The notes under the pieces are model-generated. The model was not told the DNA's origin. It was given only the letters and a program-made list of their open reading frames with translations, and did no database searches. DNA of 32,000 bases, from NCBI GenBank assembly GCA_030668875.1, contig DAOVER010000026.1, positions 9,222 to 41,221 on the forward strand, given 5' to 3'. A program made the position numbers and the translations under genes. This DNA comes from Candidatus Heimdallarchaeota archaeon (GTDB lineage Archaea > Asgardarchaeota > Heimdallarchaeia > Heimdallarchaeales > Heimdallarchaeaceae). Below are positions 1 to 32,000 of this stretch, one piece after another. Numbering within the stretch: the first letter of the stretch is position 1; each line of letters begins with the position of its first letter.

Positions 1-123
1 ATGTCTAATCATTTTTGCCGGTAAAATTTAACTTTAAATAGTTATAACAGTAATATGATTTATACTTGTGAGAACAGTCTCAATATTATTATATGTTAAT
101 AAGACATATGACAAGAAGACTAA

Positions 124-128
124 GAGGT
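124..128 (+). promoter_or_regulatory. Shine-Dalgarno-like motif for top6B
   Basis: GAGGT lies 7 nt upstream of the TTG start at 136. Confidence 0.55.
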
Positions 129-135
129 AAACACA

Positions 136-3100
136 TTGTCTGATGATAAAAGAGCAAAGAAAATGTCAGCAGCTGCATTCTTTAATGATAATAAAGCAAT
201 AGCTGGCTTTGGAAATTCAATGCGGGCAGTATTTACGAGTATCAGAGAACTTGTAGAAAATGGTTTGGATGCTGCAGAAATCAGGGGAGTCAACCCTGTT
301 ATTTCAATTTATTTACGCAAACTTTCTAGTAGAGAAATTAATGATTTGCTAGATGTAACCCAATATAAAAAGTTGGAAAAACATCTTGATTTTCTGCAAT
401 TAACCTGTAGAGATAATGGGGTTGGAGTTCCAAGCAATCAAATAGCGGATTTGTTTGGACGAGTATTAACAGGAACTAAATATGGTGTAATTCAGACTCG
501 TGGTCGATTTGGCCTCGGAGCAAAAATGTGTTTACTTCACTCTATGTCTTCAGTTGATTTACCAGCACGTATCAAGAGTCGTTACTTCATGGATGATATG
601 ACTCATGAACTTCATCTAATGATAGATCTTGAAAGAAATCAACCTATCGTCATGGAACAAAGAGAATATTTATCTGGAGACCCAAATGCGTTAGAAGAAC
701 CAGGTGTTGAGATTAGCATAACCTTTACTGGCGCTTGGAGATTAGCAAAGAATAGTGTTAAGGAGTACTTCAGACAATTAGCCATTATTACTCCTTATGC
801 AAGTTTTGACATAAAAGTTCCTGGAGATAAGGAAGGAGAATTTGAGGAATTACATTATGTGAATGTAGTAGATGATATGCCTCCTCCCCCCCAGCATATT
901 AAAATTCATCCTTGGGGATGTGATATCACTCAATTCAAAGCAGAATTGTCTTCCACTAAAACTAAAAAAATGAAGGCATTTCTTGCTGAACATTTTATGG
1001 GAGTAACGAATGAAATTGCTGAAGATTTCTTCCAGTTACTAGAAATAGACCCAAACAAATCACCTTCGAATATAACTTCGAAGGAAATACGAAGAATAGT
1101 ACATGAAGGTTTTATTAAAGCTTATCAAGAAGCTAAGGATGTTAAGAGGAAACGAGACAGAATATTCCAATTTGATCCACCACGAGGAGATGCCCTTTCT
1201 CCATTAGGTGCAGGGAGACTAAGGAAAGGTCTAGAGAAAGAATTGCAACCAAAATTTGTTGAAGCTGTTACAAGACCTCCTAAAGCTTACTCTGGTCATC
1301 CTTTTGCAATTGAAGCAACTATGGGTTATGGTGGGAGTGTAAATGAAGCTGCTCAAGCTAAAGGAGCTACCGTTAATGATAATAAGATAATTTACAGGTA
1401 TGCTAACAGAATACCACTGATTTTTGGAGCAGGAAATGATGTAATTACTCAAGTTGTTTCCTCTATCCGATGGAACGACTATGGTCTAACTAGACAGTCT
1501 GATCCTCTTGCAATTGCAGTTTCATTAGTTAGTACAAAAATACCTTTCCCTGAAACAAGTAAAGAGTATATTTCTAATGTTCCTGAAATTGAAGAAGAAA
1601 TAAGATTAGCTCTGATGCAACTAGGAAGGAGACTCAAAACCTTTTTGAGCAGAGCAAAACGAAGAAAAAGAGAACATGCAAGGTTATCCAGATTTGTTAA
1701 ATCAGCACCAGTTATAATTGAAAACCTTACCCAAATTCTTGAAGATGAGAACCTTAAATTCACCGATTTCCGACTAGAAACAGATCGAATTTCTGCATCT
1801 CTAGCTCATGGTTCTCCAAAGAAAGTTCGCTTGTATATGCCAATTGGAACGCGATTATTCGGAGCAAATGTTTGGTGTCCAAATAATATTCAAACAGCAT
1901 TAAAAAATAATAATATTGAGTCAGTTTCAGAATTTCTACTTAAAGATTCAAAAGAATTAGCTGCGTTCCTTCAAATGACAAAAGCTCAGATTTACGATAT
2001 AAAGTTAAGAACTATCTCTGAATTAGACAGAGACAACTTGAGTCCAAGTTTTGATACAAAGACCTTAGTGTCTCGTCTTGTTGAACGAAGGTTCTCCTCT
2101 GAAGGTGAAAGACGGTACATTTCCTTGAAAGATGCATTATACAGACGATGGATACAAAATGTTTACCACTATTTAGCAACAGATTTTGATAAACTTCGTG
2201 CTGTTTCAGGAATGCTAGAGAAGTTCTTCGAAACTAAGAAAGATGAATTACTTAATGATTACTTAGCTAAAGGAGCTAAGACAGGTAAAAACACTATATC
2301 AACTATAGACAAAGCTATTGCTACTTTCAATACTGTATCAGACTTAAAGAAAGAACAACTCTATCCTCCCTTTAAGTATTTAAAATCTGAGACTGACAAT
2401 GTTCTTGGAGAAGATTTGTCAATAGAAGAATTTCTTTACCAGACTGTACAACCCACATCTATTAACTATCATCCAGAAATAACTCGAACGCTTATTGAGT
2501 ATTTGAAAATTGTATTTACACAAATCACTAATAAATTCCCTGCATTTGCTGCAAGCAATATAACAAGAATGAAACCTGATTGGACAGATGGTTATACAAA
2601 AAATGCCTTCCATAGAAGAAAGATAAAAACAGTTAATGATTTTCTGAACCACTCTACAGATGATCTTATTGATATAAAAGAACTGGAAAGAATATTGTAT
2701 GAACAATACATAGAACTAATTGCTTCAAATTCAAAATCTGTTCCTTTGAAAGATTTCTCTTTTGTTGAAATTCAACAGTTAAAAGAGGATGAAACTCTTG
2801 TTATGAAAGATTTAGCTAAACACGGAATAAAGACTCTTGCTCAGTTCTTAAGCTGTACCTCTGAAAAAATATTACTAAAGAAGTTTAATACTTTAGGTAC
2901 TCTTTTACTGAAGGAATCAAAGTTCAAATTATCTGCAAATTTACATGATACTAACAGGATTGTTGATCAATCTCACATCAAAATTATTCCTGAAAATGTT
3001 GAAACAGAATTTGTAAGAAATCAAATATTTACAACTTCTTCTTTTTTGGCGAAATCTTCTGTAATATTAAAGAAAATGGGAATGAAGAAGAAAGATATTG

Positions 3101-6100
3101 AGAGAGCAAAGAAGGAACTTGGTACTCCTTTACAGAATTGGGTCGATCATGATGAAATTCTCAAGAAATGTGGTATAGTAATCTTAGAAGAATTATTCTT
3201 TAATGATTCATCCGAATATAATCTTACACCTGAAGAAAAGAAAAAGTATGATGAAAACATCATTTTCCTCCGTTCTCCACTGATTTTTGCTCTACCCGAA
3301 TTAAGAAGTTCCTCCCATCTTCTTACTGAAATTGGTATTAACAATATTGGACGTTTCCTAATATGGTCTAATTCTGAACTCTCAGATATCCTTTATCTAT
3401 CTGTCAATGAGATAAAAGCTCTGAAGAAGAAAATTGTTTATCAAAAACAAATTCAATCTAGGGATGAACTAGGGAAAGGCTTAACACTTCTTTCAAGGCA
3501 CTATCCTAATTTGGTGAAATATTTTGATAAAGAAGCACCATCGATTCAGGATTTATATTATGCTTATCAGTCAGAAAATTTCTCGTTTAATACAGGTTTT
3601 TGGAAAAAACTATACAAACTGAGTGAACTATCTCAACAAGAAGCTATTGATTTAGTTCATCTTTATCCTAAGAACTTCAAAGATATTGATACATTAAAAG
3701 AAGCACTCCTACGTTTGAAATCAAGGAATGTTGAAACTATACGTCAATTCATGGAATTGCAACCAGAGATAATTGAATCAAAATTGAGTGTCTCAAAGGA
3801 AAGGAAAGTTGCTAGAGCTCTCTATGATACGATCCGATCAAGAAGATTTGAAGGAGAACAAGAATTACACAAACAAATACTTCTTCTTAGTGAGTATGAT
3901 GAATTTCAAAGAAATTTTGGTTCTCCTATTTCTAGGATTCCTGAACTTGCTCTGGAAGAATTAGAGAAATTTCGAAGTCACGATATATTAGCTGTTCATC
4001 AGATATTCGATCATACAGTAGACGAAATAGCTACTGTGCTTGGTCGTGAAAAAGGATCAGTACAACAATTCATGAGCAGTTTTACCCTCTTACAGAAAGG
4101 AACACCATTCTTTGAAAAAGTAGATAGAAACAAATACAAATCACTAGTTTCATTTGAATTTGAGGATCTTGAACGTTTCTCTTCAATCGAGATTCAATCC
4201 CTTATTCAAGCTGGTTACGCTTCAGTTGACCAGATTTTTTATCTAACCCATCCACTTACTTTTTCCTCTTCCATTCTGAACTGGAATGTTGTAGACAAAT
4301 TTAGAAAATTATTACGATCACCTCTTACATTGGTTACATGGGAGAAAACAGTTAAGACAAAAACTTTTGATGAGACTGAGAATAAAGAAGTTGAAGTTGA
4401 GGACGTTCAAATTTCTACATTAACTACTTTACAATTAAATATTTTACAGAATCAAGGTATTTCAAGAATCATCGACCTTCTTGTAAGCAAACCAGAAACA
4501 CTTGCAGAAGCTCTTAGCATCAGTATGGAAGAAGCCAAGATACTCCAGAAAGATATCAGAATTAGTGACACTGGAACTGATTTAGCAGAATTGGACATCT
4601 TCAAATCAGAAATTGTTGATAAATTAGAGGAAAACAATGTTCTTACTCTTGAGGATTTATACTTCTCAACTTCGAAGAGCAAATGGAGAGTTAAAGAAGT
4701 TCCATGGGATATCATAGAATCATTCAAAAGTATTCTCAACCTTCCTCTTGCACATCTGTCAGATATGTTGGATGAAGATATTCTAACTGCTTTAGAGGAT
4801 GCTAATGTTAAAACTCTGTTAGGATTTATGCTTACAACTCCTGAAAGTTTAATGAATAAAACAGGTATACCTGATGAAAGATTTGAAACAATAAAACGCG
4901 GTATGGATATTTCTGACATATTCAGTTACTTCTCACTTCCAAGTTATTTCCTCCCAGGTTTAACCTTCCAGCAAACCGAGATTCTAAAAGAAAATGGTCT
5001 TAAATCAGTCGCAGAATTTATAATCAGCTCTCCACAGAAAATTAACAAATTAATCAAAGTGCCTGCTAAGCAATTCCGAGAAATCACTGCAGATTTAACC
5101 ACTCAAAGCCTACAAGCTCTGTATGATGAGAAAGGAATCTTTGCTTTTGAGACAAAGCTCTTCGATAAAATGGAACAACGACTATTGGGAAGGGATTCAA
5201 TATTTGAATTTGATAGGTTTCAAACCATCCAAGAAATGTATTATACACTGAATAGAGATTTCTATCAAAATAATCAAGACCTATGGGAAAAGGTCTCTGC
5301 AATCCAAAAAGTATTATCACTTCCTCTGCACATATTCACCGAAATCTCTGAATATGCTCTTGAAATTATGAGCCAAAATGGTATTAATTATGTTTATCAG
5401 CTACTCTTTATTCATGATTCAGATATAACTGATCCATTACTATTCAGAACTGTATCAACTTATTCTTCCAAAATAATCGAAATGAGAGCTTTTCATTACT
5501 TTTCCAAGCTTCCTGCTTTTGTTTATAATTCAAACTATTTCAAGAGAATATTGAAGGATACTGTTAACAAATCTCTCTCAGACGTTATTACTGATGAAAA
5601 GGTAATCAAAGATTTAGCTGCAAAAGATAAACAATATTTATACGAAAACTATAACTTAACTATCATTCGTTCAATTCTAGAACTACCACTTAGAATTACT
5701 CCTTACTTTACAAGAATAAAGAAAGTTAGAAGGGATGAATATAAAAATACGAAAATTGGTGATGTTTTCGATATTGATTTAGAAGAACATTCTGCTCTCT
5801 CCTCCTTTTACTCTAGATTATATGAAGAAAACTCTTTCAATAAATTAATCTCGCAATTAACTATCCCAATATCTTCAATGGGATTACCCCGTGAACTTGC
5901 CTTAAAACTAAGCAAATCATCCATAGGTACATTAATAGATTTTTATTCCACTCCTGAGAAACAAGTTTCTGAAATCACTGGTTTTTCACAGAAGAACATT
6001 CGAGAAATAAAAGATGGATTAACATATTCAAACATTGTTTCTTTCCGAGTATCACAAGCTCATAAAATAAAACCTTCTTCCTTTGTATCAGAAAAGCAGA

Positions 6101-9100
6101 TTTTCGACCTTATGGGGAAATCGATATCGGATATAGAATCTCTCTTTTACTCCGCAGAACATTTAGGAATCTCAAAATTACTCCCTCTTGAAAATTATAA
6201 GAAAATCAAGGAAATTCTATCTGGGTCTATAAGATTTGTAGGATTTCTCTCATTTGATGAAATAAGAAGGTTAGAGTATCATAATATTAATTCGATAATT
6301 GATTTTGCTCTACTCTCTAAAAAAGATCTCTTTACCATTACACAAAACCCCATTTACAAGGAGTTTCATGTTCTAGATTTGATTTCCTTTGATGAGTTAT
6401 CAGAGAAAAGGATTCAAGCTGCTATACCTCTCTCATTGTGCCCCTCGATAGAAGAAGATTACTTAGAGAAAATAAAAGAAATTGGAATAAACTCCATTCA
6501 AGATTTTATCTCAAGAATGACAGAAATTAGAGAATCTCATCCTCATCTAGTAAAATTAGATATCTTCCGAGAAGTACAAATGTATCTCTCTTCTGTAGCT
6601 TATATTGGACTTAATAATGAAAGTGTCCAGAAACTCATTTACTCAGGTGTTGGCGATATCTTATCTTTCATAACTGAAGACCCTTCAACTATATCTCTGA
6701 TTCTTGGAATAAGTGAAAAACAAGTTGATAAATATGTCAAACTTGCAGTTCCAAGTAATTTGGTTGAGAAAGTAGACAACAAAGGTGTTCTTCTTACAGA
6801 ATTTTCTGGATTATCTAGAGGAAGGAGAAATTCCTTACTAAAATCTGGAAAAGAAACAGTTCAAGATCTATTTAGTTCTCGTTATCAAGCTTATTCTCAA
6901 TCTAACATCTCTGATGCGTTGATGAGCGAATTTATTGAAAGCTGTAATATGTCGTTATACAGAATTGAAGAAATTGAACCAGGAATTAAGGCTAAGCTTT
7001 CAAAGAGTGGAATAACAAGAATTATTGATTTATTCTGCAGTACTGATGCAGGACTAAAGAAAGCTCTTGATGGTAAACTCCCCAAAGAGTTTAAGCAAAT
7101 TAGAAAAGGTCATTTCACCTTAACAAAAGGAATTCCGCTAAGTTTGAATGAACCCCTGCAAGATATTATTAGAGAACTTAATATCGAACCTTCCAACAAA
7201 AAGATTGAGGACATGTTTGGTTTTGTACCTGAATTTTTGCTTCAATTTACAGAATCTGAAAGAATTGAGAAGGATAAGAATTTAGCATTCCTAGAACAGA
7301 TAGTAAGTTTCTTGAGTCTTAATATTCTATCATTACCGTCATTTGATACCACCACTAAACTGATTCTTTGGAATCGTGGTATCCGCCATATAATAGAACT
7401 ATTATCCACGAATATGAACAAAATTGATGGTATCCCATATCAAGTAATCTCAGAGGTTCGATCTTACCAGAAAAATTTTAGTTTAAGTAGAAGCATGTCA
7501 GAGACATTTTCTCCATATATTGATGATGTACTCAATTTACCTGTTAAAAAGCAAATTAGATTCCAGAATTATGGTCTCACTAGTGCTTTATTACTAGTTG
7601 ATTTCATACCTCATCCCATATTCAGTTTCACTGCAAATGAGCAATCTATTCTCCGGATTATTTCAAATAACATGTTCAAACCAATAACCTGGTTATCTTC
7701 AGATGTATCATTTAAGATTGAAGACATAAACTTACTAATTCAAAATAGAGCTATAAACATCCTTTCAGCTCTGCTTCTATTATCTGATCAAGATGATACT
7801 AAAGCACTAGATACTTTATCTAATAAATACTATAAACCGATTTCTGCTTACCTCAATTCATCTGTCTTACAACTTAGTGCCCCTGAATGGGCTCTACAAT
7901 TATCTAATACAAAGATAATAACAGATGCTAATAGCCTAAAATTACTAAAGAAAGAGAACATTTCTTATCTTGATGAATTCCTGACATTAGAAAGCAAGTT
8001 TTTGAATAACCCTAATCTTATAACCGATGTTTTACCAAAACTACTTTCACTAAAAAGCCTCCCCATATCCTCCATCAGTGACCTATCACCCAGTAATATT
8101 CAAAAATTAAAACGTTCAAGAATAAACAATGTTTATGAGTTTCTTGTAGTTCCTGCTCCATTGCTTTCAAATCTTCTATCAATTTCTGTTGAGAATGTTA
8201 ACGCAACTAAATCTTCAATTGATCTTTCTTCATTAGAAAAAACAGCAAAACTTACTGGTTTGGACCTAGAACTCTTCCCAGAACTTTCCCAAGATTCTAG
8301 AATAATTCTTCAAAGAAGAGGTTGTGTGTCTCTGAATCAAGCATCGAAGATGGATCTAGATCTCATTCCACTTCTTTCAGAAGATAAGTTACTTTTACAA
8401 AACCTTATCGCTATGTTATTTACTCCCACCACATTAATTGGAAAAATACTTAAATTAACAAAGAATGAAATTGATGAATTACTAATTCGTGATGTATGTA
8501 CATATGTAGACCTCTTAGAGCTTCCTCAAAAAACTTGGCCTGCAAAAATAAGGAAAAGTTTGTCAGATAAGGATTCTGATCCAACATATCTAATTAAGAA
8601 CTTACAAAACCTTGAGAAATTCGGAGTGCCTATAGAAAAGCTAGATTTAGCAAAAAGTGTTACTAAAGCGCTAGTAGATGCAGGAATTGTAACAATTGAT
8701 CATCTATACTATCTACCCATAACCTATGTAAGTGCAAGGAGTAAAGTTAAACAACCCATTCTTGAAGAAATTAAGAAGAAATTATCCTACAATATAAATT
8801 TCCTTCAAGATATCTCACATACAACTTTAGCTGGTTGTTATTCGAAAGATTCTTTTACGATAATTAGTTGCTTGATTTACTGGAATAATTTATCTAAGGA
8901 AATAAGAACAGATTTGGAAGGTTCTCTAGACAGTATCAAACTAATTGAAGAAACAAGATTTATTGAACCACTGACTCCAACGGAAACAAAGCTAGAATCT
9001 ATTGGTATTCACTCGTTAAGATCATTCATTTTATCCCCACAGATTAAAAAAGAAACAGGTTTAGCAACCAAACTATTACCATCTCTATTAGCTAATATTC

Positions 9101-12100
9101 GTTTCCTAAGTCTAGATCCAAAGCAGATTTCTCGCTTGAAGAAAACTGGTTTTGTTACAGTGGCAGATTTGCTTCTAAATACTTCAAAAACAATATCTGT
9201 TAAATCCAAATTAGGTAAGAATGCAATTGATGAAATTCTCAATAACATAAAAATTGATAACTTAACCAGTTTGATTAAATCGATGGAACAAGAGCATTTA
9301 CATGATGCATTTTATCTGAGTACTAATGACAAAACATTCTTGAAATCAATAGGTGTTTATAGTTTAGCAGACTTAAACGAGTATACTGTTCTTGACTGGT
9401 TTGTTTCTAAACAAAAAATCCAAAAAATCAAAAAGAAAATTAACGCTTTGTTAGATACTAATATCCTTTACTATCCAGGAATTACATCTAAACAATATGC
9501 AGAAGTTGTTGAACAATACTTCATGAGGAATATATTTACGATCAAAGATCTAATGATATCAACAACAGTCGAGAAGACAAGTGATTTGATTGAATTTCTA
9601 ACCATTTTCTCTACTAACAAACCTAAAATCCAATCCCAATATGTGACCTCTCTTTCATTCTTAAAAGGCATTGAAACCAAGGATTTGTTCGAGAAAAATG
9701 TTAAATTAGAAAAATCTGCAACAATTAATGATCTTATAGTAGCATTATACAGAAATTCTGAGGAATTGACCAAAAAGGGCGATGATATTATCAAACAGAT
9801 TAACTACCCAATTTCTTTTTCATCAAAACTTAACCTCAATGAAGCAAATGATTTACGAAGCAAAAACATCCTTTCATATGGAGATGTACTTACCAAACCA
9901 GTAGGTTATTGGGGGACTTTTGCTTCAGCGAAACTAAAGAAGAAGATTCTTGAAATTCTTAGTACAATTACATCACAAAACATTGAAAATGAAGGTAAGA
10001 AGAGAGTTCAATTAAGTAGCATGAAAATATTCGATACAAACCTTAAGAAACAGCTTACATCAAATTATAAGACAATTGATGAAGTTATTCATGCAATAAA
10101 AACAGAAGATACTAAAATCTTAAAACCATTGGAAAGGAAAATCACTAAAGTTTTGTCTACTCCTATCTCTCTTCTCAAATTACCAAAAATCAAGATTAAA
10201 TCATGGAAAAGACTTATATCGACTGTATCTACTTTAGAAGAATTCTACTTATTAACAGATCAAGAATTAGTCAAAATTCTATCCTCAAGCAAGGAAGAAA
10301 TTGTTAAATTAAAGATCAATCTCGGGTCTGAAAATATCATCTTACCTCCAAGAATAAAGGAAAATAAGATCTTTACTAGTTCAGATGTTACAGAACTAAG
10401 TGCTAATGGGATTTCAAATTATGTACAGCTTTTTGAAGTGACAATAGAAATTTCTAAACTCAGCACTTCGTTAAAGGATAAAATTGCCTTCTACAAGGAG
10501 TTTGATGTTAAGCAATTGGACGAGAACATAGAAGAAACCATACTCCTGAAAGATTTTGTATTTCTTGACTTTTATGCAGATTCTCTGGCTCTAAGTAGAA
10601 TACAAAAGGAATCTGTAAAGAATCTTTCCTCCTTGCTCTTGTCTCGTGGAACTCATCTATCAAAGATATTTGATATAGATCTATTTGATATAGATCCCAA
10701 TAAAGACAAAAGTAATCTGCTCAATACAACTATAGAGTATTTCCTCTTGATCGAGAAATATCGACCTAAGGTTTACACAAAAATTGTTGAATCTTTACAA
10801 GAAAAATACTCTTCACAATTAAACACTTTGCTTTCTTATCTTAATAGGTCACCAATTCTCCTTTCAGGACCAAATCTGTCAAATATTAACAAAATAGTTA
10901 AACTTCCTTATGAAAATATAAAGGACTTGCTCTTACTATCCAAGGAGAAACTTATTCGAGAAATAAATGATGTTGCTGTTCAAAGAAATGTTAGAGGATT
11001 GACATTATCTGTTTTGAAAGATCTTGATTCCAAGCTGACTTATATTCCAAAAGAGTTTTTGACAGCTTACGAGATAAACCAATTAAAGAAAGAGAATATT
11101 TATTCCTTTGAAGAAGCTTTGGTTTTCAATAGAAAGTCAACTAGTAGAAAATCTAAGCCTTGGTTACTATCTGAAAAAGTAAGAAAAATATCCACTATTA
11201 ACACGCTCTCACTTTCTTCTTATCTCCCCTCATCTAAAATACAAGAAAGACTACTGAAACTTAAAATAACCAATGTGTATGAACTGGTTTATTATTGCCA
11301 GAATACAGAAAAAGAAGAAGACTTGAGTCTTTGCCAATCTGTTATTCAATCTGTAAGTTCTATTAATATTGAGGAAATTGAAACAAAAGAGAGAAGTAGA
11401 TTTACTAAATTCTTTAATGACCCCGATATTCTTTCTTATTTACGAAGTCAAGATATCAGAACTTTTGGACCTTTAGTACATTATTTAGAACAGTTAGAGG
11501 ATGAAGCTTTTACCCCTGAAATTGAGAAAATCTTATCCGTTATGCGTTTTCCAGTTTCTGTATTGTCAGATAATAAGAAACTTGTGCTAAAACTAGAAGG
11601 TGAAGGTTATAACCAAGTAGTTAATCTTCTTATTCCTGCAAAAATAATCAATAGTTTGAAAAGCAATATTACCGAGAATCAGAAGAAAGTTCTCACCTCT
11701 CTGATTAACATGCTTACTTATCAAGAAATATGTCGAATAATCACAAAAGATCATTATCCGATATCAAAACTTAGTTTAATCGATGATATTTTGTTAAAAG
11801 AGTTAGTAAAGGCTGGATATGCATCAGTAGCTCATCTCAAATCAGCTGAAACAATTATTGCTGATACTAGCAAACTAAATCTACAACAAATTTCTCGTAT
11901 TGTAAGACTCTTTGATTCGTCTATTTATTACATGTCTGAAATGCTTAAAGACTATCCACAAAGTGCTTTTACTTTGTACAATAAAGGAGTTAACACACTA
12001 TGGGATATTTTCCTAGTTGGAAGTAAGGAAATTTCCAAGATTACAGGTATTTCTGTTCGACAGATAACTTCCTATTTATCAACTCTCAATCCTCAAGCAA

Positions 12101-12765
12101 TAAAACTTGCTCAAAAAGACCAAATTGCACTAAAAGAAAAGCTTACCTACTTAACTGTTGAAGATGTTGAACGATTAGAACAAAGTAACATCACTTCCAT
12201 ACAACAGTTATTGTTCCTTACAAAGGAAAATAAGACCACCTCTTCGCTCCAGCGAAGTAATGTGAAGAAATTCATCCAGCTACTTGGAATGCCTTTAAAT
12301 GCAATAGATATACAAGAGACAATTATTAAACAGCTAGAACAACAAGGTATCACTTTAGTAAAAGATTTCATTATTTATCCAGCAGAACCTATGGCTGGCA
12401 AAGTAGATTTAAGCTATGTTATGATTAAAAGGATTAAGGGAAGACTCCCCTTAGCTACAAAAAAGAAGGCTAAGAAATCTTCTCAAAAAACTTCTTCAGC
12501 AAAACCTACAACCACAAAGAAAACTACAATTGCCAAGAAATCAGTAACAACTCAACGAAAAGCTAAGACAACAACCGCCTCTTCTAAACCAAAACCAAAA
12601 GCTAAGGTTAAGCCAAAAGCTAAAGCTAAACCAAAACCAAAACCAAAATCAACTAAACAGATGACTTTGATGGATATGAAATCTACTTCAAAAAAGAAAT
12701 CATCTCCAACTTCAAAAACGAGAAAAAGCTCAAAAACCACTACGAAAAAAGGTGAAAAATCATGA
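136..12765 (+). CDS. top6B: Giant DNA topoisomerase VI subunit B fused to a ~50-module HhH-like array and a basic C-terminal tail (4209 aa)
   Basis: The first ~540 aa carry the Top6B GHKL motifs ELVENGLDA, DNGVG and GTKYGVIQTRGRFGLG, an H2TH segment (FLAEHFMGVTNEIAEDFF) and the transducer motifs RYANRIPL and IPFPETSKEYI (switch Lys). The ORF overlaps top6A by ATGA. The rest is repeated LxxPIxx(L)...L...G(I/V)x(T/S)(I/V)xx(L/F) modules. Confidence 0.95.
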   Translation: MSDDKRAKKMSAAAFFNDNKAIAGFGNSMRAVFTSIRELVENGLDAAEIRGVNPVISIYLRKLSSREINDLLDVTQYKKLEKHLDFLQLTCRDNGVGVPSNQIADLFGRVLTGTKYGVIQTRGRFGLGAKMCLLHSMSSVDLPARIKSRYFMDDMTHELHLMIDLERNQPIVMEQREYLSGDPNALEEPGVEISITFTGAWRLAKNSVKEYFRQLAIITPYASFDIKVPGDKEGEFEELHYVNVVDDMPPPPQHIKIHPWGCDITQFKAELSSTKTKKMKAFLAEHFMGVTNEIAEDFFQLLEIDPNKSPSNITSKEIRRIVHEGFIKAYQEAKDVKRKRDRIFQFDPPRGDALSPLGAGRLRKGLEKELQPKFVEAVTRPPKAYSGHPFAIEATMGYGGSVNEAAQAKGATVNDNKIIYRYANRIPLIFGAGNDVITQVVSSIRWNDYGLTRQSDPLAIAVSLVSTKIPFPETSKEYISNVPEIEEEIRLALMQLGRRLKTFLSRAKRRKREHARLSRFVKSAPVIIENLTQILEDENLKFTDFRLETDRISASLAHGSPKKVRLYMPIGTRLFGANVWCPNNIQTALKNNNIESVSEFLLKDSKELAAFLQMTKAQIYDIKLRTISELDRDNLSPSFDTKTLVSRLVERRFSSEGERRYISLKDALYRRWIQNVYHYLATDFDKLRAVSGMLEKFFETKKDELLNDYLAKGAKTGKNTISTIDKAIATFNTVSDLKKEQLYPPFKYLKSETDNVLGEDLSIEEFLYQTVQPTSINYHPEITRTLIEYLKIVFTQITNKFPAFAASNITRMKPDWTDGYTKNAFHRRKIKTVNDFLNHSTDDLIDIKELERILYEQYIELIASNSKSVPLKDFSFVEIQQLKEDETLVMKDLAKHGIKTLAQFLSCTSEKILLKKFNTLGTLLLKESKFKLSANLHDTNRIVDQSHIKIIPENVETEFVRNQIFTTSSFLAKSSVILKKMGMKKKDIERAKKELGTPLQNWVDHDEILKKCGIVILEELFFNDSSEYNLTPEEKKKYDENIIFLRSPLIFALPELRSSSHLLTEIGINNIGRFLIWSNSELSDILYLSVNEIKALKKKIVYQKQIQSRDELGKGLTLLSRHYPNLVKYFDKEAPSIQDLYYAYQSENFSFNTGFWKKLYKLSELSQQEAIDLVHLYPKNFKDIDTLKEALLRLKSRNVETIRQFMELQPEIIESKLSVSKERKVARALYDTIRSRRFEGEQELHKQILLLSEYDEFQRNFGSPISRIPELALEELEKFRSHDILAVHQIFDHTVDEIATVLGREKGSVQQFMSSFTLLQKGTPFFEKVDRNKYKSLVSFEFEDLERFSSIEIQSLIQAGYASVDQIFYLTHPLTFSSSILNWNVVDKFRKLLRSPLTLVTWEKTVKTKTFDETENKEVEVEDVQISTLTTLQLNILQNQGISRIIDLLVSKPETLAEALSISMEEAKILQKDIRISDTGTDLAELDIFKSEIVDKLEENNVLTLEDLYFSTSKSKWRVKEVPWDIIESFKSILNLPLAHLSDMLDEDILTALEDANVKTLLGFMLTTPESLMNKTGIPDERFETIKRGMDISDIFSYFSLPSYFLPGLTFQQTEILKENGLKSVAEFIISSPQKINKLIKVPAKQFREITADLTTQSLQALYDEKGIFAFETKLFDKMEQRLLGRDSIFEFDRFQTIQEMYYTLNRDFYQNNQDLWEKVSAIQKVLSLPLHIFTEISEYALEIMSQNGINYVYQLLFIHDSDITDPLLFRTVSTYSSKIIEMRAFHYFSKLPAFVYNSNYFKRILKDTVNKSLSDVITDEKVIKDLAAKDKQYLYENYNLTIIRSILELPLRITPYFTRIKKVRRDEYKNTKIGDVFDIDLEEHSALSSFYSRLYEENSFNKLISQLTIPISSMGLPRELALKLSKSSIGTLIDFYSTPEKQVSEITGFSQKNIREIKDGLTYSNIVSFRVSQAHKIKPSSFVSEKQIFDLMGKSISDIESLFYSAEHLGISKLLPLENYKKIKEILSGSIRFVGFLSFDEIRRLEYHNINSIIDFALLSKKDLFTITQNPIYKEFHVLDLISFDELSEKRIQAAIPLSLCPSIEEDYLEKIKEIGINSIQDFISRMTEIRESHPHLVKLDIFREVQMYLSSVAYIGLNNESVQKLIYSGVGDILSFITEDPSTISLILGISEKQVDKYVKLAVPSNLVEKVDNKGVLLTEFSGLSRGRRNSLLKSGKETVQDLFSSRYQAYSQSNISDALMSEFIESCNMSLYRIEEIEPGIKAKLSKSGITRIIDLFCSTDAGLKKALDGKLPKEFKQIRKGHFTLTKGIPLSLNEPLQDIIRELNIEPSNKKIEDMFGFVPEFLLQFTESERIEKDKNLAFLEQIVSFLSLNILSLPSFDTTTKLILWNRGIRHIIELLSTNMNKIDGIPYQVISEVRSYQKNFSLSRSMSETFSPYIDDVLNLPVKKQIRFQNYGLTSALLLVDFIPHPIFSFTANEQSILRIISNNMFKPITWLSSDVSFKIEDINLLIQNRAINILSALLLLSDQDDTKALDTLSNKYYKPISAYLNSSVLQLSAPEWALQLSNTKIITDANSLKLLKKENISYLDEFLTLESKFLNNPNLITDVLPKLLSLKSLPISSISDLSPSNIQKLKRSRINNVYEFLVVPAPLLSNLLSISVENVNATKSSIDLSSLEKTAKLTGLDLELFPELSQDSRIILQRRGCVSLNQASKMDLDLIPLLSEDKLLLQNLIAMLFTPTTLIGKILKLTKNEIDELLIRDVCTYVDLLELPQKTWPAKIRKSLSDKDSDPTYLIKNLQNLEKFGVPIEKLDLAKSVTKALVDAGIVTIDHLYYLPITYVSARSKVKQPILEEIKKKLSYNINFLQDISHTTLAGCYSKDSFTIISCLIYWNNLSKEIRTDLEGSLDSIKLIEETRFIEPLTPTETKLESIGIHSLRSFILSPQIKKETGLATKLLPSLLANIRFLSLDPKQISRLKKTGFVTVADLLLNTSKTISVKSKLGKNAIDEILNNIKIDNLTSLIKSMEQEHLHDAFYLSTNDKTFLKSIGVYSLADLNEYTVLDWFVSKQKIQKIKKKINALLDTNILYYPGITSKQYAEVVEQYFMRNIFTIKDLMISTTVEKTSDLIEFLTIFSTNKPKIQSQYVTSLSFLKGIETKDLFEKNVKLEKSATINDLIVALYRNSEELTKKGDDIIKQINYPISFSSKLNLNEANDLRSKNILSYGDVLTKPVGYWGTFASAKLKKKILEILSTITSQNIENEGKKRVQLSSMKIFDTNLKKQLTSNYKTIDEVIHAIKTEDTKILKPLERKITKVLSTPISLLKLPKIKIKSWKRLISTVSTLEEFYLLTDQELVKILSSSKEEIVKLKINLGSENIILPPRIKENKIFTSSDVTELSANGISNYVQLFEVTIEISKLSTSLKDKIAFYKEFDVKQLDENIEETILLKDFVFLDFYADSLALSRIQKESVKNLSSLLLSRGTHLSKIFDIDLFDIDPNKDKSNLLNTTIEYFLLIEKYRPKVYTKIVESLQEKYSSQLNTLLSYLNRSPILLSGPNLSNINKIVKLPYENIKDLLLLSKEKLIREINDVAVQRNVRGLTLSVLKDLDSKLTYIPKEFLTAYEINQLKKENIYSFEEALVFNRKSTSRKSKPWLLSEKVRKISTINTLSLSSYLPSSKIQERLLKLKITNVYELVYYCQNTEKEEDLSLCQSVIQSVSSINIEEIETKERSRFTKFFNDPDILSYLRSQDIRTFGPLVHYLEQLEDEAFTPEIEKILSVMRFPVSVLSDNKKLVLKLEGEGYNQVVNLLIPAKIINSLKSNITENQKKVLTSLINMLTYQEICRIITKDHYPISKLSLIDDILLKELVKAGYASVAHLKSAETIIADTSKLNLQQISRIVRLFDSSIYYMSEMLKDYPQSAFTLYNKGVNTLWDIFLVGSKEISKITGISVRQITSYLSTLNPQAIKLAQKDQIALKEKLTYLTVEDVERLEQSNITSIQQLLFLTKENKTTSSLQRSNVKKFIQLLGMPLNAIDIQETIIKQLEQQGITLVKDFIIYPAEPMAGKVDLSYVMIKRIKGRLPLATKKKAKKSSQKTSSAKPTTTKKTTIAKKSVTTQRKAKTTTASSKPKPKAKVKPKAKAKPKPKPKSTKQMTLMDMKSTSKKKSSPTSKTRKSSKTTTKKGEKS
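1860..12450 (+). repeat. Protein-level array of ~50 diverged HhH / alphaCTD-like modules within Top6B
   Basis: Examples: LTIPISSMGLPRELALKLSKSSIGTLIDFYSTPEKQVSEITGFSQKNIREIKDGL (5857-6021), KSLPISSISDLSPSNIQKLKRSRINNVYEFLVVPAPLLSNLLSISVENV (from 8053), FGVPIEKLDLAKSVTKALVDAGIVTIDHLYY and LGMPLNAIDIQETIIKQLEQQGITLVKDFII. The count is by eye and approximate. Confidence 0.85.
12460..12762 (+). repeat. Low-complexity Lys/Ser/Thr/Ala/Pro-rich tail with KP/KA dipeptide repeats
   Basis: KKKAKKSSQKTSSAKPTTTKK...KPKPKAKVKPKAKAKPKPKPK...KKGEKS; the DNA has AAACCA repeats at about 12586-12648. Confidence 0.9.
12751..12755 (+). promoter_or_regulatory. Shine-Dalgarno motif for top6A, inside the end of top6B
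   Basis: GGTGA lies 6 nt upstream of the ATG at 12762. Confidence 0.7.
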
Positions 12766-14171
12766 GTTCAGATCATAAATTTGTTATTAGTAATTCAACA
12801 GTTTTACCTGCTATTGAGAGAACTGCTTCTTTTGATAAGGATATTCTAGTTAGAGAAATATACAGTTGGGCTAGAGAAACATTTGACCTCAAACGAGGAT
12901 CATATGTATTATTCTTAAGAAGCTTCAAGAAATGGCACAAACTTGAACCTACAAGAAAATTATCTAGATACAATCTCCAAAAGGAAACAATGAGCATTAG
13001 CATAAAAAACTCAGTTTCAATAGACAAACTACAATCCGTTAGAGAAGAACTAGAACATTTAACAAAATACTTAATGCCTTTTGGTGTTACTCACGTAGCA
13101 ACCAAGAATTCACAAGAAACAAACAATCTTCTTGTTGAATATGCTTTAGATTTCCTAAATCAAGCAATGGTGTCACCTAATGATGCAGCTTTTCAGATTC
13201 CATCTAGAGCGGGAACAAATGTAGGTTTTGATGAGGATCAAGAATTAGTTCTTATCGGTCGTCAAATGATTGATAGACAATTTAGAAATTTAGCTTCAGT
13301 AAGTTCTGTTGAGCAAATGACCATTGTTATGAAACTCATTCACGATATTCTTTCCAGAGATATTCACAGTACTAAAAGAGATATATTCTATATGAATGTA
13401 AATGCATTTGATAAGCAGTCTGTTTCTGATTCTCTTATAGAAGATGTGGGAGCAATGTTACAAGTTACTCGTTCATCTTTGAATATTAGTGCTTCTTCCA
13501 AAGGGATTGTTGTTGGACGTATTAGTTTCAAAGAAAAAGGGGATCTCATAGATTGTCGTGCAATAGGAGCTGGCAAAGCTATATCACCAAATATTGATGA
13601 TATAGAGAGTATGGAAACTGATGCAGAAATGTGTTTGGTTATTGAGAAGGATGCTGTCTTCAATAGGCTTGCAGAGGATCAGTTCTATGATTATGTCCCA
13701 AGCATCCTCATAACAGCAAAAGGTCAACCGGATATAGCTACAAGACAATTTTTGAAGAAAATAAACGATGATCTCAGTCTACCTATATTTGCTATTATGG
13801 ATGCCGACCCTTATGGTTTTGAAATTATGCGTGTATATAGCGTAGGGAGCAAAGCATTGAGCTTTGAATCAAGTCATCTAGCCGTACCTAGTATTAAATG
13901 GTTGGGTTTACTACCAAGTGATCTTTCTCCTGAAAGTGGATTTGATATTCCAAGAAGTGCTTTAATTAAAATGACTTCTAAAGACATTCATCGATCTAAA
14001 CTGATGCTAGATGAGGAATTTGTCAAAAGAAAACCAAAATGGAAAGAGCAACTAGAAATCCAAATAGCAACTGGGTTTAAAGCTGAAATACAAGCACTTA
14101 ATGCAAGAGACCCACAATATATTACTAATTTCTATCTTCCACAAAAAATTGAGGCGGGAGATTTTATCTAA
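12762..14171 (+). CDS. top6A: DNA topoisomerase VI subunit A (Spo11 family) with an N-terminal ubiquitin-like domain
   Basis: The catalytic Tyr motif is TKRDIFY (Y210, nt 13389-13391). Toprim motifs are VIEKDAVF and DADPYG, with ITAKGQPD and KAEIQAL also present. Residues ~5-82 resemble a beta-grasp Ubl domain. Confidence 0.97.
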   Translation: MSSDHKFVISNSTVLPAIERTASFDKDILVREIYSWARETFDLKRGSYVLFLRSFKKWHKLEPTRKLSRYNLQKETMSISIKNSVSIDKLQSVREELEHLTKYLMPFGVTHVATKNSQETNNLLVEYALDFLNQAMVSPNDAAFQIPSRAGTNVGFDEDQELVLIGRQMIDRQFRNLASVSSVEQMTIVMKLIHDILSRDIHSTKRDIFYMNVNAFDKQSVSDSLIEDVGAMLQVTRSSLNISASSKGIVVGRISFKEKGDLIDCRAIGAGKAISPNIDDIESMETDAEMCLVIEKDAVFNRLAEDQFYDYVPSILITAKGQPDIATRQFLKKINDDLSLPIFAIMDADPYGFEIMRVYSVGSKALSFESSHLAVPSIKWLGLLPSDLSPESGFDIPRSALIKMTSKDIHRSKLMLDEEFVKRKPKWKEQLEIQIATGFKAEIQALNARDPQYITNFYLPQKIEAGDFI

Positions 14172-14232
14172 AATGATGTACCTATCAGGATAAAGATTAG
14201 AAAAAAAGTTGGCGATTAAGAATCGTTGATCT

Positions 14233-14613
14233 TTACTTTAGCAGGACAATCTCAATTGTGGATACTGTTTTTGGACCATAACCTTCTACATCACTTGGCA
14301 ATTCTTCAGATCCTATAACCACTTTATCAATTACTACGCTGTCTATCGGGTATTTTCTACGAGCTATTTCAGCAACATCAACTGCTTTCGAGATTTGTCT
14401 TCCACGGGCTTGAATTCCACACTTATTATGTTTATTGAGTATTGTAATTGCAACTAAAACATAGCTAATCGTTGGTTTCTTTCCGATGTAAATAATATGA
14501 CTCCGCTCTCTGTACTCAGTTGTGGGTTTAGTGGCTTCTTTAGGCGTTTCTTCTTTCTTAGCTTCTTCCTTAGCTTCTTTCTTAGCTTCTTCCTTAGCTT
14601 CTTCTTTACTCAT
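14233..14613 (-). CDS. albA: Alba DNA/RNA-binding chromatin protein with an N-terminal EEAK repeat
   Basis: IYIGKKP...YV...ARGRQISKAVDVAEI...IGSEE...VSTIEIVL are Alba motifs. ATG at 14613 is preceded by AGGTGA and is preferred over the GTG at 14622. Confidence 0.95.
   Translation of the reverse strand: MSKEEAKEEAKKEAKEEAKKEETPKEATKPTTEYRERSHIIYIGKKPTISYVLVAITILNKHNKCGIQARGRQISKAVDVAEIARRKYPIDSVVIDKVVIGSEELPSDVEGYGPKTVSTIEIVLLK
14557..14604 (-). repeat. 4 x 12-bp tandem repeat encoding (E/K)EAK
   Basis: On the + strand: CTTAGCTTCTTC, CTTAGCTTCTTT, CTTAGCTTCTTC, CTTAGCTTCTTC. Confidence 0.9.
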
Positions 14614-14778
14614 GAATTTCACCTATATTCCATTGTCTGTCAAATGCTTCAGTATAAGCGTTATTAAAATGTCATTCCCACGTTTAAAAATTTTTCCTCC
14701 TCCTTAAGTGACACACAAAAGAACAAATAAATACATTAAGGTAAAACAAGAATAGGGCTTAATAAGGCCAAAGGATGT

Positions 14779-16575
14779 TTGATAGATTTGAAGTTTCCAA
14801 GGTTCATAATTGATTCTTTAATCATTGTGCTAAGTATATCTTTGCTTACTTCTATTTATACTATCTTTGGGTGGTTTTTTCCTCTCTTTGAAAATTACAT
14901 TATTATTCTTGATATCTTTGTTGGGATAGGTTTTATTATCTATGGATGGTTATTGAGACGATGGTTTCTTAAGAAGAATCTTGATGAGAAAGATGGTTCA
15001 TTGATACATTTTTTTAAGATAATTCTTCCAGTATTTGGTTTAATATTGGTCATTGTATTAGTAATTGGTTTATCTAATCTATCAAAGATAATTCTCCTAG
15101 CAATGATTTCTAACTATTTATTAAATATCTTTCAGATCTTTATTGTATCGATTCTAGTTGGGATTTTCACATTTACATTTATCGAGAATAATCTTGGAAT
15201 TCTTCTTTTCAAAGAACCTGTAGTTGAACAAGAAGACAAGCTCGGTTCTGATTTAATGAGAAAGCAGCTAAAGAATCTCGTTGACAAACAATGGAAATAT
15301 GGTATGATTATTCTATGGATATCTATTATGATAGCAAATCTACTAGTTTTTCTCGCATATCCTTCCATACCTGCAAATGAAGTGAGTTTTACCTATCAAA
15401 ATCTTGATTTTAGTTTTCCTAATTTTGCGTTCACATTCAACACAGAAACAGGTTTTAATCAACAATTCTTCTCTAGTGTTTCTATCCCTTCATCTGCACT
15501 TCTAAATTGGAAATTAATTCAATCTCTCATCAGTCTTATTTTTCTGGGTTTGCTTGTTCTACTCATATATCTGCCTTATTCAAAGATTTCAGTGGAAAAA
15601 AATAAGATTAATGTAAGTTCAGCACATACTGAAAATGTTCAAGAAATAGATGAGAAACTGGGTACTGTCCCAATTTCCTTAACCACTTCTGACATTATCG
15701 AACATTTCGATGATATGGACACTGAAATTCTAGCTTTTAAAGTTCTGTCTCCACAACCTACAAAAGAATACTTGCCTTCAAACATAATAAGCCCTAAATC
15801 AAGAGGAAGATTTTCAAAAACACTAAATAGAATGAAGAACAGTGATGTAATTCCAGTTATGAACCTGGCGAGCTTGAATCTATTTCTGGCTCTCTATATT
15901 GTTAGTTTATTTGACAGATTGGGAATAATAACAAGTATTGCAAATGATGTGTTTCAAGATTCATATGCTCTATTAACACATCTTTACTGGGCTGGGTTAG
16001 CAGAAGAAGTATCATATCGTTTTCTTTTGTTTGGTGTTCCTTTGTTTGTCATTTATGGAGTAGTTTTTCTATTCATTTTCATTATAAAGAAGACACTAGT
16101 CAAAGAGAAGAAAGAAGAAGATCTTTCAAGATTTGCAATGTGGGTTAAATCCAAAACACCAATAAACCCCCTACTCTATTTGAGTGGTAGATGGAAAAAA
16201 CTGAGAATTCTTGATGTCATATTTCTATTACTTTCGTCATTCGGTTTTGGTTATGTTCACTATCAATTTGGTTGGGATGCATGGAAAATATTTCAAGCAG
16301 GAATCGCTGGAATTATTTTTGGTTATGCTTTCTTTAAATACGGATTACATGCTGCGATAATTTTGCACACAATAAATAATTTTGTACTAGGAATGCTAGT
16401 ATCTCTAAATCTTGGTTTTATGTTATCTGGTGGCATTCTGTTTATTGTTATTACTGTTGCTGGAATATTGGTATTGCTGAATTTAACAGCAAAGGCACTA
16501 ACAGTATCTTTTAAATTCCTTAATACTATATTCAAAAGAAGTCAACCAAGTACTGATACCTCTAAACAAAAGTGA
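14779..16575 (+). CDS. Polytopic membrane protein with a C-terminal CPBP (type II CAAX protease/Abi) intramembrane metalloprotease domain
   Basis: AEEVSYR (EExxxR), FGYVH (FxxxH) and HTINN (HxxxN) motifs; many hydrophobic segments. Confidence 0.88.
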   Translation: MIDLKFPRFIIDSLIIVLSISLLTSIYTIFGWFFPLFENYIIILDIFVGIGFIIYGWLLRRWFLKKNLDEKDGSLIHFFKIILPVFGLILVIVLVIGLSNLSKIILLAMISNYLLNIFQIFIVSILVGIFTFTFIENNLGILLFKEPVVEQEDKLGSDLMRKQLKNLVDKQWKYGMIILWISIMIANLLVFLAYPSIPANEVSFTYQNLDFSFPNFAFTFNTETGFNQQFFSSVSIPSSALLNWKLIQSLISLIFLGLLVLLIYLPYSKISVEKNKINVSSAHTENVQEIDEKLGTVPISLTTSDIIEHFDDMDTEILAFKVLSPQPTKEYLPSNIISPKSRGRFSKTLNRMKNSDVIPVMNLASLNLFLALYIVSLFDRLGIITSIANDVFQDSYALLTHLYWAGLAEEVSYRFLLFGVPLFVIYGVVFLFIFIIKKTLVKEKKEEDLSRFAMWVKSKTPINPLLYLSGRWKKLRILDVIFLLLSSFGFGYVHYQFGWDAWKIFQAGIAGIIFGYAFFKYGLHAAIILHTINNFVLGMLVSLNLGFMLSGGILFIVITVAGILVLLNLTAKALTVSFKFLNTIFKRSQPSTDTSKQK

Positions 16576-17165
16576 AGAATATGAGCTACGGGCAAAAATT
16601 ATTCCTTAAGGTAATCTTAGCAGGAGAAGCTGAAGTAGGAAAAACAAGTTTAAGACGTTCATATCTTGGAGAAGGATTTGTCAAAAGTCATCTTCAAACG
16701 ATAGGTGCAGATTTTGCTTCATTACCAAAAACAGTCAAAGATTATAATGTTCTTTATCAGATTTGGGATGTAGCTGGACAAGACATATTCGAAAATGTTC
16801 GGATGATGTACTATAAGGGTACCCTTGGTGCGATGATGGTATTTGACGCTACAAAAATTAATACTTTTAGAGCATTGGATCGTTGGATAAAAGAGCTTGA
16901 GAAAGGTACAGAAAGAGGAATTGTTCCATTCTTCATCCTCGGCAATAAGATGGATTTAGTTACTCCTGCAAAAAAAACCAAACTAAAAGCAGAAGTCAAT
17001 AAATACATAGCTGGGTTGAACAAAAAATATTCTGACAAGGGATTTACTGTAGAGTATATTGAAACTTCTGCTAAAACCGGTGATAATGTCCATTCCGCTT
17101 TTGAACAATTAGGAGTCAAGATTATAGATTATATTCAACATCGAAAGAAAATGAGGGGTAAATAG
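16572..17165 (+). CDS. Rab-like small GTPase (Ras superfamily)
   Basis: G1 GEAEVGKTS, G2 TIGADF, G3 WDVAGQ, YYKG, G4 NKMD, G5 ETSAK. The start is GTG 16572 or ATG 16581. Confidence 0.95.
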   Translation: MKNMSYGQKLFLKVILAGEAEVGKTSLRRSYLGEGFVKSHLQTIGADFASLPKTVKDYNVLYQIWDVAGQDIFENVRMMYYKGTLGAMMVFDATKINTFRALDRWIKELEKGTERGIVPFFILGNKMDLVTPAKKTKLKAEVNKYIAGLNKKYSDKGFTVEYIETSAKTGDNVHSAFEQLGVKIIDYIQHRKKMRGK

Positions 17166-17166
17166 A

Positions 17167-19521
17167 ATGAGTTTAGAGGAAATTCGAACCCTCATTTTAG
17201 ATGATAAGAGTAATGAAATTCGACTAAATAACATCAAAATCTATCAACATTTGATAACATTACTTAAGGATAAGGAAGATTATATTAGAAAACAAGCTAC
17301 TTCAATTGTATTTGGTTCCGATTTCATTCCATCAGATAAAATTATTGACGAGTATCTAAGTGATCCTGACCCCTTGCTTAAGGATATAATTATCAATAAA
17401 CTTCATTTTTTTGTCCCAATATTATCAAAATATCTTACTCAAGATAAAAGTTTCAAACCAATTTCAGAAATCATCAATTCGTTGAAAACTAAAACCATCC
17501 ATGATGCAATAGCGAAATCATATAAGATTACACCCGTACTTACATCCCTTACAGAGCTCTCGATTAGGCTATGTCATTCTTCACTTGCTCAACAAGAAGA
17601 AACTATAATCTCCTTTCAGTTAGTTACTGATCATGCAAAAGAAGTTAAGAAAATACTTGTTTTCGGATTAAAGCAATCAGAACCTATTTATTCAGAACTT
17701 GTTCTACTAACAGTCACTTTGTTTCCAGAATTAGCTACTTTGATAGAAAAACAAATACGAGATGTTGTAGTGAAATCTAATTCAGAAGAGCAAGTAAAAT
17801 ATGCATCAATTGCTCTTATGAATTTGCAAGAACCGAAGAATGCAGATGTGCTCATTTCGCGATTATTGAACAAAGAAGATTCTATTGATACTAGATTATC
17901 AATTATAGAATCACTTGGAAACTTAGGTAATCCAAAAGCGAGTCAAGTATTAATTGATCAATTCTCTAAAGGCAATTCTCTTGCTTATTATTCAACTCGA
18001 TCTCTTGCAATGCTTGGAGATAGTGTTCTCCCTCTACTCGTAAAAGAATTGGAGTATGATAACAAAGTCCCTTATATTATTGAAACAATGAAACGCATCG
18101 GAGAAACTAGTTACGGTTATTTAATGGACGCTCTCAATAAAGGAAAGAGAAATGTGAGAAAGAACGCAGCTCAATGTCTTACTTTAGTCATGAGCCAGAA
18201 ATATGGGTATGAAGGAGCAATACGTTTACTTACTTCACAACTCGCAGGAAAAAACACTGCAATTTTGGAGTCAGTTACACAAGCATTACTAACTTTAGGA
18301 ACTCCTTCCATTAGGGTTTTAATCAAAGACTTGGCCGATGATGACCTAAAACTAAGGAAAAATGCATTTGAGGTTTTGCAATATTTCGGCTATGATAACA
18401 TCGAACTCGCTTTAGATGGTTTATTGGAAACTGATATCACACTCGGAGTGAAACTTGGTATCGTACTTTACATGTACTATCCTGAGGCGGAGATGCAAAA
18501 ATTAGGTTATAGTTTTGCTATTAGCAAGAACAAGATACGTAGCAAAGACGATGTAACCTACGAACTAATTGCAAAAGGTTTAAAGGAACTTGATCCTGAT
18601 ATCCGTGAAAAATCATGTGAATTACTTTATTACTTTGGGACAAAAGCCGTTCCAACACTTTCATCAGTCTTATCAGATCCAAATATCCAAGTTAGAAGGA
18701 AAGCTGTGGCATCTCTTAGGAAACTAAAAAGCAAACGAGCTCTTATTACATTAATAAAAGGCGCTAAAGATAATGATGATATCATCGCAGAAATATCTAC
18801 TCGAGCATTGGGTGAACTGAAAGATCCCGGTGTAATTGATGTAATAGTAAACAATATGAAACGCTCAAAAACTTTGGTTAGAGATGCAGCTGTATATGCT
18901 GCTACACAAATAGGTTCCCCTATAGCAAAGAAGCTTTCAGCTCAGTTAAATGCAAGTAATCAGAATTTGGTTAAAGCAACAATAGATGCTTTGAGTAAGA
19001 TGGATAGTAAAACTTTGAGAGTTATGTTGTCAAATTTGCAAACAGCTGAAGAACGTTGGTTTTCAAATATGAAGAAGGTGGTTCAACAGATGGGTCATTC
19101 AGCGATTCCAACGTTACAATCCTTACATAAAAAAGCTAAAAATGTAAAGGTAAATGAAAGACTGCTTATTTTACTCTCGCTATGTAAAGATACTAATGTA
19201 ATTCCCAGTTTGATTGAATTAATACTTGAAGATAACCAGAAAATAGGCATTGCAGGTCTAAATAATTTTGGAGAAGATGGTAAAGATAAAATCGTAGAAG
19301 TGTTGCTAGATGCATCTACCAAAACTAGAAAACTATTCATTGAAAAATCTAAAGGATTGGAAGGTGAGCTAACTGTAGCTTTAATCTCTGCATTTGGACA
19401 AGAGAAAAAACTGAAATCTCTAGTTAATCCAATGTTTAAAGTTCACAATAGATCTGTCAGAAAATACTGTCAAACTAAAAATATGAAATATGAAGATTTC
19501 ATAGAAAATTGTAAAAAATGA
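17167..19521 (+). CDS. HEAT-repeat (alpha-solenoid) protein
   Basis: Repeated units such as LSSVLSDPNIQVRRKAVASLRKL, LIKDLADDDLKLRKNAFEVL and DSIDTRLSIIESLGNLGNPKA. Confidence 0.9.
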   Translation: MSLEEIRTLILDDKSNEIRLNNIKIYQHLITLLKDKEDYIRKQATSIVFGSDFIPSDKIIDEYLSDPDPLLKDIIINKLHFFVPILSKYLTQDKSFKPISEIINSLKTKTIHDAIAKSYKITPVLTSLTELSIRLCHSSLAQQEETIISFQLVTDHAKEVKKILVFGLKQSEPIYSELVLLTVTLFPELATLIEKQIRDVVVKSNSEEQVKYASIALMNLQEPKNADVLISRLLNKEDSIDTRLSIIESLGNLGNPKASQVLIDQFSKGNSLAYYSTRSLAMLGDSVLPLLVKELEYDNKVPYIIETMKRIGETSYGYLMDALNKGKRNVRKNAAQCLTLVMSQKYGYEGAIRLLTSQLAGKNTAILESVTQALLTLGTPSIRVLIKDLADDDLKLRKNAFEVLQYFGYDNIELALDGLLETDITLGVKLGIVLYMYYPEAEMQKLGYSFAISKNKIRSKDDVTYELIAKGLKELDPDIREKSCELLYYFGTKAVPTLSSVLSDPNIQVRRKAVASLRKLKSKRALITLIKGAKDNDDIIAEISTRALGELKDPGVIDVIVNNMKRSKTLVRDAAVYAATQIGSPIAKKLSAQLNASNQNLVKATIDALSKMDSKTLRVMLSNLQTAEERWFSNMKKVVQQMGHSAIPTLQSLHKKAKNVKVNERLLILLSLCKDTNVIPSLIELILEDNQKIGIAGLNNFGEDGKDKIVEVLLDASTKTRKLFIEKSKGLEGELTVALISAFGQEKKLKSLVNPMFKVHNRSVRKYCQTKNMKYEDFIENCKK

Positions 19522-19533
19522 CTCTGCTCTAGA

Positions 19534-20607
19534 TCAATAATTTAAAACGGATTCAATAGTTAACTCGTCTGTGTTGCCTTTTTCTTGTTTTGAAATTATT
19601 TTGCTTAAATTATTTGATAAAACAGGAGATAAAGAAAATTCATATTGGAGAGGTAGTAAAAACTGTACAAGTTTTGTGTTAGTACATCTCTTAATGCTTT
19701 CATCAGACAACTCAGGATTTTTGACATTTGCGAATATTTCATCAACTATTTCCAAAGTATCAATATGAGGGAAAATGGAATTAAACAATACTTTAGTCTT
19801 ATTTGTAGCTTCCTCATGGTTAAAATCACTAAATAGTTGAAATATATGGAAGTAACCCGCTTCTTCTAACCACATAAACGATTTAGTATCCACATCATAA
19901 AGGCTTATACGTGGAAATTTCTCGATAATGGGTGTTGATACCTTAAATCCTTTCATCTCTTGAAAGGAGTTATTTGGTAAAAGATCAGCTGATGTAGAAA
20001 TGATGAGATTTTTAGCATTGTATGTATAATCGTTTGTAATAATGCTATTGTCAGATTCTTCATATTTAAACTCGTTAGACTCGCTAATAATGTGGACATT
20101 ATTTTCCTCAGCGATTTTACTATATGTATCTATGAGGGTATGAATATCAGAACATGCAAATGAATCAGATATTTCAGTCAGAAAAACTTCATTTTCTCTA
20201 TTTATGAAAGAGTAATTCCTAGCTATGTCTTCAGTTGCATAATTGTTGTGCTTAATATTTGTATCTGCTATTTTTGTGAGAACTTCATCCATCAAATCAA
20301 ATGATTTTTTGGTTCGGAATAGAAGTGCTAAGGGATTTTTTGAGAGTTCAAACTGAGATGTGATAGAGTGCAGATCTTCTAATAATAATCCGGATTTTGA
20401 AAATGCTTTGGCCATCTGTGAACTCGGTAGTTCAGTAACTGGAAGTAGAATACTTGGTGTTAAGAATGAAAACGTATCTTTCCTATCTTCTCTCTGTAAT
20501 AGTGTTATATCCTCATCTGGATTGTTTAATGAAATATAATAAGCAAGAGCTGATGCAGATAATCCATCACCTTCTATTAGAATATCTGTACTGTACATTC
20601 CACTCAT
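19534..20607 (-). CDS. FAD-dependent oxidoreductase-like protein (DAO/glycine oxidase fold), degenerate
   Basis: N-terminal DILIEGDGLSASALAYYIS resembles a Rossmann beta-alpha unit with an imperfect GxGxxG. Length and layout fit the DAO family. Confidence 0.6.
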   Translation of the reverse strand: MSGMYSTDILIEGDGLSASALAYYISLNNPDEDITLLQREDRKDTFSFLTPSILLPVTELPSSQMAKAFSKSGLLLEDLHSITSQFELSKNPLALLFRTKKSFDLMDEVLTKIADTNIKHNNYATEDIARNYSFINRENEVFLTEISDSFACSDIHTLIDTYSKIAEENNVHIISESNEFKYEESDNSIITNDYTYNAKNLIISTSADLLPNNSFQEMKGFKVSTPIIEKFPRISLYDVDTKSFMWLEEAGYFHIFQLFSDFNHEEATNKTKVLFNSIFPHIDTLEIVDEIFANVKNPELSDESIKRCTNTKLVQFLLPLQYEFSLSPVLSNNLSKIISKQEKGNTDELTIESVLNY

Positions 20608-20656
20608 ACGGTATTATTAGGAATACCTATATAAATTTAGAACATTATTTACAGAT

Positions 20657-20926
20657 ATGGCTCATGATATAATTCTAAAGGTTATCAAACAAGAAGGTAA
20701 TTGTGCAGCAGGTCACAATGTAGGCGATGAAATCACAATTAGCTTCGAAAAGAATGAAATTAAAGGTAAAATATGCCTTCACGCACTTTATTCCGTTTTA
20801 CCTAAAGTGTTTGCAATGGCTTACGGGGCAGAATTTCCTTGGCTAGAAGATGCTGATGTATCAACTCATGCGTGTCCAGACGCACACAATCCATTAACCT
20901 ATCAAGTTACAAGAATTCGAAAATAA
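20657..20926 (+). CDS. TIGR04076-family small Cys-containing protein
   Basis: CAAGHNVGD...ICLHAL...FPW...CPD..N matches the family pattern as I recall it. Confidence 0.75.
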   Translation: MAHDIILKVIKQEGNCAAGHNVGDEITISFEKNEIKGKICLHALYSVLPKVFAMAYGAEFPWLEDADVSTHACPDAHNPLTYQVTRIRK

Positions 20927-20927
20927 C

Positions 20928-20947
20928 TTTTCCTTTTTTTTGCTTTT
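20928..20947 (+). terminator. Oligo-T archaeal terminator
   Basis: TTTTCCTTTTTTTTGCTTTT directly follows the stop codon at 20926. Confidence 0.6.
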
Positions 20948-21011
20948 ATATAGTCAAAGCTGATATATATTTTAGTTTATCTTAAGCTATTTACATTCAA
21001 AGGTAAAGAAA

Positions 21012-21881
21012 TTGAGCAATAAATCTATTCTAGTGGAGCAGGATGGCAATTTTACAGTAAAGCAGTTTCACAACTTTGTTCAAGGAGTGAAACTGTACTT
21101 TGGAGATAACAAAGATTTAGTACATTTTATAAATGACATGATTCTCAATGAAAAATGCTGGAAAAAGATTTTTCAAGATAGTGAATATGCAGAAGAAATA
21201 ATCTTTAACAGAGATATTAATAGTTCAAAGGAATCAAATAAACAACAGGAAGAAAAGAAATTAATTGGATATTTTAGGGAATATTTTGAAGATCTTATCA
21301 CTTCTAAAGTTACAAATCTAGAGAAACATCTTATTAAGCATTATACCAGGAAAAATTCGAAAAATGAAGAGAAATATATATTCAAAAATGAAGTAGATGC
21401 TTTTGTAAGTAACTTAATAGGTAGATTAGGGATTCATCAACCAAATTTCACAAGCAAATATAGTGAACCGTACCAGAAAGCTTTTCTTCTAAATAATCTT
21501 GAATATGACCAAATCTATAGACCCTCAGAAAAATTTTTATCCGAACTAAAGAAAAATGGTGCAAATTTAATAGTGTTATTGAATGGGATATCTAAACATA
21601 CAACTAAAGCAGGTTTTGACGATATTATAATCTGGAAACAATCTGATAAAGAATGTATCGATGTAAGAATTATTCAAATGAAAAGCGGATCTCATCTAAA
21701 TCTTAAAGGATCCTGGAACCCATTATATAACCATTATTCGAAATCTAGTTCTCTTGTTAGGTATAGAACATCAAAAAAAAGCAACTTTCTAGATGCGAAG
21801 ATGAGAAATTGTTTCAGAAGACTGTTGAATTCAGAAATATCTCCTATTAGAAAAGAAATAACAAAAAAAATAATGGTTTGA
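21012..21881 (+). CDS. Hypothetical protein with a PD-(D/E)XK-like nuclease motif
   Basis: GFDDIIIW-x9-VRIIQMKSG (nt 21618-21683) resembles the D...(Q/E)xK catalytic motif. TTG start. Confidence 0.5.
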   Translation: MSNKSILVEQDGNFTVKQFHNFVQGVKLYFGDNKDLVHFINDMILNEKCWKKIFQDSEYAEEIIFNRDINSSKESNKQQEEKKLIGYFREYFEDLITSKVTNLEKHLIKHYTRKNSKNEEKYIFKNEVDAFVSNLIGRLGIHQPNFTSKYSEPYQKAFLLNNLEYDQIYRPSEKFLSELKKNGANLIVLLNGISKHTTKAGFDDIIIWKQSDKECIDVRIIQMKSGSHLNLKGSWNPLYNHYSKSSSLVRYRTSKKSNFLDAKMRNCFRRLLNSEISPIRKEITKKIMV

Positions 21882-23524
21882 AGAATTTTATTGAACTTAT
21901 TCTTAAGAAATATAGTTTCTATACTGAATGTGTGGGCGGAGGATTTTGGAGTAACTTTACAAAAAGTGCAGGTTGGACACTAGAAAAACTTATCATAGAT
22001 TTGAAGAAACAATATCCTGATATCTTGAAACGCCCGCTTCAAGATTATTTAAATGCAATAGTCAAGCAGAATCAATTTGTAGACTTAATTCAAAATGGTT
22101 GCACGCAGATTATTTCTCTGAATAAGAACAAACATTGGGAAATCTCATACACATATACATCTGAATCATTGTTTGAAATTAAAATAAGAAATGAATTATG
22201 GAGTAAGAGAGTCAAATTTTCTGGGGAATATTTTCTACCTTGTTCCTTCAATAGAGTGGATGAACAGAACAAGAATATTTACATAAAACTCAAAGGATTT
22301 CCCCTATCGAAATCAGCAAGCAATATTAATGAAGCAATATGCAATTACTTGAATGATGTAATTAATAAAATCTGTTTCTCATTTCCAATCTCAGAACAAC
22401 TTTATTGTGACATTCAAAATGATCCAAAATTACTATTATCTCAAATCAATAAAATCCATAAGAAAATCTATAGAGAATTCATCCTTTATATGCCTGAAAT
22501 AAAAGATATTTTGGGTCCAAATGGATTTACTACAGTCTTATATACACTGTCTGAAGATTTAGATTTTAAGGAATATATTGATGCGATCTTCAATCTCTGG
22601 TCAGTTAAACCATATGATGTGGTTCTTCACATGATACACCCAAGTAAACATGTACTATCTGATTTTTACAGCAAAACTCAAGAAAAACTTCTAGGTGATA
22701 TAACCAAACTTGAACATAAAATGCTAAGATTAGTATTGGAGTTTTTTACTTCAGATAATTTGAGAAAAAAGAGTAAAAATTTTTTTGTGAATATTTTTGA
22801 TAACGACTTTCTACTAGGAATGTATATATGGAAATTTGCTGATGAGCCCTTTTCATTACCATGTATAGGAAGATGGAAACGATTTGATAATATCGGTTTT
22901 ACATTTTTCAATGAACAAAATGAGCTAATAAGGATGCCTTGGGGAAGTGGAAAATACAAGGGAGGAAAGCCTTCCATATTTTTCTTTTCTGTTGATTTCA
23001 AAAAATGGAGAAAAACTGGGAGAACTATAACAGATTTACAGTTCCCATTTAGGTCCCCTAGACTATCAAAAAATAGGATTCAAATTAAGTTTACAAGTAA
23101 TATGCAAATTCTAAATCACTGGAAGATTCTTCTTAAAACTGCAGGTATAGACAAGAAATTAATATCCTGTTTAAAACCTGAAGCTTCTCTGACTCAATCA
23201 AATGAAATGTTTCATCTCATGGTTATTATCATGAATCTATATCAGAAAAACTGGGACTTGTTTTTCAAAACTATGTGGAATACAAAGAAATTAAATCCGA
23301 GTATCGATAATGTATCAGCAGATGTTAATATTGAAAATGAACAAATATATTATACTAACCCGATTACTAAGGAGAAAATCAAAGTTCATGTAGCAATGTG
23401 TAAAATCTACAAAAAACCTCGAGGATATGAAGTAATTCATAAACATTATCTACCCATCTCTGGTAGTTATTTTGGACGGTACATAAATAGGTTGAATTAT
23501 GAGTTTTCAAAAATTGAAATGTGA
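21878..23524 (+). CDS. Hypothetical protein (548 aa), possibly the C-terminal part of a frameshifted fusion with the upstream ORF
   Basis: Long open frame with a TTGA overlap. The frame is open from 21851. No family recognised. Confidence 0.7.
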   Translation: MKNFIELILKKYSFYTECVGGGFWSNFTKSAGWTLEKLIIDLKKQYPDILKRPLQDYLNAIVKQNQFVDLIQNGCTQIISLNKNKHWEISYTYTSESLFEIKIRNELWSKRVKFSGEYFLPCSFNRVDEQNKNIYIKLKGFPLSKSASNINEAICNYLNDVINKICFSFPISEQLYCDIQNDPKLLLSQINKIHKKIYREFILYMPEIKDILGPNGFTTVLYTLSEDLDFKEYIDAIFNLWSVKPYDVVLHMIHPSKHVLSDFYSKTQEKLLGDITKLEHKMLRLVLEFFTSDNLRKKSKNFFVNIFDNDFLLGMYIWKFADEPFSLPCIGRWKRFDNIGFTFFNEQNELIRMPWGSGKYKGGKPSIFFFSVDFKKWRKTGRTITDLQFPFRSPRLSKNRIQIKFTSNMQILNHWKILLKTAGIDKKLISCLKPEASLTQSNEMFHLMVIIMNLYQKNWDLFFKTMWNTKKLNPSIDNVSADVNIENEQIYYTNPITKEKIKVHVAMCKIYKKPRGYEVIHKHYLPISGSYFGRYINRLNYEFSKIEM

Positions 23525-23542
23525 ATCGAAATGGAATTGGAG

Positions 23543-23557
23543 TTCTTTTTTTTTATT
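23543..23557 (+). terminator. Oligo-T terminator
   Basis: TTCTTTTTTTTTATT (T9 run) lies about 20 nt after the stop at 23524. Confidence 0.55.
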
Positions 23558-23645
23558 CACATTTTCTGAATTCAAAATGTACCAATACTCATTCTTGGAG
23601 CCCTCTTGTTTATGAAGTAAAAAGAATAAGAAAAAAGTAGAATAG

Positions 23646-24578
23646 TTAACCTATTACTAAGAAAACTATCTTGTCGACAATAAAGAGTAATAAGAAAACT
23701 AGGAAGACAATTAGAAGTATTTCTTTTGTAGTATAAGCCCACTCGGGACTCTGGTTTATCAAGATTGCAACAGCTAAGAACAGCACTAATGCTATTATTA
23801 AACATCCTATAATTATACTTGCCAAATACTCTAAACCGAGAAACACAGCTATCCCTCCCCCTGTGAGTAGACAAAACAGAAAGAACGATCCTATCGCAGC
23901 AGCAGGCTTAACTCCAAATTTTACAGCCAATGTTCTAACTCCAGCTTCCCTATCTCCTTCAACATCTGGTAGTCCCTTTATTACTTCTCTACCGATATTT
24001 CCTAGACCTGCTGCAGCCCCTACTATTATGGGTACAAATTGGAAGTCTCCACCATATACTAAAAATGAGTGTAATGCACCATAAGCAAACAGAGCAGTAA
24101 CATTTATTCCTATTGTGGCATTCCCCCAAATTCCACGTTTTTTTAGTTTAAAGTCATAGAGGTCAAGGGACCCTCCAAATATTATTGCTGTTAATACACT
24201 CAAACCATATAGATCGTTTCTTACATCTATTACAACAGCTGTAATTAGTGCAAGAATTGCAACAATTACTCCATAAATATAAGCTGCTTTAATAGATATT
24301 TTTCCAGAAGGTATAGGTCTATGAGGGGCATTAATTTTATCTTCTTCTTTATCAGCTATATCATTGAAAATCATAGCTTGACAGGAAACAAGTGCTGCTG
24401 CTAGTACTACCAGACCTAAACTAAGATAGTCTATGTCTGATGCAGTAATAGTATCGGCATCAAATGAAAGCACTAATCCGAATGCTGCTGCAGCTCCTGA
24501 TACAATTCCATTAACTATTCTCAAAATAGTAAAATAGGAGAGCACAATTTGTCCTTTTGAAAATTGGGTTTTAGACAT
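23646..24578 (-). CDS. UbiA-family prenyltransferase, probably digeranylgeranylglyceryl phosphate (DGGGP) synthase
   Basis: FNDIADKEEDKINAPHRPIPSG and REVIKGLPDVEGDREAGVRTLAVKFG motifs; multiple TM helices. Confidence 0.88.
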   Translation of the reverse strand: MSKTQFSKGQIVLSYFTILRIVNGIVSGAAAAFGLVLSFDADTITASDIDYLSLGLVVLAAALVSCQAMIFNDIADKEEDKINAPHRPIPSGKISIKAAYIYGVIVAILALITAVVIDVRNDLYGLSVLTAIIFGGSLDLYDFKLKKRGIWGNATIGINVTALFAYGALHSFLVYGGDFQFVPIIVGAAAGLGNIGREVIKGLPDVEGDREAGVRTLAVKFGVKPAAAIGSFFLFCLLTGGGIAVFLGLEYLASIIIGCLIIALVLFLAVAILINQSPEWAYTTKEILLIVFLVFLLLFIVDKIVFLVIG

Positions 24579-24626
24579 GATGCTTTCATATCATCAAGTC
24601 AGATATAAAATTTACCTAGTAATCTT

Positions 24627-24791
24627 TTAGTCAACTAATTTTATTGAGAGTTCTATCTCTCTCAGATCTTCTTCTTCAACACCTTTAAGAGTACTAATTA
24701 ACGCTAGGTTTAATTTCTCAAATAGTTGTTTAATATAATTGTTCAAAGGTACTTTTTCATTATTAATTTTCAATAGAATCCTATCTGTCAC
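24627..24791 (-). CDS. Small 54-aa protein not in the ORF track
   Basis: Manual translation from GTG: MTDRILLKINNEKVPLNNYIKQLFEKLNLALISTLKGVEEEDLREIELSIKLVD*. It has an upstream GTGAT SD-like motif and fills the 250-nt gap on the same strand as its neighbours. Confidence 0.8.
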   Translation of the reverse strand: MTDRILLKINNEKVPLNNYIKQLFEKLNLALISTLKGVEEEDLREIELSIKLVD

Positions 24792-24832
24792 ATATATCAC
24801 TAAGAGAAATAAAAAAAGAGTGTAATAAAAAG

Positions 24833-25630
24833 TTATTTTAGCTTGATAGTTGGATTGGGGTCATCTTTTCCATGCATTTCGATTTCAACAAGCCCTGCAG
24901 ATTCTAGCATTTGTACATATTTTAGAATTGCATGTGTTGATGAACCGGTAGACATAGCTAATCTTTTTAGTTCAATTACTTTGTATTTTTCAAGAGTTCC
25001 AAGCCAGCTATAGGATGGATCATTTTCTGCAATAATCGTAAATCTTCTAACAGCTTCCTCTTTGTCTTTTAATTGATCTTTTATTTGCTCTAATCTTGAA
25101 GATTCAGCTAGAAACTCATTATGTCGATTCTCAAATGTTGCTTTCTCATCTTTAATTTGTTCTATTTGAGCTTCAAGTTCAGTTTTAGCACTTTCAATCT
25201 CATTTAAATTTTCTCGTAGCTTGTCTATTGTGTGCTGATTTTCTTGAACTTCATCTTTATCAGTTTCTAATTCTCTCTTGAAATTTCCAATTTCTGTTTC
25301 TTTCTGCAACAAGTCATTTTTTAATTGTTGGATTTCATTTTGACTATCTTCTTTTTCTGTTTGAAATTCAGAAATTTGTTGATTTAGAGCTGATATCTCC
25401 GATTCTAGATCTATTTTTGCAGTTTCTAATTCCCCAAGAACAGCTGATTTTCCTTTAATGTCAGTTAGCTCTTCAATAAGTGAATTATTTTTAGTTTCTA
25501 ATTCTGCTCCTTTTGATTCAAGTTCTTCTATCTTTTTCTCAAGATTTCGAACTGTATTCTCTAGTTCTGTAATTTTAATTGCATCGCTAACTGATATAAT
25601 TCCATTTTCTTCTGTCAAATAAATCACCAT
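24833..25630 (-). CDS. Long coiled-coil protein with a C-terminal winged-helix-like domain
   Basis: About 190 aa of E/K/L-rich heptads, then LGTLEKYKVIELKRLAMSTGSSTHAILKYVQMLESAGLVEIE (HTH plus the GLV wing pattern). Confidence 0.75.
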   Translation of the reverse strand: MVIYLTEENGIISVSDAIKITELENTVRNLEKKIEELESKGAELETKNNSLIEELTDIKGKSAVLGELETAKIDLESEISALNQQISEFQTEKEDSQNEIQQLKNDLLQKETEIGNFKRELETDKDEVQENQHTIDKLRENLNEIESAKTELEAQIEQIKDEKATFENRHNEFLAESSRLEQIKDQLKDKEEAVRRFTIIAENDPSYSWLGTLEKYKVIELKRLAMSTGSSTHAILKYVQMLESAGLVEIEMHGKDDPNPTIKLK

Positions 25631-25698
25631 AGGCTATTGAATGAATCTTATTTCTAACAAAAATATCTGATTTGAATTACTTAAACCTTGTGACTTTC

Positions 25699-26811
25699 CT
25701 AGTCGTTTTCAACTACATCAGCTACTCCATCACTTGTTATTGCGAATATGGTTTCAATCTCTGGGATGTGGGGGCTATCTATCACTCTAGCAATCCTTTT
25801 CTCTCCTTTTCCTTTTCGTAGAAAAACACGTGTTTGGCATGAATGAGCTACTATATGCCCTCCTATTGGAAAGGTTGTTTCACCATACAAGACATCAGGC
25901 TTTGATAGTACTTGGTTAGTTGCTACTATTGCAATGTCATAAACCTCAGCTAAACGTAACAGCTGATGTAAGTATTTGTTTAATTTCTGTTGCCTTTCAA
26001 GCAACGATCCTCTTCCTGCATACTCAGCTCTAAAATGGCTGGTGAGAGAATCAATAATCATTAATTTAACATTATTTTCTTTAATCAATTTAGGGCTCTC
26101 GAGTAGTAGAACCATTTGATGATCAGAGTTATATGCTCTTCCAACATGTATGTTGCTCAGAACTTCTTCTGCTGGTGCTCCAAACTTGTTGCACATCTGA
26201 ATAATCCTTTCAGGTCTAAAGGTTCCTTCAGTATCAATATAGATTGCACCTGAACCTAATCCGCCATATTTTTTGTCCATAACCGTTATAACACATAATT
26301 GAAAACAAATTTGTGTTTTACCAGTTCGAAATTCACCAGAAATTTCTGTTAAGGAACTTGTTTCGACTCCTCCTGCAAGTAAAGTATCAAGAGATTTACT
26401 TCCAGTGGGAATTTTAACTAGTTTTTGTCGAGTTTCAAGCATATTTTTAGCACTTTGAAATCCAATACCTATCTGACTTCTTGCAGCTGTTATTAACCTC
26501 TTTGCAGTTTGTTCTCCGATTTCGCAATGTTCTACTAGTTCCATAGGTGATGCATGAGCTACTGCTGCCAAAGTTAAGTAACCAGAAGTTATCAGTTTTT
26601 CCGCTATTGCAGGACCTATACCCGGAATCTGATTGACAGCTATGTCACTTAAATCTTGCTTTTTTTGTTGTTTTGTAGCTGGTTTTGTTTGTTTAGGGAT
26701 GATATCCTTGATCCAGTCTTCATCTTTTTTATCACTCTTTTTTATTACAGATGACTTTTTTGCTGTATTGGTCTTTTTTGTAATTTCTGGATTACTTTCT
26801 TTCTTTGACAT
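25699..26811 (-). CDS. radA: DNA repair and recombination protein RadA
   Basis: HhH N-terminal domain (IPGIGPAIAEKL), GFQSA polymerisation motif, Walker A GEFRTGKT, IDTEGTFRPER, Walker B IIDS, and GGHIVAH. Confidence 0.97.
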   Translation of the reverse strand: MSKKESNPEITKKTNTAKKSSVIKKSDKKDEDWIKDIIPKQTKPATKQQKKQDLSDIAVNQIPGIGPAIAEKLITSGYLTLAAVAHASPMELVEHCEIGEQTAKRLITAARSQIGIGFQSAKNMLETRQKLVKIPTGSKSLDTLLAGGVETSSLTEISGEFRTGKTQICFQLCVITVMDKKYGGLGSGAIYIDTEGTFRPERIIQMCNKFGAPAEEVLSNIHVGRAYNSDHQMVLLLESPKLIKENNVKLMIIDSLTSHFRAEYAGRGSLLERQQKLNKYLHQLLRLAEVYDIAIVATNQVLSKPDVLYGETTFPIGGHIVAHSCQTRVFLRKGKGEKRIARVIDSPHIPEIETIFAITSDGVADVVEND

Positions 26812-26913
26812 GCTTTCACTTTCTCTTCTCGCTATTAGACAATTTTGTTTTCACTATATAAAAAATGCTGTTACAATATTACTTTTACTACCAAACTGAA
26901 ACCAATATTAGCA

Positions 26914-27390
26914 TTATCTCTCATTTTGATATGTACCAGAATAGCCATCTCTTGTTTCTGTTTGAGTTTTAATGAAAATTATCTGAGCAATTCGTGCATT
27001 TTTGTGGAAAGTTATTTCTGCATAAGTTATCATTAACCCTATTCCTCTTCCTTTATAACCAGGATCCCAAACTGCTGAACACAAAGTCCCTCCTGTTCTC
27101 ATAAGACTAGACCGAGGTAGAACTATTCCAACAGCATCTAAAGGAACTTCCACAATTTCATTATATCTGACAAGATACCCACCTTGCTTAAGATTCCATT
27201 TATTATTAATGGGTTCAATGGTTTCATGATCAGGGATTTTTCTGTTCGAATTATCGAAATCTAACTCCCCACCGTTACTTAGTTTCATGATATCACGAAT
27301 AGTCAAATCAAAACCAGATATTTGGGTTTGCAATTTTGAATCAATATATTCTTTGATAATGTTATCTTGAAAAGGTGGAAGAAATACCAT
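26914..27390 (-). CDS. dut: dUTPase (archaeal trimeric dUTPase/dCTP deaminase family)
   Basis: GFDLT, PRSSLMR, WDPGYKGRG, RIAQ and YSGTYQNE motifs. ATG 27390 is preferred because the longer start (27453) overlaps the upstream gene. Confidence 0.85.
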   Translation of the reverse strand: MVFLPPFQDNIIKEYIDSKLQTQISGFDLTIRDIMKLSNGGELDFDNSNRKIPDHETIEPINNKWNLKQGGYLVRYNEIVEVPLDAVGIVLPRSSLMRTGGTLCSAVWDPGYKGRGIGLMITYAEITFHKNARIAQIIFIKTQTETRDGYSGTYQNER

Positions 27391-27427
27391 TAATAATATT
27401 TTAGAAGGTGTGTTTTTAACCTTTCCA

Positions 27428-28336
27428 CTATGATTGAAACATTCTCGCAACAAGTTTCTTTCTACAGTTTGGGCATTGAGGCTTAACTTTAATCCACTCT
27501 ACAATGTGAGAATAATGTGATGGAATTTCACAAAAAGGACATCGTACGAAACTTTCACCAGCTTTTATGGGTGACATGCATACACTGCATCTTTCATCTA
27601 AATCTGTTGTAGCAACTTTCAGTGGTTGAGTTCCTCTAAAAACTTGCTGTGTTTCAGGTTCTTCCTCAATTTCGACTTTTTCACTAACTTCTGAAGCTAT
27701 AATTTCAAGTTCTTCAAGACTTTTTTGAGTTTCCAAAGTTTCATCTACGCCAGCTGTTTCTCCAATTGTTGTTACTTCAACTATGCCTGATGGAGCTATA
27801 TCTGCAATAGATTTTCCAATAGTTGCTAAAACAGCATTTGCTTCGTCGGTTAAACCCTTTTCAAAGAGAATCATTGCTGATATTTCAGTTTCTCCACTGT
27901 CAAAGAAATAACGAGATAGGTTTCTAACCATTTCCTCTTCTCGTTCAGGAGCATATCGAGTTATAATCTGCAAAGCATCTGGAACAAATTCTCTACCTTT
28001 TGCAGCAACTGATTTACTTGCTCCGAAAATTCTGCCGGTTTTTAAATATTCTTCCTTAGCTCTATCATACATCCCTGCTCTAAAATATTCATCTGCACTA
28101 GCATAAGCTGCACGAGATTCTTCTGGAGTTCTAGCATAAGGAGATGAATTTGATGATCTTGAATTGGTAGCCAGTGAAACGGGACTATACGTTTGGGGTT
28201 GTGTTGTAGGTTGATAAGGACGATATCTCCTCTTTGGTGTTTTTTGTTTCTTTCTTCCTTTGATAGCTGCTTTTGCTGCCACTATAAGGGATATTGTTAT
28301 GAATACCAGAAATATTAGAAGTCCCCATTCAACCAT
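27428..28336 (-). CDS. Membrane-anchored protein with helical repeats and a C-terminal RING finger
   Basis: N-terminal TM helix (WGLLIFLVFITISLIVAA), basic and Pro/Ser-rich linker, helical segment (ADEYFRAGMYDRAKEEYLKTG) and CSVC-x12-CPFC-x4-H-x2-H-x3-W-x5-CPNC at 27464-27589. Confidence 0.85.
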   Translation of the reverse strand: MVEWGLLIFLVFITISLIVAAKAAIKGRKKQKTPKRRYRPYQPTTQPQTYSPVSLATNSRSSNSSPYARTPEESRAAYASADEYFRAGMYDRAKEEYLKTGRIFGASKSVAAKGREFVPDALQIITRYAPEREEEMVRNLSRYFFDSGETEISAMILFEKGLTDEANAVLATIGKSIADIAPSGIVEVTTIGETAGVDETLETQKSLEELEIIASEVSEKVEIEEEPETQQVFRGTQPLKVATTDLDERCSVCMSPIKAGESFVRCPFCEIPSHYSHIVEWIKVKPQCPNCRKKLVARMFQS

Positions 28337-28342
28337 GTTTTA

Positions 28343-30085
28343 TCAACCATGAATATAGTTCATTTTTATTTTTTTATTAATGCGATTTACTTTCACATAT
28401 CCGAAGCGTTCAAGTTGTATTATCTCTCCTACTTCGAGCTTTTTAAGGTTTATCTCACCATAACCTTGAATTTTCTTCAAGCTATTCTTATCTATTCGAT
28501 TATTTAAATATAACATTTCGGGCTTAATGATTACAACAGGAACATACTCCGAAACCCATTGAATTCGAGGGGCATCTGATAACAATTCATTTCCTAGGAA
28601 TTCAGCTTTATATTCATTTTGAGATGTCTCTTCTATGATTTTAATATTACATAGATCTTTCAAACGAAGTATTTTTCCTTTCTTTAGTAATCCTCTATCA
28701 TCTCCACTTAAGTAGATAACATCTTTGACATTAATCTTCCTTTTTCCTAAAGAATCTATCTTTGGGTGATAGGAGATTTCTATTTCTTGAGTAGTAATAT
28801 TTGAAATTTTTACTTTAATTGGATCTTGAACAAAGAATAAGTGTTTTGAATTTGGTTCAATAAACTTTCTATTAATTGAGAATATTAGTGACCAGTCTAT
28901 ACTTGTAGCTGATTTGGTTGCTCCTATTCTTTTTACAATTTCTAGAAAAACTTCAGGCTGGATTCCTCGTTTCTTTAAAGCTTGATAGGTTACTAATCTA
29001 TAATCATCCCAGCCAGTTACAATTCCATCATTAACTAATTCTCTTATTTTTCTGCCTTGAGTTGGTGCGCCGATAATTTTAAACCTTCTATATTCTGTGA
29101 AATTTGGTGGAATGATTCCTAATTTCTTTGAGATTAAACTTTGAAGTTCCTCTCTCATTTTACCAAATTCACTACTTCGTAAAATGTGAGTTACACCCAT
29201 AATATTCTCCATGATTGGAGATTCAAAATCATACATCGGCCAAACGCTATATTTATCACCATGTATTGCATGTGGTAGTGATGATATTCTTAGTAGAACT
29301 GGATCTCGAAGTACATGATTCTTTGATTTCATGTCTCCTCGTAGTCTAACTACAGCTTCTCCATCTGCATATTCTCCCTTTAGCATTTTATCAAAAAGAT
29401 CTAAATTGATTTCATCAGTATTTTCAATGTTGCAGGAACAGACTTTACCTTGTTCTCTATGTTTGGACATTATTTCTCGAGAACATCTGCAAACATAAGC
29501 ATCATTGTTTTTTATAAGTTCTTCAGCTTTAGTGTAATAAAGTTCCATATAATCAGAAGCGCGAACCTCTTCTTCGATCTTCAAACCCATCCAAAGAATA
29601 GCTTCTCTAAAACTTTCATAGAATTCTTTTCCCACTTTCCCTGGATTGGTATCATCAAACCTCAGAATACGTTTTCCACCAAATCTCTCAGCAATAAGGT
29701 GATTTATACAGAAAGACAGCATTTGTCCTATGTGAGGGTGTTTGGACGGCTCTGGAGGATATCTAACCACTACTTTACCTTGTTCTACATTGGTAAGAGG
29801 TGGGAGAAAATCTCTTTCCTTCTTCTCTTCAATTATATCATCAGGATATTTTTCTTTGACTATTCTCTCTATCTCCTCTTGAGGGATAGCATTAATCTCC
29901 TTTATCATTGAATCTACTATCGGCTTCAATTCCTTAGCTTGTTTTCTTAATTCTGGATAATAAGACATAATTTTCTGAAAAACAATTTTAGATTCAGCGG
30001 CACCGTATTTGTATGCATTGATCAAGGTTTCTTTATAGATAATATCCTTAGCATTCATCGGTATGTTAATCGTAGATTTTTTCAT
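28343..30085 (-). CDS. gltX: Glutamate--tRNA ligase (archaeal type)
   Basis: RYPPEPS..PHIGQ, RFDDTNP, YVCRC, RDPV..R, WPMYDF, GWDDYRL and QLERFGY. Confidence 0.92.
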   Translation of the reverse strand: MKKSTINIPMNAKDIIYKETLINAYKYGAAESKIVFQKIMSYYPELRKQAKELKPIVDSMIKEINAIPQEEIERIVKEKYPDDIIEEKKERDFLPPLTNVEQGKVVVRYPPEPSKHPHIGQMLSFCINHLIAERFGGKRILRFDDTNPGKVGKEFYESFREAILWMGLKIEEEVRASDYMELYYTKAEELIKNNDAYVCRCSREIMSKHREQGKVCSCNIENTDEINLDLFDKMLKGEYADGEAVVRLRGDMKSKNHVLRDPVLLRISSLPHAIHGDKYSVWPMYDFESPIMENIMGVTHILRSSEFGKMREELQSLISKKLGIIPPNFTEYRRFKIIGAPTQGRKIRELVNDGIVTGWDDYRLVTYQALKKRGIQPEVFLEIVKRIGATKSATSIDWSLIFSINRKFIEPNSKHLFFVQDPIKVKISNITTQEIEISYHPKIDSLGKRKINVKDVIYLSGDDRGLLKKGKILRLKDLCNIKIIEETSQNEYKAEFLGNELLSDAPRIQWVSEYVPVVIIKPEMLYLNNRIDKNSLKKIQGYGEINLKKLEVGEIIQLERFGYVKVNRINKKIKMNYIHG

Positions 30086-30170
30086 GTTTAAATATATGAT
30101 TATTGTGAAGACCTTTCAACAATTGTTAGCAAGTTTCTTAAACTAAAGCCGAAGGTGAAGTTTTCAAATT

Positions 30171-30500
30171 TTAAGAAATCGAACCTGTTGGATGAATAGC
30201 TAACTGCTCCTTTTCTAGAACTTTTTCACTTTCTCTTAGAATATTTAATTGACTAATGATGTTTTTACTTATTCTAATTTGGTGTTTATCTATTTGAATT
30301 TTTGAACAAAGTAATCCGCGATTGCATGATCCTTTACCAAAATAGATCTCTTTTTTAGTATCATAGTAAAGAGACCCCCCTTTACTTGGACAATTGCATA
30401 CTTCTAAAAATACGGGAGAGTTGTTGTAACCATGATGTGTCTTAATTCTAGCTATAGCTTTTTCCAACTTGAAGCTGAGAAATGTGTCCTTGGTACTCAT
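30171..30500 (-). CDS. Hypothetical protein with a Cys cluster
   Basis: Open frame; ATG 30500 is preferred over TTG 30530. Contains CNC-x21-C-x5-C. Confidence 0.6.
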   Translation of the reverse strand: MSTKDTFLSFKLEKAIARIKTHHGYNNSPVFLEVCNCPSKGGSLYYDTKKEIYFGKGSCNRGLLCSKIQIDKHQIRISKNIISQLNILRESEKVLEKEQLAIHPTGSIS

Positions 30501-30658
30501 ATTAATCAGTATACTCTGATGTTTGTACAATATGTTCTTTTGTAATATCTGGAAATTATACTTGTCATGTCCCAGATAAATTCGAGATATTATCCAGGTA
30601 AACTTCCACCTATTCTATTTCATGGGTAAACTATTAAAATCCATTCAAATATAAGCAT

Positions 30659-31366
30659 TTGAGGATACTTAAATTGTGGTTTGCAAAAATATCTGGTGTT
30701 ACAAATTTCGATGCTGCTTTATCGGTAGATGTATCTTCGGAATTTGCAATAGGTGTTATAATTGATGATATAACTGATGTTAGGTCTATTAGTAAATTTG
30801 ATGCAAGACGAATATTTGCCAATATTGATTATTGTGTTAAAATCGCTCAGGTTACACCTAGTTCACTTGATGAGATATTTGATACGCTTGAAACATGCCA
30901 GCCAAACATGATTCAGATAAATGGTGATTTCTTCCACAACTCGAATAACCTAATCTCCTTGCAATCTCTTGCAACAGTTCCAATTATAGGCTCCATTTTT
31001 CTTAATAAAGAATCCTTAGAATCCAACATTATCAATCCTTCTCCTCTAATAGCTGCTCAAGAGTTAGCACCTTATGTTTCAGTTGTCAACATCAATCTTC
31101 CATTAGGTTCATCGTGGAGTTCACAGAAGAAAAAAGCTGAAGTAATTGATTTAATTACAAAAATGAAGAACTTGATTGATAAACCATTAATTATTGGTGG
31201 AGGTTTAGATTCATCCAATGTAGGAAAGATAATTCCAGATCTCACACCTAATGCAATCGATGTTTCATCTGGAGTTGAAAAAGTGTCAGGTATAAAAGAT
31301 CCTGAACTAATGCAAAATTTCCTTGAAACCGTTTTTAATTACAAGTCATATCTTTCAGGAGTTTGA
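30659..31366 (+). CDS. trpF: Phosphoribosylanthranilate isomerase (TrpF)-like TIM barrel with substituted catalytic residues
   Basis: KISGVT (canonical KICG), IQING (QLHG), IIGGGL..SNV, and IDVSSGVEKVSGIKD. Confidence 0.75.
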   Translation: MRILKLWFAKISGVTNFDAALSVDVSSEFAIGVIIDDITDVRSISKFDARRIFANIDYCVKIAQVTPSSLDEIFDTLETCQPNMIQINGDFFHNSNNLISLQSLATVPIIGSIFLNKESLESNIINPSPLIAAQELAPYVSVVNINLPLGSSWSSQKKKAEVIDLITKMKNLIDKPLIIGGGLDSSNVGKIIPDLTPNAIDVSSGVEKVSGIKDPELMQNFLETVFNYKSYLSGV

Positions 31367-31406
31367 TACAATTTATTTAAAAACGTGACAAAATTACACG
31401 TATATT

Positions 31407-32000
31407 TCAGAATAACGACTTGAAGAATTTCCAGATGACTTTTTTATTTATTTTTGATTCACCATAATTTCTTGTACCAAACACATAATTAACATTATTT
31501 ACCTCTAGCTTGGTTTTGTGTATTTTCAAGAAATCGAATAGAACTTTGTATCCTTCCAATATGAAATCTTTTCTATGGTTAGAGATAGTTTGTTTCCAGG
31601 TATTAGTTTCTGAGGCAAATAAACCTGACATTATGTCTTTTACTCTATTTCTCCTTCTGATTATTAAAGAAAAACTACCTAACCATCTAGCAACATATGA
31701 CATAAGTTTACGATGAATTGGCCACTTTCCAATCACTTCCACTCTATTTCCTGCCACTAGATTAAACCCTTCTTCTAGTTTTTTGTAAAATTGTGGTAGT
31801 GATTCTGCAGGATGTTGTAAATCCCCATCCATAACAAGAAAATAGTTGGTTTTACAATTCATTATTGCATCTAGAACACTTATCGTTAATCCATGAACTA
31901 GCTCAGATTTTCTATCAATAAACTTCACACTTATGTCTCCCTCAAAATCCTCTACAAGTATCTTTGTTTTATCTTCTGAGCCATCATCAGCTACTATTAC
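31407..32000 (-). CDS. GT2 glycosyltransferase (polyprenol/dolichol-phosphate mannosyltransferase-like), 5' end beyond the window
   Basis: The frame stays open to 32000, giving VIVADDGSEDKTK upstream of the track start. It also has VMDGDLQHP (DxD) and R..GESK. Confidence 0.88.
   Translation of the reverse strand, partial: VIVADDGSEDKTKILVEDFEGDISVKFIDRKSELVHGLTISVLDAIMNCKTNYFLVMDGDLQHPAESLPQFYKKLEEGFNLVAGNRVEVIGKWPIHRKLMSYVARWLGSFSLIIRRRNRVKDIMSGLFASETNTWKQTISNHRKDFILEGYKVLFDFLKIHKTKLEVNNVNYVFGTRNYGESKINKKVIWKFFKSLF

Follow-up and report, generated by a model that had tools for sequence, protein, structure and literature searches.

The top6B gene of a Candidatus Heimdallarchaeota archaeon, lying on a 32,000-nucleotide stretch of contig DAOVER010000026.1 that was analysed whole (the window, to which all nucleotide positions refer), encodes a B subunit of the type IIB topoisomerase VI (Topo VI) that is 4,209 aa long, about 8 times the normal length, and that databases label merely 'DNA topoisomerase VI subunit B'. 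It occupies a single uninterrupted frame on the plus strand (136-12765; TTG start at 136, TGA at 12763-12765), in which a core that is, judged from its sequence, catalytically intact runs without a stop into about 3,540 aa of all-helical tandem repeats and then into a basic tail of about 100 aa (Table 1). We are nearly certain that this fusion architecture is that of a genuine, selected gene. Topo VI is the archaeal source of the plant endoreduplication topoisomerase and of the meiotic Spo11 complex, and among archaeal lineages the Heimdall group is the one placed closest to eukaryotes; an arm of about 60 helix-hairpin-helix (HhH) domains would be, as far as we know, the largest HhH array so far described, and its carrier the largest type II topoisomerase subunit. 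Such an arm would imply that the Heimdall lineage re-engineered the way in which a strand-passage enzyme sits on the chromosome. Full-text literature searches, papers on Topo VI evolution included, returned no description of a Top6B HhH array, as the original prediction, made from the window alone, had supposed.

Table 1. Features of the extended top6B gene and its surroundings (nucleotide positions in the window; residues of Top6B).
Feature	Residues (aa)	Position	Strand	Basis
top6B start: SD-like GAGGT; TTG		124-128; 136-138	+	direct sequence reading
Top6B core (GHKL ATPase, H2TH, transducer)	1-545	136..1770	+	NCBIfam, Pfam, 2zbk_B alignment
Linker, transducer to first repeat	546-570	1771..1845	+	end of 2zbk_B alignment (aa 542) vs first repeat
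Repeat array, ~30 tandem super-repeats of ~120 aa	571-4105	1846..12450	+	self-built model, Pfam, orthologues
Folded super-repeat	1908-2028	5857..6219	+	AF2
Basic low-complexity K/T/S/P tail	4106-4209	12451..12762	+	composition, charge
PIP-box-like KQMTLMDM	4174-4181	12655..12678	+	tail alignment, complex model
GGTGA; ATGA overlap; top6A		12751-12755; 12762-12765; 12762-14171	+	sequence reading, domain matches

The core, the operon and the authenticity of the frame

The two NCBIfam equivalogs for Top6B span aa 5-543, PRK04184 scoring 448 bits (cut-off 274) and TIGR01052 388 bits (cut-off 381), and Pfam Topo-VIb_trans matches the core at E 2e-54. Alignment with Sulfolobus shibatae Top6B (2zbk_B, 530 aa) extends over aa 6-542 at E 8e-88, with the N, G1 and G2 boxes (ELVENGLDA, DNGVGVP and TRGRFGLGAK) and the W..Y motif in register; the Methanosarcina mazei protein (2q2e_B, 621 aa) aligns at E 2e-59, and dN/dS of the core is 0.044. 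The GHKL-H2TH-transducer core, the aligned ATP-binding boxes and the top6B-top6A operon are thus common to the canonical proteins and to this one, and the intact core first proposed is borne out by curated-family and 2zbk_B matches across the whole of its length. What sets the protein apart from canonical Top6B is some 3,660 extra residues after the transducer, without an Ig-like C-terminal domain of the M. mazei type: the Pfam scan found no Ig family there, the folded parts are all-helical, and the gap before the first HhH unit is 25 residues. The first repeat starts at aa 581 as matched by the repeat model, or at aa 571 if anchored on it.

The GAGGT element lies 8 nt from the TTG, and an NCBI orthologue (P0003) starts at the residue equivalent to this codon. 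Downstream, top6A (469 aa, TP6A_N and Toprim domains) starts within the ATGA overlap, with GGTGA 8 nt upstream. A top6A ORF follows top6B in every relative fetched whose contig continues, so that the native operon position, at first read from the overlap in the window, recurs beyond it. The source genome has one copy only of Top6B. An A2B2 enzyme formed with Top6A would total about 1.07 MDa (1,070 kDa), including two arms of about 409 kDa each, a computed value that agrees with the roughly 1 MDa of the original prediction.

The fusion is found in 14 full-length orthologues of 4,161-4,305 aa, colinear in alignment, two of them from closed genomes (4,185 and 4,305 aa), and in 10 clusters of 4,161-4,210 aa across NCBI, JGI, ENA and Logan assemblies. 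Per-run Logan contigs (12.6 and 16 kb) span 6-12580, differing by 3 substitutions and showing no indel or joint; they end at 12581-12658, in codons of the low-complexity tail, ends that are an effect of repeat skipping and not a join. dN/dS of the array is 0.11-0.12, and most of the variants between strains are third-position changes in their codons.

These data bear on the alternative that the giant frame is an artefact, whether of misassembly, of a stop codon lost in one assembly or of a decaying pseudogene. The source contig is metagenomic, and in one metagenome-assembled genome (G043) the gene is present as two overlapping frames of 625 and 2,996 aa, either of which could be read in favour of such an artefact. 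The G043 break, however, is a 1-nt frameshift at an A-run, at about aa 521 in the transducer and not at a domain boundary, and conserved sequence goes on in the other frame (P0035 is this downstream frame); moreover the fusion is repeated in dozens of genomes as well as in the two closed chromosomes, the independent per-run contigs contain no chimeric join, relatives show this fusion as well and not a pair of separate genes, and both the dN/dS of 0.11 and the third-position bias are those of a gene under selection. We therefore give the artefact explanation practically no credence. Proteins consisting of array alone had been considered as possible split genes; the one examined, P0013, has its start 92 nt from the end of a contig. 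No RNA dataset containing the gene was among the matches listed.

The repeat array

The array is built of super-repeats, each comprising a five-helix (HhH)2 domain resembling the N-terminal domain (NTD) of RAD51/RadA and a shorter HhH domain. A single module of 35 or 71 aa used as HMM or hhalign query shrank or tiled unclearly, and it was the super-repeat model (111 positions, 121 aa) that worked, giving 31 tandem matches that tile aa 581-4139. Of these, 23 lie at i-E <= 1e-3 (18-83 bits), shuffled and reversed controls reaching at most 3-5 bits. Matches to a relaxed hairpin pattern number 46 in the array, whereas shuffled sequences average 8.8 and never exceed 19. The number of modules varies with their definition, from ~30 super-repeats through ~46 hairpin cores to ~58-60 domains of ~60 aa, and the ~50 HhH-like modules first estimated correspond to a count of ~46-60.

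Family and profile matches converge on the same relatives. Pfam RAD51D_N matches the array at E 6e-28 and 97 bits (cut-off 27.3) in 3 stretches, RNA_pol_A_CTD at 24.1 bits (cut-off 23.8) and HHH_5 at 25.9 bits, slightly below its cut-off; when the 31 units are scanned one by one at E <= 0.1, eight match RAD51D_N, four the RNA polymerase alpha-CTD and three HHH_5. The precomputed family on array proteins is PF26169, HHH_XRCC3_RpoA. Against the PDB the repeat profile matches the RAD51 NTD (1b22) at 1.3e-5 and alpha-CTD at 8e-5, with RadA matched via the second half; on the source genome's own RadA it aligns the correct domain, weakly (E 0.016, probability 2.8%), and phmmer of aa 1900-2400 against the PDB gave no match. 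The top PDB profile match, the 'CAP repeat' 8vd6, was set aside, being a de novo designed repeat protein (PMC12339374).

Structure prediction with AF2 of one super-repeat, using 123 repeat sequences, gave 8 helices at pLDDT 87.8, those of the five-helix domain spanning residues 12-19, 26-31, 34-41, 45-54 and 57-67 of the unit. Residues 1-62 superpose on the RAD51C NTD (8gj9_B) at Z 7.7 and rmsd 2.9 with 62 of 64 residues aligned; the unit matches alpha-CTD at Z 6.2-6.5 and SAM domains at Z 4.4-5.5, and its residues 70-121 match HhH parts of Brr2 Sec63, Pol beta and Zip2-Spo16 at Z 4.5-4.9. All these Z values being below 8, a fold match was counted only jointly with a sequence match; Foldseek gave E values of 0.025 at best, about as weak as a domain of 60 aa would lead one to expect, and VIA-align together with sequence was used instead. 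On this combined evidence of profile and predicted fold, the array modules are (HhH)2, RAD51-NTD-like and SAM-like, and the HhH- or SAM-like folds that the original prediction had expected in the extension are what both the AF2 unit and the fold search returned. AF2 of a longer segment, aa 1420-2619 from 14 orthologues, yielded helices only, at a mean pLDDT of 53 and without usable inter-module geometry; with pLDDT so low over these 1,200 aa we make no claim as to a rod or beads.

Comparison with RAD51, RadA and RAD51 paralogues thus gives the best match in both sequence and fold, and the pattern L...G-I-x-T-I-x-D-L is common to the two sides; in those proteins, however, the (HhH)2 domain is a single copy before a RecA-type ATPase, whereas here about 60 copies stand behind a GHKL subunit. 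The likeness to Topo V of Methanopyrus kandleri, drawn at the outset, is one of layout, a topoisomerase module followed by a long tandem HhH array; the modules themselves resemble the RAD51/RadA NTD and RNA polymerase alpha-CTD. Topo V is absent from the 64 PDB sequence matches at E <= 1 and from the fold matches listed, lists from which a related family may be missing. Topo V is also of type IC, with 12 tandem (HhH)2 domains, while the present core is of type IIB and its array about 5 times longer. The 12 domains of Topo V wrap DNA and serve as a processivity factor (PMC9489208).

Several properties of the array accord poorly with arms that simply bind DNA. The canonical hairpin glycine is retained in ~11-12 modules of ~60, and net charge is +10 over 3,560 aa (-115 to +35 in relatives). 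Because the array is nearly neutral and has the glycine at only about 11 hairpins, the simple DNA-binding arms of the original prediction are a weakened picture. There are no block duplications among the 31 units, in the sense that no constant offset was found, and in colinear alignments each unit has a counterpart of its own in the orthologues, the units not being interchangeable, with no sign of concerted evolution; such unit-by-unit orthology is as compatible with specific surfaces as with generic DNA contact.

The same repeat profile found alpha-CTD-like proteins (e.g. P0073, P0082), which have short arrays of 3-7 tandem domains joined to another partner domain, Sigma70_r4, instead of a topoisomerase core. 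In an exhaustive search every representative with at least 13 repeat stretches proved to be a Top6B, either whole or truncated by the edge of its contig.

Growth of the extension and the presence of gyrase

Asgard Top6B proteins longer than 1000 aa, which the original prediction suggested looking for, are many and range from ~1,120 to 4,305 aa. In a tree of the core all extended forms fall into one clade (support 100/99) with nested lengths, the series along the tree being 547, ~1,120, ~2,300, ~3,500 and ~4,200 aa, and a form of 2,312 aa aligns colinearly with aa 5-2323 of the 4,209-aa protein. As judged by the core tree and these alignments, the extension has a single origin and has grown stepwise. 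This natural series of arms (547, 1,120, 2,300, 3,500 and 4,200 aa) offers a clean, testable system for comparison with core-only enzyme, and could address how accessory arrays that bind DNA, and tethering to clamps, alter processivity, preference for decatenation and the sharing of work with gyrase; as modules giving salt-resistant processivity, HhH arrays have a practical interest too.

The possibility that the extension is an adaptation to coexistence with DNA gyrase, Topo VI having been specialised (for example as a dedicated decatenase) or sequestered, follows an idea put forward for lineage-specific Top6B extensions of gyrase-bearing archaea in the parts of Villain et al. 2022 (PMC9348778) available to us. 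Those parts report C-terminal extensions solely in archaea that encode gyrase, Asgard included, and place them, as here, after the transducer in host lineages with gyrase (Heimdall, Kari, Hod), though they describe CTDs of ~100 residues or 'globular' ones, not HhH arrays of several thousand residues. The source genome does carry a gyrA, with an intein; gyrA is present in all genomes of families f1 (29/29), f2 (1/1), f3 (3/3) and f6 (2/2) and in nearly all of f4 (11/12) and f5 (21/22), and in f5 and f6 it lies directly upstream of top6B. Yet f7, with gyrA in 0/12 genomes, has a 1,120-aa Top6B with repeats, f28, with gyrA in 1/5, has a 2,290-aa form, and families f19-f21 bear gyrase together with a Top6B of normal length. 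Coexistence with gyrase would moreover supply an evolutionary context rather than a mechanism, equally at home with an arm that holds DNA and with one that serves as a scaffold; as an explanation of the extension we consider it very unlikely.

The basic tail and a proposed function of the arm

The tail behind the array has a net charge of +35 and a pI of 11.4, and evolves faster than the rest (dN/dS 0.39). Within its poorly conserved sequence stands a motif, [KR]Q.TL.D[MIV], in which all 11 tails of the orthologues compared agree at Q, T, L and D. It does not conform to the canonical PIP consensus, Q-x-x-[LIM]-x-x-[FYW]-[FYW]: Q and L are present in KQMTLMDM, and the position of the aromatic pair is taken by M/V/I and a variable residue in all 11 orthologues. 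Modelling of the tail in complex with the organism's own PCNA scored 0.80, against 0.06 for the best of 3 controls. The modelled interface is the canonical PIP pocket, with exactly tail residues 32-42 in contact with PCNA residues 41, 44-48, 231-232 and 248-255; across runs contact agreement was at least 57% and partner pLDDT at least 52. Of 80 solved complexes, 58 reach the mark applied to such models, as do 2 of 110 mismatched pairs. For the motif, a candidate for PCNA docking that is new in this analysis, the prediction is accordingly that it binds the organism's own PCNA at the PIP pocket, as a PIP-like and not a canonical element, although its passing the mark may reflect likeness to, or memory of, the abundant solved PCNA-PIP complexes.

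With the HhH array fused at the transducer end, adjoining the Top6A-binding helices, and the basic disordered tail beyond it, arm and tail could grip duplex DNA or chromatin at many points, whatever its sequence. Such a holder would prevent the strand-passage core from leaving the chromosome and make capture of a second duplex likelier, which would favour processive decatenation or relaxation; the tail motif would fasten the far end of the arm to PCNA, and the enzyme, held by a long leash, would operate around clamps that stay behind at replication forks or in their wake. The roles suggested for the arms at the outset, namely wrapping or bridging DNA, selecting crossovers and serving as a scaffold, are likewise hypothetical. 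Whether a DNA- or chromatin-holding arm and a PCNA-docked tail do operate as this joint mechanism is a matter on which we are evenly divided. Features that speak for a holder of DNA include the precedent of the Topo V HhH arrays and, for holder and PCNA docking together, the +35 charge of the tail, its conserved motif and the PCNA model; those that speak against the holder are the near-neutral array, its few hairpin glycines and the unit-specific orthology, and against the PCNA part the motif's lack of an aromatic pair and its having been seen only in f1 tails.

The folds of the RAD51 NTD and of alpha-CTD double as protein-binding modules, and the arm might instead be a protein-protein scaffold or semi-rigid spacer that keeps a fixed distance between Topo VI and some partner (for instance PCNA, a chromatin protein or a structure of the cell) and makes little contact with DNA. 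An array charge that is near neutral or negative, a hairpin glycine in ~11 of ~60 modules, units that are individually orthologous without concerted evolution or block duplication, SAM domains among the fold matches (Z 4.4-5.5) and a predicted PCNA-docking motif at the arm's far end would all suit a scaffold. Set against it, the best matches are to nucleic-acid-binding HhH domains (RAD51/RadA NTD, alpha-CTD, Y-family polymerases, Pol beta), the protein that carries the arm is an enzyme acting on DNA, the array leads into a strongly basic tail, and no partner is known; we regard a scaffold as a fairly unlikely alternative.

Returning to the DNA-holding arm docked on PCNA, it is conceivable, if unlikely, that the arm is a DNA-coating leash of perhaps at least 100 nm clipped to PCNA, making the enzyme of Heimdallarchaeaceae a type IIB decatenase tethered to the replisome, each A2B2 being attached to two clamps, and that stepwise lengthening (547 -> 4,200 aa) tuned its working radius on chromatin. 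Across the families, tails are basic in f1, in f3 and in G049, one of the f4 forms; G053, also of f4, has a weaker one, and f5 and f7 have none. The PIP-like motif was seen only in f1 tails, and the array is class-wide.

Integrity and genuineness of the giant Top6B

The top6B gene of the window encodes an intact, selected, sole-copy protein with a giant arm of helix-hairpin-helix (HhH) domains and a basic tail, and lies in its native operon. Its TTG start, with GAGGT 8 nt to the 5' side, gives the same start residue as that of the NCBI orthologue P0003; its end reads GGTGA-N6-ATGA, so that the start of top6A falls within the top6B stop. Residues 5-543 match the NCBIfam Top6B equivalogs with scores above the curated cut-offs and Pfam Topo-VIb_trans is found at E 2e-54; residues 6-542 align with S. 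shibatae Top6B (2zbk_B; E 8e-88), the N-box, G1 and G2 ATP-binding boxes and the W..Y transducer motif being in register. The original prediction of an intact core within a giant frame at the native operon position is upheld by these matches and the top6A overlap, and its estimate of ~1 MDa for an A2B2 enzyme agrees with the computed 1,070 kDa (Top6B 481.8 kDa, Top6A 53.2 kDa). No second Top6B match was found in the window's own genome (92% complete), making the giant form the sole copy.

Coordinates of the genes and loci discussed (window positions unless a locus or genome contig is named)
Feature	Position	Strand	Size or content	Matches
top6B	TTG 136 to stop 12763-12765		4,209 codons	
top6A	12762-14171		469 aa	TP6A_N E 2e-21; Toprim E 8e-58
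Top6A N-terminal part	12762-13090		aa ~1-110	outside NCBIfam Top6A models; alignments begin at aa 110-143
Alba homologue	14233-14622	-		Pfam Alba E 4.5e-12, aa 42-91
three-gene string	14779-19521		membrane protein, small GTPase, HEAT-repeat protein	
three ORFs	21012-23524 and 19534-20607		289, 548, 357 aa	no Pfam match at E <= 0.001
radA	25699-26811	-		Rad51 E 1.6e-92; HHH_5 at aa 60-111
gyrA, own genome, outside window	G000:C15:55634-60685 (L018, L019)		1,726-aa open frame	
PCNA gene, own genome	L024:1495-2277			
gyrA-top6B-top6A string	G065:C1:4657136-4661204; also in G057, G069, G075, G078			
split top6B of MAG G043	L059:470-11310 (G043:C4)		frames of 625 + 2,996 aa	

Top6A itself is 464-479 aa long beside Top6B forms of at least 2,290 aa (437 aa where the fetched stretch cuts the gene) and 409-422 aa beside forms of 547-1,123 aa.

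A search with the extension alone returned ten protein clusters of 4,161-4,210 aa, 47-91% identical over 100% of the extension and drawn from NCBI, JGI, ENA and Logan assemblies; one is titled by NCBI 'DNA topoisomerase VI subunit B [Candidatus Heimdallarchaeaceae archaeon]'. Forms of 4,185 and 4,305 aa, each followed by top6A, are present in two closed single-contig genomes of the window's family, and 14 orthologues are colinear in 4,380 alignment columns. The frame could in principle have arisen by a chimeric join, but none is seen over 6-12580: Logan contigs, assembled separately for each of four marine-sediment runs in a single study (three of these runs may be the source of the window DNA), span 6-12580 (12.6 kb) and 1-12580 (16 kb); they show three substitutions, contain neither indel nor joint, and end only within low-complexity tail codons (12581-12658). 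Relative to the closest relative, dN/dS is 0.044 in the core, 0.11-0.12 in both halves of the array and 0.39 in the tail, and strain variants within sequencing runs lie mostly at third codon positions.

The other alternative raised at the outset, two separate genes in relatives, has one apparent instance; the relatives otherwise share the fusion. In the metagenome-assembled genome G043 top6B is in two frames, the downstream one recorded as a separate protein, P0035. A shift of one base at an A-run separates the frames at ~aa 521, within the transducer, and conserved sequence goes on in the other frame; the split is therefore an error or recent lesion rather than an ancestral two-gene state.

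The repeat array and its fold

Hairpin cores at residues 1925, 2046, 2167 and 2288 show a 121-aa period, on which a repeat model was built and iterated on orthologues. It gives 31 tandem matches in Top6B (aa 581-4139), 23 of them at i-E <= 1e-3 with 18-83 bits, against 3-5 bits at most in shuffled and reversed controls; from aa 1908 on, units follow one another at intervals of 112-131 aa, two split units excepted. Both halves of the consensus start alike, P-[IL]..L then L...G-I-x-T-[IV]-x-D-L, and only the first has a second hairpin. A relaxed hairpin pattern occurs 46 times (8.8 expected, shuffle maximum 19) and a glycine-bearing one 11 times (0.2 expected). The module count thus depends on definition: ~30 super-repeats, ~46 recognisable hairpin cores or ~58-60 domains of ~60 aa, for which the ~50 HhH-like modules first proposed was a fair figure.

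Pfam RAD51D_N matches three stretches of the array above its gathering score (E 6e-28), with HHH_5 and RNA_pol_A_CTD scoring near their cut-offs; scanned singly, 8 of the 31 units match RAD51D_N, 4 alpha-CTD and 3 HHH_5, and the precomputed family PF26169 'HHH_XRCC3_RpoA' is present on all orthologues. A profile of 123 repeats matches the human RAD51 N-terminal domain (1b22, 1.3e-5) and RNAP alpha-CTD (8e-5), as well as RAD51C, DMC1 and Pol IV, RadA being matched with the profile's second half. AlphaFold2, given the 123 repeats as alignment, folded the super-repeat at aa 1908-2028 into two domains, the first of five helices and the second of three (pLDDT 87.8). Compared with all of 48,161 chains, residues 1-62 of this model are nearest the RAD51C N-terminal domain (Z 7.7, rmsd 2.9, 62/64 aligned), then RAD51 paralogues, AF1548, alpha-CTD (Z 6.2-6.5) and SAM domains, and residues 70-121 match HhH parts of Brr2-Sec63, Pol beta and Zip2-Spo16 (Z 4.5-4.9); these Z values, weak alone, count because the sequence matches agree. 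The extension is thus predicted to contain the HhH/SAM-like folds expected of it. A 1,200-residue fold of the arm is all-helical and of low confidence (pLDDT 53).

The array had been likened to that of Topo V, a topoisomerase with an (HhH)2 array. Topo V is not among the 64 PDB sequence matches of the repeat profile at E <= 1, nor among the matches listed by the fold searches with the repeat unit, so the likeness seen is one of layout.

RadA, also encoded in the window, has a basic N-terminal extension of ~55 aa; the Top6B repeat profile matches the HhH domain of RadA at the right place, but weakly (E 0.016).

Distribution, history and gyrase context

With the Top6B core as query, 399 genomes of the phylum were searched, and the surrounding open frame was read at every match. 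Frames are 4,140-4,305 aa in the window's family (five genera); 3,473-3,587 aa in other families of the order, with one of at least 4,244 aa cut by a contig end; 2,312-2,346 aa in f5, another family of the class; 1,108-1,155 aa, with a second copy of ~500 aa, in family f7; 2,286-2,297 aa in family f28, outside the class; and 500-680 aa in all other groups. Successively shorter forms have ~30, ~25, 16-18, 13 and 5-8 units of the repeat model, which finds none in the 547- and 577-aa forms. In a maximum-likelihood core tree, rooted by midpoint only, the extended forms make one clade (100/99 support) with the 547-aa form as sister, and their lengths increase in nested steps. The repeat model leaves the last ~560 residues (aa 1730-2293) of L008 (G306:C6), the 2,293-aa form from outside the class, unmatched; a masked run (X) closes this frame, so the apparent C-terminus may not be the true end.

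The 2,312-aa form is colinear with aa 5-2323 of the window protein, and the 3,500-aa forms are colinear with it to ~aa 2,000-2,300; identity among orthologues is 0.5-0.7 along the proximal half of the array versus 0.3-0.4 along the distal half. The proximal half is accordingly the older and better conserved one, the distal half a later addition. No block-duplication pattern was found among the array units and each has its own orthologue, so the array is an old one whose units have not been homogenised.

When 1.84 billion representatives were searched exhaustively with the repeat profile, 34 proteins matched at E <= 1e-30. Some of those with at least 13 repeat stretches have a Top6B core and some are coreless; the two coreless ones examined are incomplete gene pieces, P0013 being cut by a contig end and P0035 being the frame downstream of the shift in G043. 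Weaker matches are unrelated proteins: P0073, P0074, P0082, P0083, P0087 and P0119 form a separate family of 750-1,380 aa with 3-7 tandem RNAP alpha-CTD-like domains and Sigma70_r4, one also having HARE-HTH.

Villain et al. (PMC9348778) proposed that C-terminal extensions of Top6B arose in archaea possessing gyrase. The window's own genome has a gyrA whose family match is split into three pieces, suggesting inteins, and almost every genome in the families with Top6B forms of at least 2,300 aa has the gene. In f5 and f6, the 2,300-aa lineage, gyrA lies directly upstream on the same strand, ending ~100 nt 5' of top6B. The link is nevertheless imperfect: f7 has gyrA in 0 of 12 genomes, yet has Top6B repeats; f28 has it in 1 of 5, yet has a 2,290-aa Top6B; and Loki-type families with gyrase have Top6B of normal length.

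Tail, possible function and neighbouring genes

The last 104 residues are K/T/S/P-rich (net charge +35, pI 11.4). Eleven orthologous tails, otherwise poorly conserved, have a [KR]-Q-x-T-L-x-D-[MIV] motif with Q, T, L and D invariant, seen only in the window's family; it lacks the PIP aromatic pair and resembles archaeal PIP peptides of the KQxTLxDF type. Modelling the 70-residue tail, aligned with its orthologues, together with the genome's own PCNA, aligned with 23 relatives, scored 0.80 (best control 0.06), a mark that 58 of 80 solved complexes attain, as do 2 of 110 mismatched pairs; at least 57% of contacts agree between runs, with partner pLDDT of at least 52. The predicted interface sets precisely K-S-T-K-Q-M-T-L-M-D-M against PCNA residues 41, 44-48, 231-232 and 248-255, the canonical pocket. 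The model supports, rather than demonstrates, binding of the tail to its cognate PCNA; PIP-PCNA complexes being common among solved structures, the pass may reflect likeness only.

The chances seem evenly balanced that the arm and tail give duplex DNA or chromatin a multivalent hold without sequence preference. Such a hold would keep the enzyme on the chromosome and would favour it in capturing a second duplex, a role played in Topo V by its (HhH)2 array (PMC9489208); in the window's family the tail would additionally clip onto PCNA. The main rival reading, of the arm as a protein scaffold or spacer, draws on the near-neutral charge of the array (net +10, pI 8.2; -115 to +35 in relatives), its degenerate hairpins and its unit-specific conservation.

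The full-text literature searched, Topo VI evolution papers included, describes no HhH array and no multi-thousand-residue Top6B, in keeping with the novelty first claimed for this architecture; the evolution papers mention Asgard-specific helices, a CTD and C-terminal 'globular' extensions, and databases name the giant proteins plainly as Top6B. New here are the A/B super-repeat anatomy with its confident fold, the selection figures and nested-length tree, the imperfect gyrase link and the PCNA docking prediction.

The Alba homologue, encoded on the opposite strand immediately after the Topo VI operon, has a K/E-rich N-terminal extension of ~40 aa. In the three-gene string beyond it, a 598-aa multi-pass membrane protein without Pfam match overlaps the gene of a Ras-family small GTPase (E 1.5e-35), 2 nt past which starts that of a HEAT-repeat protein of 784 aa that weakly matches condensin Cnd1 and stromalin.

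Follow-up and report, generated by a model that had tools for sequence, protein, structure and literature searches.

A giant topoisomerase VI with a helical array, a PIP-like tail and a ubiquitin-fold domain in Heimdallarchaeia

Both subunits of the topoisomerase VI (Topo VI) encoded in the 32,000-nucleotide stretch of DNA analysed here (the window) carry additional domains, and the gene next to them encodes the chromatin protein Alba. What are these additions, and do they form a single system with each other and with their neighbor? The initial annotation proposed a topoisomerase-based chromatin machine, with DNA binding, clamp docking and ubiquitin-type regulation fused into the enzyme. The explanation towards which we lean is a housekeeping type IIB Topo VI of a Heimdallarchaeaceae archaeon that bears three lineage-specific modules on intact cores, with the roles proposed for them below. 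The features on which the argument rests are these:

136..12765, forward strand: top6B, an open reading frame of 4,209 aa with a TTG start; the only Top6B in the genome
136..1770, forward strand: catalytic core of Top6B (GHKL ATPase, H2TH, transducer), aa 1 to ~545, from NF003218, PF09239 and 2zbk_B
1813..12390, forward strand: train of ~58 diverged five-helix (HhH)2-type modules, aa ~560-4085, from a module HMM, AF2 and structural matches
12391..12762, forward strand: Lys/Thr/Ser/Ala/Pro-rich tail of Top6B, probably disordered, aa 4086-4209, from composition
12655..12678, forward strand: non-canonical PIP-like motif KQMTLMDM, aa 4174-4181, conserved and with a modelled PCNA interface
12762..14171, forward strand: top6A, 469 aa; the only Top6A in the genome
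12762..13016, forward strand: Ubl beta-grasp domain of Top6A, aa 1-85, then a linker helix, aa 87-104, from AF2 and Foldseek
14233..14622, reverse strand: Alba paralogue of 129 aa with an N-terminal Glu/Lys/Ala-rich extension, from PF01918

The catalytic cores and the giant frame

The cores of Top6B and Top6A are intact and complete, and they belong to the only Topo VI genes of the genome. Residues 5-543 of Top6B score 448.2 bits against the equivalog NF003218 (cut-off 274) and 388.4 bits against TIGR01052 (cut-off 380.7), the Pfam transducer PF09239 matches residues 349-515 (2.3e-54), and the core matches residues 6-493 of Sulfolobus shibatae Top6B (2zbk_B) at 1.5e-87, with the GHKL ATP-binding boxes ELVENGLDA, DNGVGVP and GRFGLGAK all present. 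Top6A is matched by PF04406 (2e-21, 76 bits) and PF21180 (8.2e-58, 195.6 bits). From residue 120 it aligns to residues 17-388 of S. shibatae Top6A (2zbk_A), and the aligned segments RDIFY, VIEKDAVF and DADPYG correspond to the WHD with the catalytic tyrosine and to the Toprim acidic residues. Its NCBIfam equivalog scores fall under the cut-off (256.8 versus 465), so it is a divergent family member. Both subunits can be aligned end to end with the Topo VI structures of S. shibatae (2zbk) and M. mazei (2q2e). Like canonical Topo VI, the enzyme has the GHKL, transducer, WHD tyrosine and Toprim motifs and is encoded in an overlapping B-A operon, the top6A ATG overlapping the top6B stop by 4 nt; this gene order is kept at every related locus examined. 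Unlike canonical Topo VI, Top6A has ~105 extra N-terminal residues, comprising the Ubl domain and a helix. The initial annotation had asked whether a short Topo VI or a gyrase exists alongside, and we find that the giant Topo VI is the sole one and that an intein-bearing gyrase is also encoded.

At 4,209 aa, compared to 530-621 aa in canonical enzymes, Top6B is ~8 times the normal size, and the holoenzyme is presumably A2B2, of ~9,360 residues. An ATG ten codons after the TTG is the start in some database orthologues. A chance origin of the 12.6-kb open frame is excluded, because in DNA of 32% G+C it is co-linear in 13 full-length orthologues and is spanned by contigs of two further samples with no indels or joints. 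Orthologues of Top6B have 4,161-4,341 aa and share 34-91% identity, and 20 of its 25 listed strain variants leave the protein sequence unchanged. In databases the giant protein is annotated simply as Top6B. The literature that we searched contained no description of a giant or HhH-bearing Top6B; a study of the Asgard replisome handles Top6A and Top6B by phylogeny only (PMC12680538).

The helical array of Top6B

Beyond its core, Top6B continues for ~3,540 aa as a train of modules with a period of ~60 aa. The HhH array reported in the initial annotation is therefore present, but its modules number nearer 58, of ~60 aa each, than 50. A Pfam search of residues ~560-4085 gave a summed RAD51D_N match of 6e-28, with weak matches to HHH_5 and RNA_pol_A_CTD, and a purpose-built module HMM recognized 18-27 clear copies among the ~58 modules; most are too diverged for detection by a sequence HMM. 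Self-BLAST found no internal repeats in the extension; the modules have diverged too far for that method and required iterated HMMs and profile-profile comparison. The two halves of the array are homologous (hhalign 97.5%), and hydrophobicity autocorrelation has weak peaks at 120-124 aa in the first two thirds and at ~98 and 218 aa in the last third. An AF2 model of residues 1430-1970 (pLDDT 89.5, pTM 0.81) is all helical with a period of ~60 aa, and in it the array is predicted to form one continuous rigid body.

The best fold matches of the modules are to the N-terminal domains of RadA/Rad51 and RAD51 paralogues and to the RNAP alpha-CTD (Z 6.3-8.1, rmsd 2.3-2.8 Å, 53-66 residues). In VIA-align comparisons, single modules matched RAD51-paralogue N-terminal domains with Z 7.5-8.1 and rmsd 2.3 Å over 60-64 residues; RadA N-terminal domains, the RNAP alpha-CTD, a Y-family polymerase and the XPF HhH were also matched, as were SAM domains at Z 5-5.7. 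In RadA/Rad51 and the RNAP alpha-CTD the domain is single, whereas the Top6B modules pack into a continuous body, and Foldseek found no global match to the 541-aa array model (best E 0.43). A recent origin of the modules from RadA is unsupported, since the module HMM does not detect the genome's own RadA, encoded in the same window, at E<1. When we looked for arrays that stand alone or are fused in another way, a word-index search yielded nothing but contig-truncated fragments of the same gene. To our knowledge, this is the longest HhH-type array.

We know of only one precedent for this design, Topo V, and of no PIP-like tail or Ubl partner of that enzyme. Topo V of Methanopyrus kandleri is a type IC enzyme in which 12 tandem (HhH)2 domains follow a small topoisomerase module (PMC9489208, PMC4838376). 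The likeness, namely tandem five-helix (HhH)2 domains C-terminal to a topoisomerase, is architectural only: types IC and IIB are unrelated catalytic families, there are 12 modules in Topo V compared to ~58 here, and Foldseek comparison of the array model with Topo V chains gave a probability of only 0.03, with no sequence or global-fold relationship detected. Within the Topo VI family, Top6B of M. mazei has a small Ig-like C-terminal domain (PMC11302465), in contrast to the helical HhH-type train described here.

Alignments of orthologous arrays (25-63% identity) contain no more than 14 gapped positions in any ~800-aa block, and 17 of the array's 20 strain variants hit codon position 3 (p ~3e-6); together these results argue for purifying selection on it. 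As to what is being maintained, we propose that two HhH arms, which would begin at the transducer end, beside the DNA gate, hold or organize long stretches of flanking DNA or chromatin, comparable to the (HhH)2 tail of Topo V and the C-terminal domains of gyrase and Topo II. The array is almost neutral, with a net charge of ~+4 over ~3,500 aa when the tail is excluded, and many modules have lost the glycine of the second hairpin; judged from sequence, these properties appear unlike those of a simple polycationic DNA binder. They lend weight to a different reading, in which the array is a protein scaffold or molecular ruler, that is, a fixed-length arm that places the tail with PCNA or other partners, or that oligomerizes, its HhH-like fold having been reused structurally as in SAM-like modules. 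Such a role would account for the strict conservation of length, with almost no indels at 25-35% identity, for the fixed inter-module packing implied by the high pTM of the model, for the degenerate hairpins (an HhH signature in only 18-27 of the ~58 modules) and for the SAM domains among the structural matches. However, the modules match DNA-associated (HhH)2 domains best in both structure and sequence, the array joins the topoisomerase at its DNA gate, a shorter array in another family (f7, below) has canonical HhH motifs, and Topo V, the sole precedent, employs its own (HhH)2 train on DNA (PMC9489208). We consider a scaffold unlikely, though a serious contender, and prefer arms that act on DNA.

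The lysine-rich tail and PCNA

The last 124 residues of Top6B are 31% Lys, 16% Thr, 14% Ser, 8% Ala and 7% Pro, and they evolve fast outside one short motif. An H1-like basic tail had been proposed; the lysine-rich tail is there, but its resemblance to H1 is one of composition, with no winged-helix globular domain, and a Pfam scan of Top6B gave no linker-histone domain. The sole tail columns that are invariant in the 13 orthologues are Q, T, L and D of KQMTLMDM, which lies 28 residues before the C-terminus. The canonical PIP pattern Q-x-x-[ILM]-x-x-[FYW]-[FYW] is matched at Q and L, with Met-Lys at positions 7-8 and M, V, I, L or K at position 7 across orthologues. Because the aromatic pair is lacking, the motif is best described as PIP-like, the term used in the initial annotation, rather than as a canonical PIP box.

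Two known PCNA clients are encoded in the same genome, UDG ending in QKSLVDFM and Hel308 in QKSLDEFFSK, giving a genomic PIP flavor of Q-x-[ST]-L-x-[DE]-F-x that KQMTLMDM fits except at the aromatic position. Archaeal PIP clients in general (UDG, Hel308/Hjm, Fen1, RFC-L) resemble the Top6B tail in that their C-terminal region is disordered and contains Q-x-[ST]-L-x-[DE], and the pocket that they use (PCNA 41-48, 231-232 and 248-255) is the one at which the Top6B tail docks in our model. Unlike in these clients, the aromatic pair is replaced in Top6B, where Met-Lys stands in this protein and aliphatic residues in all orthologues, and the motif is not at the extreme end.

The model of the complex between PCNA and the tail scored 0.82, compared to 0.02 for the best control, and so passed a mark that 58 of 80 solved complexes and 2 of 110 mismatched pairs reach, although this score may reflect likeness to solved complexes rather than binding by KQMTLMDM, since solved structures are rich in PCNA-peptide complexes. 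Contact agreement between runs was at least 67%, with a partner pLDDT of at least 52 (~53), and the modelled interface joins tail residues 32-42 (KSTKQMTLMDM) to PCNA residues 41, 44-48, 204, 206, 231-232 and 248-255. The prediction thus places the motif in the PIP pocket of the PCNA of the same organism, and the clamp docking envisaged in the initial annotation gains support, at the level of a model, from motif conservation, the controlled complex prediction and the genome's own PIP consensus. Top6B proteins of other size classes have PIP-like peptides of their own at the end; no such motif was seen in the tails of the Kariarchaeaceae-type family (f4). We found no report of a PIP-like motif in Top6B in the literature searched, and we know of no type IIB topoisomerase with a PIP box. 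Topo VI is a preferential decatenase. We propose that the tail would tether it to PCNA on freshly replicated DNA, where the enzyme would resolve precatenanes and crossings.

The ubiquitin-fold domain, its distribution and the Alba neighbor

The Ubl domain that had been noted on Top6A is present as a confidently modelled ubiquitin fold. In the AF2 model (pLDDT ~90) the elements follow the order beta-beta-alpha-beta-beta-beta, and the top Foldseek matches are all ubiquitin (target-normalised TM 0.72-0.84, rmsd 2-3 Å, ~83 columns). Pfam ubiquitin matches 12 of 28 homologous Top6A N-termini, and Rad60-SLD matches also occur among the homologues. The beta-grasp fold is shared with ubiquitin and with eukaryotic integral Ubls (UDP/UBX-type); compared to ubiquitin, the domain has 10-20% identity, lacks the C-terminal Gly-Gly and is fused N-terminally to Top6A. 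Its last strand, SISIKNSVS, passes into helix 87-104 and then into the Top6A core, no processing site is present, and a Gly-Gly is absent at the domain's end both here and in 28 of 28 homologues, so it is a built-in domain rather than a conjugatable modifier. Literature searches found no paper describing a Ubl fused to Top6A.

Our survey of the phylum covered 399 genomes, with families labelled f and genera labelled g. Ubl-bearing Top6A was found in 67 genomes of seven families (f1, 27/29; f2, 1/1; f3, 3/3; f4, 12/12; f5, 20/22; f6, 1/2; f28, 3/5), in none of them with a short Top6B partner, and no other family among the 399 genomes had it at a convincing score. The families with Top6B frames of at least 2,200 aa are the same seven, and in f28 the same three genomes have both the Ubl and the long Top6B. 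In f7, a shorter HhH-Top6B of 1.1 kaa with canonical HhH motifs (HHH_5 8.6e-28) is paired with a Top6A that lacks the Ubl. We also weighed the ~1,100-aa Top6Bs of f16, f19 and f20 as possible intermediates but discarded them, because the additional residues lie at the N-terminus or in an internal insertion and give no HhH matches. The initial annotation's idea of a joint system would have suffered from independent distributions of the two add-ons; instead, the Ubl is confined to families with Top6B of at least 2,200 aa, and the Ubl and these long arrays are inherited together. Since this co-occurrence represents about one or two evolutionary origins, it demonstrates co-inheritance more than coupling.

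How the Ubl might act is suggested by its position. The N-terminus of Top6A contacts the transducer end of Top6B in solved structures of Topo VI, and because the Ubl directly precedes the Top6A element that makes this contact, it would most likely buttress or latch the base of the array. A role as a degradation or conjugation signal is unlikely. A rival possibility, in line with the initial annotation, is that the Ubl is a regulatory handle recognized by receptors that bind ubiquitin, such as Cdc48 adaptors and factors of proteasome type, or by the organism's E1/E2 enzymes, serving turnover or extraction of a covalent Top6A-DNA complex, and that it co-occurs with the array by common descent only. 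In its favor, ubiquitin itself is the nearest match to the fold, four E2-type and two ubiquitin-family matches occur in the genome, a single origin could explain the co-occurrence, and f7 has an HhH array but no Ubl. This explanation nevertheless seems to us quite improbable: the domain has no Gly-Gly or processing site, no receptor was found, it is kept in 67 genomes of seven families but never with a short partner, and it adjoins the A-B junction where the array starts. The proposal of ubiquitin-type regulation is likewise unsupported, the Ubl lacking Gly-Gly and no link having been found to the genome's E2 and ubiquitin genes. We thus retain the latch as the preferred role.

The Alba gene was the third element of the proposed machine. 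The convergent neighbor is indeed an Alba paralogue (PF01918 4.5e-12, 46 bits, cut-off 25; under the cut-off of NCBIfam AlbA models, 79.2 versus 90) with a charged N-terminal extension of KEEAK type, although the span assigned to the system, 136-14233, takes in only the last base of alba, the gene itself lying outside. If top6B, top6A and alba formed a functional chromatin module in which the extended Alba works with Topo VI, one might point to the convergent top6A-alba adjacency, kept in all 18 g1 genomes in which a single contig carries the two genes, as well as in both g2 genomes, and to the presence of the charged extension on this paralogue but not on the second Alba, on contig C54. However, the convergent orientation means that alba and top6A have no common transcript, the extension is limited to genus g1, Alba lies 116-119 kb from top6A in two complete g5 genomes and on different contigs in g4 and f3, the same query recovered no Alba from any of 12 f4 genomes, and the Topo VI loci of f4, f5 and f28 have different neighbors. 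A chromatin module of this kind is therefore very improbable; with synteny compared across relatives, the adjacency is restricted to g1 and g2, and Alba is probably a neighbor rather than part of the system. Pfam scans of Top6B and Top6A listed no matches of RHL1 or BIN4 type, the plant accessory subunits for which the fusions had been suggested to stand in. The suggestion is unsupported, for these subunits and for the partners of meiotic Spo11 alike, with no homology observed.

A bolder form of our preferred explanation can be imagined, in which the arms, the Ubl latch and the PCNA tail together make a megadalton, replication-coupled chromosome organizer in the archaea nearest to eukaryotes. 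Its two rigid ~58-module arms would capture or cage distant DNA and feed the core behind the fork, taking over jobs of the Topo II/gyrase C-terminal domains or of SMC type, and arm length would have been stepped by block duplication from 1.1 to 2.3, 3.5 and 4.2 kaa during diversification of the lineage. We offer this as speculation that is more likely wrong than right by a wide margin.

Both the meiotic Spo11 complex and plant Topo VI descend from Topo VI, and no archaea are known that are more closely related to eukaryotes than Heimdallarchaeia. Across several heimdallarchaeial families, the sole Topo VI is a predicted ~1 MDa assembly with a clamp-docking tail and a ubiquitin-fold domain on its DNA-cleaving subunit. 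The nested distribution, in which the HhH array comes first and the Ubl occurs only with long arrays, offers a way to test whether domains were added step by step to an essential enzyme. If the explanation favored here is correct, the enzyme would be the first of type IIB shown to be tied to the replication clamp and, with Topo V, one of only two topoisomerases that employ a tandem HhH train, and it could provide a handle on the coupling of decatenation to replication in archaea with histone-based chromatin.

The Topo VI locus and its neighbourhood

The genes at issue lie at the start of the window:

136-12765, forward strand: top6B, 4,209 aa
12762-14171, forward strand: top6A, 469 aa; its ATG shares four bases with the top6B stop
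14233-14622, reverse strand: alba, 129 aa, convergent with top6A

The Topo VI encoded here is intact and is the only one of this genome (3.23 Mb, 92% complete; source labels on close protein relatives include Candidatus Heimdallarchaeaceae). Curated equivalogs cover Top6B aa 5-543 (NF003218, 448 bits against a cut-off of 274; TIGR01052, 388.4 bits against 380.7), Pfam finds the transducer domain at 2.3e-54, the core aligns with the solved B subunit of S. shibatae (residues 6-493), and the ATP-binding boxes are legible in the translation. Top6A carries the Pfam TP6A_N and Top6A Toprim domains; from aa 120 on, S. shibatae Top6A residues 17-388 align with it, and the motifs RDIFY, VIEKDAVF and DADPYG fall in register. 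The enzyme is a variant of the known Topo VI kind. The initial annotation had asked whether a normal-sized Topo VI or a gyrase is also encoded: the genome has one Top6B and one Top6A, so that its sole Topo VI is the giant one, and gyrase is present on another contig than the window. GyrA is a 1,726-aa open frame (G000:C15:56666-60619, reverse strand; loci L002-L004) split by two inteins of ~435 aa each, both of which combine intein splicing and LAGLIDADG endonuclease domains.

The same annotation had joined top6B, top6A and alba into a chromatin machine. The convergent gene order and the charged extension of Alba are as it described, the neighbour being a true Alba-domain protein with a Glu/Lys/Ala-rich N-terminal extension, but the synteny did not hold up, since the adjacency is confined to two genera. 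Convergent top6A and alba occur in 18 of 18 g1 genomes with both genes on one contig and in both g2 genomes. Alba lies 116-119 kb off in the two complete g5 genomes and on a different contig from the Topo VI genes in genus g4 and family f3, and this Alba query found none in 12 genomes of family f4. Other lineages have different neighbours, the Hodarchaeales type having gyrB-gyrA directly upstream. Alba is thus local synteny, outside any conserved system.

Several other features of these neighbourhoods were observed. A second, shorter Alba match on contig C54 (G000:C54:8462-8749, forward strand) contains one in-frame TAA, which could reflect a pseudogene, a sequencing error or alignment overrun. 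Three f3 genomes have two head-to-tail Alba matches per 211-aa frame (G040:C44:8514-9107, G041:C60:2028-2621 and G042:C316:18333-18965), which points to a protein with two Alba domains fused in tandem. In lineages with a Top6B of 2.3-2.4 kaa (L017:1-11413; L018:69-11416; L007), gyrB-gyrA-top6B-top6A form a tightly packed, co-directional string that places two different type II topoisomerases side by side; the window genome keeps gyrA elsewhere. Within the window, a 197-aa Ras/Roc-family small GTPase is directly followed by a HEAT-repeat protein of 784 aa that has a weak match of the condensin Cnd1 type (16572-19521, forward strand), and a 598-aa ORF (14779-16575), which matches nothing in Pfam, overlaps the start of the GTPase.

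A selected HhH-type train on Top6B, modelled as rigid

The HhH array that had been noticed in Top6B from the sequence alone was borne out by Pfam and HMM matches, a fold model and structure matches:

Top6B aa ~560-4085, ~3,540 residues, forward strand: HhH array

Pfam gives a summed RAD51D_N match of 6e-28 and weak matches to HHH_5 and RNAP alpha-CTD. Self-BLAST found no internal repeats in the extension; iterated HMMs yielded a RadA-NTD/alpha-CTD-like core of 36-40 aa in 18-27 clear copies. A 541-residue fragment (aa 1430-1970), folded with an alignment of 19 orthologue sequences, gave an all-helical model with a period of ~60 residues (mean pLDDT 89.5, pTM 0.81), corresponding to ~58 modules over the array (3,540 aa / ~60). 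A pTM this high over 541 residues predicts that the modules pack continuously into a single body, instead of following one another like beads on a string. Taken singly, modules superpose on the N-terminal domains of a RAD51 paralogue and RAD51C (Z 8.1 and 7.5, rmsd 2.3 A, 60-64 residues), values that alone are unremarkable for small helical domains and that agree with the sequence-profile matches. They also superpose on RNAP alpha-CTD, NusA AR domains and the HhH domains of XPF and Y-family polymerases, and at lower Z on SAM domains; the whole array model matched no solved structure. The module HMM had no other match in the window genome, RadA included. The gene for RadA itself (25699-26811, reverse strand; Rad51 domain 1.6e-92) is also in the window, 11.5 kb from top6A, and encodes an HhH N-terminal domain with a Lys-rich leader of ~50 aa.

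Three lines of evidence establish that the array is real and under selection. The alignment of thirteen full-length orthologues, of 4,161-4,341 aa, is co-linear, and no block of ~800 residues has more than 14 gapped positions, although in distant orthologues the array is only 25-63% identical compared to 78-97% for the core; such length conservation is unusual in a repeat protein. In two further sediment samples, contigs span the entire locus, and neither indels nor joints interrupt it. Finally, 20 of the 25 strain variants listed within top6B are synonymous, and 17 of 20 within the array fall at third codon positions (p ~3e-6). Among RNA runs, none contained the locus. The array seems to have grown by duplication of multi-module blocks, as its proximal and distal (aa 2324-4085) halves share homology over extended co-linear stretches (hhalign probability 97.5%, E 5e-12, 903 columns) and the Hodarchaeales-type Top6B is co-linear over all its 2,311 aa with aa 9-2323 of the window protein. 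Given the near-neutral charge of the array and the degeneracy of many of its hairpins, service as a scaffold or ruler is a serious rival to the engagement of DNA.

The Ubl domain and its co-inheritance with long arrays

The ubiquitin-like (Ubl) domain proposed for Top6A was recovered as a confident fold with ubiquitin as the top structural match. Folding of aa 1-135 with 28 homologues gave pLDDT ~90 at aa 1-85, in the order strand-strand-helix-strand-strand-strand, and the best Foldseek matches were without exception ubiquitin or its variants (probability 1.00, target-normalised TM 0.72-0.84, rmsd 2-3 A). The window's own sequence matches only FERM_f0, another beta-grasp family, and weakly (E 0.005); of the homologous N-termini, 12 of 28 match Pfam ubiquitin (best 3.8e-7) and 4 of 28 Rad60-SLD. 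The Ubl contains no Gly-Gly, and its final strand runs through a helix (aa 87-104) into the canonical Top6A N-terminus. It is an integral domain and not a modifier. Elsewhere in this genome, two clusters (G000:C91:46473-48298 and G000:C80:2115-6442), in each of which E2-type (UQ_con) and ubiquitin-family matches lie a few kb apart at most, represent a eukaryote-like ubiquitin toolkit.

A Ubl-only profile search over 399 genomes of the phylum found no convincing match outside families f1-f6 and f28.

Ubl matches in ~470-aa frames and lengths of Top6B open frames, by family
f1: 27/29; ~4,140-4,305 aa
f2: 1/1; 4,244 aa
f3: 3/3; up to 3,573 aa
f4: 12/12; ~3,470-3,590 aa
f5: 20/22; ~2,312-2,346 aa
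f6: 1/2
f28: 3/5; ~2,290 aa

The same three f28 genomes carry the Ubl and a giant B subunit, and on three additional contigs, which carry the submitter labels Thor-, Odin- and Promethearchaeota, a Top6B of 2,311, 2,414 or 2,515 aa adjoins a Ubl-Top6A. In f7, a family of the same class, the 1,117-aa Top6B has an extension of ~590 aa that is a more canonical HhH array (HHH_5 8.6e-28), and its 399-aa Top6A is without a Ubl. HhH arrays thus occur without a Ubl, and a Ubl without a long array was never seen: the two distributions, which the initial annotation proposed to compare, are nested and not independent. Since related genomes are non-independent and the pattern may stem from one or two gains, this speaks for durable co-inheritance more than for functional coupling.

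The ~1,100-aa Top6Bs of f16, f19 and f20 were considered and set aside as a different architecture, their extra length being N-terminal or internal insertions. The 1,090-aa f16 protein (L013:168-3440, G124) has a ~600-aa insertion with a weak zinc-ribbon match between GHKL (aa 1-217) and transducer (aa 817-999), and its partner Top6A (410 aa) has a basic N-terminus. In the large Loki-type families f19 and f20 (L055:4717-8181, reverse strand; L056:354-3656, forward strand; 1,100-1,154 aa), ~170-230 extra N-terminal residues and a long insert precede the transducer, and the C-terminal 250-290 aa have no HhH match.

In the window proteins, canonical Top6A starts at ~aa 105-120 and canonical Top6B stops at ~aa 545-580. 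The 2q2e and 2zbk papers reportedly describe holoenzymes in which the Top6A N-terminal region packs on the end of the Top6B transducer. Together, these limits and this packing place both add-ons at one A-B junction beside the DNA gate, and by this analogy a physical link, with the Ubl buttressing the array base, is plausible.

The Top6B tail, PCNA and a probable mode of action

The last 124 residues of Top6B are 31% Lys and rich in Thr, Ser, Ala and Pro, so the H1-like tail of the initial annotation stands as a matter of composition; the likeness to histone H1 goes no further. Across 13 orthologues, only four of its columns are invariant, Q, T, L and D within [KR]-Q-x-T-L-x-D, a pattern typical of a short linear motif. 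When the PCNA of this genome (L006:1495-2277) and a 70-residue tail were modelled together, each given as an alignment, the complex scored 0.82 against 0.02 for the best control, a mark attained by 58 of 80 solved complexes and, among mismatched pairs, by 2 of 110; as PCNA-peptide complexes are common in the PDB, this pass indicates likeness and is no proof of binding by this copy. Contact agreement between runs was at least 67% and partner pLDDT at least 52. Tail residues 32-42 (KSTKQMTLMDM) are predicted to contact PCNA 41, 44-48, 204, 206, 231-232 and 248-255, which we take to be the canonical PIP pocket and C-terminal strand of solved PCNA-peptide complexes.

In a scan of all ORFs of the genome, five proteins had the C-terminal sequence Q-[KT]-[ST]-L-x-[DE]-[FY]-x, including a family-4 uracil-DNA glycosylase and a Hel308/Hjm helicase, both established PCNA clients in other archaea. 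KQMTLMDM fits this flavour at all positions but the aromatic one, which is aliphatic in all orthologues. Clamp docking, as first proposed, is therefore favoured by conservation, the controlled model and the genome's PIP flavour, and qualified by the replaced aromatic: the conserved motif is probably a low-affinity, non-canonical PCNA-interacting peptide. The tails of other Top6B size classes, compared as a third check on clamp docking, read as follows:

2,515-aa Top6B: KTLEEFM within a basic tail
2,311-aa Top6Bs: GRLDAYM, C-terminal
2,414-aa Top6B: KIDALLGL, C-terminal
Kariarchaeaceae-type Top6B: merely basic

Canonical-looking C-terminal PIP boxes occur in a DUF2797 protein (G000:C12:27764-28687, forward strand; GQKSLSDYF), a TdeIII-like restriction endonuclease homologue (C37:12823-13674, reverse strand; NQKSLLDFL) and a small HEAT-repeat protein (C22:56527-57246, forward strand; TQTTLKEFIDE), which may be unrecognised PCNA clients.

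A literature search found no paper describing the array, Ubl or motif of this Topo VI. New here are the nested distribution of the two add-ons across the phylum, the PCNA complex model with its controls and the PIP consensus of the genome itself, the signal of selection among strain variants, and the removal of Alba from the system. In the most likely mechanism, two weak PIP-like tails would tether Topo VI to PCNA on nascent DNA. There, the enzyme, as a preferential decatenase (PMC8837201), could remove precatenanes. Its arms would hold on to flanking DNA or chromatin over long distances, in the way Topo V uses its (HhH)2 train (PMC9489208), and the Ubl would steady the arm base.

Follow-up and report, generated by a model that had tools for sequence, protein, structure and literature searches.

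A conserved PIP-box-like motif without aromatic residues in the basic tail of a giant archaeal topoisomerase VI B subunit

Introduction

The PIP boxes characterised in archaea, short motifs that dock proteins on the sliding clamp PCNA, lie at the very C-terminus of their carriers (PMC6881253), and the structure of Pyrococcus furiosus RFC-L with PCNA, as cited in PMC4929162, is a canonical archaeal example. The canonical pattern is Q-x-x-[LIM]-x-x-aromatic-aromatic. Of 77 proteins confirmed to bind PCNA, one aromatic residue is missing in 43% and both are missing in 10%; the PCNA-binding motif of the Sulfolobus solfataricus DNA ligase lacks both, and affinity for PCNA is increased by positive charge in the flanks (PMC6881253). 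The PIP-like motif of P. furiosus Mre11, KKKRGTLDSWLGG, binds PCNA with a Kd of about 4 uM (PMC6009593). For topoisomerase VI (topo VI), the link to PCNA in the literature is indirect only and consists of the co-purification of the Pyrococcus abyssi enzyme with PCNA, RFC and NucS (PMC4929162, PMC9665070). A partner-docking element has been described on a B-type subunit, namely the C-terminal domain (CTD) of TOPOVIBL, which interacts with REC114 (PMC9665070).

Here, we describe a conserved eight-residue motif in the B subunit of a Heimdallarchaeaceae topo VI, encoded in a stretch of 32,000 nucleotides, here called the window. Heimdallarchaeaceae topo VI belongs to the archaeal group closest to eukaryotes. 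The route by which topo VI reaches replication intermediates is a question that this short element makes testable.

The giant Top6B and its disordered tail

The B subunit runs from a GHKL domain through the Topo-VIb transducer (PF09239, residues 349-515) and about 3500 residues of HhH-type repeats, matched in Pfam by RAD51D_N/HHH_5, to a basic tail (Table 1). Its homologues span 4170-4210 aa, and one of them is labelled Candidatus Heimdallarchaeaceae archaeon. A word-based search of protein sequences for the C-terminal 610 residues yielded just six giant homologues, and orthologous tails were therefore surveyed in whole genomes by using top6A as an anchor. PCNA is encoded by a single gene in this genome.

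Table 1. Features of the top6B-top6A locus (positions in the window)
Feature	Position	Strand	Evidence
top6B, topoisomerase VI B subunit, 4209 aa	136..12765	+	ORF, Pfam, homologues
K/T/S/P/A-rich disordered tail of Top6B, aa ~4105-4209	12448..12762	+	AlphaFold2, alignment
Imperfect tandem repeats, periods 6/18/24, (K-P/K-A) tract	12584..12652	+	Tandem Repeats Finder
KQMTLMDM linear motif, Top6B residues 4174-4181	12655..12678	+	Sequence, 24/24 tails, AlphaFold
AGGTGA Shine-Dalgarno of top6A, within the final top6B codons	12750..12755	+	Direct read
top6A, 469 aa, ATGA overlap with top6B	12762..14171	+	Pfam TP6A_N and TOP6A-Spo11 Toprim

The tail aligns with low identity and frequent length changes. 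In an AlphaFold2 model built on a 21-sequence alignment, pLDDT is below 50 at residues 202-264 and 273-300 of the modelled segment, that is, over the entire tail minus the motif, and the (K-P/K-A) repeat tract stops immediately upstream of it. Near the end of the gene, the AGGTGA site also codes K-G-E in Top6B, and KGG[DE]K is kept in relatives; this C-terminal KGG probably reflects the RNA signal that serves as the top6A Shine-Dalgarno.

A motif conserved at the protein level

The codons AAA CAG ATG ACT TTG ATG GAT ATG encode K-Q-M-T-L-M-D-M, as the initial annotation had reported for the basic tail, and its claim that no other hydrophobic cluster occurs there holds for the last ~105 residues, aside from single I/V residues. 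Exactly these eight residues form the sole island of the tail with pLDDT above 50, and one helical turn is predicted at L-M-D, starting from L4 (positions are counted from the Gln).

Each of the 24 orthologous Top6B tails recovered, from three Heimdallarchaeaceae genera (g1, n=20; g2, n=2; g4, n=2), carries the core [KR]-Q-x-T-L-x-[DE]-[MLIV], and in the aligned tails no column other than those of Q, T and L is invariant. The codons for these fixed residues change synonymously (CAA/CAG, ACT/ACC/ACA, TTG/TTA/CTC), which shows selection at the protein level. Position 7 is M in nine tails, L in seven, I in five and V in three; position 8 is K, A, G, S, T, E or N, and 14-31 residues separate the motif from the C-terminus. 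The expectation that homologous tails would keep Q-x-T-L is thus confirmed, as is the remark that the aromatic positions are non-canonical (no tail has an aromatic at position 7); the expectation of F at the final positions fails. A search of the tails of Heimdallarchaeaceae genera g3 and g5 and of giant Top6B tails from families f2-f4 did not find the motif, which is therefore dispensable.

Within this genome, the pattern Q-x-[ST]-L-x-[DE]-[LIVM] has 17 matches in 1.07 million ORF residues, and the Top6B copy alone has strongly basic surroundings (net +13, counting 15 residues on each side); a class of similar aromatic-less motifs with such flanks was not found elsewhere in the proteome. Judged from these sequence comparisons, KQMTLMDM is a genuine short linear motif, more than a product of chance, and probably serves in docking.

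Comparison with the PIP boxes of the genome

The pattern Q-[KT]-[ST]-L-x-[DE]-aromatic is shared by twelve C-terminal PIP boxes in this genome, those of FEN1 (KQKSLDAFFG), PolB (GQKSLDNWFK), RFC-L (SQTSLDTFLEK), Hel308, UDG, PolY, Nre, DUF72 and DUF2797 proteins, a TdeIII-type nuclease, an MBL-fold protein and a HEAT protein, in agreement with the placement of such motifs at the C-termini of FEN1, PolB and the RFC large subunit in the initial annotation. All twelve have F, Y or W at position 7 and lie 0-5 residues from the C-terminus.

Positions 1-6 of the Top6B motif agree with these boxes. On a position-specific scoring matrix (PSSM) derived from the twelve, the genus consensus, KQTTLLD[ML], reaches 15.1 bits when positions -1 to 6 are counted, ranking 14th of 1.04 million windows, and the genuine boxes score 14.0-19.3 bits; the variant in the window, which has M at both position 2 and position 5, reaches only 7.7 bits over this span. 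Over all nine positions, the motif reaches 2-11 bits versus 17.6-25.9 for the genuine boxes. Among the position-7 codons in use, TTA, CTT, ATT and GTT are one base change from a Phe codon, yet F is never present in the 24 orthologues. Of the canonical PIP features, the motif has Gln1 and the aliphatic residue at position 4 (L), both in 24/24 tails, and a disordered setting; it lacks the aromatics at 7 and 8 and the extreme terminal position. The broader PIP-like definition of Prestel et al. (2019) covers it through L4, the aliphatic residue 7, the predicted one-turn helix and the positive charge of its flanks.

Several other known motif classes do not fit. The LC8 TQT motif is ruled out by the K/R at position -1, and the PIP-degron by the missing aromatics and the absence of a CRL4-Cdt2 context. 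The bacterial beta-clamp motif QLxLxL differs in spacing. QRxx-hydrophobic, the Ski8-binding motif of Spo11, is also ruled out, there being no R after Q in the Top6B tails.

Motifs at topo VI termini of other Asgard families

Motifs resembling PIP boxes also occur at topo VI termini elsewhere in the Asgard archaea. Aromatic PIP-like ends are found in family f5, where Top6B has the final residues G-[RQ]-L-[DE]-x-[YF]-M (21 sequences), in f7, where it terminates in REVDQFF, and in f9, where the Top6A N-tails contain KQKKL..[FY]. The f5 end GRLDSYM is placed by AlphaFold in a terminal helix of falling confidence (pLDDT about 58). The Top6A N-tips of f11 and f17 contain an aromatic-less [QN]-x-T-L-x-[DE], examples being QATLEELV and QSTLGDLV in f11 and NTTLEDHV in f17. 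The Top6A N-terminal region is conserved across f1-f4.

What the motif may dock to

The most likely reading, although we would put it at slightly less than an even chance, is that the Top6B tail carries a weak, non-canonical PIP box. The PCNA-docking interpretation of the initial annotation is supported by the conservation of Q-x-T-L and weakened by the lack of an aromatic at the final positions, which leaves it a plausible, unproven account of a linear motif that is itself real and conserved. Since a PIP pattern is conserved on the Top6B tail, the motif is a candidate for the recruitment of topo VI to replication forks. In such a complex, the Gln would enter the Q pocket of PCNA, the Thr would cap the one-turn helix, and Leu4 with the aliphatic residue 7 would form a reduced hydrophobic plug, while the Lys-rich flanks could strengthen binding electrostatically, both to the acidic PCNA face and to DNA. 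The A2B2 enzyme carries two copies of the motif and so could gain avidity on a DNA-loaded PCNA trimer. Topo VI might in this way be held near forks, removing precatenanes or supercoils, and so weak a motif would not outcompete the polymerases, FEN1 and other strong PIP clients. We infer all three of PCNA as the partner, a low affinity and a fork-tethering role.

Nearly as likely, and held by us as a serious minority view, is that PCNA is not the target: the motif would dock some other partner, or would bind a conserved surface on the core of topo VI itself and act there as a tethered regulatory peptide that folds back, its PIP likeness being merely a shared N-capped one-turn helix pattern. The aromatics that dominate PCNA binding are, after all, consistently missing from the 24 tails, and the recurrence of the aromatic-less core at the N-termini of f11 and f17 Top6A suggests a topo VI-specific partner with a pocket that prefers aliphatic residues or His. 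The topo VI core is the one component common to all these lineages, and C-terminal docking by a B-type subunit has a precedent in the binding of REC114 by the TOPOVIBL CTD. This explanation has to contend with the closeness of positions -1 to 6 to the PIP consensus of the genome, and with the aromatic PIP-like motifs at the equivalent topo VI termini of f5, f7 and f9, which point to PCNA as the common target.

That the motif is instead a SIM-like beta-strand element binding a ubiquitin-like (UBL) domain at the Top6A N-terminus is improbable. LMDM, LLDL and LLDV do match the SIM pattern, for which the core was taken as three hydrophobics in four positions beside acidic residues, forming a beta-strand, and the conserved Top6A N-terminal region of f1-f4 could offer a binding site. 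The g4 variant TLDEI, however, breaks the SIM core, the invariant Q and T are left unexplained, and AlphaFold predicts a helical turn rather than a strand. The distribution does not fit either: UBL-type Top6A N-termini occur in f2-f4, where the Top6B tails lack the motif, whereas f11 and f17 have the related motif and no UBL-sized N-terminal region could be aligned in them.

Least probable are conservation at the nucleotide level, with the site acting in the transcription or translation of top6A as an internal promoter or a translational signal, and a functionless chance island. The top6A start does lie about 85-105 nt downstream of the motif, AT-rich codons here can mimic archaeal TATA elements and the final top6B codons are constrained by the top6A Shine-Dalgarno. 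Third codon positions, however, are free to vary where the encoded residue does not change, so that a nucleotide signal is rejected on the codon data. The replacements seen at positions 2, 5 and 7 conserve chemical character, and conservation in 24/24 tails within an otherwise unalignable region cannot arise by chance. A promoter scan found nothing, with a bacterial sigma-70 pattern that says nothing on archaeal promoters.

Returning to PCNA docking, a wider version of this reading may be entertained, tentatively and with roughly a one-third share of our confidence: a dedicated weak PIP variant, Q-x-T-L-x-[DE]-aliphatic, would tether Asgard topo VI directly to the sliding clamp and would have been acquired on either subunit. 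It would sit on the Top6B C-tail in Heimdallarchaeaceae and on the Top6A N-tip in f11 and f17, with aromatic tips used instead in f5, f7 and f9. If true, topo VI and PCNA would be directly linked for the first time, and the recruitment of topo VI to replication forks would be explained; the parallel motifs on the other subunit in other Asgard families allow the idea to be tested independently. Should PCNA prove not to be the partner, the motif would remain a handle on what the giant enzyme docks to.

Comparison with known systems

The Top6B motif resembles canonical archaeal PIP boxes in having K just before Q1, S or T as residue 3, L4 and an acidic residue 5 or 6, in its disordered basic context and in a predicted one-turn helix that begins at L4, the form taken by PIP peptides when bound. 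It differs from them in having no aromatic at 7 and no hydrophobic residue at 8 (0/24 tails), and in lying internally.

The degenerate motifs of Mre11 and the S. solfataricus ligase show that archaeal PCNA accepts such sequences with basic flanks. P. furiosus Mre11 keeps the aromatic and lacks the Q, whereas the Top6B motif keeps the Q and lacks the aromatic; the GTLDSWL of Mre11 closely resembles the G-R-L-D-S-Y-M ends of f5 Top6B.

The Top6A N-tips of f11 and f17 share with the Top6B motif the core [QN]-x-T-L-x-[DE] followed by an aliphatic residue or His, a basic leader, a free tip and the lack of aromatics, but they lie on the other subunit and at the other terminus, at its extreme end (residues ~12-20), and are a parallel to the Top6B motif, not an explanation of it. 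The REC114-interacting region of TOPOVIBL is eukaryotic, meiotic and unrelated in sequence, and no REC114 homologue is implied here, but in both systems a B-type subunit of topo VI ends in a region with a short conserved element, which recruits a partner in TOPOVIBL and probably does so in Top6B.

The Top6B tail and its motif

The genome carrying the window (G000; a 3.23-Mb assembly, 33.8% GC) encodes a giant topoisomerase VI (topo VI) subunit B, Top6B, whose Pfam matches are the topo VI B transducer (residues 349-515) and, C-terminal to it, helix-hairpin-helix (HhH)-type repeats. The approximately 105 C-terminal residues are rich in K, T, S, P and A and contain the motif K-Q-M-T-L-M-D-M, encoded exactly where the initial annotation had read it.

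Coordinates of the features discussed (window positions unless a genome and contig are named)
Feature	Location	Strand	Remarks
top6B ORF	136-12765	+	4209-aa product
top6A	12762-14171		ATGA overlap with the end of top6B
K-Q-M-T-L-M-D-M	12655-12678		residues 4174-4181 of Top6B
Imperfect tandem repeats	12584-12652		AAACCA plus 18/24-nt units
Terminal K-G-G-[DE]-K of Top6B	12750-12765		overlaps the top6A ribosome-binding site
Start of top6A	12762-12830		[RK]-N-S-T-x-L-P near residue 10
f2 Top6B tail	G030:C207:1-240		L035
DUF2797 protein	G000:C12:27764-28684		L052
DUF72 protein	G000:C47:29067-29930		L072
TdeIII-type nuclease	G000:C37:12826-13674		L070
HEAT-repeat protein	G000:C22:56527-57243		L055
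MBL-fold protein	G000:C88:16735-17748		L063

Homologous tails were collected by locating top6A in genomes of the class, first in 60 and then in 82, and reading the end of the ORF upstream of it. Three genera of Heimdallarchaeaceae yielded 24 tails (20 from g1, two each from g2 and g4), every one of which has the core [KR]-Q-x-T-L-x-[DE]-[MLIV], with Q at position 1 and L at position 4; these counts come from kin genomes and are not independent samples. The tails vary in length, the shortest having about 70 residues and the longest more than 200, and are hardly alignable outside the motif, and in a 21-sequence alignment Q, T and L are the only invariant columns beyond the last folded module. 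Because their codons vary synonymously (CAA/CAG; ACT/ACC/ACA; TTG/TTA/CTC), selection acts on the protein rather than on RNA or DNA, and nucleotide-level explanations of the conservation are excluded. The motif is a genuine, selected short linear motif. In the AlphaFold2 model built from the same alignment, the HhH modules are predicted confidently and the tail stays below pLDDT 50 apart from the motif: precisely its eight residues stand out, with a single helical turn at L-M-D. No copy of the motif was found in the Top6B tails of genera g3 and g5, which belong to the same family, or in the basic giant Top6B tails of families f2-f4; an f2 tail has a SAP-domain-like end, LNVKELREILTEKGLSPRGTKAYLTKRLL, in its place.

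Other elements of this region were also noted. The tandem repeats encode a KP/KA tract, of which relatives show far longer recent expansions, such as TTAKK units exceeding 170 aa in one locus (L021). The terminal K-G-G-[DE]-K, conserved in Top6B of relatives, overlaps an AGGTGA/GGAGG-type ribosome-binding site and is probably conserved at the RNA level. The [RK]-N-S-T-x-L-P element, common to the Top6A of f1-f4 that bear a ubiquitin-like domain (UBL; L020-L043), probably corresponds to strand 1 of the ubiquitin-like fold.

Comparison with PIP boxes of the same genome

A scan of the genome's ORFs for C-terminal Q-x-x-[LIMV]-x-x-aromatic, with Pfam annotation of the matches, yielded 12 convincing clients of the sliding clamp PCNA, bearing PIP boxes: FEN1 (KQKSLDAFFG), PolB (GQKSLDNWFK), the RFC large subunit (SQTSLDTFLEK), Hel308, UDG, a Y-family polymerase, Nre and DUF72, DUF2797, TdeIII-type nuclease, MBL-fold and HEAT-repeat proteins. 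The last five, whose ends are likewise canonical, may be unrecognised PCNA partners in this archaeon. The consensus of the 12 boxes is Q-[KT]-[ST]-L-x-[DE]-[FYW]-[FLM], 0-5 residues from the C-terminus. These boxes were turned into a PSSM, against which the Top6B consensus of the genus, KQTTLLD[ML], reaches 15.1 bits for positions -1 to 6; this places it 14th of 1.04 million windows and within the 14.0-19.3 bits spanned by genuine boxes. The variant in the window reaches 7.7 bits for these positions. Inclusion of positions 7 and 8 lowers the Top6B motifs to 2-11 bits, with genuine boxes at 17.6-25.9. The initial annotation had asked whether homologous tails keep Q-x-T-L and end the motif in Phe: the former is borne out in all 24, while the latter is not, position 7 being M, L, I or V throughout (although a single base change would convert many of the codons found there to Phe) and position 8 hydrophobic in none. 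The motif also lies 14-31 residues from the C-terminus; this non-terminal position and the missing aromatic plug are the only respects in which it departs from the genome's PIP boxes.

PIP-like tips in other Asgard families

As judged from short motifs read by eye, PIP-like terminal tips recur on topo VI subunits across Asgard families, with the aromatic-less Q-x-T-L-x-[DE] form on different subunits in different families. Top6B of f5 (~2300 aa; n=21; L044-L049, L074-L090) has the C-terminus R-L-R-R-K-x-[DE]-V-[VL]-G-[RQ]-L-[DE]-x-[YF]-M followed by 2-5 further residues, within a predicted terminal helix of falling AlphaFold confidence; that of f7 (L089) ends in T-R-E-V-D-Q-F-F-K-V-N-D (TREVDQFFKVND). 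A phylum-level survey found the f11 Top6A (650-950 aa; L096-L105) to begin M-S-P-R-K-K...Q-x-T-L-x-[DE]-[LVI]-[VL], as in QATLEELV, QVTLEEIV and QSTLGDLV (the last two residues are H-[DE] or S-R in 3/9), at the tip of a Lys-rich/HhH arm of 300-550 aa. The f17 Top6A (L110-L111, L126-L134) opens with a basic leader, after which comes [NSG]-x-T-L-[ED]-[DE]-H-[VI]. Both share with the Top6B tail the aromatic-less core [QN]-x-T-L-x-[DE]-(aliphatic or His), on the other subunit. In both f9 genomes (L120, L141), the Lys-rich Top6A N-tail carries K-Q-K-K-L-x-x-[FY], with the Q1, L4 and position 7 aromatic of a PIP box all present.

The f22 Top6A N-extension (L125) contains ESSLDRYL. In f14 Top6B (L106-L109, L135-L140), a Pro/Lys-rich linker precedes [TK]-Q-T-x-L-P-[IVM]-[IL]-T, which is directly continuous with a conserved C-terminal domain of ~70 aa (its end reads ...KMGKKHWKLK) and probably forms the first strand of this domain, not a free motif.

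Possible function and comparison with known systems

The closest fit for the Top6B motif is, tentatively, a weak PCNA-docking element. It follows the PIP pattern in its Q and L4, its capping Thr, its acidic residue, its single helical turn and its basic flanks, and other families have aromatic PIP-like motifs at the corresponding ends of topo VI. Of 77 confirmed PCNA-binding motifs in a curated collection, one aromatic is missing from 43% and both from 10%; an archaeal DNA ligase has the most divergent motif, and positively charged flanks increase affinity (PMC6881253). In Top6B the flanks have a net charge of +13 across 30 residues. The characterised archaeal motifs all lie at the very C-terminus (PMC6881253), unlike the Top6B motif. 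The main objection to PCNA is the consistent avoidance of aromatics in Top6B, f11 and f17, which would fit equally well a motif that docks another partner or folds back onto the conserved topo VI core, an alternative that is nearly as likely. A contact with the Top6A UBL resembling a SUMO/UBL-interaction motif (SIM) is unlikely, since the SIM core is not preserved in the g4 variant, such a contact would not account for Q and T, and UBL and motif do not co-occur across families.

A PIP-like motif would be new for topo VI, which is not known to have such an element, and the literature search found no PIP motif described for this enzyme. The only topo VI-PCNA link found is the co-purification of both P. 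abyssi subunits with PCNA, RFC and NucS (PMC4929162; PMC9665070), and fork tethering is explicitly left open in PMC9665070. Among known systems, the f5 and f7 Top6B ends are similar to the validated motif in Mre11 of P. furiosus, KKKRGTLDSWLGG, a PIP-like sequence without Q that binds PCNA at ~4 uM (PMC6009593).

Follow-up and report, generated by a model that had tools for sequence, protein, structure and literature searches.

Ubiquitin-like (Ubl) domains that lack a C-terminal Gly-Gly and are a permanent part of a larger protein are found in TBCB and TBCE, in the DUSP-UBL of USP11 and USP15, and in talin, as domain F0. In Rad23, Dsk2, Ddi2 and UBXD7 an integral Ubl is N-terminal, and Ubl or UBX domains of the Rad23/Dsk2 type recruit Cdc48 or the proteasome. 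The signature of UBX domains is an R...FPR loop between β3 and β4 that binds p97. The SUMO-like domains of Rad60, Esc2 and NIP45 (PF11976) are also integral and non-conjugatable, and belong to genome-maintenance proteins – they are eukaryotic, form C-terminal tandem pairs, and act with the SUMO pathway and Smc5/6. Eukaryotic fusions of ubiquitin with ribosomal proteins are cleavable precursors.

The Top6A protein encoded in the window (the whole 32,000-nucleotide stretch of DNA that was analysed) almost certainly begins with a genuine integral, non-conjugatable Ubl domain of the beta-grasp fold. A fusion of this kind was the central claim of the original prediction, and it is borne out by the predicted fold, by structural matches, and by the Pfam scores of orthologues. 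The domain has the same fold as those of TBCB/TBCE, USP11/USP15 and talin F0 (Z 10.3–11.9, rmsd 1.9–2.7 Å over 80–82 residues), but at 10–22% identity, and its host is the catalytic subunit of an archaeal type IIB topoisomerase. Unlike the domains of Rad60, Esc2 and NIP45, it occurs singly, at the N-terminus of a topoisomerase. With Rad23, Dsk2, Ddi2 and UBXD7 it shares its position and comparable scores (Z 10.1–11.0), but no specific sequence signature. Ubiquitin itself (PF00240) has the same order of secondary structure and one segment with 10 of 16 residues identical, and the Borrarchaeum orthologue scores above the cut-off for that family. The Top6A Ubl differs from ubiquitin in its pI of ~10, its longer β3–β4 turn (RSFKKWHK), and the absence of the C-terminal Gly-Gly, so that it cannot be conjugated. 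The rest of the protein, aa 120–469, is like canonical archaeal Top6A and eukaryotic Spo11, but the solved chains (2zbk, 1d3y, 2q2e, 8urq) align only from residue 120, and none has an N-terminal Ubl.

The top6A gene and the Top6A core

The top6A gene (12762–14171, forward strand), identified from Pfam and PDB matches, encodes 469 amino acids plus a stop. Its ATG overlaps the stop codon of top6B as ATGA (12762–12765), and a Shine-Dalgarno-like AGGTGA can be read in the sequence at 12750–12755 of the same strand, 6 nt 5' of the ATG. All 16 of the 16 close homologues compared are likewise 469 aa long and align from residue 1. The top6B gene (136–12765, forward strand) encodes a protein of 4209 aa. 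The GHKL and transducer core of Top6B extends to ~aa 515, with a Pfam Topo-VIb_trans match at aa 349–515 (E 9e-55) and a weak HATPase_c match, and is followed by a helix-hairpin-helix-like array and then a basic tail. An alba-like gene (14233–14622) is convergent with top6A.

The canonical Top6A core (13119–14168, forward strand; aa 120–469) was delimited by alignment to S. shibatae Top6A (PDB 2zbk_A, E 1e-55), residue 17 of which corresponds to residue 120 here. It contains the 5Y-CAP domain (Pfam TP6A_N, aa 183–242, E 2e-21) and a Toprim domain (aa 290–463, E 8e-58). The catalytic motifs are RDIFY, with Tyr210 (nt 13389–13391), and the acidic metal-binding motifs IEKDA (from aa 294) and DADPYG (from aa 347). 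We take Tyr210 to be the catalytic tyrosine from its place in the RDxxY motif of Spo11/Top6A. Together with the adjoining Top6B with its GHKL and transducer domains, these features place the protein in the Top6A/Spo11 family.

Between the N-terminal domain and the core there is a linker of ~35 aa. AlphaFold2 predicts an alpha-helix in it (13020–13070, forward strand; aa 87–103), which is followed by the motif MPFGVTHV (13074–13097, forward strand; aa 105–112). The motif varies little or not at all among 17 homologues, with the general form (M/L)P(Y/F/D)G(V/I)xxV, and has low pLDDT in the AlphaFold2 model of the isolated domain. Equivalents such as LPDGIHEI and LPEGVHVV are found in Asgard Top6A proteins that have no Ubl. 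In one such family, f7, Top6A begins exactly where the Ubl ends, at about the linker helix, and both helix and motif are kept. The linker evolves faster than both of its neighbours (dN/dS 0.24).

An integral ubiquitin-like domain

Structure prediction from the single Top6A sequence was unusable (pLDDT 34), and the domain was modelled with AlphaFold2 from an alignment of 22 homologues. The model (12774–13010, forward strand; aa 5–83) has a beta-beta-alpha-beta-beta-3(10)-beta topology at pLDDT 76–90, with β1 at 5–11, β2 at 18–24, α1 at 30–40, β3 at 48–54, β4 at 57–60 and β5 at 76–83. The part marked in the original prediction, 12762–13010, encodes aa 1–83, and the strands and helix that had been read from its sequence agree with the model almost element for element. 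The Foldseek search that the original prediction had proposed as a check gave 48 PDB matches at E ≤ 1e-3, almost exclusively ubiquitin and UBL chains (best E 8e-5). When the model was compared with 48,161 chains in VIA-align, the top rows were Ubl-type beta-grasp domains (Z 9.9–11.9, 71–85 residues aligned), most with an rmsd of 1.6–2.7 Å. A search of the ESM Atlas by shape led from the Ubl to a cluster of Heimdall-group Top6A proteins.

Similarity to ubiquitin is most evident in the segment LEPTRKLSRYNLQKET (12942–12989, forward strand; aa 61–76), which covers the end of β4, the 3(10) turn and the loop into β5. The 10 of 16 identities to ubiquitin 50–65 claimed for it were confirmed in the alignment from the PDB sequence search. 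This likeness goes beyond chance, because no 16-mer other than LEPTRKLSRYNLQKET in any of the window's six reading frames has more than 6 of 16 identities to the ubiquitin segment, and the best 16-mer in 30 shuffled windows reached 8 of 16 at most. A profile of 17 orthologues run against the whole PDB sequence set retrieved ubiquitin chains only, always in the register query 60–76 to ubiquitin 49–65, though each domain match is weak (~4 bits). The lysine equivalent to K63 of ubiquitin (K74) is present as predicted and invariant in 17 close homologues, but is not conserved in more distant families.

The window's own Top6A is below every gathering cut-off of the Pfam Ubl families. Its best match of this type is FERM_f0 (18.3 bits against a cut-off of 26.9, E 0.003), and PF00240 is not listed even at E ≤ 10. 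Orthologues score higher – the Borrarchaeum protein passes both Rad60-SLD (PF11976), its best match (32.6 bits against 23.8, E 7e-8), and ubiquitin (PF00240; 30.6 bits, cut-off 25.4), and another orthologue, P0024, passes Ubiquitin_2 (PF14560; 23.7 bits, cut-off 23.1). The N-termini are joined by a family profile at E 1e-13 to 1e-52. The orthologues that pass Pfam cut-offs match this profile at E 1e-13 to 1e-16 and have the same position and ORF length, which supports their orthology. In hhalign the Heimdall-type and f5 N-termini match with 95% probability (E 2e-8), and the match between the Ubl and the free Ubl of the same genome is marginal (probability 8%, E 0.0045).

The description of the domain as UBX-like was not upheld. 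The UBX domain of UBXD7 is among the structural matches (VIA-align Z 10.5), but it is one of many Ubl matches with equal scores. Pfam scans of the window protein and its orthologues listed no UBX family at E ≤ 10, and the β3–β4 loop is RSFKKWHK, as opposed to the FPR loop of UBX.

Eukaryotic ubiquitin is made as N-terminal fusions, and the window's own sequence is under every Pfam cut-off, so the region might be read as a cleavable ubiquitin-fusion precursor, or as a coincidental likeness that lacks the beta-grasp fold. Both are hardly credible. The last strand of the Ubl continues as ...SIKNSVSIDKL and then into the linker helix, and in 30 sequences from seven families there is no Gly-Gly and no other conserved cleavage motif at the end of the domain. 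The processable Gly-Gly of conjugatable modifiers such as ubiquitin, SUMO, SAMP and Urm1 is absent. Since no lineage has a Gly-Gly junction, the domain is an integral Ubl – neither a modifier nor a cleavable precursor – as had been proposed from the one sequence. Chance is excluded by the fold, profile and conservation evidence together, and the precursor or chance reading is effectively refuted.

Distribution and history of the fusion

The same Ubl was recovered when Asgard Top6A N-termini were searched, another check that had been proposed. Seven Asgard families have it, comprising Heimdallarchaeaceae with three families allied to it, genomes labelled Hodarchaeota together with their neighbours, and Borrarchaeum. 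By family, Ubl-Top6A is present in 27 of 29 genomes of f1, the only genome of f2, all 3 of f3, all 12 of f4, 20 of 22 of f5, both of f6, and 3 of 5 of f28. None of the 12 genomes of f7 has a Ubl on Top6A. Elsewhere in the phylum there are four marginal matches (E 0.003–0.01), none of them in an open frame of Top6A size. Genomes that have the domain have a single copy of it, and the host protein is always Top6A. No paper was found that describes a fusion of Ubl with Top6A or Spo11, in line with the claim that none was known, although RefSeq already names a Borrarchaeum orthologue 'ubiquitin-like protein'.

A tree of the core sequences alone makes the 13 Ubl-bearing Top6A proteins monophyletic (100/100), with the Ubl-less f7 as the sister of this clade (93/94). 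The conserved Asgard Top6A gained the Ubl once, at its N-terminus, at the base of the seven-family clade. Purifying selection has maintained the domain, at a dN/dS of 0.11 (0.04 in the Top6A core).

The clade with the Ubl is exactly the clade with a Top6B of 2,286–4,305 aa. Open frames of top6B encode 4140–4305 aa in f1, 4244 aa in f2, 3573 aa in f3, 3473–3587 aa in f4, 2312–2346 aa in f5 and 2286–2297 aa in f28. In the groups with no Ubl, Top6B has 1108–1155 aa (f7) or 497–681 aa (other Asgard). Residues 516–1145 of Top6B are conserved across all Ubl-bearing families. The gain of the Ubl coincides with growth of Top6B from ~1,100 aa to 2,290–4,300 aa; this is one evolutionary event, so the association carries little statistical weight.

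Charge and possible roles

The Ubl and the core are of opposite charge. In the window protein the Ubl has a pI of 9.99 and a net charge of +7, and the core a pI of 4.94 and a net charge of −12. In general the Ubl has a net charge of +6 to +8 and a pI of ~10 (above 8.7 in 28 of 30 homologues), and the core a pI of ~5. A basic N-terminal appendage is common to all Asgard Top6A proteins of the conserved type, with net charges from +2 to +71. In the relatives with no Ubl the cores are equally acidic, and the position of the Ubl is taken by unstructured tails rich in K and R; the basic tail of f31 has an HhH-like motif. There is a precedent for nucleic acid binding among the structural matches, the Ubl of SF3A1, which binds U1 snRNA stem-loop 4. 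The positive charge of the Ubl may just as well serve to pack the domain against the acidic core of the same protein. Basic proteins are also common in the window: 7 of its 12 ORFs of at least 200 aa have a pI of ~9 or higher.

From these properties we infer, tentatively and with a likelihood somewhat short of even, that the Ubl has an architectural role and acts in cis, as a module of an enlarged Topo VI holoenzyme. The domain is basic on an acidic core and occupies the place of the basic tails, and it is therefore proposed as a folded substitute for the basic appendage of the Ubl-less relatives. The linker helix (87–103) and the (M/L)PxGVxxV motif would tether it to the N-terminal helix of Top6A. 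In the solved Topo VI holoenzymes of S. shibatae and M. mazei, this helix clamps the transducer of Top6B at its end, and the Ubl is therefore placed, provisionally, at the junction of the A and B subunits. The helix-hairpin-helix arm of Top6B would start there, and DNA would leave the groove of Top6A. The Ubl may touch the DNA that flanks the gate segment, the modules at the start of the Top6B arm, or the two together, and would act otherwise than as a degradation tag.

A role in extraction or turnover, in which the Ubl recruits Cdc48/VAT or the PAN-proteasome so that Top6A is unfolded and removed, for instance from DNA on which it is covalently trapped, is unlikely. Type II topoisomerase adducts do need removal, eukaryotic N-terminal Ubl domains typically recruit proteasomes or p97, and the Top6A domain is N-terminal, integral and free of Gly-Gly like the Ubl and UBX domains that do so; the Ubl domains of Dsk2, Ddi2 and Nub1 and the UBX domain of UBXD7 are among its structural matches. 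The machinery is also there, as had been expected for Asgard archaea – the genome has two Cdc48 homologues, four E2-like proteins, and two clusters of Ubl and E1-like genes. But the Pfam scans and the β3–β4 loop give no sign of a UBX domain, and Cdc48 was near-universal in the archaea used as controls while the Ubl is confined to the giant-Top6B clade. Nor would such a handle lead one to expect the conserved basic charge, the basic tails that Ubl-less relatives have at the equivalent position, or a single gain coupled to a giant Top6B. That the Ubl is a constitutive 'ubiquitin mark', by which Cdc48 or the proteasome extracts trapped Top6A or the ubiquitin system otherwise controls Topo VI, is decidedly doubtful. 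If it were true, the fusion would be a precursor, in the archaeal lineages nearest to the ancestor of eukaryotes, of the ubiquitin- and SUMO-dependent pathways by which eukaryotes process cleavage complexes of TOP2 and Spo11.

It is also unlikely, to a similar degree as the extraction role, that the Ubl acts in trans by binding another partner that targets Topo VI to particular sites. The partner could be a chromatin protein such as the adjoining Alba, some replication factor, or part of the Ubl conjugation system, which is what SUMO-like domains of the Rad60 type bind. Among Pfam families the Borrarchaeum orthologue scores best on Rad60-SLD, the integral SUMO-like domain of genome-stability proteins, and the domains at the top of the structural list (TBCB/TBCE, USP11/15, FERM F0) are generic protein-binding modules. 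The alba-like gene converges on top6A, but no gene neighbourhood beyond top6B was conserved in the relatives inspected, and recruitment leaves the coupling to Top6B size unexplained. An intramolecular regulator, with the basic Ubl packed on the acidic core or dimer interface and gating DNA binding or cleavage by autoinhibition or stabilisation, is rather improbable. It fits the opposite charges and the tether of a faster-evolving linker, but the acidic cores and unstructured basic tails of the Ubl-less relatives fit contact with DNA at least equally well.

Top6A of the window

The top6A gene (12762–14171, forward strand) encodes a protein of 469 amino acids. Its ATG overlaps the stop codon of the upstream, 4209-aa top6B (136–12765, forward strand) as ATGA, and the sequence reads AGGTGA 6 nt upstream of the ATG on the same strand. 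Pfam domains TP6A_N (aa 183–242) and Top6A/Spo11 Toprim (aa 290–463), an alignment to Sulfolobus shibatae Top6A (PDB 2zbk_A, E 1e-55) that pairs its residue 17 with query residue 120, and the motifs RDIFY (with the tyrosine Y210), IEKDA and DADPYG together identify a Top6A with catalytic motifs following an N-terminal extension of ~119 residues. The ubiquitin-like (Ubl) domain described here concerns the first 83 residues of the extension. A 129-aa ORF (14233–14622, reverse strand) with EAKKE repeats in its N-terminus is convergent with top6A; it was not found beside top6A in the inspected loci of other families.

The extension contains an integral ubiquitin-like domain

The original prediction rested on a match of Top6A residues 61–76 to ubiquitin residues 50–65. 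The match was reproduced at 10/16 identities, and in a six-frame search it was the only 16-mer of the window above 6/16. The best 16-mer in 30 shuffles reached at most 8/16, and chance similarity was rejected as a reading of the match. A profile of 17 close orthologues, compared with all PDB sequences, found ubiquitin chains only, always with query residues 60–76 on ubiquitin 49–65; the individual domain matches were weak (~4 bits each), and tetra-ubiquitin reached E 0.0025 because four repeats were summed.

The window's own Top6A sequence reached no Pfam cut-off; its top match, to the Ubl domain known as talin F0, scored 18.3 bits (E 0.003) where the cut-off is 26.9. The N-terminus of a distant homologue, P0024, matched Ubiquitin_2 at E 7e-5 and 23.7 bits (cut-off 23.1), and other distant N-termini matched the Pfam ubiquitin and UN_NPL4 families at E ~0.004. 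The Borrarchaeum orthologue exceeded the cut-offs for both ubiquitin (30.6 vs 25.4) and Rad60-SLD (32.6 vs 23.8). The N-terminus of family f5, labelled Hodarchaeota, was linked by hhalign with 95% probability (E 2e-8).

Sixteen Heimdallarchaeota proteins, every one 469 aa long, share the extension at 57–93% identity, and a related-locus search with a narrow alignment returned same-genus Heimdallarchaeota MAGs only. Among 1.84 billion representative proteins the 17-orthologue profile found only 7 matches, a few more distant homologues among them. All those longer than ~125 aa contain Top6A sequence and the shorter ones are probably fragments, so this narrow profile gave no sign of the Ubl subtype on other proteins. 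A feature-based protein atlas search with Top6A aa 1–104 gave no usable match.

AlphaFold2, run on aa 1–125 with a shallow alignment of 22 sequences, gave a mean pLDDT of 77.6, with 76–90 over the Ubl domain. The modelled elements – strands 5–11 and 18–24, helix 30–40, strands 48–54, 57–60 and 76–83, and a linker helix at 87–103 – follow the beta-grasp order first proposed from the sequence. Foldseek returned 48 PDB matches at E ≤ 1e-3, almost all of them ubiquitin or Ubl domains, and an independent all-against-representatives structure search gave Z scores of 9.9–11.9 at ~2 Å over 71–85 residues. Structural matches include the Ubl domains of TBCE and TBCB, USP11 DUSP-UBL, SUMO, ISG15, FAT10, talin F0, Dsk2 and UBXD7. 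A shape search of the ESM Atlas found a 65-member Heimdall-group cluster with members carrying TP6A_N and Toprim. The full 469-aa protein modelled from its single sequence had a mean pLDDT of 34 and was unusable.

None of 30 sequences has a GG after the last strand, as had been noted for the window protein. The domain is thus an integral Ubl, neither a modifier nor a cleavable precursor, and the precursor reading was rejected on this ground.

Distribution and origin of the domain

A combined profile was searched across 399 Asgard genomes. The Ubl was found at the Top6A N-terminus in 27 of the 29 genomes of family f1 (Heimdallarchaeaceae by source names, including Ca. Heimdallarchaeum endolithica), in the one f2 genome, in all 3 of f3 and all 12 of f4, as well as in 20/22 genomes of f5 (labelled Hodarchaeota or Promethearchaeota), 2/2 of f6 and 3/5 of f28 (Ca. 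Borrarchaeum by source names). It is nearly always single per genome, and the open frame is always ~460–500 aa. None of the 12 genomes of family f7 gave a match to this profile, and in the rest of the phylum only four marginal matches (E 0.003–0.01) were found, none within a Top6A-sized open frame.

In a maximum-likelihood tree computed on the catalytic core without the Ubl, all 13 sampled Ubl-bearing Top6As form one clade (support 100/100), and the Ubl-less f7 is its sister (93/94). The domain has been gained once, with no observed loss. In f7, Top6A starts precisely where the Ubl would end. It retains both the linker helix and the conserved motif (M/L)PxG(V/I)xxV, which lies between helix and core (aa 105–112 in the window protein), showing that the Ubl is a discrete N-terminal addition. 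The Ubl family aligned marginally by hhalign with a free Ubl of the window's own genome (E 0.0045, probability 8%); no claim is made that the fused domain derives from it.

Among seven genus-level genes, dN/dS was ~0.11 in the Ubl, 0.24 in the linker and 0.04 in the core, values that are rough because dS is near saturation. Mean pairwise identity was 67%, 61% and 87%, respectively.

Several Asgard genomes (G071, G074, G113, G297, G098, G311 and G361) have a second, divergent Top6A with 27–31% identity to the window core and open frames of 352–457 aa; in the tree these sequences group apart, as a clade on long branches. The finding fits the multiple Top6A/B pairs described in a 2025 paper on Asgard replisome proteins (PMC12680538).

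Annotation and significance

The Topo VI/Spo11 family acts in archaeal decatenation, plant endoreduplication and the formation of meiotic double-strand breaks. Full-text literature searches that combined Top6A, Spo11 or topoisomerase VI with ubiquitin-like, Asgard or Heimdallarchaeia terms found no account of this fusion. The 2025 replisome study counts Top6A among eukaryotic signature proteins and places the conserved Asgard Top6A closest to eukaryotic Top6A/Spo11; its text lacks the word 'ubiquitin', and none of the passages retrieved from it on N-termini or fusions deals with Top6A (PMC12680538).

Automated annotation has already caught part of this, which qualifies the original remark that no such fusion was known: RefSeq WP_287583880.1 is named 'ubiquitin-like protein'. 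This Ca. Borrarchaeum sp. protein (L030:362–1753, reverse strand) is a full 463-aa Top6A orthologue, and its name, the only one given, conceals that it is a topoisomerase; that label is corrected here. The 65-member ESM Atlas cluster was auto-named in the same words, with the same effect. Other orthologues are named 'hypothetical protein', 'meiotic recombination protein SPO11' or 'DNA topoisomerase (ATP-hydrolyzing)'. What is new is the host protein, and that it is archaeal; integral Ubl domains as such are a known kind. The case is concrete and open to experiment: a core archaeal enzyme of DNA topology has recruited a ubiquitin-fold domain, and the boundaries for deletion constructs are now defined.

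Coincidence with giant Top6B

Top6B sizes were taken as open-frame lengths around the Top6B core, confirmed by ORF reading. The frames are 4140–4305 aa in f1, 4244 in f2, 3573 in f3, 3473–3587 in f4, 2312–2346 in f5, 2286–2297 in f28, 1108–1155 in f7 and 497–681 in all other Asgard families; those of f6, truncated at contig ends, reach at least 1323 aa. Length is thus stepwise across lineages, at 497–681, ~1,110, ~2,290–2,345, ~3,470–3,590 and ~4,140–4,305 aa. Residues 516–1145 of the window Top6B are conserved and collinear in every Ubl-bearing family and in all forms of at least 2,286 aa, and have no detectable counterpart in f7.

Presence of the Ubl and of a giant Top6B coincide perfectly. 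This is suggestive of functional coupling; as a single evolutionary event, the coincidence is not statistical evidence. The comparison shows that one Asgard clade, including Heimdallarchaeaceae and Hodarchaeota-labelled genomes, remade both Topo VI subunits at once – a ubiquitin-fold domain was added to Top6A, and thousands of residues of helix-hairpin-helix (HhH)-like repeats to Top6B.

On a Hodarchaeota-labelled 4.94-Mb contig (genome G056; L027:8943–13420, reverse strand), two ORFs (657 and 827 aa) immediately precede top6B-top6A and share its strand. By eye, the N-termini of these ORFs resemble GyrB and GyrA; if the likeness holds, the cluster would set a type IIA beside a type IIB topoisomerase.

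Basic appendages of Topo VI

A basic Ubl (pI 9.99, net +7) precedes an acidic Top6A core (pI 4.94, net −12); the Ubl pI is above 8.7 in 28/30 homologues. In all conserved-type Asgard Top6As examined, the conserved motif is preceded by a basic appendage at the N-terminus, and in Ubl-less families these are short K/R tails of net +2 to +18. Two conserved-type Top6As of ~750 aa in family f31 (L081:280–2541 in G361; L083:295–2538 in G311) have K/T/S/P-rich N-terminal tails of 357–385 aa that carry net charges of +37 and +71 and contain the HhH-like motif LPGVGPKLAERL. The window Top6B ends in a module of the same kind, an HhH array and basic tail of net +37, and the appendage thus appears on opposite subunits.

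Possible roles of the domain

In the S. shibatae and Methanosarcina mazei holoenzyme structures, the N-terminal segment of Top6A is bound to the far end of the Top6B transducer. On that geometry, Top6A would emerge with its N-terminus, and Top6B with its C-terminus, at one junction, which may adjoin the ends of the DNA-binding groove. The pattern of appendages suggests this junction as an attachment site in Asgard Topo VI for accessory modules, probably DNA-contacting, and the Ubl as a folded, basic substitute for an ancestral basic tail; the Ubl possibly packs where the Top6B arm begins. A complex prediction for Top6B aa 516–1145 (25 rows) with Top6A aa 1–104 (30 rows) gave a score of 0.00 against a mark of 0.32, which speaks neither for nor against binding. 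We hold this architectural role tentatively, as a possibility somewhat short of even.

The domain was originally proposed as a handle for Cdc48 or the proteasome. Two homologues of Cdc48 (C69:8944–9195 and C58:42323–42571) are encoded in the window's genome, along with four E2-like genes and two clusters of Ubl plus E1-like genes; nothing speaks specifically for a handle, which would predict neither the conserved charge nor the confinement to the giant-Top6B clade, and we consider it unlikely. Service to other trans-acting partners seems equally unlikely, and intramolecular regulation by the Ubl somewhat less likely still. Should the Ubl tie Topo VI to the ubiquitin system or to unfoldases, this would have implications for the origin of eukaryotic topoisomerase-adduct control.

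Two clusters in this genome are of ubiquitin type. At C91:46473–48298 (L001), an 82-aa Ubl ending in TKGGY adjoins an E1-like ThiF protein, together with an E2-like match, and at C80:2115–7942 (L002) a 128-aa Ubl ending in TAGC is accompanied by an E1-like protein, with an E2-like match close by.
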